Positions 1-64,000 of a stretch of DNA of 64,000 bases are shown here, in pieces. A model generated the notes under the pieces. The model saw nothing but the letters and a program-made list of their open reading frames with translations. It searched no databases and was not told the DNA's origin. The position numbers and the translations under genes were made by a program. Each line of letters opens with the position of its first letter. Position 1 is the first letter of the stretch. Location of the stretch: assembly GCA_036676395.1 (NCBI GenBank), contig JAKFCY010000002.1, positions 288,001-352,000 on the forward strand, read 5' to 3'. The DNA comes from Bdellovibrio sp. GTDB lineage: Bacteria; Bdellovibrionota; Bdellovibrionia; Bdellovibrionales; Bdellovibrionaceae.

Positions 1-1
1 T

Positions 2-253
2 CAATTTGCAACCTTAGTGCAAACTGTACCCGAAGCTCTGGTGGCGCAAAGTTATATGACAATTACTGATCAGGCGATGGTACAGAATTTAGAAAGTTTA
101 ATGAGCCGAGCGCGTGAATTAGTTTATGAAACGCATCGAGATAAAATTCCGTTTTCTCAATTTGAATGTGAAATATTTTTACAGGCATTTTTAGACAGTG
201 CCGGCGCACCAGAATACTTTTTTGTAAGTTTAACCAAGGTGAATGAGGAGTAA
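2..253 (+). CDS. C-terminal part of a hypothetical protein (truncated by window start)
   Basis: Frame is open from base 2 to TAA at 251-253. It sits 8 bp upstream of the next gene, whose SD (GAGGAG) lies in its last codons. Confidence 0.6.
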   Translation, partial: QFATLVQTVPEALVAQSYMTITDQAMVQNLESLMSRARELVYETHRDKIPFSQFECEIFLQAFLDSAGAPEYFFVSLTKVNEE

Positions 254-261
254 AGCACTAG

Positions 262-1497
262 ATGTCGACGGCTGAAAAGCTTAACCCCGCAGTTCAAATT
301 AAATTGAAAGTGCTGAAAGGACCGCACGAAGGGCAGTCTTTTCACCTTGCAAAGAGCTCGTTTACTTTAGGACGTGGTCCTGAGAACGAGGTCGTGTTAA
401 TTAATGATCCGCAGATCAGTCGTCAGCATGCGCGTTTACAAGTGGTTGGCCAAGATATCGAAATTATTAATCTCAGCAAAAAAAATAAAGTGATGGTGGG
501 ATCAGAAGAAATTCAGAAATGGAAACTGATCAATGATTCTACTTTTGTTATAGGTGATACTGAACTTCAAATTGCTTTTGAAATTGAAAAAATCACGCCC
601 GTAGCGCCGTTGCCGCAATTAGTGCCTATAAGCAATTTACCAGCGTTGCCAACTCCGCCAGTTGAAAGTGGAGCACCTTCTTCTCCAGCTCCGGGCGGTG
701 CAAGTGGGCCGCAGGCAAACGCACCAAAAATAAAACAACAACCAGCTCAGCGAAAGCCAATGTCTGCGCCAGCAATGCGCCAACAAGCGCCGGCGCAAAG
801 ACAACAGCAAATGCAACAACGCGGTCCGATGGTTGCGGGTCGGCCGATGCAACAACAAATGCAGCGACCGATGCAGCAGCAACAAAATGCACAGGTAAAT
901 TTAGGGTATGCAAAACCTCAACAAGCCAGTGGTGGATTTTTTGCAAATCCAAAAGTTCGATTTTATTTAATCGTCGGCATAGCGGTCTTTAGTCTAGTTT
1001 ATTGGCTGAATATGGAAGAGCCCAAAAAAGCTCAATCTACAGAGATTAAGTCGACTTTAAAATATGAAGATGAATATCTTCTTAAACAAAATTCGGTCAC
1101 TGAAAAAGAGCTGGACCTAAAACGTAAAAACCAATTGGAGCAAAAGAACTCGCCGACCAATTTACGTATCCAAGAGAACTTTCAAAAAGGGATGCGTGAT
1201 TTTCAGTTAGGCAATTACACGCGCTCCCTAGACTTTTTTCAGGTTGTTCTGAACTTAGATTCAAGCCACGTCATGGCCCGTAGGCATTTATATTTAGCAA
1301 AAATCCGCTTCGATGAAATCGTAAAAGCGAAATTAGCACTTGGAGAAAGTTATTATCAGAAGCATAATTTTAAAATGTGCCTGGCTAATTACCAGCAAGT
1401 TTTGACTATGCTTCAGGGTAAAAACAACGACCAAAGTTACCAAACAGCCCAAAGCATGTCAGAAAAGTGTCAACTGGCAGCTGAGGGAATTCGTTAA
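262..1497 (+). CDS. FHA-domain membrane protein with Pro/Gln-rich linker, single TM helix and C-terminal TPR-like region
   Basis: FHA motifs TLGRGPEN and ISRQHA; low-complexity P/Q linker; TM FYLIVGIAVFSLVYWL; TPR-like helices (GMRDFQLGNY, LGESYYQKHNF). Confidence 0.85.
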   Translation: MSTAEKLNPAVQIKLKVLKGPHEGQSFHLAKSSFTLGRGPENEVVLINDPQISRQHARLQVVGQDIEIINLSKKNKVMVGSEEIQKWKLINDSTFVIGDTELQIAFEIEKITPVAPLPQLVPISNLPALPTPPVESGAPSSPAPGGASGPQANAPKIKQQPAQRKPMSAPAMRQQAPAQRQQQMQQRGPMVAGRPMQQQMQRPMQQQQNAQVNLGYAKPQQASGGFFANPKVRFYLIVGIAVFSLVYWLNMEEPKKAQSTEIKSTLKYEDEYLLKQNSVTEKELDLKRKNQLEQKNSPTNLRIQENFQKGMRDFQLGNYTRSLDFFQVVLNLDSSHVMARRHLYLAKIRFDEIVKAKLALGESYYQKHNFKMCLANYQQVLTMLQGKNNDQSYQTAQSMSEKCQLAAEGIR

Positions 1498-1499
1498 AT

Positions 1500-3581
1500 A
1501 TGTCGAGACTGAAAGTTATATTAAGGGGAGCACAGATCAGTGACTTAAACCTTAGCCCCGAGCGTGAATACGTCGGTGGCCGTAAGGAAAGTTGTGATAT
1601 CCGTTTGCAACCTGAAAAAGGAATCTCGCGCGAACATTTCAAATTAAAATTTGAAGAAGGCCGCTGGATATTAACGTCACTCTCACGTTTTGGCGAAATC
1701 TTTTCTTTAGGGCAAAGAGTTGAATCAACACCGCTCGAGCATGGCCAGGTTTTTCAAATTCCACCGTATGAATTTACGTTAAGCGATATACCAGATTCAC
1801 AAAGTGATAGCGTTAATGCCAATGAGATGCCAGAGGCCGGCGAAAATGAACGAACGGTTATTGGCGTAGCCCAGCAAGTACCTTATATCAAAATGATGTC
1901 GTCAGACGGAGCCGTTCGCGAAATGCTTCGTTTAGAAGTGGGCGATGTTTGGGCTGCGGGGCGCGATCCTTCGTGCCAAATTATTATTCCTGATCAGCGT
2001 GTAAGTCGTCGGCAATTTGAAGTTAGAAAAATTAATGGTATTTACACGATCATTGATTTAACGAGCGTGAACGGAACTTTCTTAAATGGTTCACCTATTT
2101 CAAGCACTGATCCGCAACCCTTAAAATCTGGCGATGCGATCACCGTACTTGATAACACCATGTACTTCGAACTTCATGATCCAAACTTTCAATACCGTAT
2201 GGAGCGTATTGAAGTTCCTCCATTGCAAATGGCAGGTGCTGCCGGTATTGATGATCTTGAAGAAATTGGTCTTGATGAAATTCCACTAGAAGAAGAACAA
2301 TACGATCCGAATCAGGATATGAATTACCCGCAAGAAATTGATCAAGGTTATTACCAAGATCAGTTAAATCCGGATGGCAGCCCGTTTACCGGAATGCCAC
2401 AAGAACAAATGCAGGGTGATTACTACAATATGCAACAGGGTGAACAAGCTCCTGAGCAACAAGGCCCACCGCCGACACCCATTGTTCAGGCCTGGAACAG
2501 ATTTAAAAATAACAAACCCGTTTTCTTTTCAGTGATCGCTTTGTTTTTGGTCGGCATGTATTTTTTAAGTGATATGATGAATTCGCCAGCGCCGCAAAAG
2601 AGCGGTCAGCAACAGGCTTTTAATCCGGATGATCCATTGTCTCGCTTAAAACCAGAAGAGCGCGAAAATGTTAATCTTTGGTATAACAATGCTGAAAAAG
2701 CCCTTCGTCAACAGGCGTTCACTATAGCCAAAGAAAATTTAGATAATATTCATAAACTAATGCCATTGGGATATAAAGATTCAAAACTTTATGAAGCTGA
2801 AGCTTTAAATGGTGAACAAACTTTATTAACTCAGCAAGAAACAGAACGTCGTGAAAAAGAACAGGCTGAATTACAGACCCTGATCAAGGCCACATTAGAA
2901 AAATGTGAAAAGGCCATTGTACCAGAAACGACTCCGGAAGGTTTGCAAGATTGCTTAGCGCCAGTGACAATCAATGATCCGACAAATGCCGAGGCCGAAA
3001 GAATGTTAATGCAGGTTAGAAAAACAATTTCTGACCGCTTAGCTAAAGAAGAAGCAGAACGTGTGGCAAAAAATCAGCGAGAAGAATTGAAAGAAATTTT
3101 TGAACGCGCAGAAAAAGTTCATGAAACTGGTTTTCCGAAAAAAGCCATTAAAGCTTATCGCGAAGTTATTGATAGTGATCTTCCGGATCCAGATGGATTA
3201 AAAGACACGGCGGCACTGCGAATTAAATTTATACAAAAAAAGTTAGAAGAACGTAATGCTAATAATATTTCAAGTGCTGAGCTTTATTTAAAAGACGGTA
3301 AATTTAAAGAAGGCATCATGGCTTTACGAGCGGCTTTGCAATTTGATCCCGATAATCAAACGATCAAAGATAAAATCGAGCGTTACTCAAATGATTTGCG
3401 CAATCAGGTGAAGGTGATGTACCAAGAGTCGATCATCGATGAAAATTTTGGTTATGTAGATGGTTCTGATACCCGCCCGGGTGCAAAAGATAAATGGAAA
3501 AAAATTATCGATATCGATTTAGAGGACGGCGATTATTACCGTAAGGCCTTCATTAAGTTAAAACGTTATGGAGTATTATAA
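1500..3581 (+). CDS. Tandem FHA-domain membrane protein with acidic linker, TM helix and periplasmic TPR/coiled-coil region
   Basis: Two FHA domains (GGRKESC..ISREH; AGRDPSC..VSRRQ..SVNGTFLNG), TM VFFSVIALFLVGMYFL, TPR-like C-terminus. Confidence 0.85.
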   Translation: MSRLKVILRGAQISDLNLSPEREYVGGRKESCDIRLQPEKGISREHFKLKFEEGRWILTSLSRFGEIFSLGQRVESTPLEHGQVFQIPPYEFTLSDIPDSQSDSVNANEMPEAGENERTVIGVAQQVPYIKMMSSDGAVREMLRLEVGDVWAAGRDPSCQIIIPDQRVSRRQFEVRKINGIYTIIDLTSVNGTFLNGSPISSTDPQPLKSGDAITVLDNTMYFELHDPNFQYRMERIEVPPLQMAGAAGIDDLEEIGLDEIPLEEEQYDPNQDMNYPQEIDQGYYQDQLNPDGSPFTGMPQEQMQGDYYNMQQGEQAPEQQGPPPTPIVQAWNRFKNNKPVFFSVIALFLVGMYFLSDMMNSPAPQKSGQQQAFNPDDPLSRLKPEERENVNLWYNNAEKALRQQAFTIAKENLDNIHKLMPLGYKDSKLYEAEALNGEQTLLTQQETERREKEQAELQTLIKATLEKCEKAIVPETTPEGLQDCLAPVTINDPTNAEAERMLMQVRKTISDRLAKEEAERVAKNQREELKEIFERAEKVHETGFPKKAIKAYREVIDSDLPDPDGLKDTAALRIKFIQKKLEERNANNISSAELYLKDGKFKEGIMALRAALQFDPDNQTIKDKIERYSNDLRNQVKVMYQESIIDENFGYVDGSDTRPGAKDKWKKIIDIDLEDGDYYRKAFIKLKRYGVL

Positions 3582-3583
3582 TC

Positions 3584-4162
3584 GTGAAATCAAAAATTAA
3601 CTCACATAACGGCGACCAAAAGTTTCCTCAAACCAGATTACACAGTTTGTTAAATGATAATTTACTGGTGTGCATTCGTTTGTGGAGTGGACCTGAGGCT
3701 GAACAAAAAGCCGTGGATGAAATTTCAAGATATCTTTCTGCGGCAGATGCAGATTTAGAAGTGACGACGCCCTTCGACTATATTGAAAGCCTATCTTCAT
3801 TATCAAATAAAGTGCGGGTAGCTTTGTTGTTGGCTAACGAAGCCATTTATTTAGATAATAAAGAAAGATATACCCAAGGCTATGAAATCGCGATTTGTTA
3901 CAAGCATAACAAAGAAATCAGTATTGGATCAGTGGGCCGTTTTGCATTTACTGCAGAAAAAAAAGATAAACACTTTACGATATTTGAATCAGGCGCATTT
4001 TTAGATGATTTGGTTTTATTACCTACAGATTTATTGGGCATCGAACGCGAAGTAGATATTAAATGCACTTCGGTTTCTACGCGTGATTTAGAAGCCATTC
4101 AAATTAGCTCAACGTTTGACGAAAACACTTATTGGCAAGCGCACCTTAATCAATTTGACTGA
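3584..4162 (+). CDS. Hypothetical protein, possible degenerate PP2C/PPM phosphatase-like fold
   Basis: GTG start 2 bp after the upstream stop. ANEAIY...GYEIAICY...ISIGSVG resembles the PP2C core, but the DG/GDS metal motifs are missing. Confidence 0.55.
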   Translation: MKSKINSHNGDQKFPQTRLHSLLNDNLLVCIRLWSGPEAEQKAVDEISRYLSAADADLEVTTPFDYIESLSSLSNKVRVALLLANEAIYLDNKERYTQGYEIAICYKHNKEISIGSVGRFAFTAEKKDKHFTIFESGAFLDDLVLLPTDLLGIEREVDIKCTSVSTRDLEAIQISSTFDENTYWQAHLNQFD

Positions 4163-4187
4163 TTAATTGCCAATTCTTCGAATTGAG

Positions 4188-5864
4188 TTATAGTACAAAA
4201 GCCGGATCGATAAAAATCAATGGGTGATACCAAACTTTATTGGGCTGATATAAACCCCACATGTTTTCTAAAGCCAGATTCCAAATCGCGATTTTAATTT
4301 CTTCAAAATATTTTTTACGACTTAACTCATAAGTTAGCTTTGCTTTTTCAGAGCTTAAATCAAATAGACTTGCGTGTTTAAACTTTAAATAATCGACGAA
4401 TAAACTATCATGACAAGATTTTAGCTGTGAAAGGCTTGTCGGTGGTTTGCTGATCAGATTTAAACACCCCGAATAGGCCATATCCAGTTTTGTCAGATCT
4501 AATTTATCGATTTGTTTATTTTTAAGCTGTTGATTTAACCAGTACAGATAAAGCGGATGGTTTTCAGAAATTTTTAACGAGAAAAATTCAGCAGCAGGTA
4601 AAGTGTTTTTTAAATAATCCCGGGCGATCACCGAGCCATTATCTTCAATGGGAGTAATGCTTGTCATAAATAAACGACGAATGCTTGGAATATCCTGCTC
4701 CGCATTTTTTTTGTTATTAAGGTTAACAACTTCAAAGCGATCGGTCGCTAAATTAAAAATTTCGGTTTCATCTTTGCGATCTATAACTAATAATGTCGGG
4801 CTGATAATCGCAAAGTTCAATTGTAGGGGTGATTTGATCCATGTATTAGAGGCTTCAACCAACAGCTGGCGAGTGCCGGCGATGCTGTCAGAGGCTTCAC
4901 TGTAAAATTGACTGAGGTTCAACACTGGAAATCCATCAAGTGTTGAGGGTTCGTCTGACGCGAAGAAATTCTTAAGAGTATACCCTATGTCGGCCAGACT
5001 TATAGGAATGTCGTTCTTCCACGAAATGCCTTCATCGCCTTGCATGCGTGGAGGTTTGATTAAAAGTGACACAAGCGTATTTTCAGAGTGTAAATTTAAA
5101 AAAGCAGTTTCATTTAGGCGGTTATAATTATTGCTGCCGCGCAAACCGACAACGTAAACGTAAGTTTTATCCCAAATGCCGCGATCTTTTAGTTCAGTGA
5201 TAAAGTTAAAGAGTTTTTCGTCTAATCTTTCAAGGTTAGTCGATGTTGTATCAAGCTCATTTAAAGCCTCGATTTCAGAATTGGTAATCACCGCAAAAAA
5301 GGGAGTCGAGTCTTCTTGTTGCCAATCTAAAAAGCTTTCTGAAGTGGTTTTGAAATCTTTGATAATTTGGTTTGAATATTGAGCGGCTGCTGAATCATCG
5401 AAGGTATCAAAGTATTTCGATAAGCCAGTCTTTTTAAGTACATGCGGGTTGCCAGCGAAAAACCCAGTGCGATAACCTTTGTGGTATGCAGCCTCTTGTG
5501 CGGTTTTAACTTGCGAGTTTAATTGATCAAAACTGCGATGCACGCCGTGAACCAGCGGATACTGGCCAGTTAATATTGATCCCATCGCGGCAGCAGGTTG
5601 TAAGGATGTGGTGTAAGCATGAGTAAAGCGCATGAACTCTTTACAAATCAGAGCGATACCCGAATTGTCGTCGTTTTTTTCTTCAGAACAGTTCAGACGT
5701 TCATTGTCGAGTTGGTCAAATGCCAGAATTAACACAGATTTTTTTGTTTCACTTTGGCAAGAGGTCTGGAAAAGAAACAACATAATAAACAAAACAGTGA
5801 CAAAAATCGGTCGTGCCCAGACTTTGGTATATTGAGTAAAATTGAGTTTTTTTGACCGGCTCAT
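4188..5864 (-). CDS. Sulfatase/alkaline-phosphatase-superfamily exported protein
   Basis: VLILAFDQL, FTHAYTTS...SILTGQYPLVHGV, GYRTGFF and FNLATDRFE motifs; N-terminal hydrophobic signal or lipoprotein segment. Confidence 0.75.
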   Translation of the reverse strand: MSRSKKLNFTQYTKVWARPIFVTVLFIMLFLFQTSCQSETKKSVLILAFDQLDNERLNCSEEKNDDNSGIALICKEFMRFTHAYTTSLQPAAAMGSILTGQYPLVHGVHRSFDQLNSQVKTAQEAAYHKGYRTGFFAGNPHVLKKTGLSKYFDTFDDSAAAQYSNQIIKDFKTTSESFLDWQQEDSTPFFAVITNSEIEALNELDTTSTNLERLDEKLFNFITELKDRGIWDKTYVYVVGLRGSNNYNRLNETAFLNLHSENTLVSLLIKPPRMQGDEGISWKNDIPISLADIGYTLKNFFASDEPSTLDGFPVLNLSQFYSEASDSIAGTRQLLVEASNTWIKSPLQLNFAIISPTLLVIDRKDETEIFNLATDRFEVVNLNNKKNAEQDIPSIRRLFMTSITPIEDNGSVIARDYLKNTLPAAEFFSLKISENHPLYLYWLNQQLKNKQIDKLDLTKLDMAYSGCLNLISKPPTSLSQLKSCHDSLFVDYLKFKHASLFDLSSEKAKLTYELSRKKYFEEIKIAIWNLALENMWGLYQPNKVWYHPLIFIDPAFVL

Positions 5865-5917
5865 GAACTAACATCATAATGACTAAGTAATAAATGTAAA
5901 GACTAAAGGAGCCATCC

Positions 5918-6544
5918 ATGTTCACAGAAAAAATATTCGCCGTAGCTCATTACGCAGATCAATTCGTATTATTGGTTTTAGTATTAATGAGTGTGATTTC
6001 AATCGCTATGATTTTTGAAAGATTTATGACTTTAAAAAAAGTCGCATCAGAAAGTGAACGTGTGCGTGCCCGCGTACGTATGGCTTTGCAAACGGGTTCA
6101 GTCAGTGATTATGAAGATATCGCAAAAGATCCAACTTCAATCGAAGGCCGAGCTGCAGGACAAGCGTTAAAACATTTTAAACAAAATGGTGAGCCGGGTT
6201 TTACTGAAGTATTTAACACTTTTATTTTAACTGAAAAACCAGATCTGGAAAAATTTCTTCCGGTATTGGCTACGATTGCATCGAATGCTCCGTTTATCGG
6301 GTTATTCGGTACGGTATTAGGTATCATGAAAGCATTTAATGATTTAGCAATGGCCCCAGAAGCTGGACAACAAACAGTTATGGCCGGTATCTCGGTAGCT
6401 TTAGTTGCCACAGCAGCGGGTCTATTCGTGGCGATTCCAGCCGGTATGTTTTTCAATTATTTCACGCGCAAAGTTCGTACGATTATCAACAGTGTTGAGT
6501 CGGTTAAAGAACTTGGTATCGCATACACTAAAAAAACGAAATAG
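5918..6544 (+). CDS. MotA/TolQ/ExbB proton channel family protein
   Basis: LATIASNAPFIGLFGTVLGIM and ALVATAAGLFVAIPA signatures; SD AAGGAG. Confidence 0.93.
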   Translation: MFTEKIFAVAHYADQFVLLVLVLMSVISIAMIFERFMTLKKVASESERVRARVRMALQTGSVSDYEDIAKDPTSIEGRAAGQALKHFKQNGEPGFTEVFNTFILTEKPDLEKFLPVLATIASNAPFIGLFGTVLGIMKAFNDLAMAPEAGQQTVMAGISVALVATAAGLFVAIPAGMFFNYFTRKVRTIINSVESVKELGIAYTKKTK

Positions 6545-6551
6545 GTGAGTT

Positions 6552-6953
6552 ATGGCTTTTAAAGCTGACCAAGATGAAATTATGTCAGAAATTAACGTCG
6601 TCCCATTGGTCGACGTTATTCTGGTTGTATTGATTATTTTTATGGTGACGGCGCCAATGATTATGAAGCCGTCAATTAATGTTAACCTTCCGAAAGCAGC
6701 TTCTGGCGAAGCGACGACACCTTCAAAATTAAATATTACGATCAGCAACGATGGTAAATTAAATTTAGATGGCGAAATCGTTGAAGACGCCCAGGTGCAG
6801 GCGAAAGCTTTAGAAGAAGTCGGTAAAAATCCGGATATCCAGGCGATTATTGCGGCAGATAAAGATGTTCCGCATGGCCGTGTGGTTTCGGTTTTAGATA
6901 TCGTTAAAGGTGCGGGCGTAAAAAAATTCGCGATCAGTATCGATAAAAAATAA
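6552..6953 (+). CDS. ExbD/TolR family protein
   Basis: EINVVPLVDVILVVLIIFMVTAP and ADKDVPHGRVV signatures. Confidence 0.93.
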   Translation: MAFKADQDEIMSEINVVPLVDVILVVLIIFMVTAPMIMKPSINVNLPKAASGEATTPSKLNITISNDGKLNLDGEIVEDAQVQAKALEEVGKNPDIQAIIAADKDVPHGRVVSVLDIVKGAGVKKFAISIDKK

Positions 6954-6970
6954 TTTTGAATTAAAAATGA

Positions 6971-7009
6971 AAATAAAAAGGGTGATCGGCTAGATCACCC
7001 TTTTTATTT
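6971..7009. terminator. Bidirectional intrinsic terminator
   Basis: Perfect inverted repeat AAATAAAAAGGGTGATC-ggcta-GATCACCCTTTTTATTT between convergent genes. Confidence 0.9.
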
Positions 7010-7026
7010 CGAATTTATTTTTTTTG

Positions 7027-7614
7027 TTAGTACCAGTATTTCACAGCGCCATTTACGGTTAATGAGTCGTTTTCCAAGTCTCCTTGTTCTTCAACAAAGT
7101 TGTACCGGGCATTTGCGCCAAGCGTGATATAGTCTTTATCCATATCACTGACTGGAATATCGAATCCAACCATTGGAGCGGCTACACCTAAAGTATCGTC
7201 TTCGTTGATAAGTGCACCGATACCTAAAGCGACCCAGCTATGTTTAATGAACGTTGTGTCACCACCGAATGCGTAACCGGCTTTAAGTAAAGCAGTATGC
7301 ACATCTTCTTCGGCATCACCTGATCCAACTTGCGAAAAACCATATTCAAGCCCTAGCGTGAAATTTTCTTTCGTAGGAACATAGCCGATATCAAGACCGA
7401 TATTAGCTTCATCATCACCATCGCTATCCTCGGGCATCACGGCACCAGCAAGAAGACCTACATGCGGTTTATATTCTGAAGTAAACATATTAGGTTTTCT
7501 CATGCTTAGGTAACCGGAATCGTCTTCGGCTGCTACAGCGGATAAACTAAAACAAGTACATGACGCTACAATAACTAATAACTTAGTAACTAAACTAGAC
7601 ATTCTATTTTTCAT
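7027..7614 (-). CDS. Small outer-membrane beta-barrel protein
   Basis: Signal peptide ending AVA-A, amphipathic beta strands, aromatic C-terminus VKYWY; SD AAGGAGGAG. Confidence 0.75.
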   Translation of the reverse strand: MKNRMSSLVTKLLVIVASCTCFSLSAVAAEDDSGYLSMRKPNMFTSEYKPHVGLLAGAVMPEDSDGDDEANIGLDIGYVPTKENFTLGLEYGFSQVGSGDAEEDVHTALLKAGYAFGGDTTFIKHSWVALGIGALINEDDTLGVAAPMVGFDIPVSDMDKDYITLGANARYNFVEEQGDLENDSLTVNGAVKYWY

Positions 7615-7759
7615 AAACTCCTCCTTGTAGTTAACCCACTTATAATGAGCAAATCGAAGTACCGAGTCATTTGTCCCAGATTGGGCCGTTTTTATTCTAA
7701 TTTTGTTTTATATTGAGACACTGTGACGACATATGCCGAGAACTATTCCTCAATTGCGT

Positions 7760-7786
7760 TCAATTTCACCAGACCAAATCCGATAA
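7760..7786 (+). promoter_or_regulatory. Putative sigma28 (FliA) promoter
   Basis: TCAA-N15-TCCGATAA, compared with consensus TAAA-N15-GCCGATAA. Confidence 0.6.
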
Positions 7787-7792
7787 GAACAT

Positions 7793-8317
7793 GTGATCAA
7801 AAACTTACGACGCCGACACAAAAGTATAATCATAGCTGTGCTGTGCTTGATGGTAACATCAGGTGTAAGCGGTTATTATATTTTTAAGCCTGCGCCACGC
7901 CTGCAAAACTTTTCGGGCCGTTCACCGGCCTCGATTCAGCCGCTCGAAGCTGTTCAGGATGAGCCCGCATTTTTTGCTGGGGATGAAATTAAAAAACCAA
8001 CTCCGTTTGAAACAACGTTGGCCTTAGATTGCCAAGAGCTGTTTGCTGAGAATTCTAAAATCAGTTCAGCGAGTGTTTCTTCAGGTCATGTTATTTTAAA
8101 ACTCTCACACTGCGCGAAACAAATCGATTCAGTGAAAAATATTGAGCTGATTAACAAAACGAATGGCTATAATGCGCAATTATTTAAGCTGAGTAAGACG
8201 CAGTTTAATTCAGATTTTATTCAATTGGATAAAGGGGATAATCACCTCGAATTCGAAATCAGCCTAAACGACGGGCAAAAAAAACTGCAAATATTTAAAA
8301 TTCAGCGAATTCAATAG
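7793..8317 (+). CDS. Hypothetical membrane-anchored exported protein
   Basis: N-terminal TM, RSPAS motif, beta-rich C-terminus. Confidence 0.75.
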   Translation: MIKNLRRRHKSIIIAVLCLMVTSGVSGYYIFKPAPRLQNFSGRSPASIQPLEAVQDEPAFFAGDEIKKPTPFETTLALDCQELFAENSKISSASVSSGHVILKLSHCAKQIDSVKNIELINKTNGYNAQLFKLSKTQFNSDFIQLDKGDNHLEFEISLNDGQKKLQIFKIQRIQ

Positions 8318-8383
8318 GCTAAATAGCCGATTTGACCGCTTTTTGGGTGACAGGAACGCTGGCTTTACATAATTTTATGCGGC

Positions 8384-9061
8384 GTGAATGACACTCAAGG
8401 TTCTCAAAATTTAAACAGTCTGGCTGGCGATTTAAAAAAGCGCTCCGATGTTCATATTGCCCGTAAAATCTGGCATATGACCGGTGTAAGTATTTTCTTT
8501 ATTGGCTGGTCGCTCTTACCTCATTGGTTAAGCATGAGTTTATTGATTCTAGGTTGGTTCGCATTCGTGCCGCCAGATTTAATTCGTTTATATAACCCAA
8601 ATTTAAATCGTATTCTAACCCGTTGGTTTCGTCCCATCATGCGTAAGAACGAACTCGATCGTCCGGCGGGAACAACTTACTTACTGACCGGTGTTATTTT
8701 TATCGGGTTTATTTTTCCACCAGAAATCGTAGGCTTAAGCTTATTGTTTTTAGCGTTTGCTGACCCAATTGCAAGTTATATAGGAATCCGTTATGGCAAA
8801 GATAAAATATTTGGCCATAAATCAGTGCAGGGATTTCTGGCTGCGTTTGTCGTTTGTTTTTTAGCGACATTTATTTACTTATACTTAAAAAATATCAGTG
8901 ATTATATTTTGATCGTAAGTCTTATTGCAGGCCTAATCGGCGCTTTAGCTGAGTTAGTGCCGATTGCAAAAATTGATGATAATTTTACGATGCCAGTATT
9001 AAGCAGCGTCGGTTTGTACTTTATTTTTACTTTTTTTAATATTTTCCAGCACTTAAAATAA
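8384..9061 (+). CDS. CTP-dependent diacylglycerol/polyprenol (phytol/dolichol) kinase family membrane protein
   Basis: RKIWHM, ADPIASYIGIRYG, KSVQG and IDDNFTMP motifs. Confidence 0.85.
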   Translation: MNDTQGSQNLNSLAGDLKKRSDVHIARKIWHMTGVSIFFIGWSLLPHWLSMSLLILGWFAFVPPDLIRLYNPNLNRILTRWFRPIMRKNELDRPAGTTYLLTGVIFIGFIFPPEIVGLSLLFLAFADPIASYIGIRYGKDKIFGHKSVQGFLAAFVVCFLATFIYLYLKNISDYILIVSLIAGLIGALAELVPIAKIDDNFTMPVLSSVGLYFIFTFFNIFQHLK

Positions 9062-9077
9062 CAACATAGGATTTATT

Positions 9078-9896
9078 ATGGTTGATCAATTCGATGAACT
9101 TGAAGAAAAAACAACATCTGGCAAACGCTTGGGCATGTATGTTTACATTTTGCCAAATCTTGTAACGATTGGAAATTTATTCTGCGGCTTTTTTTCAATT
9201 ATCAAAACTTTTGAAAAAGACTATAAAGTGGCAGCGATTGCAATCGTGATTGCTGCGATTTTTGACCAGTTAGATGGCCGTCTTGCAAGGTTAACTCGTG
9301 CAACTTCTCAGTTCGGTGCTGAACTTGATTCATTATGTGATGCGGTCAGCTTTGGTGTGGCACCCGGAATGTTAATGTATTTCTGGGCCTTGCAGCCATT
9401 CGGACGTTTAGGTTACATGGCGGGCTTTTTATTTGCAGCTTGCGGGGTTTTACGTTTAGCGCGCTTCAATGTTCAAGTTGGAGTGGTCGAGAAAAACTAC
9501 TTTCAAGGCTTACCAATTCCAATGGCAGGCGGAATTATCGCATCTGCAGTTCTAGCTTTTGAAGATATGGGTTGGGTTGCAGAAGGTAATGTCGGTTTAC
9601 TAGTTGTAACAATGTTATTAGCATTCGTGATGGTTTCAAATTTTAGATATCGTTCATTTAAAGATATTGATTTAAAACAACGTCTGCCATTTAAATATTT
9701 AATTGCCGGCGTGATAGTTTTATTTGTTGTGGCACTTCGTCCTGAGATGATGCTGTTTGTCTTGTTCTTTGGTTACGCAGCATTGGGTGCTGTTTTCGGA
9801 GTTTTTCGTTGGGGTAAGAACCGCAAACAATTACCAGCCAGCGTTTACGCTCCGGCACAAACGAACGAAAAAGATTTACAAGAAGAGGTCGACTAA
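9078..9896 (+). CDS. pssA: CDP-diacylglycerol--serine O-phosphatidyltransferase
   Basis: LPNLVTIGNLFCG; CDP-alcohol motif DGRLAR...GAELDSLCDAVSFG; RLARFN; FQGLPIP. Confidence 0.93.
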   Translation: MVDQFDELEEKTTSGKRLGMYVYILPNLVTIGNLFCGFFSIIKTFEKDYKVAAIAIVIAAIFDQLDGRLARLTRATSQFGAELDSLCDAVSFGVAPGMLMYFWALQPFGRLGYMAGFLFAACGVLRLARFNVQVGVVEKNYFQGLPIPMAGGIIASAVLAFEDMGWVAEGNVGLLVVTMLLAFVMVSNFRYRSFKDIDLKQRLPFKYLIAGVIVLFVVALRPEMMLFVLFFGYAALGAVFGVFRWGKNRKQLPASVYAPAQTNEKDLQEEVD

Positions 9897-10900
9897 TGAA
9901 ACCTTGGAAAAAGGCTTTAAAAGTTGGTTTAGTTGGAGCTACTGGCGTTGTCGGTGAAACTTTCATTAACATGTTAGAAGAATACGCCTTACCGATCGAA
10001 GAACTGCGTCCGTTTGCTTCACAAAATTCATTGGGCATCAAGCTTGAGCTAGCAGGTAAAGAGTGGGCTTGTCAGGTTTTAAAACAAGGCTGTTTTGATG
10101 GCCTTGATATGGTGTTCTTTTCTTCAGGTGATGACATTTCAAAAGAATGGGCGCCTCACGCTGTAAAAGCTGGAGCATTCGCGATTGATAATTCAAACGC
10201 GTTTCGTATGGATGAAGGCATTAATCTTGTTGTTCCAGAAGTAAATGGCAATTTGCTTGATCAAAATTCTAAACCACAAATTATCGCTAATCCAAATTGT
10301 TCAACAATTCAGTTAGTTGTAGCCCTTAAACCATTACAAGATAAATTCGGTATCACTGATGTAACAGTTTCTAGTTACCAGGCGGTGAGTGGTGCAGGTC
10401 TTCCGGGTTTTGATGAATTACTTGATCAAACTAAAAATTTTCAAACTCCTGATCACGAACCAAAGATTTTTCCTAAACAAATTCTTTTTAACTGTATTCC
10501 GCAAATTGGGGGCTTCGGCGCAGATGGTTTCTGCACTGAAGAAACTAAGATCATGAATGAAACTGTTAAAATCATGGGTGATAAAGACATTAAAGTGTCG
10601 GCATTTACGGTGCGTATTCCGGCTTTGAATTCTCATTCTGAAGCCGTGTGGGTGACTTTAAAAAAATCAGCGACAAAAGACGAAGTGGTCAACGCTTTAG
10701 GTTCTTTTGAAGGTTTAGCAGTGATGCAAGATGATTACCCGACTGCATTAGACGTTTCTGGAGAAGAACCGGTTTTTGTTGGGCGTATTCACCAAGACCG
10801 CCACAATCCAAATCGTTGGTTAATGTGGGTTGTTTCAGACAATCTTAAAAAAGGTGCGGCGTTAAACGGCTTACAAATCGCAGAACGCATTTTTTCCTAG
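9896..10900 (+). CDS. asd: Aspartate-semialdehyde dehydrogenase
   Basis: VGATGVVG, IIANPNCST, SYQAVSGAG and DNLKKGAALN motifs. Confidence 0.96.
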   Translation: MKPWKKALKVGLVGATGVVGETFINMLEEYALPIEELRPFASQNSLGIKLELAGKEWACQVLKQGCFDGLDMVFFSSGDDISKEWAPHAVKAGAFAIDNSNAFRMDEGINLVVPEVNGNLLDQNSKPQIIANPNCSTIQLVVALKPLQDKFGITDVTVSSYQAVSGAGLPGFDELLDQTKNFQTPDHEPKIFPKQILFNCIPQIGGFGADGFCTEETKIMNETVKIMGDKDIKVSAFTVRIPALNSHSEAVWVTLKKSATKDEVVNALGSFEGLAVMQDDYPTALDVSGEEPVFVGRIHQDRHNPNRWLMWVVSDNLKKGAALNGLQIAERIFS

Positions 10901-10933
10901 CAAAGCCTAGTCTCCTATGCTGCAATATTTAAA

Positions 10934-13123
10934 GTGATGTTGCAGCGTAGTTTAATCCTTACATTTTTCTTATTAGTTCAAAATTTGCACGCAGCAACTT
11001 TTGAGATCATCAATGCAACGGGCGGAAGTTACACTGAAACCGATAGCAGTGGTAACGTCACTTTGTACGGCGGCTTAGCCGGAACTTGCGCAAGCCCTTC
11101 ATCAACATCAACTTGTAATACTTGTACAGACACCTCAGTGCCGCCAGTAGCCTGTAACCCGACGGCTATTAATGGCACTTTAAATATTGGCATTACCGTT
11201 CGCACTGGCACAGCGATTCCAGTTGCGGGAGCTAAAGTTCGTGTTTACACCGAAACTTCTAGTGCTAACCGCGTTCAGATTGGTCTTGATGGCACAATTC
11301 CGGCGACAGCAGCAAGTTCGACGGTAACGATTCCTGTGACTTTTAACTGGGGCAACATTTGCCAAAATGACTCTCGCTTTTCAAATACAACTTGTGTGGT
11401 GGCTTCGCCAGGTCCAAGTAATGGAACTGCTTTTGAAACTGCTCGAAAAATTGTGATCGGTATCGACGAAAATGGTGATGGCGATATCGATGAAGATGAT
11501 GAAATTGAAACAATGCCTGTGAAATATCATTATCTTGATTCGACTCAAGCGTCGGTTTCACAGCAATCAGTATGTACTGCGACAGATAATTCAAAGTTAG
11601 GCGCTTGCGGATTTGCATTAGATGTTGGCGGCGACGAAAAACTATTTATGCGTGATGTGATTTTATCTTCATCAACGCCTTTAGTTCCTGCCGATGCGCC
11701 TGAGTGGTACGGGGTTGCGTTCTTTTATCAAGATCAAACAGGCCAGGCTTTAACTCCAGGCAACGTTTCAACCGGTACAAATCCACCGATCATTAAAACT
11801 TACGATACAACTGATTATAGTATCGATGCGACGTTAAACGGTTTTACCAATTACCACGATTATTGTTTAATCATGGGTAATATTAATAAGTCTCAAAATA
11901 TTTTTTATTTAACCACTGGTGGAGTTTCCGCGGATAACTGCGGAACTCCTTCAGAGGTCGTAGGTCTGTTAGATGATAAAAGCTGTTTCATTTCAACAGC
12001 AGCTTTTGGTTCAGACATGGCGTTAGAGGTTGAAACGTTTAGACAATTTCGTAATCATTATTTGATTCCGTATGATTTTGGCCGTGATTTTATCAAAGCG
12101 TATTATGAATTTAGTCCACCAGCGGCTAATTTTATTGCCCAGTCTGAAGTGTTAAGGTTTGCGGCTCGCGTACTGCTGTATCCTTTTTATTTTTTTTCGG
12201 TGTTAAGTCTTAAATTCGGCTTTTTATTCGCTCTATTGTCAGTGGTGATGACTTTACTGTTTGTTCGTCAATTGAAATTATTTATGCAGATCTGGAAAAG
12301 TTTTGGTTTAAGTAACCGTTCACGCTTAAAAATCTGGATTCTTTTATTTTCATTAGCGTTTATTGCGCAATCACGTTCATACGCACAGATTTTTCCTAAC
12401 GAAAAAAAGGTGCAAAAGCCAGGTGCCGAAGCGGATGGCTTGGTTAAAATTGATAAAGACGGCGTTTATATCTATAAGCCTGAGCTGCAAAATGCAAAAC
12501 ACTCAAGTCATGTGCGTTTCGGCATGGTTTCAAATCCAGATGTTGAGTCTGAAATCTGCGATGAAAATGATTCAAACTGCCAGACGATTTCTTTTGATGA
12601 TATCTACAGTGGTGCTTCAGGAGTGGGTTTTGAATATGTGTATGAGTACTTCTTTTTTACTGATAGCGGGACTAACTTCGGTAAACTAGGCGGCCAACTT
12701 GGTATTTCAGCAAGTTATGCCCAGGGCCAAGGGCGCTTAGTTTCAAATTTAAATGCTGAATCTGTCGAATCATTTACTTTTTTAACGGTTCCGATGTTTG
12801 CCGGTGCTGTTTATCGTTTTGAATATCGCGATCGCCAAGTTTTGGTTCCGTATGCAGGCGGCGGCGGTGTTTACACGGTCTTAGCCGAAAAGCGTGAGGA
12901 TCGTTCAGACATTAAAGGGATCGGTGCTCCGGGCTTTTATGCGATTGGGGGCGGTTTACTAAATATCTCGGCCTTAGATCGTGATTTAGGGGCAGATTTC
13001 GAAGCGGAATATGATATTAAAAATTTATGGTTAAGTGCTGAATTCAAATTTATCAGCGTTAGCTCTGAAGCTTTTTCATTAGAAAATGGCTACGTCCAGG
13101 CCGGAATGGGTTTTGACTTCTAG
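10934..13123 (+). CDS. Exported protein with internal CFI-box-CTERM-like segment fused to a C-terminal beta-barrel-like domain
   Basis: Signal peptide; CFISTAAFGS...FRQFRNHYL...FIKAYYEFSP motif; hydrophobic helices; C-terminal beta strands ending GMGFDF. Confidence 0.7.
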   Translation: MMLQRSLILTFFLLVQNLHAATFEIINATGGSYTETDSSGNVTLYGGLAGTCASPSSTSTCNTCTDTSVPPVACNPTAINGTLNIGITVRTGTAIPVAGAKVRVYTETSSANRVQIGLDGTIPATAASSTVTIPVTFNWGNICQNDSRFSNTTCVVASPGPSNGTAFETARKIVIGIDENGDGDIDEDDEIETMPVKYHYLDSTQASVSQQSVCTATDNSKLGACGFALDVGGDEKLFMRDVILSSSTPLVPADAPEWYGVAFFYQDQTGQALTPGNVSTGTNPPIIKTYDTTDYSIDATLNGFTNYHDYCLIMGNINKSQNIFYLTTGGVSADNCGTPSEVVGLLDDKSCFISTAAFGSDMALEVETFRQFRNHYLIPYDFGRDFIKAYYEFSPPAANFIAQSEVLRFAARVLLYPFYFFSVLSLKFGFLFALLSVVMTLLFVRQLKLFMQIWKSFGLSNRSRLKIWILLFSLAFIAQSRSYAQIFPNEKKVQKPGAEADGLVKIDKDGVYIYKPELQNAKHSSHVRFGMVSNPDVESEICDENDSNCQTISFDDIYSGASGVGFEYVYEYFFFTDSGTNFGKLGGQLGISASYAQGQGRLVSNLNAESVESFTFLTVPMFAGAVYRFEYRDRQVLVPYAGGGGVYTVLAEKREDRSDIKGIGAPGFYAIGGGLLNISALDRDLGADFEAEYDIKNLWLSAEFKFISVSSEAFSLENGYVQAGMGFDF

Positions 13124-13162
13124 TCGATAGACTTCGCACCACAACTATATTAAAAGTTCTTC

Positions 13163-13960
13163 ATGCCTAGAATTAAATTTATCGTAAGCTATGACGGAAC
13201 TGACTATTGTGGTTGGCAACGGCAAACGGCAACTCATGAAAACAACACCAAGCCCAGCGTTAGCCAGACGATCTCTAAAGCTTTAGAAAAAATATTTAAA
13301 CACGATATTAATTTAAATGCCTCGGGCCGAACTGATGCAGGCGTGCATGCACTTAATCAGGTTTGTCACTTCGATACAACTCGTCCAGAAGAGAAAATGA
13401 TTGGCTGGGATTTAGGTTGGGCCCTGCAATCAAAACTTCCTGAATCTATAGTTATTAAAAAAGCGTGGATCGCGCCCCCTGAATTTCACGCAACAATTTC
13501 GGCCGATAAAAAAACTTACCGCTACTTAGTCTTAAATACTCACACTCCGAGCGCGATCAATGCGCGCAACATGGGGTGGATGCGTAAGCCTATGAATTTG
13601 AATTATTTTAATGAGTGCACTAAATATATAATCGGTGAGCATGACTTCAAAAGCTTCCAATCTGTAGGCACTGTGGTGCCTCATACGGTGCGTACGGTGC
13701 ACGAAGCTAAGTGGGAATGGCGCAATGAAAAAGTTGCCCAATTTACGATCACAGGCTCGGGATTTTTAAAACAAATGGTCAGAAATATCGTGGGAACGCA
13801 ATTACTGGCATTTCGCAAGGACTGGAAGCCAGAAACTATGCAAGAAATCCTGATGGCGCAGGACCGCCGCAAAGCCGGTCCCCCAGCCGAAGCCCGGGGT
13901 CTTTATTTATTGCGAGTTTATTATCCCCAAGACCTTGACAATAGGTGCCGTCAACTTTAA
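13163..13960 (+). CDS. truA: tRNA pseudouridine(38-40) synthase
   Basis: SYDGTDYCGWQ, SGRTDAGVHA, GEHDF and FLKQMVRNIVG motifs. Confidence 0.96.
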   Translation: MPRIKFIVSYDGTDYCGWQRQTATHENNTKPSVSQTISKALEKIFKHDINLNASGRTDAGVHALNQVCHFDTTRPEEKMIGWDLGWALQSKLPESIVIKKAWIAPPEFHATISADKKTYRYLVLNTHTPSAINARNMGWMRKPMNLNYFNECTKYIIGEHDFKSFQSVGTVVPHTVRTVHEAKWEWRNEKVAQFTITGSGFLKQMVRNIVGTQLLAFRKDWKPETMQEILMAQDRRKAGPPAEARGLYLLRVYYPQDLDNRCRQL

Positions 13961-13963
13961 AAC
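13935..13963 (+). promoter_or_regulatory. Putative sigma70 promoter of rplM-rpsI inside the truA 3' end
   Basis: TTGACA-N17-TAAAAC. Confidence 0.45.
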
Positions 13964-13988
13964 ACTCATTCTATCTTTGGAGATATAA

Positions 13989-14435
13989 ATGAAAACTTGG
14001 AACGCAAAAACTGAAGAAACAGACAGACAGTGGTACGTTGTAGACGCTTCTGGCTTAAGATTAGGTCGCTTAGCGACACACGTAGCAAATGTTTTACGTG
14101 GCAAAAATTTACCTACATTCACACCTAATGCTGACGCTGGTGGTTTTGTTGTTGTTATCAACTCTGACAAAATTGAAATGACTGGTAATAAATGGAACAC
14201 AAAAAAGTACTACAGACATTCTCGCTTTTTTGGATCATTAAAAGAAAAAACAGCTGAGATCATGAGAGCAGAAAATTCTGCATTCATTATCGAAGATGCA
14301 GTAAAAGGTATGTTACCAGTTAACAAACTTTCTAAAACATTAATTACAAAACTTAAAGTATACCCTGGTGCTGAGCATCCTCATGCTGCTCAAAAACCTC
14401 AAGCGCTTACAATCAAAGTTAAGACTACGAAATAA
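13989..14435 (+). CDS. rplM: 50S ribosomal protein L13
   Basis: WYVVDA..LGRLA, LRGK, AVKGMLP and HPHAAQKP motifs. Confidence 0.97.
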   Translation: MKTWNAKTEETDRQWYVVDASGLRLGRLATHVANVLRGKNLPTFTPNADAGGFVVVINSDKIEMTGNKWNTKKYYRHSRFFGSLKEKTAEIMRAENSAFIIEDAVKGMLPVNKLSKTLITKLKVYPGAEHPHAAQKPQALTIKVKTTK

Positions 14436-14443
14436 GAAGGTAA

Positions 14444-14851
14444 ATGAATATGGCAGCAGCAGCAGAAAAATTATTTTATGCAACTGGTAGAAGAAAAACG
14501 AGCTCAGCTCGTGTTTACTTAAAACCAGGTAAAGGCAAAGTAACTATCAATGGTAAAGAATCAGATAGCTATTTAACTCGTTTACAATCTCGCATGGTGA
14601 TCATGCAACCTATCGAACTATTAGGCCAAGCTGGTAAATTTGATTTACGAGTTATGGTTGCTGGTGGTGGTGAGTCAGGCCAAGCCGGAGCTATCCGTCA
14701 CGGTGTTACTCGCGCTTTAATTTTATTCAATCCTGAGTTCAAAGGTGAACTTAAAAAAGCTGGATTTGTTACGCGTGACCCTCGTATGGTTGAACGTAAA
14801 AAATACGGTATCCGTGGTGCTCGTCGTCGCGGTCAATACTCAAAACGTTAA
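14444..14851 (+). CDS. rpsI: 30S ribosomal protein S9 (alternative start 14450)
   Basis: [37 protein letters not shown] and QYSKR motifs. Confidence 0.97.
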
Positions 14852-14906
14852 TCGTTTTGTCCAGCTACGCTGGCAATACAAAAAATCATTCCAAAGATGG
14901 TTTACG

Positions 14907-14938
14907 AAAAACCCAATCGAAAGATTGGGTTTTTTTTT
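14907..14938 (+). terminator. Intrinsic terminator after rpsI
   Basis: AAAAACCCAATC-GAAA-GATTGGGTTTTT followed by further T residues. Confidence 0.9.
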
Positions 14939-15028
14939 GTTTAAAATAGGAAGCTTCATTCGAAGAGTTTCATTCTCCGTTCTCTTGTTAGTTTAGTTTT
15001 TCATTTTAAATTTTGTGGTTCGAACGGG

Positions 15029-15057
15029 TAAATGGAATTGCTGTGCAATTCCATTTA
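15029..15057. repeat. Perfect 13-bp inverted repeat in intergenic DNA
   Basis: TAAATGGAATTGC-tgt-GCAATTCCATTTA. Confidence 0.85.
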
Positions 15058-15338
15058 TTGTTTGGGGAAGTTAATTTTTCTTCATGGATACTTGGGTGGG
15101 TTTGTTGGTTGATTGGTAAAAATCCTTGTCTCATTGCGAGAGTTTACTCGTCGTTGGTCCAGTTTTGCCGTAATCGGCTGGCTGTTTCCGGCAAGATTGC
15201 GAAAAATTCGGGGTGCGGTAAGTTTGCGGAATTAGTGGGCATTTCAAAAGCCGAGGTTTAAATAAGATTGTGTGTAGAAAACTTAACAGCTTTTTGACAA
15301 TATTGCTTTATTAAATCAAGTCCTGTTGCTAAACTGTA

Positions 15339-15408
15339 TTCAAGTAACCGGTTAAACCTCAGAAATATTCTATAAGTGAGGTTTTATTTATAGGAATGGT
15401 TACTTGAA
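15339..15408 (+). promoter_or_regulatory. Nested inverted repeats, putative structured 5' UTR
   Basis: TTCAAGTAACC/GGTTACTTGAA enclosing AAACCTCA/TGAGGTTT; the outer stem abuts SD AAGGAG. Confidence 0.55.
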
Positions 15409-15417
15409 GGAGCACAA

Positions 15418-15741
15418 ATGTTAACAACACAGACAACAAACCAGATAGAGATCCTTGCTAAGTTCTTGAAAGAAAAACGTGTACAATCAGGTTTATCACA
15501 AAAAGACGTTGCAGAACGCTTAGGTTATTCAACTTCTCAATTCATTTCGAACTGGGAAAGAGGTATTTCTCACCCACCATTAAATACGTTGAGAAGTTTA
15601 TCTCAGCTTTACAAAATCAACCCAGAAGAGATGTTTGAAGTCTTATTAAAGGCGACAGTAGCTCAGGTTGAAGTAGATCTGAAAAAGAAATTCTATGCTG
15701 CTGCAACAACAGCTGCACCAGAAGCTGCGCACGGTTCTTAG
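15418..15741 (+). CDS. XRE/Cro-C1 family HTH transcriptional regulator
   Basis: LKEKRVQSGLSQKDVAERLGYSTSQFISNWERG; SD AAGGAG. Confidence 0.92.
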   Translation: MLTTQTTNQIEILAKFLKEKRVQSGLSQKDVAERLGYSTSQFISNWERGISHPPLNTLRSLSQLYKINPEEMFEVLLKATVAQVEVDLKKKFYAAATTAAPEAAHGS

Positions 15742-15810
15742 TACCTGAATTAAAAAGAGGCCGGACTTACGTCCGGACTCTAAATAGCAAAAATTCTCTA
15801 TCACATTTTG

Positions 15811-15856
15811 ACTCTCTCTAAAAATGGTTATAACCAGATTTCGAGAGAGTTTTTTT
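15811..15856 (+). terminator. Probable intrinsic terminator
   Basis: ACTCTCTC...GAGAGAGT stem with inner pairing, followed by a T run. Confidence 0.65.
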
Positions 15857-15885
15857 ATGTAAATAAAAAAACATCTATATGCTAT

Positions 15886-15912
15886 TCAGCAACGTCCTAT
15901 TAGTGCCGATAT
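15886..15912 (+). promoter_or_regulatory. Putative sigma28 promoter
   Basis: TCAG-N15-GCCGATAT. Confidence 0.55.
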
Positions 15913-15919
15913 ATTTTTT

Positions 15920-16456
15920 ATGAAGATTAAATACATTTTTCTATCGGTAATCGTGCTGCTGTCCTTTTATCAGAACTGTTCACAGAAGCGGAATAATGAG
16001 AATGAAAATCGGCGAAGTCTAGGTGATCTTCAGATTGAAAAAGTAAGATTACATGATCAGGATCCGACAGAATTAATAAAAGGTTCAGCTGTCCCGGCCT
16101 TAATGAGTATGAATCAATATTTGTTAGATTCAGCTACGGGTGTTCTTGTTGAGTACAATGGATCGGGTGATAAAGTTGCCACATATTGTTTAACGCAGGA
16201 TCTGTTAACTGAAGCTCGCAATATTCTTTCAAAGTCAGAAGTGTGCAAGCCACTTCCGATGCCTCCTGAGACAGTGTGCGCAGCAGTTGTTATTCCTCCT
16301 TGGGCAGAACTAGTTACTCAAGACGAAGAAGTTATCAAACTAGGTTATGGTGGCTGTGATGGGGCTCTAAACCTTTGTGATGGCCAAGCGGTCGTTTTTA
16401 AGCAATGGATATATGATGTTCGAATGCGGCTACCCCAACTGGTTTGTGGCCCATAG
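15920..16456 (+). CDS. Cys-rich putative lipoprotein (YQNC type), paralog of 16563..17126
   Basis: MKIKYIF...SFYQNCS signal; shares its Cys pattern with the next gene. Confidence 0.8.
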   Translation: MKIKYIFLSVIVLLSFYQNCSQKRNNENENRRSLGDLQIEKVRLHDQDPTELIKGSAVPALMSMNQYLLDSATGVLVEYNGSGDKVATYCLTQDLLTEARNILSKSEVCKPLPMPPETVCAAVVIPPWAELVTQDEEVIKLGYGGCDGALNLCDGQAVVFKQWIYDVRMRLPQLVCGP

Positions 16457-16562
16457 TTGCACTGAATTTTAACTAAAATTTTCACCTTTTTATCATTTAG
16501 AAACGTCTCATTTATGCCGATAGTCTATTGAGACGAACTGGATCATGAAAAGGGGCATTAAA

Positions 16563-17126
16563 ATGAAAATTAAATCCATCATATTTTTAGTTGTCGTTTT
16601 ATTTTTCTCATACCAAAACTGTTCGCAAAAACAATTTGCTGACGAAACTTCACAAAAATCACAAAACGTTGTCAGCAGTCAGAAATTATCTGATCTGCAA
16701 GTGCAGAACTTAAAGTTTTTTACTGAAAAAGATTCTGAAATTCAAAAGGGTGACCATAAGTTTTACGTTAAAACTAAAACGTTATATTCTTTAGATACTG
16801 AATCTGGGGTTTTAGCCGAGCATGATCAGGCGGCTGATACTTTAAATACGTTTTGTTTAAATACTGAATTACTCAATGAAATTCGTTCTTTAATTTCGAG
16901 TTCATCGATTTGTCGTAGTGGCCCGTCAACGGCTGAAGCGTGTGCGCAAGTGATTACCGATCCTTACGCTGAGTTGGTTACAGCAGGCGATCTGATTCAA
17001 TTGGGCTCAGCTTCAGATGCATGTGGATCAAATAAAATCGACCTTTGTGATGATCAATCCAGCGTTTTAAAAGGCTGGATTGAATCTGTTCATTCACAAT
17101 TACCGCAATTAGGTTGCGGTATATAA
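16563..17126 (+). CDS. Cys-rich putative lipoprotein (YQNC type), paralog of 15920..16456
   Basis: SD AGGGG before ATG 16563; FSYQNCS signal; shared motifs (D..GVL.E, FCL..ELL.E.R, AELVT, LPQL.CG). Confidence 0.8.
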   Translation: MKIKSIIFLVVVLFFSYQNCSQKQFADETSQKSQNVVSSQKLSDLQVQNLKFFTEKDSEIQKGDHKFYVKTKTLYSLDTESGVLAEHDQAADTLNTFCLNTELLNEIRSLISSSSICRSGPSTAEACAQVITDPYAELVTAGDLIQLGSASDACGSNKIDLCDDQSSVLKGWIESVHSQLPQLGCGI

Positions 17127-17134
17127 TTTAAAAA

Positions 17135-17926
17135 TTAGTCGCAGTGAGGAACTCCGGCTAAGCCATTATTATATTTATCTAAATCCGTAGCTAAGTTTGT
17201 CATTATCATTCCTGCAGGTGATGCCGGTGCAACAAAAGCTGCTCCCACTGGTGGAATCAGCAAAGCTCCAATGGCTGTGTCTGCATTTGCGATTGTTGTA
17301 AGTATCGGAGCACTGCTTGCATTCGCCAAAATATTAGCTTTTGCTGCAATTAACTGATGTGCCAAAATTAACAAAGCATTTCCAGCCGCAGGTGCATCAA
17401 GAATGCTATCTAACTGCACGGCTGTGTAAGCGTTCGCTCCTAAAGCTAAAGTTGCTGGCGCTGGTATTAATGCTTTAAGTAAAGCTTGTCCTTGCGGACT
17501 GCTTCCCCAAAAACCTTGGGTGCGTGTGCAGCCAAGATCAGTATCAGTTCTGCGTCTGTTGCCGAAGACGATCATCTCGCTTGAATCTTTTGAGGTTATT
17601 TCGTACTCGACACACTGCGGAGTTGTTGGAACCCATGGCGTGTTCAGAGGCAGAACCTCGCAGACAATATAATTTTGAAACGGAAGATTCGTAAAAAGAT
17701 AGCGGCCCTGGGCATCGGTAATATCACTATCAGCATAAGGAATTCCGCCAACATTTTGGATAACGATCTGAATGCCGGGTATACGGGGTTCGGCATTGTC
17801 TACACCATTGCCATTTAGATCATTAAATTTATGTCCGTGAATTGTGCCCCAGGGAGCTGCATGAGCAACAGTGGTAGCGAAAATTAAAAGAAAAACAGTA
17901 ATGATTTTGTTAACGAAAGATTGCAT
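17135..17926 (-). CDS. Secreted protein with SdrD-B/Cna-B-like Ig domain and GCTRTQGFW-type C-terminal domain
   Basis: Signal peptide AHA-A; GTIHGHKFNDLNGNG..D..EPRIPG, TDAQGRYLF..L and FGN motifs. Confidence 0.75.
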   Translation of the reverse strand: MQSFVNKIITVFLLIFATTVAHAAPWGTIHGHKFNDLNGNGVDNAEPRIPGIQIVIQNVGGIPYADSDITDAQGRYLFTNLPFQNYIVCEVLPLNTPWVPTTPQCVEYEITSKDSSEMIVFGNRRRTDTDLGCTRTQGFWGSSPQGQALLKALIPAPATLALGANAYTAVQLDSILDAPAAGNALLILAHQLIAAKANILANASSAPILTTIANADTAIGALLIPPVGAAFVAPASPAGMIMTNLATDLDKYNNGLAGVPHCD

Positions 17927-17976
17927 GTGATTTTTTTCCCTTCAGTGCAAAGAATTTTTTTATAAACTCTTTGCAC

Positions 17977-17992
17977 TGCCAGCTTTATGCCA
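17977..17992 (-). promoter_or_regulatory. Possible sigma54 promoter for 17135..17926
   Basis: Minus strand reads TGGCAT-AAAGC-TGGCA with correct GG-N10-GC spacing. Confidence 0.4.
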
Positions 17993-18045
17993 AGGAAGAT
18001 AAAGATCACACGCCTATGTTGCTGGGCGCGAAGGGGAATTAAGTC

Positions 18046-20793
18046 CTAAGAAATTCCCAATTTCGTTTGCACAACCTTGTTAGCTTCATTGATTTTGGTG
18101 CGATCAGGTACAGCACCTTGAGCAAAATCTGGTCTGCCGCCACCTTTACCGCCAAGCACTTGCGCGAAATCTTTTAATAATGTTCCGGCTTGAAACTGAG
18201 ACGTTAAATCTTTACTTACACTTATAATCACAGGATGAGTGGCTTCGCCTGAACCCATCACGATAACTACGCCTTTTTGAATTTTATTTTTCAATTGATC
18301 TGTGATTTGTGCTAACACATCACGATCATCTAAACCCACATCCGCAAATACGTATTTTGCATCGCCCGCAAATGTTTGAGCGGTTTTTGCAATTTCATCG
18401 ACGTTGATTTGGCCAGACTGAGCTTTTTTGATTTGTTTTTGTAAATCTTTAACTTCGTCTTTTTTAGCTTCGATCCATTCAACGATTGATTTATCTGAAG
18501 CTAAGCCTGTCGCTAAGCGAGCTTGTTTTACTTCTTCAGTGTTTTTCATAAAGAATTCAATCACCGCATCACCAGTGATAGCTTCGATACGACGAACGCC
18601 GGCGCTAACGCCAGATTCAGAGATCACTTTGAAAGCTCTGATTTCAGCTGTGTTATGCACGTGGGTTCCACCGCATAATTCGATCGAGAAGGGTTTTTCA
18701 TTCGCAGATAGAACTGGTTGGCCCATTGTTAATACACGAACTTCATCGCCGTATTTTTCACCGAATAAGGCCATGGCGCCTTTATCGATCGCTGCTTTGT
18801 GCGACAGCGTTTCAACTTGCACCGTATGAGCATGTGAAATTTCAGTGTTTACTAATTCTTCGATTTTTTTAATTTCTTCAGAAGTTAGGGGTTTGTTATG
18901 AGTAAAATCGAAACGAGTTTTTGAGCTATCAACTAAAGAACCCGCTTGAGTCACATGTGTGCCTAGCACTAAACGTAATGCCGAGTGCATAAGATGTGTT
19001 GCCGAGTGATTGCTCGCTGTTTGGCGGCGTTCTTTTGATTCAACGTGCGCATTAACAGAGTCTTGGGCTTTAAGTTCGCCAGTCAGCACTTCAATTTGGT
19101 GTAAAAATACGGATCCTTGCTTGATACAGTCGTGAATTTTAGCATCAACATTCGGTGATAATAATAAACCATGGTCACCAGCTTGGCCGCCGCCTTCAGC
19201 GTAAAACGGAGTTTGATCTAAAATAGCATAACCAGTTTCGCCAGCTTTTAGCGAAGTCACTTCTTTTGAACCGTTTGATAAGGCTAAAACTTTTGATTTA
19301 GAAACTAAATGATCATAACCAATAAATTTTGTCGGGTTTTTTGAATGCGTTTGGCCGAATTCGATCACATGCTTTTCATCAGCTTGTAATGATTTAGCTT
19401 TCCAAGATGATTTTGCTTTTTCTTTGGCAGCTTGCATGACTTTTTCAAAGCCTGCTTCATCAACAGCAAAGCCTTGTTCGGCAGCCATAAGCGCTGTTAA
19501 ATCGACCGGAAATCCGTAAGTGTCATAAAGTTTAAAAATTGTTTCGCCAGAGATAGACGTTTGTTTACTGGCTTTTAATTTTTTGATTTCTTCCTGAAAA
19601 ATCACTGTGCCGTTATCAAGAGTTTGTAAGAAGCGGGCTTCTTCGTCTCTGATTGTTGATAAAATATGATCTTTGCGAGATTTTAATTCTGGATAAAAAT
19701 CTGACATCGCCACAATTAAGGCTTCAGACATTGGCATCAATAACGATTTGTCAGTCGAAATTTTTCTGCCGTAACGAATTGCACGACGCATGATACGACG
19801 TAAGACGTAACCACGGCCTTCGTTTGAGGGAAGAGCACCATCTGCTAGTAAAAATGAAGTCGATCTGCAGTGATCAGCTAATACACGAACTGCGGTTAGT
19901 TCTTCAAACTTTTGTTTTTGTTCTTCAGACAATTTTGCATCTGAATTTAAAGTTTTAATATTAGCGCGTTCCCATTTGATCATGTCGGCGTAATTCAATT
20001 TTGAACCGGCTTTAGTTAGGCCTGTCGTAATAATTTCTTGAAATAAATCTGTGTTGTAATTGTTCCAGCAATCTTGAACTGCTGCCGTTAAACGTTCAAA
20101 ACCAGAACCCGTATCTACAGATGGTTTTGGCAGCGGATTCATTACACCTGGTGCTGTTTCTTCGAATTGCATGAATACTAAATTCCAGATTTCAACATAG
20201 CGGTCTTCACCGGCTTTGATTGATTCGAAAGGATCAGCGATTTTTCCAAAGTCTGGGCCGTGATCATAGAAAATTTCAGAACATGGCCCACATGGGCCGA
20301 CATCGCCCATTCTCCAGAAGTTATCTTTTTCGCCTAAACGAAAAATGCGATCTTTAGGAACACCTTCTTGTTTGTGCCAGATATCTGCAGCTTCATCATC
20401 GTTTAAAAAAACTGTAACATATAATTTTTCTTTTGGAATTTTTAATTCAACCGTCAAAAACTCCCAAGCGTAATGGATCGCATCTTTTTTGAAGTAATCG
20501 CCGAAAGAGAAGTTTCCTAACATTTCAAAAAATGTGTGATGGCGCGCTGTAAAACCTACGTTATCTAAATCGTTATGCTTACCGCCGGCACGAACACACT
20601 TTTGTGAAGTTACGGCTTTAACATAGTCGCGTTTTTCTAACCCTAAAAAACAGTTTTTAAACTGATTCATACCGGCGTTCGTGAAAAGTAAAGTCGGGTC
20701 ATTCTCGGGGATCAAGCTTGAGCTTGAAACGGGGGTATGGCCATTTTTTTTGAAATAATTAATAAATGCACTTCTAACTTCAGTATTTTTCAT
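18046..20793 (-). CDS. alaS: Alanine--tRNA ligase
   Basis: DPTLLFTNAGMNQFK, RHHTFFEMLGNFSFGDYFK, NHSATHL, ELCGGTH and GGKGGG motifs; start set at ATG 20793. Confidence 0.98.
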   Translation of the reverse strand: MKNTEVRSAFINYFKKNGHTPVSSSSLIPENDPTLLFTNAGMNQFKNCFLGLEKRDYVKAVTSQKCVRAGGKHNDLDNVGFTARHHTFFEMLGNFSFGDYFKKDAIHYAWEFLTVELKIPKEKLYVTVFLNDDEAADIWHKQEGVPKDRIFRLGEKDNFWRMGDVGPCGPCSEIFYDHGPDFGKIADPFESIKAGEDRYVEIWNLVFMQFEETAPGVMNPLPKPSVDTGSGFERLTAAVQDCWNNYNTDLFQEIITTGLTKAGSKLNYADMIKWERANIKTLNSDAKLSEEQKQKFEELTAVRVLADHCRSTSFLLADGALPSNEGRGYVLRRIMRRAIRYGRKISTDKSLLMPMSEALIVAMSDFYPELKSRKDHILSTIRDEEARFLQTLDNGTVIFQEEIKKLKASKQTSISGETIFKLYDTYGFPVDLTALMAAEQGFAVDEAGFEKVMQAAKEKAKSSWKAKSLQADEKHVIEFGQTHSKNPTKFIGYDHLVSKSKVLALSNGSKEVTSLKAGETGYAILDQTPFYAEGGGQAGDHGLLLSPNVDAKIHDCIKQGSVFLHQIEVLTGELKAQDSVNAHVESKERRQTASNHSATHLMHSALRLVLGTHVTQAGSLVDSSKTRFDFTHNKPLTSEEIKKIEELVNTEISHAHTVQVETLSHKAAIDKGAMALFGEKYGDEVRVLTMGQPVLSANEKPFSIELCGGTHVHNTAEIRAFKVISESGVSAGVRRIEAITGDAVIEFFMKNTEEVKQARLATGLASDKSIVEWIEAKKDEVKDLQKQIKKAQSGQINVDEIAKTAQTFAGDAKYVFADVGLDDRDVLAQITDQLKNKIQKGVVIVMGSGEATHPVIISVSKDLTSQFQAGTLLKDFAQVLGGKGGGRPDFAQGAVPDRTKINEANKVVQTKLGIS

Positions 20794-20856
20794 AATAAAT
20801 AACATACAAGGTTGGTCTGAAAGCTGCAATTAATTGATGTTATGCGAGGTGATTTT

Positions 20857-22056
20857 ATGAAAGACACTCAACGTTTCATTTTGAGACAATCAGTGCTAGC
20901 TGTATTGCTTTTAAGCTCAACAGCCTACGGGCAGCTTGCTTGCGGCCAGTTGTTTGAGAACAATATTGCGCCTGCTGCACACGAACAAGTCAAAGTGGCG
21001 ATCGGGTCTGATAAATTAACAAAATTAGCGCGCAGTAATGCCCCCCAGTCTTGGGCTTGGTTTAAAACTTATTCTGGCAAATACCTTTCAAAAGATATTC
21101 TAAAATTCGAAGGCATGATTGATGGTGATCCACATAATGGTAACTACGGCCCAACAACAGTTAACGGCAAAGTGAAATGGAAATCACTAGACTATGACGA
21201 CGCGGGAACTGGCCCTTATATTTTGGATTATGCTAAATTTTTAATTTCAATTAAAGCTGTCGACAGCGTAAAAAAAGTAAAAGCCAGCGAATTGTGGGAG
21301 CATTACCAACGGGGTCTTGAAGGCAAAGATTATAAAGAAACTCCGGGGTTGATTTCAGAACTTTTAAGTATGTCAGCAAAAGATTTTCGTAATTTAGAAG
21401 TTAAAAAAGCCGCTAAATTTTCAACGGGCGATAAATTAATTAATGATGGTGAACGATCTACAAAAATCACTGATAAAAAAATGCATAATTTAATTTTAGA
21501 AGTCTTTCGCAGACATTTACCAGAAGGCACACAAGTCCTTGATGTTGGCGGCCGCGAAAAAGAAGGTGGCGGCTCAGGTTCAGTCAACGGTGAAGGCGGA
21601 GCTTTGCGTTTTGTCGCGTTAGTTAAAGGTGCTGACGGGCGCAATACATTATTTGAATTAAAACAAGATGCAGAATCAGGAATTCAAAATTACCAACCGC
21701 AAACAGTCACGTTGCAAGAAGTGTTAAATTTTCACGTGATCGATAAAGGCGGAAACGATAAAAACTACCAAGAAGTAAATGTGAATATTAACGGCGATAA
21801 ACGGTTTGTGTTACGCCCAAAGCCAATTTATTTTTATGATTACGCAAATAAGGCTAAAACCATGAGCCAATTTGCAGAGTTCGAAGCCTTGAGTCTTTAT
21901 AATGCATGGTACAAAGGAATGATGCACGGAAAGCAAGAAAACGGACAACAGTACCTGAAAGCTATTCAGGCAGACACAAACGGCGAAATTTTTGAAGGCT
22001 TAAAGAATGTGACTTGGGCGTACCTTGAGCATCTAGAAACCTTCTTGCCGAAGTAA
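20857..22056 (+). CDS. Secreted DUF2252-like (kinase-like fold) protein
   Basis: SD GAGGTG; signal peptide ending AYG; GDPHNGNYG and LDYDDA motifs, GGSGS...RFVALV, ELKQ. Confidence 0.65.
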   Translation: MKDTQRFILRQSVLAVLLLSSTAYGQLACGQLFENNIAPAAHEQVKVAIGSDKLTKLARSNAPQSWAWFKTYSGKYLSKDILKFEGMIDGDPHNGNYGPTTVNGKVKWKSLDYDDAGTGPYILDYAKFLISIKAVDSVKKVKASELWEHYQRGLEGKDYKETPGLISELLSMSAKDFRNLEVKKAAKFSTGDKLINDGERSTKITDKKMHNLILEVFRRHLPEGTQVLDVGGREKEGGGSGSVNGEGGALRFVALVKGADGRNTLFELKQDAESGIQNYQPQTVTLQEVLNFHVIDKGGNDKNYQEVNVNINGDKRFVLRPKPIYFYDYANKAKTMSQFAEFEALSLYNAWYKGMMHGKQENGQQYLKAIQADTNGEIFEGLKNVTWAYLEHLETFLPK

Positions 22057-22102
22057 GTTTTTAAACGCTAACATGGGCACACCTAAATTAAGGGGAGTGT
22101 TC

Positions 22103-23044
22103 ATGTTAGAATCATTAAGTGTTACAACAATTATTATTGCGTTAGTTGTGTTGTCTGTAGTTGGTGGATTATTTGTAACCGTTAATCAGGGAACGATCAG
22201 TGTCGTTACCATGTTCGGTAAATACCGCCGTATCCTTTACCCAGGATTAAATTTGAAAATTCCGTTTATCGAAACAGTTTTTCGCAGAGTCTCTGTGCAA
22301 AATCAATCGATCGAATTACAATTCCAGGCGATCACGCTTGATCAAGCCAATGTAAATTTCAAAGCGATGTTATTATATTCTGTTATCGATCAACGCGAAG
22401 AAACTATCAAAGACGTAGCGTTCAAATTTATCGATTTCAGCTCTTTAATGCAGACGTTAAATCGCACTGTTGAAGGCAGCGTGCGTGGATTCGTTGCGAC
22501 GAAAAAACAAAACGAAATTTTAGCTTTACGTAAAGACATCGTAAATGCTGTTAAAGAACAGCTTGATGAAGAATTAAGATCATGGGGTTATCACTTAATC
22601 GATATGCAGTTAAATGATATTACTTTTGATGAAACGATCATGGCATCAATGGCGCAAGTTGTGGCCTCAAGCAATTTACGTGCAGCTGCAGAAAATGAAG
22701 CGCTGGCTTTATTAATCAAAAAAACAAAAGCTGCTGAAGCTGATGGTATCGCGATTAAAATTTCTGCTGAAGCTGAAAAGTTAGCGGCAAAACTTCGCGG
22801 TGAAGGTATTGCCCTTTTCAGAGAAGAAGTGGCAAAAGGTATGGCTAAAGCTGCTGACGAAATGAAAAACGCGGGCCTTGATAGTTCGTTTATTTTATTT
22901 TCAATGTGGACTGATGCTCTTAAACATTTTGCTGAAACTGGCCAAGGAAATACGATTTTCTTAGACGGTTCTACTGAAGGTTTAGAAAAAACTATGAAAC
23001 AAATGACTGTGCTTTCAAATCCAAAAACAGTAGGAAAAGCTTAA
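22103..23044 (+). CDS. SPFH/band-7 domain membrane protein
   Basis: SD AGGGGAG; N-terminal TM; FGKY.RIL.PGLNLKIPFIE; Ala/Glu-rich coiled coil. Confidence 0.9.
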   Translation: MLESLSVTTIIIALVVLSVVGGLFVTVNQGTISVVTMFGKYRRILYPGLNLKIPFIETVFRRVSVQNQSIELQFQAITLDQANVNFKAMLLYSVIDQREETIKDVAFKFIDFSSLMQTLNRTVEGSVRGFVATKKQNEILALRKDIVNAVKEQLDEELRSWGYHLIDMQLNDITFDETIMASMAQVVASSNLRAAAENEALALLIKKTKAAEADGIAIKISAEAEKLAAKLRGEGIALFREEVAKGMAKAADEMKNAGLDSSFILFSMWTDALKHFAETGQGNTIFLDGSTEGLEKTMKQMTVLSNPKTVGKA

Positions 23045-23123
23045 TTTTCTACTTGGTCCGCGACTTGCTTTGATTTCTCTCTATAACATGACTAAGTGTC
23101 ATACTGACTATAGAGGGGAATCT

Positions 23124-23699
23124 ATGCTTAAGTTTTTTATCGTATCGGTGTTATCTTTATGTGCAAATTTCGCATTTGCTCAACAAAACTGTATGAACAG
23201 TTGTTCTACTGAGTGTGTTCGCGCAGCACAGCAGGTTTTAGTGAACTGCAGTGGAGCCACTCCACCACCAACCCAACCATCACAAAAAACAGCTCTTTAT
23301 CATTCTGATTCTTGTAATGAAGGTGATTTAATTGCCAACTTAAGATCTGGTACAGATTGTTCCAGTCAAGCCATGACGTCAGCCCAACGCACGTGGGGCG
23401 TGAAAGTTCGTGGAACTTGTTATGATGTTTCTGATTTAGAAACTCCAACAGCTTGCGTGAAATATAAAGCTGCAGGCAATGCGAGCGCGACACTCTTTTA
23501 TCATAGTGATTCTTGTCAGACATCAGAACTTATGGCCGCAGTTGATGAAACTACAGACTGTGAAGCTTTGGCAAAAGTATCGAGTGATCGCGTTTGGGGT
23601 GTAGTAACGGATGGTCAATGCATTGATATTTCGGATATGGATTTAAAAGAAGCTTGTTCGCGTTATAAAGATGCTTTTGTTTTTGAGAAGAAAAAATAG
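23124..23699 (+). CDS. Secreted Cys-rich protein with two ~68-aa repeats
   Basis: SD GAGGGG; signal peptide AFA-Q; two copies of YHSDSC...WGV...G.C.D.SD...AC..YK. Confidence 0.8.
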   Translation: MLKFFIVSVLSLCANFAFAQQNCMNSCSTECVRAAQQVLVNCSGATPPPTQPSQKTALYHSDSCNEGDLIANLRSGTDCSSQAMTSAQRTWGVKVRGTCYDVSDLETPTACVKYKAAGNASATLFYHSDSCQTSELMAAVDETTDCEALAKVSSDRVWGVVTDGQCIDISDMDLKEACSRYKDAFVFEKKK

Positions 23700-23714
23700 T
23701 TTTTATCTCTTCTT

Positions 23715-23739
23715 GTGGGCTGTCTTTCTGATGGCCCGC
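23715..23739. terminator. Hairpin between convergent genes, possible terminator
   Basis: GTGGGCTGTC-tttct-GATGGCCCGC stem with G-U pairs. Confidence 0.5.
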
Positions 23740-23741
23740 TC

Positions 23742-23834
23742 TTATAATCCTAATATATATAACCAGTATTTAAGTCCTTTAAGTTGTTTCAAAATTTCGC
23801 TTCTATATTTTACTTCGTAAGTAAGTTGTTCCAT
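23742..23834 (-). CDS. Putative 30-aa small protein MEQLTYEVKYRSEILKQLKGLKYWLYILGL (not in ORF track)
   Basis: SD AAGGAG 9 nt before ATG, TAA stop followed by a hairpin, divergent from an HTH gene. Confidence 0.6.
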   Translation of the reverse strand: MEQLTYEVKYRSEILKQLKGLKYWLYILGL

Positions 23835-23897
23835 TTGTGTTATCTCCTTGTTGAAAACAAAGTAGCGCTATTTGATATTTTTTAAAATAGTGGCGAT

Positions 23898-23922
23898 AAA
23901 GGTATCAATATATGATACCTTT
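23898..23922. promoter_or_regulatory. Palindromic operator candidate
   Basis: AAAGGTATCA-atata-TGATACCTTT just upstream of the HTH gene. Confidence 0.7.
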
Positions 23923-23943
23923 TAGGGATAAAAGGAACGAATT

Positions 23944-24765
23944 ATGAATTCTCGCAGTCAGACCTTACAAGATTCTTTAAAAGACGCCATTAAGTCAGTA
24001 CTTAAACAGCAGAAGAAAACCTATGACGATTTAGCCGAAGAATTAGAAATCTCGGTACCCACGGTTAAAAGAATTCTTACTAAAGAAGAGATGGGCTTAT
24101 CGCGCTTATTACAGATTTGTGATTATTTAAAAATATCTCTGACTGAATTAGAAAAAATCGCCAATCACAATAAAAATACAGCAACAAACAGGTTCACAGA
24201 AAAACAAGAAGAGTTTCTGGCGAAAAATCCAAATTACTTAACATTCTTGTTGATGATGTATTCCGACTTATCGCCGGAAGAAATTATGAAGCAAACTAAA
24301 ATCGACGACAAAAGTTTAAAGCTCTATTTGTTACGTTTAGAAAAACTTGATTTAATTACTTATCGTAACGGTAAATATGCACTGCCCTTTGAGCTTTTTC
24401 CGAATTTGATTCCATACGGAAAAATTCATGAAGCTAACTTTAATAACATTATTGAGTCAGGCGCAAATTTCTTTAAGCGCTATAATAGGCAACGTATTTT
24501 AGCCAAAAATACAGAGCGCGATAAAGGATCTACGATGGGATTAACCATGTTAACTTTGAGTCGTGAAAGTTATCTTGAGTGGTTTGATAAAATTAAAAAG
24601 TTATATCAAGAGCTGCAGGATACTTCGATCGTCGAAGAAAAAATGCCGAAATTAAAAAATAAAAAAACAGTTGTGATTATGAGCTGTCACGGCGTTATCG
24701 AGTCTGATGACCCGGAAGTAGAGTTTTTGCAGAATTCATTTGGTGTGGTAAAGAATATTACCTAG
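23944..24765 (+). CDS. XRE-family HTH regulator with a second winged-helix/sensor region
   Basis: TYDDLAEELEISVPTVKRIL HTH; L..LEKLDLI second wHTH-like segment. Confidence 0.85.
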   Translation: MNSRSQTLQDSLKDAIKSVLKQQKKTYDDLAEELEISVPTVKRILTKEEMGLSRLLQICDYLKISLTELEKIANHNKNTATNRFTEKQEEFLAKNPNYLTFLLMMYSDLSPEEIMKQTKIDDKSLKLYLLRLEKLDLITYRNGKYALPFELFPNLIPYGKIHEANFNNIIESGANFFKRYNRQRILAKNTERDKGSTMGLTMLTLSRESYLEWFDKIKKLYQELQDTSIVEEKMPKLKNKKTVVIMSCHGVIESDDPEVEFLQNSFGVVKNIT

Positions 24766-24837
24766 AGAAAGAAAAAAATCGAGCCGGGCAGTCGTTGAAG
24801 TTTACTTGACCGCCCGCTCATGGAACTAAAAAAAGAA

Positions 24838-25161
24838 CTATTGAGCTTTTGCTCCGCCTTTGTATCCGTAAGCAACTGTGCACCAAGTGTGTTTGATGAA
24901 TAGTAAGCTTGAAGAGTGTTGGTCAATGTGTGAAACGATTGACATACCACCAGCTTTTGCAGCTTCAGCAACAGAAGCATCACCAGTAGCGTAAGCGCCT
25001 AACCAGCTAGTTGCACAAGCTTCACCACGCAAAGGACCTTTGGGTAAGTGAGTAGTTGCTACTGGACCGTGAACGTCAGAGTAGATAAATCCCCCAACAG
25101 GTTGAGTTGAAGCACAGCCAGCTAAAGTTACTAAAGCTAATACAGCGATTAAAATTTTCAT
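24838..25161 (-). CDS. TRL-like family lipoprotein
   Basis: Lipobox LAGC; GEACATSWLG..ATGDASVAEAAKAGG motif; start set at 25161. Confidence 0.85.
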   Translation of the reverse strand: MKILIAVLALVTLAGCASTQPVGGFIYSDVHGPVATTHLPKGPLRGEACATSWLGAYATGDASVAEAAKAGGMSIVSHIDQHSSSLLFIKHTWCTVAYGYKGGAKAQ

Positions 25162-25301
25162 TGAGAATCCCTTCGTTGAATAAATAATTTTGCAAAATTG
25201 CAAATAAACTTGAAACAGTATGATTTCTAATCACTTTTTCGTCCAGTCATGATGCCTCTGAGCTAGACCTTGGGCTTGGTTGTAAGCATAATAAATAACA
25301 G

Positions 25302-26345
25302 ATGAGCAGTTACCAAGAATCAGAAAAAATAATTCTTTTTGAACTTCGGCGCGAGTTTTTAGAAATCGCGCGCACGCGCAAGCTGAAATTTCAGTTAGCG
25401 AATGTGCAATTATTTGATTCACAAAGTAAATGGGGCGAGTACGACCATTTAACCCGCGCAATTTCTATTTCACGTAAACTAGTGCAAAATTTTTCGTGGA
25501 CGCATGTCGTGGGAGTACTGAAACATGAGATGGCTCATCAATGGGTTTATGAAAACTATTCAGACAGTGATGTTTCAGCGCACGGTAAAGAATTTCATCA
25601 GGCGTGTGAAAAATTAAAACTGCAAGCGATATACTGTTCAAGTAAAGTTGAGCTTGCGGCAGAAAATCCAAATTTTCATGTAGTTGATGAAATAAATCCG
25701 CTGATTGAAAAAGTTAAAAAATTAATGTCATTAGCCACTTCGACAAATGAACACGAAGCAAGTCTTGCAGCTACAAAAGTTCGCGAGTTGTATTTAAAAT
25801 ATAATCTTGAGCAAACTGATCTTGGTAAAACCAGTGAAGTTACCCATTTAATTATTTCTACGCGTAAAAAACGTCTTTCGCTGATCGAGAAAAAGATCAT
25901 CGCGATGTTAGTTGAATTTTATTTTGTGCAAGTGATCGTGGTGCAAGAATTTGATTCAAAAACATTAGTGCATTACCAAGCTTTAGAAGTTATCGGTTTA
26001 AAAGAAAATACGCTTATGGCTGAATATGTGTATCAGTTTTTATATCGCGCAACTCAAAGTTATGCCGGGACTTCGATGAAGCTTGGTTTATTAGATGGTT
26101 TTGCACAAAAGCTTAAAGCTCCTGTCACAGCGAGCGCTTCAAATGAGAAAGCGTTAATGATTCGGGCTGAGGCTGCACTTGAAGATTATGTGCATGATTA
26201 CTTTCCACGTTTGCGCAGCTTGCGTTCATCATCACGACAAATTTCAAGCAGTGATTACAATCATGGCGTAAGCCAAGGGCAAAAACTCAATTTAAATAAA
26301 CCGATTTCTGAAAAGAATCGTGGCGCAACAAAACTTATAGGTTAA
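25302..26345 (+). CDS. SprT-like zinc metalloprotease domain plus DUF2786 domain protein
   Basis: WG...LKHEMAHQ...HGKEF and KVKKLMSLA.STNEHEA.LA motifs. Confidence 0.85.
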   Translation: MSSYQESEKIILFELRREFLEIARTRKLKFQLANVQLFDSQSKWGEYDHLTRAISISRKLVQNFSWTHVVGVLKHEMAHQWVYENYSDSDVSAHGKEFHQACEKLKLQAIYCSSKVELAAENPNFHVVDEINPLIEKVKKLMSLATSTNEHEASLAATKVRELYLKYNLEQTDLGKTSEVTHLIISTRKKRLSLIEKKIIAMLVEFYFVQVIVVQEFDSKTLVHYQALEVIGLKENTLMAEYVYQFLYRATQSYAGTSMKLGLLDGFAQKLKAPVTASASNEKALMIRAEAALEDYVHDYFPRLRSLRSSSRQISSSDYNHGVSQGQKLNLNKPISEKNRGATKLIG

Positions 26346-26355
26346 TAATTCAGGT

Positions 26356-26841
26356 ATGAAACAGAAAATAATAATCTTATTAGCCACTTTTTTTGGTTCG
26401 GGAAAACTGCCTAAATCTCCGGGCACATGGGGAACATTAGCGACAATTCCTTTATGGTATTTGTTGGCTTCGCAGCTTCATGCCGTGACTTATATGATCG
26501 TCACTTTAGTTTTATGTGTGGCTGCAATTTTAATTGCGCAGGCCTACGAAAACATGACCAACACGCATGATTCAAAAGAAATTGTGATTGATGAAGTGGT
26601 GGGGTTTTTAATCACGATGACGTGGCTACCGTTAACATGGCAAAGCTTGATCGCTGGTTTTATTTTATTTCGTATCGTCGATATCACGAAACCACCTCCA
26701 ATTAGACAATTAGACCAAAAAGTAAAGGGCGGGGTCGGCGTAGTGATCGATGATATTGCTGCCGGATTAGTGTGCAATGTAGTTCTGCAGCTTGTTTATA
26801 CCTACACGCCATGGCTTGGGGCGCAAACCCAGACTTTATAA
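26356..26841 (+). CDS. pgpA: Phosphatidylglycerophosphatase A
   Basis: PGTWGTL, HDSKEIVIDEVVG, FRIVDITKP and GGVGVVIDDIAAG motifs. Confidence 0.95.
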   Translation: MKQKIIILLATFFGSGKLPKSPGTWGTLATIPLWYLLASQLHAVTYMIVTLVLCVAAILIAQAYENMTNTHDSKEIVIDEVVGFLITMTWLPLTWQSLIAGFILFRIVDITKPPPIRQLDQKVKGGVGVVIDDIAAGLVCNVVLQLVYTYTPWLGAQTQTL

Positions 26842-26869
26842 TAGATTAGTTAAAAAAAGCTCTTTACAT

Positions 26870-26913
26870 ATGTGTAAGTGATATGTAAGTTTATATGTAA
26901 GTTATATGAAAGT
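26870..26913 (+). repeat. Four phased direct repeats, consensus ATATGTAAGT
   Basis: Copies at 26870, 26881, 26893 and 26904 (period 11-12 bp). Confidence 0.85.
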
Positions 26914-26928
26914 AATTACGGATTAAGC

Positions 26929-27492
26929 ATGAAGACATTAAAAGTTGTGCAGTTAAATGTGCAAACTGAAGATCTGAATTCTCGAATGAAAACTGCTCTA
27001 AAAAGAGCGGTTCAGGTTGTTCGTGACAAGGATATGTTGGTGGGGTTTGCTGAGAGCTGTACCGGGGGACTTTTAGCAAGTTCGCTAACTCAACAATCAG
27101 GGGTCTCAGATATTTTCTGGGGCTCAGTTGTTTGTTATGCGAATGAAAGTAAGAGTACTTTTTTGGGTGTGCAAGAGTCTGTGTTTAAAGAATTCGGTGC
27201 TGTCAGCAACGAATGCGCAAAACAGATGGCTGAAGGATTGGCCGCACAAATCAAAAAAACAACATCGAAAGATGTCGTAACGGTTTCAGTGACCGGAATA
27301 GCAGGACCGAGCGGCGGAACACCAACAAAGCCAGTAGGAACTGTATTCATTGCGGTGGCTGGTACGAAGTTAGCAACTCAAGTATTTCATCACGAATTCG
27401 TAACTACAGTTAAAGATAAAGAACTTACTCGCGAAGAGGTTCAACAAGCAGCGGCCGTTGCAGCGTTAGAACATCTAAGTGAATTAATTTAA
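26929..27492 (+). CDS. cinA: CinA C-terminal domain protein / NMN amidohydrolase (PncC)
   Basis: AESCTGG, GAVS..CA.QMA and TGIAGPSGGT..KPVGTVFI motifs; start uncertain. Confidence 0.9.
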   Translation: MKTLKVVQLNVQTEDLNSRMKTALKRAVQVVRDKDMLVGFAESCTGGLLASSLTQQSGVSDIFWGSVVCYANESKSTFLGVQESVFKEFGAVSNECAKQMAEGLAAQIKKTTSKDVVTVSVTGIAGPSGGTPTKPVGTVFIAVAGTKLATQVFHHEFVTTVKDKELTREEVQQAAAVAALEHLSELI

Positions 27493-27536
27493 TAAATTTT
27501 TTTATTATATAAATATATATAAGAGGAGCAAAAAAC

Positions 27537-28694
27537 ATGGCAAATCCACAAGAACAAAAAGCACAAGGCGAAAAACTAAAAGCATTAGAACTAGCAGTTT
27601 CTACTATCGAAAAACAATTCGGTAAAGGTTCGATCATGCGTTTAGGCAGCAACGATTCTTTACATAAAGACGTAGAAGTTATTTCTTCTGGTTCTTTATC
27701 ATTAGACGTAGCACTTGGTATCGGTGGTCTTCCTAAAGGTCGTATCGTTGAAATCTTTGGCCCAGAATCTTCTGGTAAAACAACTTTAGCTCTTTCTACA
27801 ATTGCACAAGCTCAGAAAAAAGGTGGCGTTGTTGCATTCGTAGATGCAGAACATGCATTAGATACAAATTACGCCCGTAAATTAGGTGTTAACGTTGCAG
27901 ATCTTTTAATTTCACAACCAGACACTGGTGAACAAGCTTTAGAAATTGTTGAAACGTTAGTTCGTTCTGGCGCAGTAGATGTATTAGTTGTCGATTCAGT
28001 AGCGGCATTGGTTCCGCGCGCTGAGATCGAAGGTGAAATGGGTGATTCTCACATGGGTTTACAAGCTCGTTTGATGTCACAAGCCTTACGTAAATTAACG
28101 GCGGCGATTTCTCGTTCAAACACTTTAGTTATTTTCATCAATCAGATCCGCATGAAAATCGGTGTTATGTTCGGAAATCCAGAAACTACAACTGGTGGTA
28201 ACGCTTTAAAATTCTACGCTTCAGTTCGTTTAGATGTACGTCGTGTTGGCGCCATCAAAAATGGTGAAGAAGTTACTGGTAACAGAACAGCTGTTAAAGT
28301 TGTGAAAAATAAAATGGCTTCTCCGTTTACAAAAGTTGAATTCGACTTAATGTATGGTGAAGGTATTTCTGAAGAAGGTGATATCTTAGATTTAGCTGTG
28401 ACTGCGAACATGGTTGAAAAATCAGGTGCATGGTACTCTTACAAAGGTGAACGTTTAGGCCAAGGCCGCGACCAAGCTAAAGAATACTTAAAAGCAAATC
28501 CACAAGCTAAAACAGAATTAAGAGCTGCGATTCTAGCTAAAAACGGTATCGGTGCATTGTTGTTAACTAACGATATGAATGATGCTGTTACTGATGAAGA
28601 TTCTGTTGAGATGGAAACTCCAAAAAAAGGTAAAAAAGCTAAAGCCGAAGCGACTCCGAAAGAAGCTAAAGCTGAGAAAGAAAAATTGAACTAA
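27537..28694 (+). CDS. recA: Recombinase A
   Basis: [26 protein letters not shown] and GGNALKFY motifs. Confidence 0.99.
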
Positions 28695-28721
28695 TTGTTT
28701 GATTTGAAATTTTAGATATTT

Positions 28722-28755
28722 AAAAGCCTCGGTGATGAACCGGGGCTTTTTTTTT
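28722..28755 (+). terminator. Intrinsic terminator after recA
   Basis: AAAAGCCTCGGT-gatga-ACCGGGGCTTTT plus a T run. Confidence 0.88.
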
Positions 28756-28773
28756 AACCACTGGCGTATCGAG

Positions 28774-28814
28774 TTGAGACAACGACTAAAGTCTATACTG
28801 TTTGTAGCCGATAA
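28774..28814 (+). promoter_or_regulatory. sigma28 promoter with upstream TTGAGAC box
   Basis: TTGAGAC-aacgac-TAAAGTCT-N12-GCCGATAA. Confidence 0.75.
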
Positions 28815-28820
28815 ATTTGT

Positions 28821-30716
28821 GTGTGGGGTATGAATGTTATGAAATACATTTTATTTCTATTTTGCATTCTATTCTTTAATCTATCAGCCTTGGCCGAAGA
28901 CGAAACTGCTTCAGCAGACAATATTCGAATCAATTTAGGAAATTACAAATCAAATTCAGGAACGGATTCTGATCCTTTCAGCCTGAATACACCGCCCGAT
29001 TTTTCTTTCGCAAACACTAGTGGCACAATGAATTTTGGTGGGGCTTATTGTTCATCTCAAAATCTGAATGCATGTAAGACACAATATTTTTGCATGAAAG
29101 AGGGTGGTCATTGGGATTATTTGAGTGAAAGTTGTAAAAGAGCGAGCTGTCATTTCGGAACAACTGCGGATATGGCCGATCCAGAAAAATGCATTTGTAA
29201 TGGTGAAACTTTCGCTTACGTAGAGCGCGGTAACTTTTTACAAAGCTGCCCGGTTCGCTGTCAGGCTTCAGAAAATAAATCATACGCATTTTTTTCGCGA
29301 AGTTGTGTATGTAACGATGGCTTTACGATGGCGACAAACGGGGCCTGTGTTGCCAACCGACCTGCACAAACAGCTCCGAATATCAGTGAATGCTGGCGTG
29401 AATTAGCTGAAAAAGCTACGGCTTGTGAAACTGCGGCAGACACAGCTGTGGCCGAGTGCGAACCCGGTGAAAATGATTCATTACAGGCCCTACAAGGGTT
29501 ATTAGCTGGCACGAGTGGCAGCGCTATAGATAACTGCGAACGTGCAGCAACTGCAAGTACTTCGGGTTACCATCATGTAGAAGATACTCGTCGCGTCTGT
29601 GATGAGAAAATTAATTCATGTAAAACAGGCTGTGTTGATGCCACGGCTTTTCTTAATGCGAATAAAGCGCGTGTTTATAATGCTTGTCGTGAAAGGGCCT
29701 ATCAGGCACAAATTCAGGCAGGGCCGCCACTGCCTCAGGATCGATTTAATCCCATGTGGGATAATGATAACAAAGCAAATTTGGATAGCCAGTTTCAAAG
29801 TTTACTCACAAAAATTGAGAGCTCTCGCGCAACATGTGAAACAGGCACAGCGGCTAAAAATCGTGAAGAATTATCGACAGCAATGAATGAAATGAATACG
29901 AGCTCAAGAAATGCTAACCAGTGTGTGTGTCAGTTAGGCTCAACAAGTGCAGATTGTGCTAAGTCTGTCGTGGGGCCAGCAGATTGTTCAGCTGATCCGT
30001 CGCGACCAGGTTGCACGGCGGTTGCAGACAATTGTTTCGACGCGAATAATGTTTCTTTAAAATGTATCTGTTTTAGAAATCCAGAAAGCGCTCAATGTAA
30101 GGGTTCAGCAAATCTGAACGTTAAGGCTAATGAAATGGATGCAAGTGGATTTGCCGCAAAGAAAAATAGCATCGACACCCGCAGTAATAATTCTGAAGTC
30201 AGTGGTATGGCGGCAGGTAAAGCTACCGAGGGCTTTAGCAACATAGATAATGCTGGTCAAAAACCTGAAATTTATGCTCAATCTGAATTAATTTCTGAAG
30301 CAGCCAGCGGATCAACGATAAGTTCTGCCGGAAACACTGGCGGCGAAAAATCAGCTGTGGCTGCTGCGAGTGCCAGCTCTGGTGGTGCCGGCAACGTTTC
30401 AAAAAGCGCTAATCCTTCGCCAGCAACAGCAAAAAACAACGTTAGTGTAGGCAGTAAATTGAGTGGATTTTTTAATACAGCAAAATCAGCTATTGGTGGA
30501 ATTTTTAAAAAAGGTTCTGGCAATAAGGAATCGTCTGATGATTACCGTGATGGCAGTAATCCATCTTTTGATCAGAAAAAATTTCGACCACGTGGAATGG
30601 TTCGTGGAATTGCCAGTGTTGATGGGCTTGCTGGCAAACACGAAGACATCTGGAAAGTTATGAATAAACAATACAAAGTTCAAGACCAAAAAGACAATTT
30701 TATTTTCGAAAAATAG
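28821..30716 (+). CDS. Secreted Cys-rich protein with Ser/Gly/Ala-rich linker and conserved C-terminal tail (paralog 1; alternative starts 28830/28839)
   Basis: Signal peptide ALA-E; many CxC/CxxxC motifs; tail FRPRGMVRGIAS...EDIWKVMNKQY. Confidence 0.85.
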   Translation: MWGMNVMKYILFLFCILFFNLSALAEDETASADNIRINLGNYKSNSGTDSDPFSLNTPPDFSFANTSGTMNFGGAYCSSQNLNACKTQYFCMKEGGHWDYLSESCKRASCHFGTTADMADPEKCICNGETFAYVERGNFLQSCPVRCQASENKSYAFFSRSCVCNDGFTMATNGACVANRPAQTAPNISECWRELAEKATACETAADTAVAECEPGENDSLQALQGLLAGTSGSAIDNCERAATASTSGYHHVEDTRRVCDEKINSCKTGCVDATAFLNANKARVYNACRERAYQAQIQAGPPLPQDRFNPMWDNDNKANLDSQFQSLLTKIESSRATCETGTAAKNREELSTAMNEMNTSSRNANQCVCQLGSTSADCAKSVVGPADCSADPSRPGCTAVADNCFDANNVSLKCICFRNPESAQCKGSANLNVKANEMDASGFAAKKNSIDTRSNNSEVSGMAAGKATEGFSNIDNAGQKPEIYAQSELISEAASGSTISSAGNTGGEKSAVAAASASSGGAGNVSKSANPSPATAKNNVSVGSKLSGFFNTAKSAIGGIFKKGSGNKESSDDYRDGSNPSFDQKKFRPRGMVRGIASVDGLAGKHEDIWKVMNKQYKVQDQKDNFIFEK

Positions 30717-30719
30717 TCA

Positions 30720-31247
30720 CTAAAGCGCGAAGCTATAAATTGTTGTTAGCTGACCTTTTACCGAGGCGTCTAATGAACATTGAGCATCACCGCAGGGGAT
30801 GTCGTATCTAGCATTTGGTGGTCTGAAAATTTTATTCATTGCCGATTGTTCTAAAGCTTCGATAAGTGTTTTTGTTAGGGCTTGGCCTTCTGTTGTTGTT
30901 GGCGTTGCTTTAAGTAACTCGATCGCTTTTGCGAAAGCTACGTCAGACATAAAATCATTTTGTTTTAGATTTGAGAATGTAAAGCTGTAGCTATAGTGGG
31001 CGCAGCCGCCTGTAGTGAAAGCTAATTTTACTTTTCCTTTTTTTAGAACTGCTTTTTGTGTCAGAACTTTTTCTTTGTTATTACGCACTGGTTTTTTGAT
31101 TGAGAGAAAGTCTTTTGATTTTTGATCTAACGCTGATTTTGCATTCGGAAAATCGTACGCGCACTGGTCTTGTGCTTGTGGAGCTTCAGCAAAAGCATTG
31201 GCTCCAGTTAGTAACGCTACACAAATTAGGGTGATTATTTTTTTCAT
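30720..31247 (-). CDS. Secreted hypothetical protein
   Basis: Signal peptide MKKIITLIC...AFA-E; starts just after the gpx stop. Confidence 0.75.
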   Translation of the reverse strand: MKKIITLICVALLTGANAFAEAPQAQDQCAYDFPNAKSALDQKSKDFLSIKKPVRNNKEKVLTQKAVLKKGKVKLAFTTGGCAHYSYSFTFSNLKQNDFMSDVAFAKAIELLKATPTTTEGQALTKTLIEALEQSAMNKIFRPPNARYDIPCGDAQCSLDASVKGQLTTIYSFAL

Positions 31248-31248
31248 A

Positions 31249-31737
31249 CTATTTGCCGAGTGCTTTTTTAATGGTCTCGTTGATCGCAGCTGGCTCAGTG
31301 TTTGGCGCGAAACGCTCAATCACTTTACCGTCTTTGCCAACTAAGAATTTTGTGAAGTTCCATTTAACGGCTTCTGTACCTAAAATTCCCGGAGCTTCTG
31401 CTTTTAAATGCTTATAAACTTCTGCTGCTTCTCCGCCATTCACTGCAACTTTATCTAAAACGGGGAATGTTACGCCGTAGTTCATTTCGCAGAAAGATTG
31501 AATTTCGTCACTTGTGCCGGGTTCTTGTGAACCGAATTGGTTGCATGGAAAACCTAAGATCACTAGGCCATTATCTTTGTGTTCTTGATACAATGCTTCT
31601 AGGCCTTTGTATTGTGGAGTAAAGCCACATTTACTGGCTACATTCACGACCAAAACAACTTTGTCTTTATGTTGTGATAAGTCATAGTCTTTGGCCTGGG
31701 CATCTTTAACTGTAAAATCAAAAAAACTTTTTTTCAT
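31249..31737 (-). CDS. Cys-type glutathione peroxidase family protein
   Basis: VNVASKCG.TPQY, GFPCNQFG.QEPG and KWNFTKFL motifs; start at 31737 after GAGAGGA. Confidence 0.95.
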   Translation of the reverse strand: MKKSFFDFTVKDAQAKDYDLSQHKDKVVLVVNVASKCGFTPQYKGLEALYQEHKDNGLVILGFPCNQFGSQEPGTSDEIQSFCEMNYGVTFPVLDKVAVNGGEAAEVYKHLKAEAPGILGTEAVKWNFTKFLVGKDGKVIERFAPNTEPAAINETIKKALGK

Positions 31738-31919
31738 ATCGGTCCTCTCGTGTGGATATTTTGCTTCTGATGGCACCTGATAGTTTGTTCCTATCGGTTG
31801 ATCAAGTTATCGCAAACTCCTGCTTTGTATGTAGCCCACTATAACAGTTTTATTGTACGATAACATAGTACTTTCTAAAGGCTAAAACCTTTAGTTATAG
31901 ATGAATAGAGAATAGCTAT

Positions 31920-34900
31920 ATGTCACTAAGCAACATACCACAGACCGTTTCTTTAACTCGTAATCCGAACTTGTCGGCACCGAAAGTTGATCGCACCTCA
32001 GCAAATGAAGTGCAGCAAAAATTTGGTGAGCGCTGGTGGACAGGTTTACATCCTGAAAAATGTACCGGCTTTGATCGCGAGAAAAAATACCTGGCGGCCT
32101 TGCCATTAATTAATTTAGAAATTTGCACGCGCCAAGATGTGATGGATTATTTCGACAACACTTGGACGCTGACTGAAATTTTGTTCGCTGGTCTTAAACA
32201 TGAATCAACCTACATTCGTCCGCCGTATCATCAGCTGCGTCATCCGCTGATGTTTTATTACGGTCACCCGGCAGTTTTATTTTTAAATAAACTTCGTTTA
32301 GCTGGGGTTGTGGATAATCCTGTGGATTTGTACCTCGAGAAAGTCCTTGAAACCGGCGTGGATGAGATGTCTTGGGATGATATGGCTAAAAATGAAATGG
32401 AATGGCCAAATGTGGCAACCGTTCATGAGTATCGCCAAAAAATTTATAACTTAATTAAAAATGTAATTCAGACTCATCCAGATCTGGATTTAGCCGCACG
32501 CAAAGCGAAAAATATTCAAATAGGGCCGCAACATCCGCTGTGGTCGTTATTTATGGGTTTTGAACATGAAAAAATACATTTCGAAACTAGCAGCGTGTTG
32601 ATGCGCGAACTTCCGATTGAATTAGTTGAAACTCCGAAATACTGGGCGCCACTTTATGATTCTAAATCTACAAAGACGGCAAAACCAGCAGCAGGAAAAG
32701 ATTTTCCAGCGAACACTTGGAGTGCGCAAAAAGGATCTCTGGTTAGTTACGGAAAATCTGAAAACGCACCAAGTTTTGGTTGGGATAACGAATACGGTTA
32801 CAGAAAATCTAAAACAAAAGATTTTCAGTTAACTGAACAACTTATCAGTAATGGTGAATATTTTGATTTCGTCGCAAGTGGCGCTTATCAAGAAGATAAA
32901 TACTGGCAGGCTGAAGGTTTGATGTGGCGTAAGTTTCGCAATACCAAACGCCCGACGTTTTGGGTGGCTTACGGGCCAGAAGGTTTACACGAGTATAAAT
33001 TAAGAACCATTTTTGAAATTATTGATATGCCTTGGGATTGGCCGGCAGAAGTAAATTTTCACGAAGCGCAAGCCTATTGCCGTTGGAAGCAAGAACAAGA
33101 CAAGAGCACTCTTCACTATCGGTTAATCACCGAAGCTGAATTTGTTTCGTTGAAACTGAAATTACCAACTGATGAAGTTTTGCAAAACGCCGAATATAAA
33201 AAATCTGGTACGGTACATTCTGAAAAATTTAATTTTAATTTTCATCACGCATCACCGCGTCCAGTGAATACGGGCAGCGCTGATTCGGGTATCAGAGATT
33301 TAATGGGTAATGTGTGGCAATGGGCCGAAGATCAATTTAATCCGCTTGAAGGATTTAAAATTAATAAATTATACGATGATTTTTCAACGCCGTGTTTTGA
33401 TGGTAAACATCAAATGATCTTAGGCGGAAGTTTTATCAGTTGTGGTCACGAAGCCAGCATCAATGCACGTTTTCACTTTCGCCCACATTTTTTTCAACAT
33501 GCAGGGTTTCGTATAGCGGCCACTTTAGATGGGTCGCATGACAATGCGGCCATTCGATTAAAACACGACACACAATACGTGCACACCAAACGTGAAAACG
33601 TTTTAGATCAAATGCAAAAAGAGGATTGGTGGAAGTCAGTTCAACAGCCGATGGAGTTATCTGAAGAAGAAATTCAGAAAGCTTATGAAGCTGCCGAAAA
33701 ATTTGTCAGAAATTTTGAACACAACCGTAAAGACGTGTCTCCGATGGGAACGGCTTTAGATCCATACACCAATGATATTAAAAAAGATTATCGCAGACCG
33801 TATCAGACGACAAAAAACTTTCCTGAAACTCCGGAAAGTTTTGAAAAGCTTGTGCAATTTATTGCCACTGACATTGCGCCATTAGGGCAGCAGCCTGGAC
33901 ATCCAGGTTATATGGCCTATGTGGCAGGGGCTGCCAATCCGTTAAGTGCTCCGGCGCAAGCGCTGGCGATGACGATGAATCAATTTACTGGGCATTTCAG
34001 TTTAGCACCAGGATTGGTGACTTTAGAAATGGAAGTCATTCGTTGGTTTACGACAATGATGAAATACTCTGAACAAACAGCCACTGGAATTTTAACCGGT
34101 GGTGGTAGCCAGGCAAATATGATGGCCTTAGTCGCAGCCAGAAATAAATTATTCTCGCAAAAATTAGAATTATCTAAAGCCAGATTTTATGCGTCGACAC
34201 AGGTGCATCACTGCATTGGTAAAGCCATCGCATTTTTAGGGTTTCCGAAAGAGTGCCTACGGCTTATTGCCACTGATCAAAATTATTCAATGATCGCCAG
34301 TGAATTAGAAAAATCTATCACTGAAGATTTGAAAAATGGTTTAGTGCCAGTCGCTGTTGTTGGAACAGCCGGAACGACAAATACAGGCTCAGTTGACCCA
34401 TTGGATGCGATCGCAGATATTTGTGAAAAAAATAAAATCTGGTTTCATGTCGATGGGGCCTACGGTGCTTTATTTATGTTAACCGACAAAGGGCAAAAAG
34501 TTTTATCTGGCATTGAACGATCACAGTCAGTAGCTCTTGATCCGCACAAGGCTTTGCAAATTCCGTACGGGGTAGGGTGTTTGTTAATTAAAAATAAAAG
34601 TGATCTTTCAACACAATATGCGGGCAACAGTTCTTACATGCCACCATCACCTGGGTTGCATGAAGAACAATTTAGTTTAATTGATTTTGCCGATATTTCG
34701 CCCGAGTTATCGCGTGATCCGCGCGGATTACGTGTATGGCTTCCGCTAAAAGCGTTTGGTGTTGGCCCGTTTAAATTAAATCTAGAAGAAAAAATTCAAC
34801 TTTCTGATTATTTACATAGTGAACTTAAAAAAATCTCTTTAGTTAAAGTAGTTTCAGCGCCGCATTTAACTATTCAGTCGTTTAATTTAGGTAATACCGA

Positions 34901-35069
34901 AAAAACAAAAAAACTTTTAGCTTGGATCAACTCGCAGAATAAAATCTTTTTAAGTGGTTGTGAAATTGGTGGCTGTTTTTCAATTCGTGTGTGTTTGTTA
35001 GGTTACCGATTGCATTTTACCCAGGTGCAAGAACTCATTCAGTTGATTAAAGAGGGCTTGCATGCCTGA
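31920..35069 (+). CDS. OvoA-like sulfoxide synthase (DinB_2 + FGE-sulfatase) fused to a group II PLP-dependent decarboxylase
   Basis: LRHPLMFYYGH116, H216EKIH220 (3-His Fe site), GVDEMSWDD, FGWDNEYG, GNVWQW, LYDDFSTP, HFFQHAGFR; C-terminal HPGYMAY, GTAGTTNTG.VD, WFHVDGAYG and DPHK (PLP Lys ~877). Confidence 0.9.
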   Translation: MSLSNIPQTVSLTRNPNLSAPKVDRTSANEVQQKFGERWWTGLHPEKCTGFDREKKYLAALPLINLEICTRQDVMDYFDNTWTLTEILFAGLKHESTYIRPPYHQLRHPLMFYYGHPAVLFLNKLRLAGVVDNPVDLYLEKVLETGVDEMSWDDMAKNEMEWPNVATVHEYRQKIYNLIKNVIQTHPDLDLAARKAKNIQIGPQHPLWSLFMGFEHEKIHFETSSVLMRELPIELVETPKYWAPLYDSKSTKTAKPAAGKDFPANTWSAQKGSLVSYGKSENAPSFGWDNEYGYRKSKTKDFQLTEQLISNGEYFDFVASGAYQEDKYWQAEGLMWRKFRNTKRPTFWVAYGPEGLHEYKLRTIFEIIDMPWDWPAEVNFHEAQAYCRWKQEQDKSTLHYRLITEAEFVSLKLKLPTDEVLQNAEYKKSGTVHSEKFNFNFHHASPRPVNTGSADSGIRDLMGNVWQWAEDQFNPLEGFKINKLYDDFSTPCFDGKHQMILGGSFISCGHEASINARFHFRPHFFQHAGFRIAATLDGSHDNAAIRLKHDTQYVHTKRENVLDQMQKEDWWKSVQQPMELSEEEIQKAYEAAEKFVRNFEHNRKDVSPMGTALDPYTNDIKKDYRRPYQTTKNFPETPESFEKLVQFIATDIAPLGQQPGHPGYMAYVAGAANPLSAPAQALAMTMNQFTGHFSLAPGLVTLEMEVIRWFTTMMKYSEQTATGILTGGGSQANMMALVAARNKLFSQKLELSKARFYASTQVHHCIGKAIAFLGFPKECLRLIATDQNYSMIASELEKSITEDLKNGLVPVAVVGTAGTTNTGSVDPLDAIADICEKNKIWFHVDGAYGALFMLTDKGQKVLSGIERSQSVALDPHKALQIPYGVGCLLIKNKSDLSTQYAGNSSYMPPSPGLHEEQFSLIDFADISPELSRDPRGLRVWLPLKAFGVGPFKLNLEEKIQLSDYLHSELKKISLVKVVSAPHLTIQSFNLGNTEKTKKLLAWINSQNKIFLSGCEIGGCFSIRVCLLGYRLHFTQVQELIQLIKEGLHA

Positions 35070-36201
35070 TTTAGAGTTTTTTAAATCACAATTTAATAAA
35101 ACTGAATTAGTTCATTTAAACAATGCAGGTCTTCAGCCAATCACCCGCGCGGCACGAGAAAAAATTGATTACTGGTCGCGCCGCTTTTGGGAAGAGGGCT
35201 ATAACACAGATAAAGATTACGCAACCGATGTGACTCATGCCCGTAAAAGTTTAGCTACTATGATTGGTTGCGAAACCGGCGAAGTAGCTTTTTTTACTTC
35301 TACTGCGGGCGCGGTTAACCAAGTGGCTTTTGCTTGCGGATTAAAATCCGGTGACGAAGTGGTTATGTGGGATCAAGAGTACGGAAGCCACTTATACCCA
35401 TGGAAAGCCGCTTGTGACCAAGCCGGTGCCAAACTTGTGATCGTCGAATCAGATGAAAACTTAGCAACACCAATGCAAAGATATTTAAAAGCCATTACGC
35501 CAAAAACCAAAATCATCGCTTTTAGTTGGGTGCAGTTTACGGCGGCAAGCCAAATGGAAGACATCAAGCACGTTATTCAAACAGCAAAGCAAAAAGGAAT
35601 TTTAGTTTTCGTCGATATTATTCAGGGTTTTGGCTTACATCCTTGTGATATCTGGGCGTGGGGTGCTGATGCTGTCATGGGCGGAAGCCACAAATGGCTT
35701 TGTGCTCCGGTGGGCGTAGGTTTTTTAGCGCTACGAAAAAATTTAATTCCCCAATTTAAACCACATGTGATCGGTATGTACACTTACGGAACCTGTGATG
35801 ACCCATCTGATTTTGCCTGCGAACCAAAACGTGATGCGACGAAATTTGAACCTGGTTCAAAACAAGTTTTAGAAATCACGGCTCTTGGTGCATCACTTGA
35901 TGTGATTCAAAAAGTGGGTGTGAAGACAATCGAAACTGAAGCTTTAAGATTAGCAAAAATTTTACGTTCAGGAATTATCAATTTAGGTTATGAAGTTGTA
36001 TCTCCTTATCAAGGCGAACAAGTGCATTCAACACCGTTTATTAATTTTAAACCAAAAGGCGCGATGAGCAAAAAAGAATTGTCTGATAAATTGAACGCGC
36101 AAAAGATTTTTCACGCAGTTCGCGGCCCGGGTTTACGTTTTACACCGACGGCCTTTAATAGCGAAACTGATCTTGAAAAAGCCCTTTTAGCTTTAAAATA
36201 A
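35062..36201 (+). CDS. Aminotransferase class-V PLP enzyme (cysteine desulfurase/EgtE-like C-S lyase)
   Basis: HLNNAG, VDIIQGFG, GGSHKWLCAP.G.G and KFEPGS motifs; overlaps the upstream stop by 8 bp. Confidence 0.88.
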   Translation: MPDLEFFKSQFNKTELVHLNNAGLQPITRAAREKIDYWSRRFWEEGYNTDKDYATDVTHARKSLATMIGCETGEVAFFTSTAGAVNQVAFACGLKSGDEVVMWDQEYGSHLYPWKAACDQAGAKLVIVESDENLATPMQRYLKAITPKTKIIAFSWVQFTAASQMEDIKHVIQTAKQKGILVFVDIIQGFGLHPCDIWAWGADAVMGGSHKWLCAPVGVGFLALRKNLIPQFKPHVIGMYTYGTCDDPSDFACEPKRDATKFEPGSKQVLEITALGASLDVIQKVGVKTIETEALRLAKILRSGIINLGYEVVSPYQGEQVHSTPFINFKPKGAMSKKELSDKLNAQKIFHAVRGPGLRFTPTAFNSETDLEKALLALK

Positions 36202-36247
36202 TTGTTAAAACCTGCTATATCGCCTCTGCAAAAAGTCTTGTATTAAA

Positions 36248-36288
36248 TTGAGACACTGACTCAAGTCTGTATCATTTATGACCGATAA
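36248..36288 (+). promoter_or_regulatory. sigma28 promoter with upstream TTGAGAC box
   Basis: TTGAGAC-actgac-TCAAGTCT-N12-ACCGATAA, collinear with 28774-28814. Confidence 0.72.
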
Positions 36289-36294
36289 GCTCCC

Positions 36295-38430
36295 ATGAGG
36301 GAATGCATGAGCAAACTAGTTTTACTTATCAGTTTGATGATGAGCTTTATTGCCATTAAAGCTAATGCTTTATCAGGTGAGGATCAAATTAAAGCTGATT
36401 GTTATAAAAAAACAGGAAGCTACGGTGGATCTAATCCGAAGTCTCCGTACCAGTTATGTTTGCGTGCAAACGGTATTCTTAAAGTTGAAAGAAACGTCAG
36501 CGGCAGCGATGATAAATCGAAAGCAGATGCGCGTATCTGTAATGCCAGTAATCCACTTTGTAGTAAATGTATCGGTCTTTATGGTTCTGGTGATGCGAAA
36601 AGTGCCAGAACAAAAATTACAGAATGCGTTCAACGCGAAGAAAATAAACGAGCTTCAGCTGCAAAGCCAAAACCAAAAGAGCCAACCATTAATGGCGGAC
36701 GACTACAAGAAGTCACAGTTACAGCGCGGGCTCCGTGTTCAAAAACAAATCCACGTAATTGCACAACGATGACGGCATGTGAAACAAACAATGGCGTATG
36801 GAGCGACCAAGCTCAAGCCTGTGCCGCGACGCCATGCCCGACAGGAACTACGCCTGATCCTCGCGATTCAAAATATTGTGTTTGTGATAGCGAAATGACC
36901 CCGTATTCAATTGAACGTGGTTCAGCACAGCAATGTCCGGCCATGTGTAAATCCGAAGATCATAAAGAGTATAATATCGTTGTTCGCGGTTGTATTTGCG
37001 CGTCCGGTTTCGAAGACCGCACCGGGGCAGGCACATGCGTAAGTAAAGTAGCCGCTCCTGCGTCGCAAGTGGCAGCTTGTATCCAAGAGTTACAAGATAA
37101 AATTACTGCCTGTAATACGGCCTCTACAGCGGCGGTCGAAAAATGTGATCCAAAACGTGAATCACGTGAGGGAGATTCTCTTGATGCTCTTCAAGGTTTA
37201 TTCCAGGGTGCTGCCGTGGCCGGTGGTGCTGCCGGAAACTGTGGGCAGGCTGCCATTGCCGGTTCTACGGGTTATTATGCTATCGAAGAATTGCGCGGAG
37301 GCTGTGATAATGAAATTAGCGCCTGCAAAACAAGCTGCGGTGATGCTACGGCGTACATCAATGCAAATAAAGACCGTGTTTACCAAAAATGTCGTGCAAA
37401 AGCTTGGGATGATCATCAATGTTTAGCTCCTTCAGCTACGACTTATCGATCGTTTACTGAGGATGCATTCAATGTAGAATGGGACGGAGTAAATAGAGCT
37501 CCGTTCGAACAGCAAATTCAAGCCATGCAAACTAGTGTTACAGATTATAATTCAAGATGCGAAGCTGGCGGAACAGCTGACAGTAACCGTGATAAGATGA
37601 CGGGTTTCATGGATGACATGAATTCAGCGTACAAAAGTGCAAAGCAGTGTGAATGTCAGTTAGGTTCTGGCGCTAATTGTGATAGCCAATCGGGCCCGGC
37701 AGAATGTGCAGGAAACCCTTCGCTTCCTGGTTGTGCGCTAGTTGGAGTTAACTGTTTAAGTGCCACAGACAATTCGCCTAAGTGTGTTTGTTTTAAAAAT
37801 CCGAACAGTGATGAATGTAAAAACATTCAACAAACTAATAATAACTTAAAAGTAAACTCTACTGATGTAAGTGCATTTGCTGGCGTCGGCAGTGGCGTTG
37901 GTGGATCTGCTTCTGGTGGTGGCGATGTTGCTGGAAAAACCGATTCAGGTAATGTGAATGTTGGTGATTTAAGTGGTGTGGGTGCAGATGATGAAGCTAT
38001 CGGCGCTAATGCCTCAGGTACTACAACTGTCGATGCAGGATCACCTTTTGGTGCGGCTGCAGGTGGCGGTAGTGGTGCTGGCGGCAGTTCAGGTGGCGGC
38101 GCAAATGGTGCAACAGCTGCTGAAGCAGACGGTGAAGAGGAAAGCACAGGTAAAAAACTCGGTGGCCTTTTTAATGTGGCAAAGTCTGCATTAGGAAATT
38201 TATTTAAAAAAGGCAAAGACGATAAAGGCACTTATGATCCTGTGACTGGAAAATATATTAATGAAAATGGTTTAGATTCTAAAAAATGGCGTCCTCGTGG
38301 CATGGTGCGCGGGCTAGCTGGTGATACAGAAATCGCCGGCAAGTTCGAAGACATCTGGAAAGTCATGAACCGACAATACAAAATCCAAGATCAGAAAGAC
38401 ACGTTTCTTTTTGGTGGGGAGAAGAAGTAA
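36295..38430 (+). CDS. Secreted Cys-rich protein with Gly-rich linker and conserved tail (paralog 2; alternative start 36307)
   Basis: Signal peptide ANA-L; Cys core alignable with paralog 1; tail WRPRGMVRGLAG...EDIWKVMNRQY. Confidence 0.85.
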   Translation: MRECMSKLVLLISLMMSFIAIKANALSGEDQIKADCYKKTGSYGGSNPKSPYQLCLRANGILKVERNVSGSDDKSKADARICNASNPLCSKCIGLYGSGDAKSARTKITECVQREENKRASAAKPKPKEPTINGGRLQEVTVTARAPCSKTNPRNCTTMTACETNNGVWSDQAQACAATPCPTGTTPDPRDSKYCVCDSEMTPYSIERGSAQQCPAMCKSEDHKEYNIVVRGCICASGFEDRTGAGTCVSKVAAPASQVAACIQELQDKITACNTASTAAVEKCDPKRESREGDSLDALQGLFQGAAVAGGAAGNCGQAAIAGSTGYYAIEELRGGCDNEISACKTSCGDATAYINANKDRVYQKCRAKAWDDHQCLAPSATTYRSFTEDAFNVEWDGVNRAPFEQQIQAMQTSVTDYNSRCEAGGTADSNRDKMTGFMDDMNSAYKSAKQCECQLGSGANCDSQSGPAECAGNPSLPGCALVGVNCLSATDNSPKCVCFKNPNSDECKNIQQTNNNLKVNSTDVSAFAGVGSGVGGSASGGGDVAGKTDSGNVNVGDLSGVGADDEAIGANASGTTTVDAGSPFGAAAGGGSGAGGSSGGGANGATAAEADGEEESTGKKLGGLFNVAKSALGNLFKKGKDDKGTYDPVTGKYINENGLDSKKWRPRGMVRGLAGDTEIAGKFEDIWKVMNRQYKIQDQKDTFLFGGEKK

Positions 38431-38431
38431 T

Positions 38432-40345
38432 ATGAAAAATATCATGATGTACTTATTTATTGTTTTCTCTTTGTTTGGCGTAAGCACAGTATTTGCTGAA
38501 GACTGTGAAACGGCGGGAGAAGTTAAACTTTCGCAGCTGAAGTTTGTCGGTGCAGATCTAAAACCATTACTTCGAAAAAATGGTGCTTGTACTGTCGTTA
38601 AAGCATCGAATGATACTGCAGGGCGAGCTGCCTGTGGAACAAAAAGAGCGGCTCTTAATCCTGGAAATCCTCAGTACACGGGCACAGAAAAGCATGGTAG
38701 CCAGACGAATAATAACTTAGGTTATTACTTCTGTGTGGGCATGAACAAACGAGCAATGTGTAACGATCGTATCAGTGAGCTTGGCAGCACAATGGATATT
38801 GTTTGGAAGCAAACCGGTAGCAACGAGCGTAATGATGGTGATTGTCTTTGTGGAAAAAAAGGCGATGGGTCGACAAAGATGATGGCATGCCCAGTAACCA
38901 AAGCGCAGGTTGATGCCTTTAAAGACGGAAAAACAACAGGCTGTTCTGTTCAGGGCTCTGAAGATGATGGTGATGGAAATTGCCGCTGTCTCGCCGGCGA
39001 GAAAAAAGGAACGGTTGTTCAAGCGGGTGGAACTTGTCCAAAAGATCCTACGCCGCCGGTGGCAACAACAACAGTAAGTCCTGATGACTTTGACGATTGT
39101 TTGGCTGAAGTGAAAGCTGCAAAAGATGGTTGTTCTGAAGATGGAAAAAAAGCTATTGCTAGTTGCAGTAAAGAAGCGCCTGAGGTTAATAAAAATATTT
39201 CTGAAGCCCAGCGGGTGTTGTCGATCGGATTAGACGCCGTTATTGCAAAAAATGCCGGAACTGGTGCTTTAGCCAGTTGTGCAAAAATGGGTGCTGCGGG
39301 AACTTCAGTTATTGAAGCCTTAAGTTTGCTGCGTGAAAGTTGCAAAAAAGAATTAAATAATTGTAAAAAAAGTTGCGAGCAAGCCGGTGTTTTTGGAAAA
39401 AAAACAGAAGAAGAATATATTGCTGAATGTAAAGCTGTGTTTTTAAGTAAAGAAAAAGAATGGACTGAAGAACATGAAAAAGCTTTTAAGCCAATGGTTG
39501 CAGAGTATACAAAATTAGCTGATAACTCAGAAAAATTTTGTAAAGGTGATGTGCAAAAATCTGATAATCAGCTAGATGGTTTTTTGCAAGAATTAGCCAT
39601 GAGCGTACAAAAAGCTGATATCTGCAAATGTCAGCTAACAACATCAAGTGCAGGTAATGAAAATTGTGATAATGTGGCAGGTCCATTAACATGTATTCAA
39701 AATGTGAATCAACCAGGCTGTTCATTTAGTTCTGTAGGTTGTAGTCCAGGTTCAACGCTTCCGGGCTGTCGTAATCCAGTCAATATGACAAATCCAAATG
39801 GTTCAGGCATCGCGATGCCTGCTTCTGGCTTTGCAGGGCCTGGGTTTGCGTCAACAGGCGGCGGTAGCGGAAATTCTGGCAAAGTCGGATTAGGTAATGA
39901 TGATTTTGATTTCTCTGATGAGACTCGTCCCTCAGGTTCAGGCACAGCCACGGCTGATGCAGGTTCGCCATTCGGCACTGCGGCTGGCGGTGGCAGTGGC
40001 GGCGCAGCAGGCGGTGGCGGCGGAGGCGGCGGCACTGGTGATGGCGGCGGCGCGGGCGGCGAAGAAAAAGAAAAAAGCGGCCTTTCTGGATTTTTTCAAA
40101 ATGCAAAAGGTGGTATCGCAAGTTTATTTGGTGGTGGGGCTGATAACAAAAACGCAGCTGCGAAAAAACCAAATAACAAAGCTTATAAGAATGATGTTAA
40201 CGGATTCAGGCCAAAAGCCGGAGTGCGCGGCATGGCTGGATCGAATGAATTTGGCAGTAAAAACCGTGACATTTGGAAGACTATGAACGAACGTTATAAT
40301 GATCAATATCACACATTTATAACGGTGGAGAATCCACAAAAGTAA
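38432..40345 (+). CDS. Secreted Cys-rich protein with poly-Gly linker and conserved tail (paralog 3)
   Basis: ATG 1 bp after the upstream stop; signal peptide VFA-E; DAGSPFG.AAGGGSG shared with paralog 2; tail FRPKAGVRGMAG...DIWKTMNERY. Confidence 0.85.
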   Translation: MKNIMMYLFIVFSLFGVSTVFAEDCETAGEVKLSQLKFVGADLKPLLRKNGACTVVKASNDTAGRAACGTKRAALNPGNPQYTGTEKHGSQTNNNLGYYFCVGMNKRAMCNDRISELGSTMDIVWKQTGSNERNDGDCLCGKKGDGSTKMMACPVTKAQVDAFKDGKTTGCSVQGSEDDGDGNCRCLAGEKKGTVVQAGGTCPKDPTPPVATTTVSPDDFDDCLAEVKAAKDGCSEDGKKAIASCSKEAPEVNKNISEAQRVLSIGLDAVIAKNAGTGALASCAKMGAAGTSVIEALSLLRESCKKELNNCKKSCEQAGVFGKKTEEEYIAECKAVFLSKEKEWTEEHEKAFKPMVAEYTKLADNSEKFCKGDVQKSDNQLDGFLQELAMSVQKADICKCQLTTSSAGNENCDNVAGPLTCIQNVNQPGCSFSSVGCSPGSTLPGCRNPVNMTNPNGSGIAMPASGFAGPGFASTGGGSGNSGKVGLGNDDFDFSDETRPSGSGTATADAGSPFGTAAGGGSGGAAGGGGGGGGTGDGGGAGGEEKEKSGLSGFFQNAKGGIASLFGGGADNKNAAAKKPNNKAYKNDVNGFRPKAGVRGMAGSNEFGSKNRDIWKTMNERYNDQYHTFITVENPQK

Positions 40346-40355
40346 GTAGTTTAAT

Positions 40356-40898
40356 ATGTTAAAAAAAATCATCTTGAGTTTGCTGCTAGTTTCAAATTTT
40401 TCTTCATGCGTGACTTACCTTAAAAATGGAAGTCACGTTAACAGTCACGAATCTAAACCCACATTAACTGGGCAATACAAATCCGAAAAACTGAAAATCT
40501 ATTTTGCGAACAACACTGAAGCCGATCTTCAAAACGTTGAGCTTTTTCGCGAGTTGATTCTTAATAAAAACATGTTCACAGAAGTTTTATTAGTTCGCAG
40601 TGAAAAGATTGAAACTTGCGAAGGCCATTGTGTTCTGTTCACTAATAAAAAAAGTGGTCTGTCAGTCGGTGAAAAGCTAAACATGGGAGCAACCTATTTA
40701 ACTTTAGGAATTATTCCATCGCGTTTTACCAATGAATATGTTTTAAAAAACAAATTTGGCCAGGTTGAAGATGTTGAAATCGTTAACTGGGTTTCTGTAT
40801 TTTTATTACTTTATGCGGGTAATGATTCTTTTGAAGAATCTGAAAAAGAACAGCTGGTTAAGTTACAAACGTTGTTAAACCAAGCCGATGCTAATTAG
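40356..40898 (+). CDS. Putative lipoprotein
   Basis: Lipobox-like FSSC; LTLGIIP motif. Confidence 0.7.
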   Translation: MLKKIILSLLLVSNFSSCVTYLKNGSHVNSHESKPTLTGQYKSEKLKIYFANNTEADLQNVELFRELILNKNMFTEVLLVRSEKIETCEGHCVLFTNKKSGLSVGEKLNMGATYLTLGIIPSRFTNEYVLKNKFGQVEDVEIVNWVSVFLLLYAGNDSFEESEKEQLVKLQTLLNQADAN

Positions 40899-42096
40899 CA
40901 TTGATTAAGCTGTGTAAGGCCTGAATCGTTTGGTCTTTGTGATTTTGCTCAACGACATAATTTAAACTCATTGCTGACTGGATGAAATAAGCCGGTTGAA
41001 TATTGATTTCTGATAATTTCTTTGTCACAGCCACTAGAGTGTCATTTAAAGTTGAACCCGTGCAAGTTAAGCTCACTGAACATAGCTTATTGTTCACCAC
41101 CTGCAGTTGCGGGTGCTTAGTAAAGTCCATCGCTTCAATGGCTGATAAAATTTCTGGCGGGGCTGTTAGCAGCACGTGCGTTTTTTTATTTTGCACAAAC
41201 CCGTTTAAAATTTGCGGAACAGCAATATTTGATTTTTGAAAAGCTTGAAACAAAATATCAAAAGCTTGCGCCGGCGTATCTGTTTGGATAGATATTTCTA
41301 AAATTTTAGAGTGAGAATTAACGGCTAATGGTTTTGATGATTCAAACATGATATCCCCTTGAATAATAGTGCCTTCGCTGCCTTGGCCCTGTTGGTGATT
41401 ATGAGCCGGGCCGACATAGAGCTTAACGTTTTTAACCTTGGCTAATTCAACTGAGCGGTAATGCAGAACCTTAGCACCCCAGTAAGTCATTTCTAATAAA
41501 TGGTCATAATTTAATTGGGTAATTTGTTTTGCTTGCGGAACAAGTTTTGGATCAGCGGTAAAAATACTGCTGACATCTTTTAAAATTTCACAGCGATCAG
41601 CATTTAAAAATGCCGCCATCGCGACCGCTGAAGTGTCAGAGCCGCCACGCCCTAAGGTAGTGATCTCTTTAGTTACAGGTGAAACCCCTTGAAAACCCGC
41701 TAAAATCACAATTTTATTTTTTTCTAAAGCTTCTTGCACGCGGTGAGCTTTAACATCTTTAATCATCGCACCTAAGTGTGATTCATCGGTTAGAATTCCG
41801 GCTTGGCTTCCGGTAAAGCTAATCGCTTCATGACCTAAATCATTTAGCGCAATACTTACTAACGACATGCTGATGCGCTCGCCAACTGATAATAGCATGT
41901 CTAATTCACGTAGATTTGGCGAACGGCTTACATTCTGAGCCAGATCAATCAGCTGGTTGGTGGTTTGTCCCATAGCTGAAACAACGGCAACGATTTGGAT
42001 ATTTTTCTTTTTTAATTCAGAAATACGGTGGGCTGCAGATTTTATTTTCTCGGGATCAGCTAGGGTGGCGCCGCCATATTTTTGTACGATTAACAT
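40891..42096 (-). CDS. lysC: Aspartate kinase
   Basis: IVQKYGG, VVSAMG.TT, TTLGRGGSDTSAV, TADP and GAKVLH motifs; degenerate ACT domains. Confidence 0.94.
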   Translation of the reverse strand: MLIVQKYGGATLADPEKIKSAAHRISELKKKNIQIVAVVSAMGQTTNQLIDLAQNVSRSPNLRELDMLLSVGERISMSLVSIALNDLGHEAISFTGSQAGILTDESHLGAMIKDVKAHRVQEALEKNKIVILAGFQGVSPVTKEITTLGRGGSDTSAVAMAAFLNADRCEILKDVSSIFTADPKLVPQAKQITQLNYDHLLEMTYWGAKVLHYRSVELAKVKNVKLYVGPAHNHQQGQGSEGTIIQGDIMFESSKPLAVNSHSKILEISIQTDTPAQAFDILFQAFQKSNIAVPQILNGFVQNKKTHVLLTAPPEILSAIEAMDFTKHPQLQVVNNKLCSVSLTCTGSTLNDTLVAVTKKLSEINIQPAYFIQSAMSLNYVVEQNHKDQTIQALHSLINAN

Positions 42097-42100
42097 TCTA

Positions 42101-43075
42101 TTAATCTAACGCAAATTTTTTGGTTTGATCACGAAAAAACTGTTGTGCCACGGTGAGTGAACCCACCGGCACCCGAATCCAATGCTGTTTCGATGTTTTT
42201 GGAATATAACCTAACACTAATTCAGCATTTAAATCTTTTAATGATTTACGAGTAACACTTAAATAATCGGCTAAAAGTTCAATATCAGTTCCGGCCGGTG
42301 CTTTAACAAACTCATAACTTAACGGAAATTCCGGATCTAAATTACGAAAGCCGTATAAGTTTGGGGCCTTCGCGATCATAAGGGCTGCTAAAATTTTTGG
42401 AACATAATCTTGGGTTTCCTGAGGTAGGGCCCCAAGGCGAACAAGCTCCCAGTAATCTTTGGTGCCGTATTTTTTTATTCTACTGCGCAAGCCGCCTTCA
42501 CCCATGTTGTAGCTTGCGGCCACTAAATACCATGAACCAAATTCAGCATATAAATCCTGCATGTAACGAATCGCTGCTTTTGTACTTTTTTGTAAATCAC
42601 GGCGTTCATCGATCCAGTATTGTTGCGATAAACCATATTGTTTTCCGGTTGAAGGAATAAACTGCCAAGGGCCGACCGCGCTGGCGGTGCTTACAGCCGT
42701 TGCTGAAAATCCACTTTCAATCATCACCATGTAACCTAAATCACCAGGTAATCCTGATTTTTTAAGTTCGGCTTGGATAAACGGCATGTATTTCGAAGAT
42801 TTTTCTAACCAATTACGAAAAAAGTTTTTTCCGCGTGTTTGATAGAAAGAAATCCAATAGCTTACTTTGTGATTGTAGGTCACTGGCAGGTCGAAAATAA
42901 AATGCTCGGTTTTGCCATTTTGCTTTTTCTCTAAGATTTTTAATTTATCTTTCAGAGACAAAGTTTTTAATTTTTTATCTAACGGCTTCGTTGCGACAGC
43001 AGCATAGGCAGTAGGTAAGCCCACAGCCAGATTTAAAATAACGATTGCAACGAATAGATTTCTTAAAAGCATCAT
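42101..43075 (-). CDS. MltD-like lytic transglycosylase (SLT domain)
   Basis: MIESGF, AVGPWQFIPSTG, DERRD, ASYNMGEG and ETQDYVPK motifs. Confidence 0.9.
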   Translation of the reverse strand: MMLLRNLFVAIVILNLAVGLPTAYAAVATKPLDKKLKTLSLKDKLKILEKKQNGKTEHFIFDLPVTYNHKVSYWISFYQTRGKNFFRNWLEKSSKYMPFIQAELKKSGLPGDLGYMVMIESGFSATAVSTASAVGPWQFIPSTGKQYGLSQQYWIDERRDLQKSTKAAIRYMQDLYAEFGSWYLVAASYNMGEGGLRSRIKKYGTKDYWELVRLGALPQETQDYVPKILAALMIAKAPNLYGFRNLDPEFPLSYEFVKAPAGTDIELLADYLSVTRKSLKDLNAELVLGYIPKTSKQHWIRVPVGSLTVAQQFFRDQTKKFALD

Positions 43076-43272
43076 TTAATTATCTAGTGAACGAGCGAAA
43101 AGGTCGAGAGAGCATTTTTGACAGTCGAGGACAGTGGGGCTGACAAATTAATGACATCCTTTTCCTAGACTGGTTTTTCGTCGAGTCGAAGAACTTAGCT
43201 GTAATGTCATTGTAATGGCGCTGATAAAAGATTTTTTCGAAAGCCTAGACAAAAATATGAACAGTACCTTTT

Positions 43273-43288
43273 TGGCATTGGCGTTGCT
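43273..43288 (+). promoter_or_regulatory. sigma54 promoter of the flgF operon
   Basis: TGGCAT-TGGCG-TTGCT matches the -24/-12 consensus with GG-N10-GC spacing. Confidence 0.75.
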
Positions 43289-43345
43289 CTTTCTATTAAG
43301 ATGAGAATCCCTGTTAGCCGCAACTGGACTGAAGGAGCATAACAA

Positions 43346-44185
43346 ATGAGTTTAAAAGGTGTTTATACAGCCCTAAGTGGGGCCATTGCCCAGACTCTAA
43401 AAATGGATACGATCGCCAATAATATTGCGAACGTGAACACGACTGGCTTTAAAAAAGACCAGCAAACGTTTAGTGAATATTTGACGGCGATGGAAAAAGA
43501 ACAAGATGTCATGAAAGTTCCAAGAATGCCGGCGTCGATTGAAAGTTTTTATGAATTAAATGGCGGCGACAAAGCATTTGTTGATGCAGCCGGTACTTAC
43601 ACTAATTTTGAACAAGGCAGTTTAAAATCAACTGGCGGAAAACTAGACGTGGCTATTGAAGGCGCAGGTTTTTTCGAAGTTGGAACTCCAAACGGCGTAA
43701 AGTTAACTCGTGCTGGTAATTTCACAGTTGATGGCAATGGCCAATTAGTTACCAAAGATGGTTATCCTGTCTTAATGGAACCTGCTGAAGGTGCAGATGG
43801 TTTAGTTGCAGGTGAAAATTTTGAATCTCGCACAGTTCGTATCAGCGGTACAGCTGCCATTAATATTTCAGATGGTGGTGAAGTTTTCGAAGGCGAAACA
43901 AAAATTGGTAAACTTTCTGTAGTTAATGCTGCCAACACCGATGCTTTACAAAAAATCGGCAATAGCTATTACACGTTAAAAGAAAATATGAACGCCGAGA
44001 TCTCTTCGATAAAGGCTCCAAGCCTTAAACAAGGCTTTTTAGAGACAAGTAACGTCAATATCATCAATGAAATGACAGATATGATTATGGCTCAGCGGGT
44101 ATTTGAAGGTACACAAAAAGCGATCAGTGCCTATGACAACATGAGCGATAAACTAATTAATCAAGTCGGAAATACAAAAGGGTAG
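43346..44185 (+). CDS. flgF: Flagellar basal-body rod protein FlgF
   Basis: IANNIANVNTTGFK, LDVAIEG.GFF, TRAGNF and LETSNV motifs; first gene before flgG. Confidence 0.88.
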   Translation: MSLKGVYTALSGAIAQTLKMDTIANNIANVNTTGFKKDQQTFSEYLTAMEKEQDVMKVPRMPASIESFYELNGGDKAFVDAAGTYTNFEQGSLKSTGGKLDVAIEGAGFFEVGTPNGVKLTRAGNFTVDGNGQLVTKDGYPVLMEPAEGADGLVAGENFESRTVRISGTAAINISDGGEVFEGETKIGKLSVVNAANTDALQKIGNSYYTLKENMNAEISSIKAPSLKQGFLETSNVNIINEMTDMIMAQRVFEGTQKAISAYDNMSDKLINQVGNTKG

Positions 44186-44193
44186 GATAATAT

Positions 44194-44979
44194 ATGTTTA
44201 AAAGTTTAAATACAGCAGCCACAGGAATGATCGCCCAACAAAGTAATATCGATGTTGTTGCAAATAATATTGCCAACGTTAATACCGCAGGATTTAAAAA
44301 ATCGCGCGCCGAATTTGAAGACCTTATATATAGTAACCAAAAAGATCCAGGCCAAGCGTCAGGATTAAATTCAATTACTCCAACAGGAGTACAAACTGGC
44401 CTAGGGGTGCGTACTGCTTCTATTCAAAAAGATTTTGGAACAGGCCAAACTCAGGTCACGTCTAATCCATTAGATTTTCAAATCGAAGGAAATGGTTTTT
44501 TTCAAGTACGCACGCCAGATGGCGAAATTGCTTACACACGTGATGGCGCCTTTAAAAAAGATGCAACTGGTAAAATCGTTGATAAAAATGGTAACACATT
44601 GATTCCTGAATTAGTAATTCCAGAGACAGCAATGGTTATTGAAGCAACTCCGACAGGAGAAATTCGCGTGATTCATCATGCAGGTGCAGAGCCTGAAGTG
44701 ATCGGCCAGATGGAGTTAGCTAATTTTATTAATCCAGCCGGTTTAAAAAGCATGGGTAAAAATTTATTTATGCCGACTGCGGCCAGCGGCCAACCAGCAT
44801 CAAATCGCCCGGGCACACAAGGTGTGGGCTTTTTAGCGCAAAACCAATTAGAAACAAGTAACGTAAATATTGTTGATGAAATGATTAATATGATCACCGC
44901 ACAACGTGCTTATGAAACAAATTCAAAAGTCGTGCAAACGTCTGATCAAATGCTTCAAACAGCAGTGAATGTTAAATAA
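44194..44979 (+). CDS. flgG: Flagellar distal rod protein FlgG
   Basis: NNIANVNTAGFKKSRAEFEDL, YTRDGAF and AQRAYETNSK motifs. Confidence 0.96.
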   Translation: MFKSLNTAATGMIAQQSNIDVVANNIANVNTAGFKKSRAEFEDLIYSNQKDPGQASGLNSITPTGVQTGLGVRTASIQKDFGTGQTQVTSNPLDFQIEGNGFFQVRTPDGEIAYTRDGAFKKDATGKIVDKNGNTLIPELVIPETAMVIEATPTGEIRVIHHAGAEPEVIGQMELANFINPAGLKSMGKNLFMPTAASGQPASNRPGTQGVGFLAQNQLETSNVNIVDEMINMITAQRAYETNSKVVQTSDQMLQTAVNVK

Positions 44980-45869
44980 TGAAAAAATTAGTTCTACTTT
45001 CTTTACTAATGGTTTCGCAAATAGCATTCGCTAAAAGTGAAATCACTTTATCGTCAGCGATCGAGGTATCACCGCGTGAAGTGATCACAGCTTATGATAT
45101 CGTTGAAAGCCGCAATCTTAATGAATCAGCTTTATCTGATTTAAAAGATATCGAATTAGGTAACGCACAAACTAAAACAATCACTAAACTTGAGATCATT
45201 AAAAAATTTCGTGGTTTAGAAGCTAATTTTAGATTGCCTGCTGAAGTTAAAATTTTACGTTCAAAATCAAACGTGTCACGTTTAGAGATCGAACGCAAAA
45301 TCATGAATCACTTACTGGCAAAATGCGGAACCTGCGAATACCGTATACAAATTAATTCAGTGCCGCAAAATCTATTAACCGACTGGGAATTAGACATGAA
45401 TGTTGATTTTAATAAATCAACGGTGATGATTCCGGCATTTTCTACTTCAACACCAGATAAAAAAGGCTGGGTTGTTGTCGAGTTAAAAAAATATGCTGTT
45501 GTGCCAGTGCTAACTCGCCCGTTAAAAATCGGTGATGTTATTACAGAAGATGCAGTCACAACTGAAATGCGTTTAATGCAAAATTATCAAGACACGATGA
45601 TGGATGTTAAAGCTGTTGTCGGCATGCAAGCAGCACGCTTTTTAACTACGGGGCAAATGTTAGCTTCGCGTGATTTAAAACGCGAACAGATTTTAAAAAA
45701 AGGCCAAATGGTTAAAGCCATTTTTGGTGCAAATGCTTTAGAAATTTCAATCAGTGCGCAGGCCGAAGAAGGTGGCGCAGTGGGTGATGTGATCAAGGTT
45801 AAAAATCTTGATTCACAAAAAATGTTCGCGGCCAAAATTATTGATCGCGGCGTTGTTAAAATTGAGTAG
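44979..45869 (+). CDS. flgA: Flagellar P-ring formation chaperone FlgA
   Basis: Signal peptide, SAF-like domain, GAVGDVIKVKNLDS; position in the operon. Confidence 0.88.
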   Translation: MKKLVLLSLLMVSQIAFAKSEITLSSAIEVSPREVITAYDIVESRNLNESALSDLKDIELGNAQTKTITKLEIIKKFRGLEANFRLPAEVKILRSKSNVSRLEIERKIMNHLLAKCGTCEYRIQINSVPQNLLTDWELDMNVDFNKSTVMIPAFSTSTPDKKGWVVVELKKYAVVPVLTRPLKIGDVITEDAVTTEMRLMQNYQDTMMDVKAVVGMQAARFLTTGQMLASRDLKREQILKKGQMVKAIFGANALEISISAQAEEGGAVGDVIKVKNLDSQKMFAAKIIDRGVVKIE

Positions 45870-45906
45870 TACTTAGTTAATAGTTTTAGTTAGGGAGATT
45901 TCACGG

Positions 45907-46731
45907 ATGAAATACTTATTAGTTTTACCTTTATTCTTTACCGGTTGTGCCACAATGTACGATTTTTTTGGCTTCGATGGTCCTAAGCAAGAAGTTATCG
46001 TTAAAGAAGAAGTGGTGAAAGAGCCATTAACAAAATATTCTGATATTAATAATTTTGCGCCTGCCTCTGACCGCAACTATAAGCGCATGACCAAAGAACG
46101 TTTTGAAGAAGACGCAGAATTGCACGCAGGTGCAGGTTCATTATGGGTGATGGAAGGCCAAACAAGTTATTTATTTGCACAAAATAAAAAACGCCGTGAA
46201 GGTGACCCTTCGACATTATTAGTGCAAGGTATGGCATTAAAAGATGTGCAAATGAAAGCTTTGGCGATTAAAGATTTATTAATCGATTTAGAAAATCAGA
46301 AAAAAGAAGCTGAAGCCAAAAAGAAAAAAGAAGACGACAAAGTTCAGCGGTTAGCAGAAATCGAAAAAGAGAAAAAATCTATCTTAGCTAAAAGTGAAGC
46401 TGATAACGAAGATGCGGCAGCGGTGTTAGCTGAACAGCGTATTGATGCCAGAAAACCTGCATCAGTGGCGGTTGCTGAAGCTCCTAAAGATCCAGAATTA
46501 GAAAAAATTGATTTCAAAGAAATCGAGCAAGTGCCTATTAAAATCACTGAACGTTTACCGGATAACCAATACCGCGTGGCGGGTCAGCAATTTCTAACGA
46601 TCAGAAACCGTCCTTATAAATTAATCGTTAACGGCACAATTCGTGGTGATGATTTTTCAGATCAAAATTTCAGTTCAGACAAAATGTTTGACGGTAATTT
46701 TGAGTTAGTCCACTTAAAGAAAGCTGAGTAA
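45907..46731 (+). CDS. flgH: Divergent flagellar L-ring lipoprotein FlgH
   Basis: Lipobox FTGC, GSLW...YLF, ERLPD.QYRV.G and GTIR..D motifs; lies between flgA and flgI. Confidence 0.75.
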   Translation: MKYLLVLPLFFTGCATMYDFFGFDGPKQEVIVKEEVVKEPLTKYSDINNFAPASDRNYKRMTKERFEEDAELHAGAGSLWVMEGQTSYLFAQNKKRREGDPSTLLVQGMALKDVQMKALAIKDLLIDLENQKKEAEAKKKKEDDKVQRLAEIEKEKKSILAKSEADNEDAAAVLAEQRIDARKPASVAVAEAPKDPELEKIDFKEIEQVPIKITERLPDNQYRVAGQQFLTIRNRPYKLIVNGTIRGDDFSDQNFSSDKMFDGNFELVHLKKAE

Positions 46732-46736
46732 TTAGA

Positions 46737-47735
46737 ATGAAAAAATTAGCTTTAGTTATTTTATTATTATCATTAAATGCAGCCGCAGCCCGTTTAAAAG
46801 ACGTGGCCAGCATTCGTGGAGTACGTGAAAATCAACTGATCGGGTACGGTTTAGTTGTAGGTCTTAAAGGCACAGGCGACACGCAAGCTGAATTTACCAG
46901 TAAATCATTTGCACGTTTAATTGAAAAATTAGGTGTGCAATTAGATAAAAAAGATATTGTTTCTAAAAACGTAGCGGCCGTAATTATCACGGCCTCACTT
47001 CCGCCATTTGCAAAAGCGGGTAATCCATTAGATATCACGGTCAGTGCTGTGGGAGATTCAAGTTCATTAGTGGGTGGTACATTACTGCAAGCTCCGTTAC
47101 GCGCAGGCAACGACGAAATTTTTGCTGTAGCTCAGGGGGCCATCTCGGTTCTAGGTGATGGTAAAGATGTGCACACGACAGTTGGAAGAATTCCAAACGG
47201 CGCCATGATCGAACGTGATATCCAAGCAGATTTCGCTAATCGTAAAATGTATCGTATGACTTTACATAACCCTGATTTTACAACAGCTGCCCGCACTATT
47301 CTTACAATCAATAAAGAATTAGGTGGCCAATATGCTTCAGCAAAAGATGCCGGAACAATTGATATCATCACGCCATCATCTTACGAAAATAAAGGTGTTG
47401 AGCTAATGGCAACAATTGAAGCCATTGAAATTAATCCAGATCAAAAAGCACGTGTGATCATTAACGAAAAAACCGGAACAATTGTTATCGGTGAAAAAGT
47501 TAAAATTTCACGAGTAGGTTTAAGTCACGGTAATATCACTTTAAAAGTGGTTGATGAAAAAACTAAAAAATTAACTCCGATTGATGACAAGGTGGCCTTA
47601 TTAGACACTGGTGCAAACGTTGGTGATTTAGTACAAGCCTTAAATAAATTAGGTGTAACACCGAAAGATTTGATTTCGATTTTGCAGTCAATTAAGGCTG
47701 CTGGAGCCCTTCACGGAGAACTGGAGACTTTCTAA
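46737..47735 (+). CDS. flgI: Flagellar P-ring protein FlgI
   Basis: RLKDVA..GVRENQLIGYGLVVGL.GTGD and AAGALHGEL motifs. Confidence 0.96.
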   Translation: MKKLALVILLLSLNAAAARLKDVASIRGVRENQLIGYGLVVGLKGTGDTQAEFTSKSFARLIEKLGVQLDKKDIVSKNVAAVIITASLPPFAKAGNPLDITVSAVGDSSSLVGGTLLQAPLRAGNDEIFAVAQGAISVLGDGKDVHTTVGRIPNGAMIERDIQADFANRKMYRMTLHNPDFTTAARTILTINKELGGQYASAKDAGTIDIITPSSYENKGVELMATIEAIEINPDQKARVIINEKTGTIVIGEKVKISRVGLSHGNITLKVVDEKTKKLTPIDDKVALLDTGANVGDLVQALNKLGVTPKDLISILQSIKAAGALHGELETF

Positions 47736-48424
47736 TGTCTGATATTTCCAAATTAAGTTCAGCACGCTTAGCGGGTGCTGTGCAAAAAAATGAAGGAAAA
47801 GAAGGCGACGCGAAGATTCGCGAAGTGGCAGACATGTATGAAAAGTATTTCATGAAAGAAATGATGCGCAACATGCGTTCAACAATCCAAGAAGGTGGTT
47901 TTTTAAAAACCAACAACGCAGAAAAAATCTTTCAAGAACAATTAGACGATGAATATTCAACACAAGGAAATCAGCGCGGTGGTTTTGGTGTTTCAGATAT
48001 GATTTACCAACAATTAACCGAAAAATTCGGCGCACAATTAGGACTGCCCGGTAAGGTTGATAAACCTAACGGGCCGATTCCTATAGATAAAAAAATTAAA
48101 TTAGAAGAGTTAATGAATACGCCTCAGCAAAAAACTTACCTAATGCACCCAGAACAAGCCAGTAATGGTGCAGATAAGAATGTGAATGTGCAAACCCCAT
48201 GGGCGGGTGTTTTGCAGAATAAGAATAGACATGAAGGTGATAAAACTTCTTACGCCATTAAACACGACAATGGCCTAGAAAGTCTCATTATGACACACGG
48301 AGCTCCTTCAGCTGAAACCCGTAATTTGTCTCCCGGAGACAAATTAGAGGCGGGCCAGTCCTTAGGTCTGGCAAGTGCGGGCAGCCCTTTAGTATGGAAC
48401 GTTAAAAAATCTGTCTCAGAATGA
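47735..48424 (+). CDS. flgJ: FlgJ-like rod-binding protein lacking a muramidase domain
   Basis: Rod-binding motif YEKYFMKEMMRNMR...IFQEQLD...GFGVSDMIYQQL. Confidence 0.8.
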   Translation: MSDISKLSSARLAGAVQKNEGKEGDAKIREVADMYEKYFMKEMMRNMRSTIQEGGFLKTNNAEKIFQEQLDDEYSTQGNQRGGFGVSDMIYQQLTEKFGAQLGLPGKVDKPNGPIPIDKKIKLEELMNTPQQKTYLMHPEQASNGADKNVNVQTPWAGVLQNKNRHEGDKTSYAIKHDNGLESLIMTHGAPSAETRNLSPGDKLEAGQSLGLASAGSPLVWNVKKSVSE

Positions 48425-48481
48425 TTTGGTTGAGACGTGCAATTATGATACACTATGAGAATATACCCTTGGAGGTTTTAG

Positions 48482-48835
48482 ATGAAAATTACACATAACA
48501 AAGTCGGCCAAAATCTGAATTTAACTGATTCGTCTCGTGCTGATAAATCTAAAAAATCTGAAGCAGCCAATTCATCATCAGCAACATCGCAAACTGAAAA
48601 AGCAAATGGTTTACCTTTTGCTGCAAATACAGATTCAGCAAAAGTAGATCTTTCAGCTCGCGCTAAAGATATCGCTCGTGCCAAAGAAATCGCGATGGCT
48701 TCTCCGGATATGGATCAGGCTAAAATTGAAAAATTTCAAAAATTAATTGATGAAGGTAAATACAAAGTGGATTCAAAAGCCATCGCAGAACGCATGGTCG
48801 AAGAGCACTTAATGACCGGAAAAACTTCAGAGTAA
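48482..48835 (+). CDS. flgM: Anti-sigma28 factor FlgM
   Basis: VDLS...KIEKFQKLIDEGKYKVDSKAIAERM; SD GGAGG. Confidence 0.92.
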   Translation: MKITHNKVGQNLNLTDSSRADKSKKSEAANSSSATSQTEKANGLPFAANTDSAKVDLSARAKDIARAKEIAMASPDMDQAKIEKFQKLIDEGKYKVDSKAIAERMVEEHLMTGKTSE

Positions 48836-48862
48836 CGGATTACAAAAAGAAATAGGTAGACA

Positions 48863-49381
48863 ATGGACACTGTCTCTTTAAGAAAATTAGCTTACGAAAA
48901 AATGATCGCAAATCTTGATGATATGTTGAAAAACTATCGTCAGTTGTTAGATCTTGTTCGTAAAGAAAAAGATCTTTTGATCACTTCAAATATTGATCAG
49001 TTGAATGAAAATAATAATACCAAAGAGCAAGTGATTATTAAAATCAAAGCCCTTGATGCTACTCGTATTAATTATGCAGCTGAGCTGGCTCATTTTGCTC
49101 AGGCAGATACGGCTCAGCCAAGATTGCTTGAAATCGCCCAAAAAATGGGTGGCGCAGAAGGCGAAAAACTACGCACCATGCACGCAGCACTTGAAATGGT
49201 GATTAAACGTTTAAGCGAAATCAACAAAGGCAATGTGATCTTTGCTGAATCGGCACTTAAGACAGTGAACTCAGCTTTAGAAAATTTTAAAGAGGCTTTA
49301 ACGCCGCAAAAAACTTACCAAAAAAAGGGAAAGTACCAGCAAGGTTCTCAAACAGGACACATGGTAAAACGCGAAGCTTAG
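48863..49381 (+). CDS. flgN: Flagellar export chaperone FlgN
   Basis: Helical protein with C-terminal TY..KG motif, between flgM and flgK. Confidence 0.82.
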   Translation: MDTVSLRKLAYEKMIANLDDMLKNYRQLLDLVRKEKDLLITSNIDQLNENNNTKEQVIIKIKALDATRINYAAELAHFAQADTAQPRLLEIAQKMGGAEGEKLRTMHAALEMVIKRLSEINKGNVIFAESALKTVNSALENFKEALTPQKTYQKKGKYQQGSQTGHMVKREA

Positions 49382-49442
49382 TCATAAAGACTAAGTTAAT
49401 TAACCCAGACAACGGATTGTCAGGGTTTAAAAGGGGCAACGG

Positions 49443-50861
49443 ATGGCCAAAATTCATGGAATGATGGATATAGGACGAAGAGCGATGGCGCTGAATCAAT
49501 CAGCGATCCAAACGACTTCGCACAATATCACTAATAAATCCACTGAAGGTTATTCTCGTCAAAAAGTTGATTTCCAAACTAATCCGTCGGTTGGTGAAGG
49601 TCGTTATCAAATCGGTACCGGTGTTCGTATGGCGAATATTTCGCGTGTGAACAATCCTTGGATTGAAAAACAATTAGAAACAGAAAATTCAAATTTTAGC
49701 CGTTTAGACCAAAAAGCTCAGGCTCTTGCGCGTTTAGAATCAACGATGAACGAACAAAGCGTTAAAGGAATGAACGATTCAATCAGTAATTTCTTTAACT
49801 CGTTTCGTGAACTAGCAAATACGCCTGAATCGGCAGTTGCGCGTACGCAAGTGCGTGAAGCTGGAATGGGTTTAGTTAAACAGTTTCAAGATGCTCATCG
49901 CCAAATTGCGGATGTTAAAGTCGATATGAATAAAAATATCGAGTTTGCAATTGCGCAGGTAAATTCGCTAGCTAAAGAGATTTCTGGAACAAATGAAAAA
50001 ATCCAGCAAATTGAGATTAATGGATCAGATACGGCCAATGATGAGCGTGATCATCGTGATATGTTACTGAAAAAAATGTCAGAATTAGTTAATATTTCTT
50101 ACGCTGAAGATAAAAAAACCGGAATGGTGAATGTGACTGCCGGTAAAGCTGCGGTGTTAGTTGCGGGAACAACGCACTCACAATTAAAAACAGCTTCAGC
50201 GCCAAGTGGCCAGATGTTAATTTTACATGAGTTAAGCCCTGGTGGAAGCCAATTAGATATCACAGACCGTTTTACCCAAGGCAAAGTGGGCGCCGCACTT
50301 GAAGTTCGCGATCAAACAACTCAAGGCATGTTAGATAACTTAAATGATTTAGCTTATAATATCGCAAATGAAGTGAATCGTGCCCACCGTGAAGGTTACG
50401 ATCGTCAAAACATTGCGGGTTCAAACTTTTTTGAATTAGCTAATCCAGCAGAGCCTTTCTCTGTCGAGAATTTAAAACTCTCTTCTGAAATCGTAAAAGA
50501 TGTTAGCCGTATCGCTGCAGCTGCAAAACCAAATGCTCCGGGCGATAACACGGTAGCCAATTTGATTCATAATTTACAAGGTCGTCGCATGATGGAAGAC
50601 GGCAAATACAGTTACGATGATTTTTACAATTCAAAAGTGAGCGAAATCGGTATTTTAGCCCAACGTTCAACAAGCGAATTGGATAGCCAGCGTAATACGT
50701 TAGAGCAATTAACTAATATCCGTGAATCTATCAGTGGTGTAAGCCTTGATGAAGAAGCGGCTAAACTGATCGAATATCAAAAATCATTCGAAGCTTCAGC
50801 ACGTTTAGTGACTACAGCTGATGAGATGTTTGATACGATCCTAAACTTAAAGAGACTGTAG
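49443..50861 (+). CDS. flgK: Hook-associated protein FlgK
   Basis: SHNITN.STEGYSRQ and SGVSLDEEAAKLI.YQ motifs. Confidence 0.95.
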   Translation: MAKIHGMMDIGRRAMALNQSAIQTTSHNITNKSTEGYSRQKVDFQTNPSVGEGRYQIGTGVRMANISRVNNPWIEKQLETENSNFSRLDQKAQALARLESTMNEQSVKGMNDSISNFFNSFRELANTPESAVARTQVREAGMGLVKQFQDAHRQIADVKVDMNKNIEFAIAQVNSLAKEISGTNEKIQQIEINGSDTANDERDHRDMLLKKMSELVNISYAEDKKTGMVNVTAGKAAVLVAGTTHSQLKTASAPSGQMLILHELSPGGSQLDITDRFTQGKVGAALEVRDQTTQGMLDNLNDLAYNIANEVNRAHREGYDRQNIAGSNFFELANPAEPFSVENLKLSSEIVKDVSRIAAAAKPNAPGDNTVANLIHNLQGRRMMEDGKYSYDDFYNSKVSEIGILAQRSTSELDSQRNTLEQLTNIRESISGVSLDEEAAKLIEYQKSFEASARLVTTADEMFDTILNLKRL

Positions 50862-50871
50862 GAGTTAAACT

Positions 50872-51951
50872 ATGAGAGTCTCTGATAAGATGCAACAAGC
50901 CCAAGTATTGAATAACTTAAATAAAAATCGTACTGAGCTGTCTAATTTACAAAACCAGGCTTCAAGCTTAAAAAAAGTGACAAAACCTTCGGATGATCCG
51001 ATAGGAGTTTCTCGCATTTTGCAAAGTCGAACTGATTCATCGAACATGACCCAGTTCGATAAGAATATTTTCTTAGGAAAATCTTTTTTAGAAACCACTG
51101 AAACTGTATTAAGCCAAATGGGTGATGTGATTGTTCGTGCCAAAGAGTTAGCTCTGCAGGCAGCCAATGACACCAATGCCGGTATGCCGCGAGAGATGAT
51201 CGCCTCTGAAGTTGAACAAATTTATAATTCGATTGTTGAATTAAGTAACCGCCGTTTCGGTGAAAGATATATCTTTGCCGGCCATAAAACGACAGAAGCT
51301 CCATTTACCAAAGAGGGTAAGTACACTGGTGATAATGGCCAAATCCAAATTCAAAATTTAGAAGGCCAATTCATGCCAATTAATCTTGTGGGTTCACAAG
51401 TGTTCTTAGGTGAAGATCTATCTTACGGCGGAAATGTATCGCGTGAACAAAATATTCCGTTAACAGTTGAAGACTTGCAAAAATTTAAAATCGATCAAAT
51501 AGAAGCTGAATTTCAAAAAGAAGAAGCGCAAGAGCACCAGTTGGAAACACGCGGGCCTGCCAATGTCGGTTCAGTGCAAAGAATCAGTGAGCGTGACCCA
51601 GTAACGAATGCTCGTGGCGTGAATGTTTTCCAGACAATCATGGGCCTGGAAGCCGCTCTACGCGCGAATGACAAGCTGGGTATCCAAGAGTCTTTAGATA
51701 CTTTAGATCAAGCCATGAATCAGGTAAATCTAGCGCGTGCCGAAGTGGGCGGGCGTACAAATCAATTAATTGCTACAAGTGAAAGCATCCAACGCGGTAT
51801 CGTCGATAATAAAGCGTATAACTCGCAAATCGAAGATGCAGATGTATTTCAGGTTATGACAGAAATCAATAAATCCAATCAGACCTTAGAGGCTACGCTC
51901 TCAACTTCACAGAAGTTCATGAGCCAAAGCTTACTTGACTTCTTACGCTAG
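50872..51951 (+). CDS. flgL: Hook-associated protein FlgL
   Basis: KPSDDP, YIFAG, RAEVGGR and SLLDFLR motifs. Confidence 0.94.
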   Translation: MRVSDKMQQAQVLNNLNKNRTELSNLQNQASSLKKVTKPSDDPIGVSRILQSRTDSSNMTQFDKNIFLGKSFLETTETVLSQMGDVIVRAKELALQAANDTNAGMPREMIASEVEQIYNSIVELSNRRFGERYIFAGHKTTEAPFTKEGKYTGDNGQIQIQNLEGQFMPINLVGSQVFLGEDLSYGGNVSREQNIPLTVEDLQKFKIDQIEAEFQKEEAQEHQLETRGPANVGSVQRISERDPVTNARGVNVFQTIMGLEAALRANDKLGIQESLDTLDQAMNQVNLARAEVGGRTNQLIATSESIQRGIVDNKAYNSQIEDADVFQVMTEINKSNQTLEATLSTSQKFMSQSLLDFLR

Positions 51952-51976
51952 TCACATTAACTAGACTTCCGCTGAG

Positions 51977-52004
51977 TTATGTTTACAGAGATATGAGCCG
52001 ATAG
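51977..52004 (+). promoter_or_regulatory. Putative sigma28 promoter of csrA
   Basis: TTATGTTT-N12-GCCGATAG. Confidence 0.55.
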
Positions 52005-52070
52005 GTTCGTATCAGTATGATGTTTTGTCTATAAGAGACAATTCAGTGGAAGGAACAAGGAGTTCTATTT

Positions 52071-52301
52071 ATGCTAGTACTTACAAGGAAGTTAGGCGAG
52101 AGCATTGCGATTGATGATCACATCAAGATCCGCGTAGTTCAAATCAAAGGTAAACAAGTTCGTTTAGGTATTGAAGCTCCGAAGGACACTAAGATCCATC
52201 GCGAGGAAGTTTACTTGGCTATTCAAGATCAAAATCAACAGTCAGTTCAAGTCAGTTCAGATAGAGTTAAAAACATCTCTAAGCTACTTAAACCTGAATA
52301 G
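52071..52301 (+). CDS. csrA: Carbon storage regulator CsrA
   Basis: MLVLTRKLGESIAI...VRLGIEAPK..KIHREEVY. Confidence 0.97.
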   Translation: MLVLTRKLGESIAIDDHIKIRVVQIKGKQVRLGIEAPKDTKIHREEVYLAIQDQNQQSVQVSSDRVKNISKLLKPE

Positions 52302-52470
52302 TTCCTTGATCGCTTTTTATTCATAGTTCTCTATTTCTCCCTTTTTAAGGAAATTTAATAACTTACGGCGTTAAACGCATAAAAAAATTGATGCCCCACG
52401 GTTTTAAGGCCAGTATTGATTAACCGGTTAAGGATGATCGAGTGTCTTAAAAATTAAGCATGGGGGGATC

Positions 52471-53004
52471 GTGATAATTAATACGACTCGTTTCGGTCAA
52501 GTGAATCTACAACAAGAAGACATTATTACCTTTCCAGAAGGTCTTCTAGGTTTTCAAGATCTAAGAAATTTTGTTTTACTCGATGATCCAAATGACGACA
52601 TTTTCGCGTGGTTACAATCATGTGAATTACCGTCAATCGCATTTCCTGTATTAGAGCCTGAAATTTTTGGCCAATACTACTCAGTTAATCTTACTAAAAA
52701 TGAATTAGAACTTTTAAAGATCAAAGGTGATCAAAAGCCGACATTCATGAACATCATCACTATTCCAGATGATCCAACACAAATGACAGCGAACGTGAAA
52801 GCGCCAATCGTTATCAATCCAGAAGCTCGTATTGCTCGTCAATGCGTTCTTCAAGATAACAACTTAGCTATCCGTGAGCCAATCTTTGTAAAGCTTCAAA
52901 GCCGTGTGGTGCAAAACCCAAACGTATCCATTAAAGCCTTATCACAAGGGCTTTCTTGCGCAGTGAAACTAAACAACAAGTCAGAGATTGACCAGTCTTT
53001 ATAA
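52471..53004 (+). CDS. fliW: Flagellar assembly factor FliW
   Basis: TTRFG, FPEGLLGF, WLQS and TAN.KAPIVIN motifs. Confidence 0.95.
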   Translation: MIINTTRFGQVNLQQEDIITFPEGLLGFQDLRNFVLLDDPNDDIFAWLQSCELPSIAFPVLEPEIFGQYYSVNLTKNELELLKIKGDQKPTFMNIITIPDDPTQMTANVKAPIVINPEARIARQCVLQDNNLAIREPIFVKLQSRVVQNPNVSIKALSQGLSCAVKLNNKSEIDQSL

Positions 53005-53023
53005 AAGCTGACATTCTCGTCAG

Positions 53024-56000
53024 ATGCCATTTCGAAAGCTTATATTTTCTCAAGCCTCTGGGTTAATCAACCTTGGGGCTAAACGTATTGTTGATGTTAA
53101 GGATAAGCTAGAGCTTCCTGAGCTTCTCAGCGCCTATAATCCTGATATCGACAAAGCCGATATCGATTGGTCGACAAACAAAACTCTTTATAAAAGTTTA
53201 TTTCGCAACAATAAATCTATTCTGTTTAAGTCAGTTTCGTTTCAAGTTGTTGCCAGTTTATTTTCTTTTGCGACGCCGGTTTTAATTCATAATTTCATCT
53301 CAGGTTTGCAAGTCGGCGATTGGTCGCAAGACCATGTCTTGGTATTAATGGCCTATGCGATAGGTTTTGGTTTGTGTGGTGCCGGTAATGGTATTGCGAT
53401 TCAACATTACTTTTTCCACACGCTAAACTTTTTTCAAGTCACAACCAACATTGTGAATAAAAAAATCTTTACGCATGCTTTAAAACTTTCATCGCGTGCA
53501 AAACAAAAATATCAAGTGGGCGATATCGTGAACTTTATGAGTTCAGACACTGATGCCCTTGGTGATGCAGCGATTGTAACGATCGATTTGTCGAATGCGG
53601 TTTTATTATTAGTGGGTTGTTCGGCTTTATTATTTTATTATATCGGCTGGTCAGCGATTGGCGCGGTAGCTGTGATGGCGGTCTTGATTCCGTTAACTCA
53701 GCGTTTAGCTAAAAAATTCGTCCACATGGAAGAAGAAATGATGGCTCAGCGGGATAGCCGCATGACCTTAATGACTCAGATTCTAAATTCAATCCGCGTT
53801 GTGAAGTATTTCTCTTGGGAAAAAAGCGTCCAAGACGAAGTCACCGAAGTTCGTAATAAAGAAATCAGCGCGCGTTTTAAATTAGCCAAATCTGAAATCC
53901 TTTGGGGATTAATCTACGCTTCAATTTCAACAGTGGTGTTGTTTGTCGCTTTAACAATTCATCACTTTCGCGGTCAAACTATTGATTTAGCTTTAGTGCT
54001 GACATGCATTTCTATTTTTTCATTAATGGAAGATCACTTCGGTGGATTATCTCGTTTTATCAGTCGTTTGATGAATGTGTTTGTCAGCGGCCGTCGTATT
54101 ACAGAATTTGTAAAATCAGAAACTGTAGATTCTTTTGCGCCGACTGCAGAAAACCCAGAACTAGCCGGCGAACACGTCGTGGTTAAAGATTTACATTTTG
54201 GTTATGATGTTAAAACGACATTATTTAATAATTTGTCATTCACGTTAAAACAAGGTGAATCATTAGCCATTATCGGCGCCGTAGGTTCAGGCAAATCTAC
54301 GATCTTACAATTATTTTTAAAAGAAATCGCACCCACTTCGGGAATAATTCATTTATCGAATAAATATCGCAGAGCCTATATTCCGCAAGAAGCTTACATT
54401 GTTAATTCTACCCTAAAAGAAAACCTATTTTTTGGTGAAGACCAAGATCAAGCCGTATTAGACCGTGCGATTCAATTATCGTGCTTGCGGGCTGATATCA
54501 ATTTATTACCTAAAGGCACTGATACCGAAATCGGCGAAAAGGGCGTAAATCTATCTGGCGGGCAAAAACAACGCGTAAGTCTTGCGCGCGCCGTGATTGC
54601 AAAGCCTGATGTGATTTTATTAGATGATCCATTGTCTGCCGTTGATCCACACACTGAAAAATTATTGTGTGATCAGCTTATTTTTGGCGAATGGAAAAAT
54701 AAAACTCGCATCATGGCGACTCATCGAATTTCTCAGTTAGAGCGTTTTGATAAAATTTTATTTTTGATCGATGGCCATTACCAGATCGGCACGTATCAAG
54801 AACTTATCGAAAAATCGCCAGAGTTTAAAAAATACTTAGAAATTGAAAAACAAAACCAAAAACACGAAATCGAAATTCAAAAATCAACGCAAGTTACCGA
54901 AGTGTCAGCGCCAAATGCTGATAGCGATGGTCGCATGACGGTAGATGAAGACCGAGAAATCGGTTCGGTTAAAGCTGACATTTATATGACATATATTAAG
55001 TCATTAGGTGGTGATAGCCCTCGTCGTAATATCTTTATTGGCTTATTGTTTTTAGGGGCGATCGTGCATGTGAGTGCACCGATGATGCAAAGAGCGTGGC
55101 TTACGCAAATGAGCGGCAAAGTCGACGCTTTAATGCTGGTGATGGGCTACGGAGCATTTGGATTATTCACGATGTTACTAACATTTATGAATAACTATCA
55201 ATGGACTTACCGCGGGGTTTCAGCTGGAAGACTAATGCATGATAAAATGCTTAAATCGATTTTAAAAAGTCAGATTCGCTTTTTTGATAGCACGCCGATT
55301 GGCCGCATTTTACAGCGTTTCTCGCGTGATGTTGAATCGGTCGATATCCATTTACAGTGGACTTTTGATAATGCGATTCATTCGCTTTTCAATGTGTTGT
55401 CAGCGTTCATTTTAATCGTGATCGCGCTTCCGGTAAGTCTTTTTGTTTTAACCCCGGTGTTTTTTATTTATTATTCGATTCAACATCGCTACCGCCGTGT
55501 CGCCCGCGAAGTAAAACGTTTAGATTCAACAGCCCGCTCACCACGTTACGCTCACTTTAAAGAAACCTTACAGGGTTTAACAGTGATTCGTTCGTTTAAT
55601 TCACAAGAATGGTTCACGAAAGAATTTTTACAAAAATTAAATTTCTCGACTGAAATGTTTTACACCCACTATATGGTGAATCGCTGGTTCTCATCACGCT
55701 TACCATTAATTGGTGCTACCATTTCGATGACAACGGCAATGGCCGTGATTTATGCAAGCTCTAAGGGGTGGTTAACCGCTGGCCTTGCCGGTCTTGTAAC
55801 GTTATATGCTTTAGAATTCTGGCGCCATTTGAATTGGGGAGTAAGAATTTTTTCTGATTTAGAATCACGTATGACTTCAGTTGAACGTTTAGAATTTTAC
55901 ACGAACTTGCCCGCAGAAAAAGATGAAGTGAACTTAATCGACTTTCAAAGAATTCATCCAAAGTGGCCAAGTTCAGGAACTTTAGAATTCAAAAATGTTT

Positions 56001-56656
56001 TTGTGAAATACGCAGATCATTTACCAAACGTTTTAAAAGGCGTTACCTTTACCATTCAATCAGGCGCTCGCGCTGGTGTTGTGGGTCGTACGGGTTCAGG
56101 TAAGTCGACTTTATTTCAAACGGTGTATCGCTTTGTCGGTTATTACAAAGGTGAAATTTTAATTGATGGGCTAGCGATTGATAAAGTTCCACTTGAAATG
56201 CTTCGCCAAAATTTAGCCGTGATCCCACAAGATCCATCGTTATTTATGGGAAGCCTTCGTTCAAACATTGATCGCTATAGCCAGGCAACAGATGTCGATG
56301 TCTGGGCCGTGTTAGACAAAGTGGGCTTAAAACCTTTTGTGCAAACCTTACCAGGGCAGCTGACTCACCATGTGACTGAAAATGGCTCTAATCTTTCACA
56401 AGGGCAGCGTCAGTTGACTTGTTTAGCCAGAGCGCTACTGATGAAAGTAAAAATTATTTTCTTAGATGAAGCTACAGCAAGTGTGGATTTAGAAACCGAT
56501 GCACTTATTCAGCAAGTGATTCGTACTTCATTGGATGGCATTACTCTTGTTACTATTGCCCACAGGCTTTCTACACTTAAAGATTACGATCAGATCATCG
56601 AATTACAAAACGGCCAAGTTGTTAGATCCGGCGCCATCCGTAACACGGATTTGTAA
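53024..56656 (+). CDS. Full-length ABCC/MRP-like ABC exporter (TMD-NBD-TMD-NBD)
   Basis: GAVGSGKS, GEKGVNLSGGQKQR, LLDDPLSAVD; FFDSTPIGRILQRFSRD, SVERL; GRTGSGKS, LSQGQRQL, LDEATASVD. Confidence 0.92.
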   Translation: MPFRKLIFSQASGLINLGAKRIVDVKDKLELPELLSAYNPDIDKADIDWSTNKTLYKSLFRNNKSILFKSVSFQVVASLFSFATPVLIHNFISGLQVGDWSQDHVLVLMAYAIGFGLCGAGNGIAIQHYFFHTLNFFQVTTNIVNKKIFTHALKLSSRAKQKYQVGDIVNFMSSDTDALGDAAIVTIDLSNAVLLLVGCSALLFYYIGWSAIGAVAVMAVLIPLTQRLAKKFVHMEEEMMAQRDSRMTLMTQILNSIRVVKYFSWEKSVQDEVTEVRNKEISARFKLAKSEILWGLIYASISTVVLFVALTIHHFRGQTIDLALVLTCISIFSLMEDHFGGLSRFISRLMNVFVSGRRITEFVKSETVDSFAPTAENPELAGEHVVVKDLHFGYDVKTTLFNNLSFTLKQGESLAIIGAVGSGKSTILQLFLKEIAPTSGIIHLSNKYRRAYIPQEAYIVNSTLKENLFFGEDQDQAVLDRAIQLSCLRADINLLPKGTDTEIGEKGVNLSGGQKQRVSLARAVIAKPDVILLDDPLSAVDPHTEKLLCDQLIFGEWKNKTRIMATHRISQLERFDKILFLIDGHYQIGTYQELIEKSPEFKKYLEIEKQNQKHEIEIQKSTQVTEVSAPNADSDGRMTVDEDREIGSVKADIYMTYIKSLGGDSPRRNIFIGLLFLGAIVHVSAPMMQRAWLTQMSGKVDALMLVMGYGAFGLFTMLLTFMNNYQWTYRGVSAGRLMHDKMLKSILKSQIRFFDSTPIGRILQRFSRDVESVDIHLQWTFDNAIHSLFNVLSAFILIVIALPVSLFVLTPVFFIYYSIQHRYRRVAREVKRLDSTARSPRYAHFKETLQGLTVIRSFNSQEWFTKEFLQKLNFSTEMFYTHYMVNRWFSSRLPLIGATISMTTAMAVIYASSKGWLTAGLAGLVTLYALEFWRHLNWGVRIFSDLESRMTSVERLEFYTNLPAEKDEVNLIDFQRIHPKWPSSGTLEFKNVFVKYADHLPNVLKGVTFTIQSGARAGVVGRTGSGKSTLFQTVYRFVGYYKGEILIDGLAIDKVPLEMLRQNLAVIPQDPSLFMGSLRSNIDRYSQATDVDVWAVLDKVGLKPFVQTLPGQLTHHVTENGSNLSQGQRQLTCLARALLMKVKIIFLDEATASVDLETDALIQQVIRTSLDGITLVTIAHRLSTLKDYDQIIELQNGQVVRSGAIRNTDL

Positions 56657-56732
56657 ATCATTTATATTTAGAATTATTCGCACAGCCTCTTTGCTTAGGA
56701 ACTTTCCTGAAACCAAACAAAGAGGTGAAAAA

Positions 56733-57797
56733 ATGAAACATAAAACTTGGATCAGTTATTTAGCATTAGCGGTTGTGATGACCGGCTGCCTTAAAGTGCA
56801 AAATAAAAATGAAGTCGCGGCTAAGGCTGCGCCGAAAGCCAAACAACCACTAGTGCAAGCTCAAGCACAAATCACCCGGGCCTTGCGCTTGGATGACGTA
56901 TTTGTCGAGCCAGTGGGTTTGAATCAACCAAATATCTATGATTTAAATTTTTCTTGGCCTCAAACGAAAGACCGTCTTCGTTTAACAGCGAATAGCAAAG
57001 TGTTAACGGTTATTGATACCAAAGAAACTTTTCAGTGGACGATGTCACGTTTGCAAGGTGGGGCAAAATTTGAATTGCTCATCGAAATTCTTGATGGCGA
57101 AGGTCACATTATAACTTCTGAAGTTCGTCAGATTGAAATTCCAAAAGATTATGTGTTTCCGAAATCATTACGTTTAACAAATCATATGAAAATTCAAAAC
57201 CATCGGGTTTTTATGAGTGATTCGGTGATAACGACTGAAAATTTCAATTTAGAAATCCAGTCAAGCCAATTGATTGTTTTAAACAAATCTTACATTCAAA
57301 GTTATGCAAATGAGACGAAAGCTAAAATTGGTTCTGCGGGTCGAAGTGCAGGTTCAATTCGTATCGAAGCCAACGTTGCAGAAGGTGATTTAGATATCAC
57401 CATGAATTCTGAAGCGGGCGGCGATGGCTTAAAAGGTTACGAATCTCCACAGTGTGGTTTTGATGCAGGAATTGGTTGTAACATCGGAAAAATTCATTGC
57501 CCTCAAGGTGGTCTTGGGTATCCTGCGGGCAATAACGGAAATTTATTTGTTAAAATTAAAGATATCGCAAATTTCAAATTATATTCGCAAGAACAATTAA
57601 GTTTAGGCGGTCGCAACGGCCCATCTATGGATGAAAGCACGCCTGCTGATTATCCAGTGGTGACTTCGCAATTTATCAATAAGAACACTTACACTTGCAC
57701 TCCTCGCCAAGGGGCACCACCGCGTGGGACAGATGCGGTTCCAGGAAAAATCTGTTTAATGTTTTCTGGTTCAGTGCCAGAACACGGCTGCGAATAA
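56733..57797 (+). CDS. Putative lipoprotein with Gly-rich beta-solenoid-like C-terminus
   Basis: SD GAGGTG; lipobox MTGC; G.x.G..AG..RI repeats. Confidence 0.75.
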   Translation: MKHKTWISYLALAVVMTGCLKVQNKNEVAAKAAPKAKQPLVQAQAQITRALRLDDVFVEPVGLNQPNIYDLNFSWPQTKDRLRLTANSKVLTVIDTKETFQWTMSRLQGGAKFELLIEILDGEGHIITSEVRQIEIPKDYVFPKSLRLTNHMKIQNHRVFMSDSVITTENFNLEIQSSQLIVLNKSYIQSYANETKAKIGSAGRSAGSIRIEANVAEGDLDITMNSEAGGDGLKGYESPQCGFDAGIGCNIGKIHCPQGGLGYPAGNNGNLFVKIKDIANFKLYSQEQLSLGGRNGPSMDESTPADYPVVTSQFINKNTYTCTPRQGAPPRGTDAVPGKICLMFSGSVPEHGCE

Positions 57798-58979
57798 TTA
57801 ATCTAACGGAGCCGGTAATGATTTATCGGCTTTCGCGCCAAGTTCTTTTAGTTTTTCAACTTGTGAGATTAAATTTCCACGGCCTGAATTCATTTTTCCC
57901 ATAATTTCAGTGTGAATTTTTTGAGTCGAATTCAAACGCTCACCCATAGTATCTAAATCTTTTACGATCGCTGCAAATTTGTCATACAACTCGCCACCGC
58001 GTTTAGCGATTTCGAGAGCATTTCTTTGCTGTTTATCCTGTTTCCATAAAGCAGCTACTGTACGAAGTGTTGCTAACAACGTTGTAGGGCTTACGATCGC
58101 TACGTTTTTTGTCCAGGCTTGTTCGAATAATTCTGGTTTTAATTTAAACGCTAATGCAAATGCAGGTTCAAGCGGCATAAATAACATCACAAAATCTGGT
58201 GATACGATTTCGTTAGCTAAGTGATATTTTTTTTCTGATAAACCATTGATATGACGTTTTAAAGATTCAACATGCAGATCAGCGTGTTTCTGACGAATTA
58301 CTTCATCTTCAGCCGAGCTATAGCCTTCGTATGCTGAAAGCGTCACTTTAGAATCGATGATTAAGTGTTTTCCGTCGGGAAGTCTTACGATCACGTCTGG
58401 GCGCAGGATTTCGCCTTCAGAGCCGCGTACGGTTTCTTGCACAAAATACTCTTCACCTTTTCTAAGACCAGAACGCTCTAAAATATTTTCTAAAATCATC
58501 TCGCCCCAATTACCTTGGGTTTTGTTTTCACCTTTAAGGGCGGTCACAAGATTTTGCGCGTCTTTTGACATGGTCGTGTTCAATTCAATCAATTTACCGA
58601 TTTCGCCGCGTAAATGGCCGCGTTCGGCTCTTTCTTGTGAATAAGTATCTTCGACTTTTTTCTCGAAATCTTTAATGCGTTCTTTTAAGGGATCTAACAA
58701 AGTTGATAATTGTTTATGATTTTGATCAGAGAGTTTACCAGATTTATCTTCAAAGATTTTTTGCGCTAAGTTTTCAAATTGCATGGTCATGCGATTTTGC
58801 ATTTCTTGCGTCGTGGTTTTTTGTTGTTCAGTTAATGTCTTTTGTTGTTCAGAAAGGGCTTTTTCAACATCAAACTTATTGCGCCAGATTTCAGCTTGAA
58901 TGCGCATCTTTGAATACACAGCAAAACCGATAATTGCACCACCAGCGATAAATGCAGCTATTGCGATAATGTAGTTCAT
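57798..58979 (-). CDS. rmuC: DNA recombination protein RmuC
   Basis: GNWGEMILE, RPDVIV.LP, IIDSKV, DFVMLFMP.E and SPTTLLATL motifs. Confidence 0.95.
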   Translation of the reverse strand: MNYIIAIAAFIAGGAIIGFAVYSKMRIQAEIWRNKFDVEKALSEQQKTLTEQQKTTTQEMQNRMTMQFENLAQKIFEDKSGKLSDQNHKQLSTLLDPLKERIKDFEKKVEDTYSQERAERGHLRGEIGKLIELNTTMSKDAQNLVTALKGENKTQGNWGEMILENILERSGLRKGEEYFVQETVRGSEGEILRPDVIVRLPDGKHLIIDSKVTLSAYEGYSSAEDEVIRQKHADLHVESLKRHINGLSEKKYHLANEIVSPDFVMLFMPLEPAFALAFKLKPELFEQAWTKNVAIVSPTTLLATLRTVAALWKQDKQQRNALEIAKRGGELYDKFAAIVKDLDTMGERLNSTQKIHTEIMGKMNSGRGNLISQVEKLKELGAKADKSLPAPLD

Positions 58980-59077
58980 TTTAACCCCTTACAAGCCTGT
59001 TGGCCCTGCTGTGACAATATAAGTTATTTCATTGATAAAAAGCTGCAATTTTCTTAAGTTTCGCTATAAGTTAAGCT

Positions 59078-59329
59078 ATGAATTTAAAAAAATTAGCTCT
59101 TGGTGTTATTGCGATCGTTGCTCTCTTAATTTTAGGGTACTTTATGCAGCAAAACAAATCAAATACGCGCAAAATTTGTACACCTGTCGCCGACAAAGTG
59201 GTCTGTCAGGAATGCTCTTGCCCGATGGGTCAACCGATTCCTTCAAACACTCCTCCTGTTCCAGGGATGAATAGCTCAGTAGCTTGTCCCGATGGCGCAA
59301 CCCCAACTTGTAAACAACTGGAGAACTAG
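59078..59329 (+). CDS. Small membrane-anchored Cys-rich protein
   Basis: N-terminal TM, six Cys; ends 3 bp before menA. Confidence 0.6.
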   Translation: MNLKKLALGVIAIVALLILGYFMQQNKSNTRKICTPVADKVVCQECSCPMGQPIPSNTPPVPGMNSSVACPDGATPTCKQLEN

Positions 59330-59332
59330 GCC

Positions 59333-60217
59333 ATGGCACAATCAACTTTTCAATCTTGGGTGTTAGCAGCTCGTCCGAAAACTTTATCTGCGGCTGTGGT
59401 TCCGGTTTTAGCAACGATTGGTTTAGTGAATAGTTTAAAATTACCAATTCAATGGTGGATCATCGCCTTTGCTTTACTTTCTAGTTTCTGTATTCAAATC
59501 GGAACTAATTTTGTGAATGATGCCATGGATTTTAAAAAAGGTGCGGATAACGAAAAACGTTTAGGCCCTATGCGCGTCACGCAGCAAAAGATTTTTACAT
59601 TTAAACAAGTGATGATGATGGCCACAGGATTTTTTGTTCTTGCGATGGCCTTTGGCATACCATTAGTGATTCATGGTGGCTGGCCGATTGTAGTTATCGG
59701 ATTATTGTCAGTGTTAATGGGTTATGCCTATACTTCTGGGCCAGTGCCGTTGGCGTATTTTGGTTTAGGTGACCTGTTTGTAATTATCTTTTTTGGTTTA
59801 GTGGCTGTGGGTGGTTTGTTTTTTCTGCAAACTGGCACTTACACGTTGGATGCGTTTGTTCTTGGATTACAGATCGGCTTTTTAAGCACGATTTTAATCG
59901 CCATTAATAATTTACGCGATATTCACACAGATAAAGAAGTGAATAAAAAAACTCTGGCAGTGCGCTTAGGTGTTACTGGCGCTAAAATCTGGATCATATT
60001 TTTAGTGGTAGCTCCGTTCTTGCTGGGTTATTACTGGCTAAATCAACAAAAGTATTGGCTTTATATTTTGCCAACAATGTCGTTACCACTGGGATTATCA
60101 GTGGTGAAAAAAATTATCAGCACGGCACCTTCAGCTGAATATAATCGATTTTTAGCTAAGTCTGCAGCTTACGGGATGATCTTTAGCTTAGGCTTTATGA
60201 TTGGATCATTTGTTTAA
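59333..60217 (+). CDS. menA: 1,4-dihydroxy-2-naphthoate polyprenyltransferase
   Basis: ARPKTL, QIGTNFVND..DF.KGAD and NNLRD..TD...KKTLAVRLG motifs. Confidence 0.95.
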   Translation: MAQSTFQSWVLAARPKTLSAAVVPVLATIGLVNSLKLPIQWWIIAFALLSSFCIQIGTNFVNDAMDFKKGADNEKRLGPMRVTQQKIFTFKQVMMMATGFFVLAMAFGIPLVIHGGWPIVVIGLLSVLMGYAYTSGPVPLAYFGLGDLFVIIFFGLVAVGGLFFLQTGTYTLDAFVLGLQIGFLSTILIAINNLRDIHTDKEVNKKTLAVRLGVTGAKIWIIFLVVAPFLLGYYWLNQQKYWLYILPTMSLPLGLSVVKKIISTAPSAEYNRFLAKSAAYGMIFSLGFMIGSFV

Positions 60218-62232
60218 TGAAACGCAATGACCAGAGCCTGCAGATTTGGATTCATTATTATACGCTTAAGCGTAAAATGAAACCTAATGCGGCGACTTCG
60301 GCTCTCGTTCAAGAGGGCGCATTAATTAAAATTCAAGATGAGTTTGGCAATGACGGATTTTCTGATCTTTGCCCGTGGCCAAGTTTAGGAGATGCTCCGC
60401 TTGGTGAAGAGCTGGCTTCGCAAGGACCACTTTATCAGCGGGCCATTGAATTAGCGCTTTTAGATTTACAGGCTCGCAAAGATAAAAAAGTTTTAGTGAC
60501 CAGTGATAAAGTTAAGAATAATATTTTAATTGCTGATTTTCGTGAGCTTGAAAGGGATTTTGATTTTTCTAAAGTCACAGTAAAAATCAAGGGCAGCGAG
60601 CACATTTATGAATTTGCTCAAGTATTAGTTGAAAATGTTCAGCGCTTTAAAACAATTCGTATAGATTTTAATAACTGTATCAGTGAATTTCAATTTTCAG
60701 AGTTTTTGAATTTATTAAGCAATGAAGTCTTACAAAAAATTGAATACATCGAAGATCCATTCTTTTTTCATCGTGACCAATGGAACCAATATTCAGCCAC
60801 AGTCAAACTAGCTTTAGACTGGAAACAAGCCGAAGGGCAAAGCTGGAGTCATCGTATCTGGAAGCCTTCACGCGAAGAAAAAATGAATTGTCAGGATTTT
60901 TCGATCACTTCAAGTATGGAACATCCGGTAGGAGTAGTTCACGGATTACATTTTGCCCAAAAGTACCCTGAAAAAACCCATGGATTTTTAACTTTACCGC
61001 TGTATGAAGACACTGAGTTTTCGCGGTATTTTACTATCGACCAAGATCATTTAACTTATCAAGCTGACGGTTATGGTATTGGTTTTACGACAGTATTAAA
61101 CAAACTCAATTGGATGCCAGCTTTTGACGGGGATAATTTTTTACTTTGTAATCACCGTGCCAGTGTTCAGGAAAAAAGTGATCTCTTTAAAATTAAAAAA
61201 CTTTTTAGCGAAAAAACCGCCGCTGCTGATTTTGTTTTAATTCCCAGCAGTGGTTCTACGCAAAACTCACAAGAATCAATCAAAGTTGTCGCTCTAAGTG
61301 AGCAGGCTTTGATTAATTCAGCCAAACGGGTAAATAATATTTTTAATGTGAATGAAAGTTCGATTTGGGGCTGCGTTCTGCCGATGTTTCATGTCGGTGG
61401 TTTGGGAATTTTAATGCGGGCCTATGCCGCAGGATCGATAATACGTTACACGTCCTGGGAACAGTTTAATCCAGATTGGATTAACGAAAATCGCATAACT
61501 CATATTTCGCTTGTGCCGACCCAAATTTTTGAAATCGTGCAAAAAAAATGGCGAGCTCCGGCTTTTGTGCAGACAGTTTTTGTCGGCGGTGCAGAACTTA
61601 ATTTAGATTTAGCCACACAGGCAAAAGCTTTAGGTTGGCCGATCGTGCAAACATTTGGCATGACTGAAACAGCTTCAATGATTGCCGTTAAAAAAAATAT
61701 TAATAACGAATACTTTGAAACCTTACCTAACGTTGAAATTAGTTCTGATAACGGCCGTTTAAAAATTAAATCTGATTCAAATGCCAGTTATATTTTAAAA
61801 TTAAATTTAAATACCCAGGATTTGATCTGTGAAAAAATACCTGAATGGATTACGACCCAGGATCAGGTCGAAATTTCAGGAAACAAGTTTAAATTTTTAC
61901 AGCGCGAATCTGATTTTGTTAAAATCAAAGGCGAAGGTGTCTCGTTAGCAGAACTTCGTCAAACCTTGCTCAAACTAAATATTAGTCCTAATCATGCTAC
62001 AATCTGTGATCTGCCCGATGCGCGTGATGGCGCAAGTCTGGTGTTAGTCGTGACACAAGAGCAAAACGTAAATGAAATCTTGTCAAAATATAATGCGCTA
62101 GCTCGCCCGTATGAAAAAATCTATAGCTATATCGAGGTTACTGAATTTCCTGTGACTGATTTAGGTAAAATCAAATACACTTTATTAAAAGAAGCGATAA
62201 AGGATCAACATGTTAAAAAATTACAATCCTAA
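60217..62232 (+). CDS. Fused o-succinylbenzoate synthase (MenC-like) / OSB-CoA ligase (MenE-like)
   Basis: Enolase-like KIKG, RIDFN, YIEDP, LALD and WKP motifs; AMP-binding SSGST, LPMFHVGGL, SLVPTQ, FGMTETAS and GKI motifs. Confidence 0.8.
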   Translation: MKRNDQSLQIWIHYYTLKRKMKPNAATSALVQEGALIKIQDEFGNDGFSDLCPWPSLGDAPLGEELASQGPLYQRAIELALLDLQARKDKKVLVTSDKVKNNILIADFRELERDFDFSKVTVKIKGSEHIYEFAQVLVENVQRFKTIRIDFNNCISEFQFSEFLNLLSNEVLQKIEYIEDPFFFHRDQWNQYSATVKLALDWKQAEGQSWSHRIWKPSREEKMNCQDFSITSSMEHPVGVVHGLHFAQKYPEKTHGFLTLPLYEDTEFSRYFTIDQDHLTYQADGYGIGFTTVLNKLNWMPAFDGDNFLLCNHRASVQEKSDLFKIKKLFSEKTAAADFVLIPSSGSTQNSQESIKVVALSEQALINSAKRVNNIFNVNESSIWGCVLPMFHVGGLGILMRAYAAGSIIRYTSWEQFNPDWINENRITHISLVPTQIFEIVQKKWRAPAFVQTVFVGGAELNLDLATQAKALGWPIVQTFGMTETASMIAVKKNINNEYFETLPNVEISSDNGRLKIKSDSNASYILKLNLNTQDLICEKIPEWITTQDQVEISGNKFKFLQRESDFVKIKGEGVSLAELRQTLLKLNISPNHATICDLPDARDGASLVLVVTQEQNVNEILSKYNALARPYEKIYSYIEVTEFPVTDLGKIKYTLLKEAIKDQHVKKLQS

Positions 62233-62521
62233 ATTTACCAAAGGCAGTCTGTTTATCTGTACAAAATGTGGTAAGGATTTTTCTGATCCAAAACCAGAAC
62301 GCGCTGAAAAATTAAAATCTGAATTGCGTTCTGATTTAAAAGAATTCGATGCTCACAAAAAAATTCGCGTAATGACCAGTGGTTGTTTGGGTTTGTGTGA
62401 AAAAGACGAACAAACTTTTGCGTACTATCCAAATTACGGCGAAATGGAAATGTTATCGACGTCTGACGATTTCAAAACAGCTAAGAACGATATTTTAAAT
62501 TTTATCAAAACTAAGGTTTAA
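62210..62521 (+). CDS. Thioredoxin-like (2Fe-2S) ferredoxin domain protein
   Basis: FICTKC...SGCLGLC. Confidence 0.7.
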   Translation: MLKNYNPKFTKGSLFICTKCGKDFSDPKPERAEKLKSELRSDLKEFDAHKKIRVMTSGCLGLCEKDEQTFAYYPNYGEMEMLSTSDDFKTAKNDILNFIKTKV

Positions 62522-62526
62522 GAGAT

Positions 62527-62970
62527 TTAAGTACCGAATCGTGATGCGTTTTCAGCATCTTCAGCAGCAATAGTTTCGATCTCTTCTTTGCTCCACAATT
62601 TACCCTTACCAACGCCGGGGCAGAACGAAGCCACTTCGCCTTTCCAAGCTTTTGGTGTCATTACTTCTGGCCAAAAAGGCCATGTGCGGCACTGAGTAGG
62701 GCGTGCTTCATAGGTTGAGCAGCGCTTGTTTTTTAGGAACATGCAATCGGGCTGTTTTGGGTCTTCTTTAAGATGCCAAACGCCATCTTTCATATCGCAG
62801 TACTGACGGGTAAAAGCTGCGGTAGAAATGTTCAGATGTTTTGCAAATCGTCTTCGATCTTCTAAAGTTAAAAAGACAAAACCGAATTCGCCATGGGATG
62901 TGCAGCAGTTGCCTGATCCCTGACATTCGAACTTCAAACCATCTTCATAAAAAGGGCGTTTTATTGACAT
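62527..62970 (-). CDS. YkgJ/CxxCxxCC family cysteine-cluster protein
   Basis: FECQGSGNCC, CMFL...CSTYEARPTQCRTWPFW and CPG motifs. Confidence 0.88.
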   Translation of the reverse strand: MSIKRPFYEDGLKFECQGSGNCCTSHGEFGFVFLTLEDRRRFAKHLNISTAAFTRQYCDMKDGVWHLKEDPKQPDCMFLKNKRCSTYEARPTQCRTWPFWPEVMTPKAWKGEVASFCPGVGKGKLWSKEEIETIAAEDAENASRFGT

Positions 62971-63006
62971 GAATCTAGTCTATGTCTATACCGTTCATTT
63001 GAATAT

Positions 63007-63948
63007 ATGAATTTGAAAATTTTCAGTCCAAAAGACTTTCCAGCTTATTTGCCTAAATTGAACTCGCTTTACGATGACCTGTTTGCAGGTGGTAAAGGGT
63101 TTAGGTCAAAACTTGTGCAAATGGTCAGTAATCCACTGGTTCTACCTGCTGAAACACAGCAACTTTTATGTCAGACGATCGAGTTCGTTCATAATGCCTC
63201 GCTTTTGCATGATGATTTGATTGATCGCTCGCAATTACGCCGCGGAAAACCTGCCGCATGGGCTAAATACACTCCTGAATACGCTGTTCTTGCTGGCGAT
63301 TATTTATTAGCGCGCGTGATGGTGAACTTGTCTTCTTTTGGCAATATCAAGTTGGTTCAATTTACCTCTGAAACAATTTCAGATTTATTAGAAGGTGAAT
63401 GGTTACAAGATTCTGTTGTCGGAGATTTTTTTGTTTCATTAGAACAATTAGACCGTATTCATAATTTAAAAACGGCTTCGTTATTTAAGTGGTGCTTGCG
63501 GGCTCCATTTATGGCGGCGGGTAATAACGACGAAGAATTGCATCGTACCCTTGATGAAATGGGCACCATCTTGGGCCAATTGTTTCAGCGCAGTGATGAT
63601 TTATTAGATTACGATATTCGTAACGATGAAGGTAAAGCAATTTTGGGAGACCTTAAATCAGGTTACTTAAATTCATTCGGGGCTTTCGTTACGCGCGATA
63701 TGACGCGTGCACAAATTGATCAAATGGTGAAATCATCAGATCTTAATGAGTACTATCAATGTTTTGCCGGCGGCGAAAAAGAATTTCAAAGCTACGTGCA
63801 AAAATTCGATGCGGTAAATGAAAAGATGATTCAGCTTTATGATCATCATCTTATTCAATTAGAAAAGAAAATTCAAAAACCTGAACTGATTAAATCTTTA
63901 AAACCGTTAACCGAAATTTTATACTGGCGCAGAAAGCCTAAAGCGTGA
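63007..63948 (+). CDS. Polyprenyl diphosphate synthase family protein
   Basis: GGKGFR, HNASLLHDDLIDRS..RRG, AGDYL, KTASLF and FQ..DDLLD motifs. Confidence 0.92.
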   Translation: MNLKIFSPKDFPAYLPKLNSLYDDLFAGGKGFRSKLVQMVSNPLVLPAETQQLLCQTIEFVHNASLLHDDLIDRSQLRRGKPAAWAKYTPEYAVLAGDYLLARVMVNLSSFGNIKLVQFTSETISDLLEGEWLQDSVVGDFFVSLEQLDRIHNLKTASLFKWCLRAPFMAAGNNDEELHRTLDEMGTILGQLFQRSDDLLDYDIRNDEGKAILGDLKSGYLNSFGAFVTRDMTRAQIDQMVKSSDLNEYYQCFAGGEKEFQSYVQKFDAVNEKMIQLYDHHLIQLEKKIQKPELIKSLKPLTEILYWRRKPKA

Positions 63949-64000
63949 GTACGTTCATTACCTTAAAGAAAAAAGATTCTGATTTTCAAAACTATCTTTG
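63945..64000 (+). CDS. Start of the next CDS (truncated by window end)
   Basis: GTG overlaps the upstream TGA (GTGA), and the frame stays open to the window end. Confidence 0.45.
   Translation, partial: MSTFITLKKKDSDFQNYL

Follow-up and report, generated by a model that had tools for sequence, protein, structure and literature searches.

The window, a 64,000-nucleotide stretch of DNA, comes from a Bdellovibrio-type predatory bacterium and contains, as judged from the open reading frame and domain scores, a fusion gene (31920..35069, + strand) whose 1049-aa product, P0001, joins an OvoA-type sulfoxide synthase to a group II PLP decarboxylase. The sulfoxide synthase domain, with DinB-like and FGE-like parts, spans residues 64–532 (32109..33515, +) and scores 579.4 bits on the TIGR04344 model ovoA_Nterm (cut-off 400), and the decarboxylase domain spans residues 574–1049 (33639..35066, +), with 209.5 bits on PF00282 over residues 630–990 (cut-off 27). 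Between them lies a linker of about residues 536–573 (33525..33638, +), marked by low pLDDT and fusion-specific conserved positions. The next gene (35062..36201, +) encodes a 379-aa class-V PLP enzyme, P0002 (PF00266, 151.9 bits), a candidate C–S lyase. Its ATG at 35062 overlaps the end of the fusion gene, whose TGA ends at 35069, by 8 bp, and an AAGAGG-like stretch lies 5′ of this ATG; through the overlap, the gene is a candidate for translational coupling to the fusion gene, and the two are predicted to form an operon. A divergent gene of the glutathione peroxidase family (31249..31776, −; PF00255, 140.7 bits), 143 bp upstream of the fusion gene, is treated as context and not as core. An earlier note on this DNA had reported the two reading frames, their overlap and a series of motifs, and had proposed the domain searches whose scores are given above; the frames, the overlap and every motif were found where it placed them (R107 to H116, H216/H220, GVDEMSWDD, GWDNEYG, Y485 and HFFQHAGFR in the first domain; HPGYMAY at 661, GTAGTT at 815, HVDGAYG at 843 and DPHK877 in the second).

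Among solved structures, the N-domain matched OvoATh2 (8khq) with 348 bits and, as second-best relative, EgtB-IV (8vih, OvoA-like) with 302 bits; on the EgtB model it reached 127 bits against a cut-off of 360. The divergent fusions P0244, P0259 and P0353 score 569–574 bits on TIGR04344. The substrate and metal residues described for OvoATh2, R62, Y68, H71, H162, H166, Y406 and F409 (PMC10696552), align via 8khq to R107, Y113, H116, H216, H220, Y485 and F488 of the fusion, suggesting that H116, H216 and H220 are the Fe ligands, Tyr485 the catalytic tyrosine, and R107 and Y113 the cysteine-binding residues. These mapped active-site residues are invariant in 124/124 fusions and identical in 107/107 canonical OvoA proteins with a methyltransferase, and only seven clade-specific positions separate the N-domains of fusions and canonical OvoA, none of them a known contact. 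The N-domain is OvoA-type, as had been proposed, and its active site appears, from the sequence, to be unchanged from that of canonical OvoA.

The C-domain retains K877, the PLP lysine that forms the Schiff base, D845, the ring-nitrogen aspartate, H763, the stacking histidine, and Y906 of the catalytic loop, all invariant in 124/124 fusions, with a mean conservation of 0.56 across the domain. This invariance argues that selection maintains the catalytic function of the decarboxylase. Because the catalytic-loop tyrosine is kept, aligning to the loop tyrosine of 4obu and of GAD65, the domain reads as a true decarboxylase that is predicted from its residues to be catalytically intact. Its best solved relative is Ruminococcus gnavus tryptophan decarboxylase (4obu, 195 bits), with which the PLP lysine, aspartate and histidine also align, and human HDC (4e1o) reaches 115 bits. 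The domain falls below every cut-off of the curated NCBIfam equivalogs for HDC, DABA decarboxylase, PanP, MfnA and GAD, the five scores against their cut-offs being 157/900 bits for L-2,4-diaminobutyrate decarboxylase (the best match), 126/606, 109/299, 70.7/305 for histidine decarboxylase (NF002748, among the weakest) and 34.8/380. At position 692, His is found in 124/126 fusions versus 8/211 stand-alone relatives, which have V, L, T or I at the equivalent position; 4obu, a stand-alone enzyme whose substrate is tryptophan, has Gly there. H692 lies within a loop that aligns to the GADL1/GAD specificity loop ('NPSIYTYEVSP' in GADL1 versus 'NQFTGHFSLAP' in the fusion), and the change from a hydrophobic residue to His suggests a polar substrate side chain.

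The linker stands where canonical OvoA runs on into its methyltransferase. Q564 and W570 are conserved specifically in the fusions, and in the model of the fusion (whole-chain pTM 0.57) the pLDDT falls below 50 at residues 552–558. The decarboxylase thus takes the position that in canonical OvoA belongs to the N-methyltransferase, which catalyses step 3 of ovothiol biosynthesis, and the C-terminal SAM-dependent methyltransferase of OvoA (TIGR04345) is absent from the fusion protein. A search of the genome, which is 99.3% complete, returned only two TIGR04345 matches, which at 42 and 27 bits stay below the cut-off of 170; both lie outside the window, and all 14 control genomes give matches at that level too. 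The earlier statement that the protein and the window lack any SAM-methyltransferase therefore stands for the OvoA-type enzyme, whose model is the one with which the window was scanned.

P0002 belongs to class V, as it scores 152 bits on PF00266 versus only 29 bits on PF00155; it was therefore rejected as a MalY-type OvoB, which has a class I/II fold. It was also rejected as EgtE (TIGR04343, 56.7 bits; cut-off 400), and no EgtE or Egt2 chain was found among the 49 Foldseek matches listed. Those matches include SufS/CsdA with TM-scores of 0.83–0.86, a likeness of fold only: identity as a SufS/CsdA cysteine desulfurase was rejected, with 125 bits on TIGR01979 against 475 and the persulfide cysteine missing. 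The conserved cysteine of the C-terminal loop is absent in 18/18 rows of the lyase family and present in the SufS (RIGHHC) and IscS of the same genome, which are encoded by separate genes. With the PLP lysine K211 kept in this family, catalytic residues are intact in all three modules. We therefore describe P0002 as a cysteine-less offshoot with the SufS fold and as the candidate C–S lyase of the pathway. Homologues with 29–41% identity are also encoded by 27 genomes that lack the fusion, which suggests that the wider family has other jobs.

Of the 401 Bdellovibrionota genomes sampled, 19 have the fusion as a single open frame and three more have it cut or broken, and the best 120 matches to it are full-length homologues of 967–1076 aa. 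A conserved fusion under selection is not an artefact, and the possibility of an artefact, raised at the outset, fails on these counts. The lyase gene directly follows the fusion in 16/17 genome loci, the contig ending at the 17th, and in 22/22 fusion-bearing genomes among the 401, two sets that probably overlap in species. In metagenomes it follows 15/15 fusion loci and, in the same scan, 0/65 loci with a match to the N-domain only. The neighbourhood survey suggested by the earlier note thus found fusion and lyase linked in all evaluable loci; its class-V PLP partner gains a tight and specific linkage, and the curated models give it no membership of EgtE or OvoB. A natural variant of 900 aa, P0396, joins OvoA_N directly to the lyase with no decarboxylase; its OvoA_N part is 60% identical to residues 1–566 of P0001, its junction maps to residue 566, and its lyase part is 51% identical over the full length. 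P0396 nests within the fusion clade of the tree, in which the divergent fusions P0259 and P0353, on long branches, did not group with the main clade. It is a Rosetta-stone case for the partnership of OvoA domain and lyase, and it shows that this pair can exist without the decarboxylase.

On balance, and with moderate confidence, we favour a pathway in which histidine and cysteine yield a 5-sulfoxide, the lyase releases 5-thiohistidine and the decarboxylase forms 5-thiohistamine, in an order that is open to permutation. The N-terminal non-haem-iron domain would use O2 to couple L-cysteine, as a sulfoxide, to what we infer to be C5 of the imidazole. The downstream cysteine-less PLP enzyme with the SufS fold would then cut the cysteinyl C–S bond and free the thiol; OvoB and EgtE are the C–S lyases that perform this release in the ovothiol and ergothioneine pathways. 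Finally, the group II decarboxylase would strip the α-carboxylate from the histidyl part, for which we infer an imidazole substrate and hence a thiohistamine product; the low scores against histidine decarboxylases speak against this assignment. Decarboxylation could instead come first (histidine to histamine) or act on the sulfoxide in place of 5-thiohistidine. The OvoA of Erwinia tasmaniensis also sulfurises histamine, according to a review (PMC9103826), so either order is chemically plausible. The simplest predicted product is 5-thiohistamine, i.e. 4(5)-mercaptohistamine (C5H9N3S, calculated 143.05 Da).

The decarboxylase could alternatively make an unrelated amine, for instance with an aromatic or a basic amino acid as its substrate, and this amine would be used with or apart from 5-thiohistidine. 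Such a role would suit the closest stand-alone relatives (about 40% identity, automatically labelled 'aromatic-L-amino-acid decarboxylase') and the diaminobutyrate enzyme as best NCBIfam match. The same clade is elsewhere fused to FAD mono-oxygenases, methyltransferases and AMP-binding enzymes, so that being fused to OvoA does not by itself identify the substrate. We nevertheless regard an unrelated amine as unlikely, because the domain sits exactly at the place of the canonical OvoA enzyme that acts on 5-thiohistidine, the hydrophobic-to-His change in the pocket loop is specific to the fusions, and no conserved ligase or conjugating enzyme was found near the fusion, where neighbours differ between loci. 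Less likely again is salvage of a side product, with cysteine sulfinate converted into hypotaurine and plain 5-thiohistidine as the thiol of the operon. OvoATh2 does give about 10% cysteine sulfinic acid (PMC10696552), and CSAD, GADL1 and GAD form the second-best group of solved relatives of the C-domain (145–153 bits), yet the best is an aromatic (Trp) decarboxylase. It also seems improbable that an invariant fusion would be maintained for a minor side reaction. The Ser and Tyr of the GADL1-type loop, which we take to set sulfinate specificity in CSAD, are both missing from the fusion loop.

Group II PLP decarboxylases are obligate dimers, and an idle C-domain might serve as a scaffold that replaces the dimerising methyltransferase of OvoA, leaving 5-thiohistidine as the product. 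Dimerisation of OvoATh2 through its C-terminal domain (PMC10696552) would agree with this, but the invariance of K877, D845, H763 and Y906 and the conservation of the whole domain make an idle scaffold highly improbable. The remaining alternative concerns P0002, which might be a cysteine-sulfinate desulfinase or resemble a selenocysteine lyase, with an unlinked enzyme freeing the thiol. Its fold and best matches are those of SufS/CsdA, and SufS/CsdB variants that lack the cysteine are still active as desulfinases and selenocysteine lyases. Against this, the gene strictly co-occurs with the fusion and is joined to the OvoA domain in P0396; a C–S lyase step is obligatory in every pathway of this kind known to us, and the operon holds no other conserved candidate. 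We consider a desulfinase role a poor prospect and retain P0002 as the candidate lyase.

The thiohistamine pathway that we favour would share with canonical ovothiol biosynthesis (E. tasmaniensis; H. thermophila OvoATh2, 8khq) the N-domain family, the active-site residues and a three-step logic in which one chain carries out steps 1 and 3 and a separate lyase acts in trans. It differs in carrying a PLP decarboxylase instead of the SAM methyltransferase, in a class-V SufS-fold lyase where OvoB is MalY, of class I/II fold (Table 1 of PMC13674229), and in a predicted amine product instead of a methylated amino acid. Ergothioneine biosynthesis by EgtB and EgtE, including EgtB-IV, likewise uses a sulfoxide synthase and then a class-V PLP C–S lyase, but with an EgtD/hercynine step that has no counterpart here. 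Sulfoxide synthases also work with tailoring enzymes in the 5-thiohistidine N-acetyltransferase (PMC12631010) and NHISS–ATP-grasp dipeptide (PMC13674229) systems; those enzymes are encoded by separate, co-encoded genes, whereas the one here is fused and would remove a carboxylate, and the word 'decarboxylase' is absent from the main text of both papers. The Hydra OvoB–OvoA fusion (PMC8433421) is a precedent for a PLP enzyme fused to OvoA, with an N-terminal OvoB-like lyase and a full OvoA including its methyltransferase, in contrast to the C-terminal replacement seen here. Our literature search found no published account of this fusion architecture or of 5-thiohistamine.

Ergothioneine, ovothiol, selenoneine, ovoselenol and the thiohistidine dipeptides make up a small, actively growing class of thio- and seleno-imidazoles in which every tailoring step added so far has brought a new metabolite with it. 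Replacement of the OvoA methyltransferase by a decarboxylase predicts an amine, which would be the first in this class, and the lyase-like gene suggests that a new family of lyases performs C–S cleavage. The operon would show one non-haem-iron enzyme and two PLP enzymes combined on two chains, and would give access to the thiol biochemistry of bacterial predators, which has hardly been studied. More tentatively, predatory Bdellovibrionota (Pseudobdellovibrio, some Bdellovibrio and a Bacteriovorax-like genus) might make a novel low-molecular-weight thiol, 5-thiohistamine or a derivative, by this new three-module pathway with a specifically recruited cysteine-less SufS-offshoot lyase. In the window's own family, for which no glutathione-synthesis genes were found, the thiol would be a main endogenous redox buffer in attack and growth. 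As an analogue of histamine, it could also have effects on prey or nearby cells. The glutathione-peroxidase-family gene upstream of the fusion lies at the same place in 10/17 fusion loci, all 10 in relatives whose fusion identity is at least 67%.

The fusion gene P0001 occupies 31920-35069 on the forward strand and encodes 1049 aa, and the class-V PLP gene P0002, the candidate C-S lyase, follows on the same strand (35062-36201, 379 aa). The two ORFs overlap by 8 bp, from the ATG at 35062 to the TGA ending at 35069, and an AAGAGG-like stretch lies immediately upstream of the P0002 ATG, which together suggest that the two genes are translationally coupled. Pfam and NCBIfam profile searches placed an OvoA N-terminal domain at residues 64-532 of P0001 (TIGR04344, 579.4 bits; cut-off 400) and a group II PLP decarboxylase domain at residues 630-990 (PF00282, 209.5 bits), and found no methyltransferase domain in the protein. 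P0002 matches class V (PF00266, 151.9 bits), with its best curated matches far under their cut-offs (SufS, 125 of 475 bits; EgtE, 56.7 of 400 bits). The ORF calls and profile scores confirm what the earlier note had read from the sequence, i.e. both ORFs, both domains, the 8-bp overlap and the class-V neighbour, and agree with its claim that the fusion protein lacks a methyltransferase. In the AlphaFold model of the whole P0001 chain both domains are confident (mean pLDDT 84.7), while floppy residues at 552-558 and a pTM of 0.57 indicate that the protein, as modelled, is two domains joined by a linker. Promoter and terminator scans were uninformative: 11 sites resembled promoters where 11.5 would be expected, and 4 resembled terminators where the expectation was 6.2. 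The genome is 3.40 Mb and 99.3% complete, with the window at 288001-352000 of contig 2, and the nearest named relatives of the window are Pseudobdellovibrio and Bdellovibrio (loci L004-L009, 87-99% identical).

A word-seeded homologue search with P0001 scored 7998 candidates, of which 1231 matched at E <= 1e-3. The top 120 matches are all 967-1076 aa long, span 91% or more of the query and contain both PF00282 and PF03781; 11 of them carry an organism name, in every case Bdellovibrio, Bacteriovorax, Pseudobdellovibrio or Bdellovibrionales. Among 401 Bdellovibrionota genomes, the window's own included, the fusion is encoded in one frame in 19 (1023-1089 aa), cut by contig ends in two (G363 and G228) and broken in one (G372). 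The broken gene (locus L034, G372:C17:44000-53000, 2191-6837) has a Tn5-like DDE transposase ORF of 437 aa inside it on the opposite strand, and a stop codon; the lyase gene downstream is intact, and this genome seems to have lost the pathway recently. The 22 carriers span three genera and two families: 9 belong to the window's own genus (of 14 genomes), 2 to another genus of that family (of 26 genomes), and 11 to a single genus in the other family. OvoA-length frames of 706-741 aa are present in nine further genomes of the 401, and the two that were checked (G352 and G297) have a normal methyltransferase domain. When 50%-identity representatives were searched without profiles, using the decarboxylase part as the query, three divergent OvoA_N-decarboxylase fusions emerged, P0244, P0259 and P0353 (981, 930 and 970 aa, respectively), which score 569-574 bits against TIGR04344; a separate search yielded two more, P0451 and P0394. 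There is also an apparent split form, P0389 (590 aa, OvoA_N) and P0123 (480 aa, decarboxylase); each comes from a 12,085-bp contig, presumably the same one. The earlier note had allowed that the fusion might be an artefact of two separately encoded domains, and this was not borne out, given the one-frame fusion in 19 of 401 genomes and catalytic residues that are invariant across an alignment of 124 proteins. Judged from these comparisons, the fusion is real and under selection.

To place the N-domain, a tree of 61 rows (IQ-TREE quick, LG+G4) was built from 21 of the 121 close fusions, hand-picked to represent the full spread of identities, together with 5 divergent fusions, 28 canonical OvoA proteins with a C-terminal methyltransferase (OvoA-MT), taken at random from a length-filtered set, and 7 other architectures. 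The main fusion clade forms one side of a branch (SH-aLRT 97, core 100); P0259 and P0353 are long branches on the canonical side of the tree and are not firmly placed, so a second origin of the fusion is conceivable. The OvoATh2 structure paper (PMC10696552) names the metal ligands H71/H162/H166, Y406, the cysteine-binding residues R62/Y68, and F409 and T413 close to the histidine substrate; these residues map to H116/H216/H220, Y485, R107/Y113, F488 and C492 of P0001 (HMMER against the OvoATh2 structure 8khq, 348 bits). All of them are invariant in the 124-row alignment, which consists of P0001, 120 listed homologues and three divergent fusions. When 126 fusions were compared with 107 canonical OvoA-MT proteins, whose N-domains are about 50% identical, just seven N-domain positions were clade-specific, and none is a known substrate contact. 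C492 had been a candidate for a fusion-specific substrate residue and was dropped, since all 107 canonical proteins also have Cys there. On these grounds, the sulfoxide synthase domain looks like an ordinary OvoA.

In the decarboxylase domain, K877, D845, H763 and Y906 are likewise invariant (124/124). Replacement of the proton-donor loop tyrosine in group II decarboxylases gives rise to aldehyde synthases, and an aldehyde-synthase reading of P0001, with F923 at the loop-tyrosine position, was considered. It was rejected because the register with 4obu (Ruminococcus gnavus Trp decarboxylase) and GAD65 aligns their loop tyrosine with the invariant Y906, a position that we take to be that of the proton-donor tyrosine of the catalytic loop. 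With this tyrosine kept, the domain reads as a true decarboxylase. Its solved relatives are 4obu (195 bits), GADL1 and GAD65 (153 bits each), a DABA decarboxylase-like protein (147 bits), CSAD (145 bits), DOPA decarboxylase (139 bits) and human HDC (115 bits), and the domain reaches the cut-off of no curated equivalog. Stand-alone relatives at ~40% identity carry automatic names only, and members of the same clade are fused with FAD mono-oxygenases, with methyltransferase domains (one or two) or with AMP-binding (adenylating) enzymes, as in the bifunctional tailoring enzymes P0314, P0326, P0376, P0346, P0245, P0255 and P0309; with such varied partners, the clade seems to be a family of tailoring decarboxylases that act on a range of substrates. 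Compared with 211 stand-alone relatives, only four positions are specific to the fusions, namely Q564 and W570, both in the linker, L773 and H692. Position 692 is His in 124 of 126 fusions and in only 8 of the 211 stand-alone relatives, which mostly have V, L, T or I there, and it lies within a loop aligning to GADL1 'NPSIYTYEVSP'. In CSAD and GADL1 this loop borders the pocket for the side chain and governs specificity. A switch from a hydrophobic residue to His here would fit a polar substrate bearing an imidazole or a thiolate.

The survey of neighbouring genes bore out the lyase linkage described in the earlier note. Of 17 genome loci, 16 have a P0002 homologue directly 3′ of the fusion, and in the remaining one the contig ends just past the fusion; a homologue also adjoins the fusion in all 22 fusion-bearing genomes of the 401 (42-93% identity), and the two sets probably overlap in species. 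A metagenome scan with the divergent fusion P0353 as query returned 15 fusion loci (36-41% identical to P0353), several of them near-duplicates, and 65 loci with an N-domain match only; P0353's own locus is absent from the output. A P0002 homologue is directly 3′ of the fusion in all 15, and a scan of the locus DNA of the other 65 gave no P0002-like or decarboxylase match at E <= 1e-10. The strongest single item for the linkage is P0396 (900 aa), in which residues 3-527 are 60% identical to residues 10-566 of P0001 and residues 538-899 match P0002 over its full length at 51% identity, so that the decarboxylase is cleanly missing and the OvoA N-domain is joined directly to a P0002-type lyase. 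P0396 nests within the fusion clade of the tree, beside a Bacteriovorax fusion (SH-aLRT 99); its cluster has a single member, on contigs of up to 62 kb. Homologues of P0002 at 29-41% identity also occur in 27 other genomes without the fusion, and thus the family at large is not confined to this pathway. One more genome, G298, lacks a fusion match and has a partial P0002 match (42%) where a contig ends.

P0002 keeps the PLP lysine (K211, GGSHKW), and its model (pLDDT 83.9, pTM 0.84) resembles SufS, CsdA and NFS2 (TM 0.83-0.86, 18-23% identity); no EgtE/Egt2 chain is among the 49 structure matches listed. The genome also encodes SufS-like (456 bits) and IscS-like (215 bits) proteins in genes of their own, and whereas this SufS (RIGHHC) and IscS have the persulfide cysteine, no conserved Cys occupies that position in the P0002 family (18 rows). 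Unlike SufS and IscS, the family has an invariant insert at residues 243-256, GTCDDP...C.PK, with two cysteines (C245 and C253), which is poorly modelled (pLDDT < 50 at 246-248). As sulfoxide lyases are expected to pass through a sulfenic-acid intermediate, the insert might handle that species.

The decarboxylase domain stands where canonical OvoA has its 5-thiohistidine-acting enzyme, and by this positional argument decarboxylation would belong to the same pathway; together with a dedicated SufS-fold lyase, the OvoA_N-decarboxylase is predicted to yield 5-thiohistamine. According to a review, OvoA also sulfurises histamine (PMC9103826), so decarboxylation could instead precede sulfurisation with the same end product. 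We read the locus as a variation on the ovothiol-type pathway; we consider it very probable that the three modules act as one pathway, and we lean modestly towards 5-thiohistamine as the predicted product class. As a hypothesis, the interpretation in the earlier note is supported. No paper on the fusion architecture was found in the full-text literature outside subscription journals. The word 'decarboxylase' is missing from the main texts of a bacterial OvoA survey (PMC8433421), a thiohistidine-dipeptide paper whose Table 1 gives NHISS-co-encoded genes (PMC13674229), a 5-thiohistidine acetyltransferase paper (PMC12631010), the ovoselenol preprint and two Bdellovibrio comparative-genomics papers. 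In the same literature, 'mercaptohistamine' is confined to reference lists, where a 1977 chemistry paper is cited.

Upstream of the operon, at a distance of 143 bp, is a divergently oriented glutathione-peroxidase-family gene, and GshA (PF04262), GCS2 (PF04107) and GshB (TIGR01380/PF02955) have no match in the 99.3%-complete genome. The idea that the thiol replaces glutathione was nevertheless rejected: GshB-like matches occur in none of the 52 genomes of the window's family, carriers and non-carriers alike, and, below cut-off, in each of the 11 fusion carriers in the other genus, so that there is no specific correlation with the fusion. The neighbouring peroxidase may draw on a different reductant. 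The phylum's canonical OvoA-MT genes likewise have redox genes nearby: in G352 (L032) these are PqiA/MlaD and, 1.7 kb downstream, a glutathione-peroxidase-family gene, and in G297 (L033) a thioredoxin-like gene and a divergent class-V gene just 26% identical to P0002. Gene content around the pair varies from lineage to lineage, with no conserved transporter, ligase or methyltransferase. At one distant locus, L018, a histone-deacetylase-family (acetylpolyamine-amidohydrolase-like) gene (14214-15119, forward strand) begins at the lyase stop codon, which hints at acetyl-amine chemistry on the product. In the window, the operon is flanked by three very cysteine-rich paralogous ORFs on the forward strand (28821-30716, 36295-38430 and 38411-40345), none with a Pfam or NCBIfam match. 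Their products of 631-711 aa have a hydrophobic, signal-like segment at the N-terminus, a tract rich in Gly, Ala and Ser, and a C-terminus that is conserved, with two of the three 30% identical to each other, and similar genes are limited to relatives that also keep the peroxidase gene.
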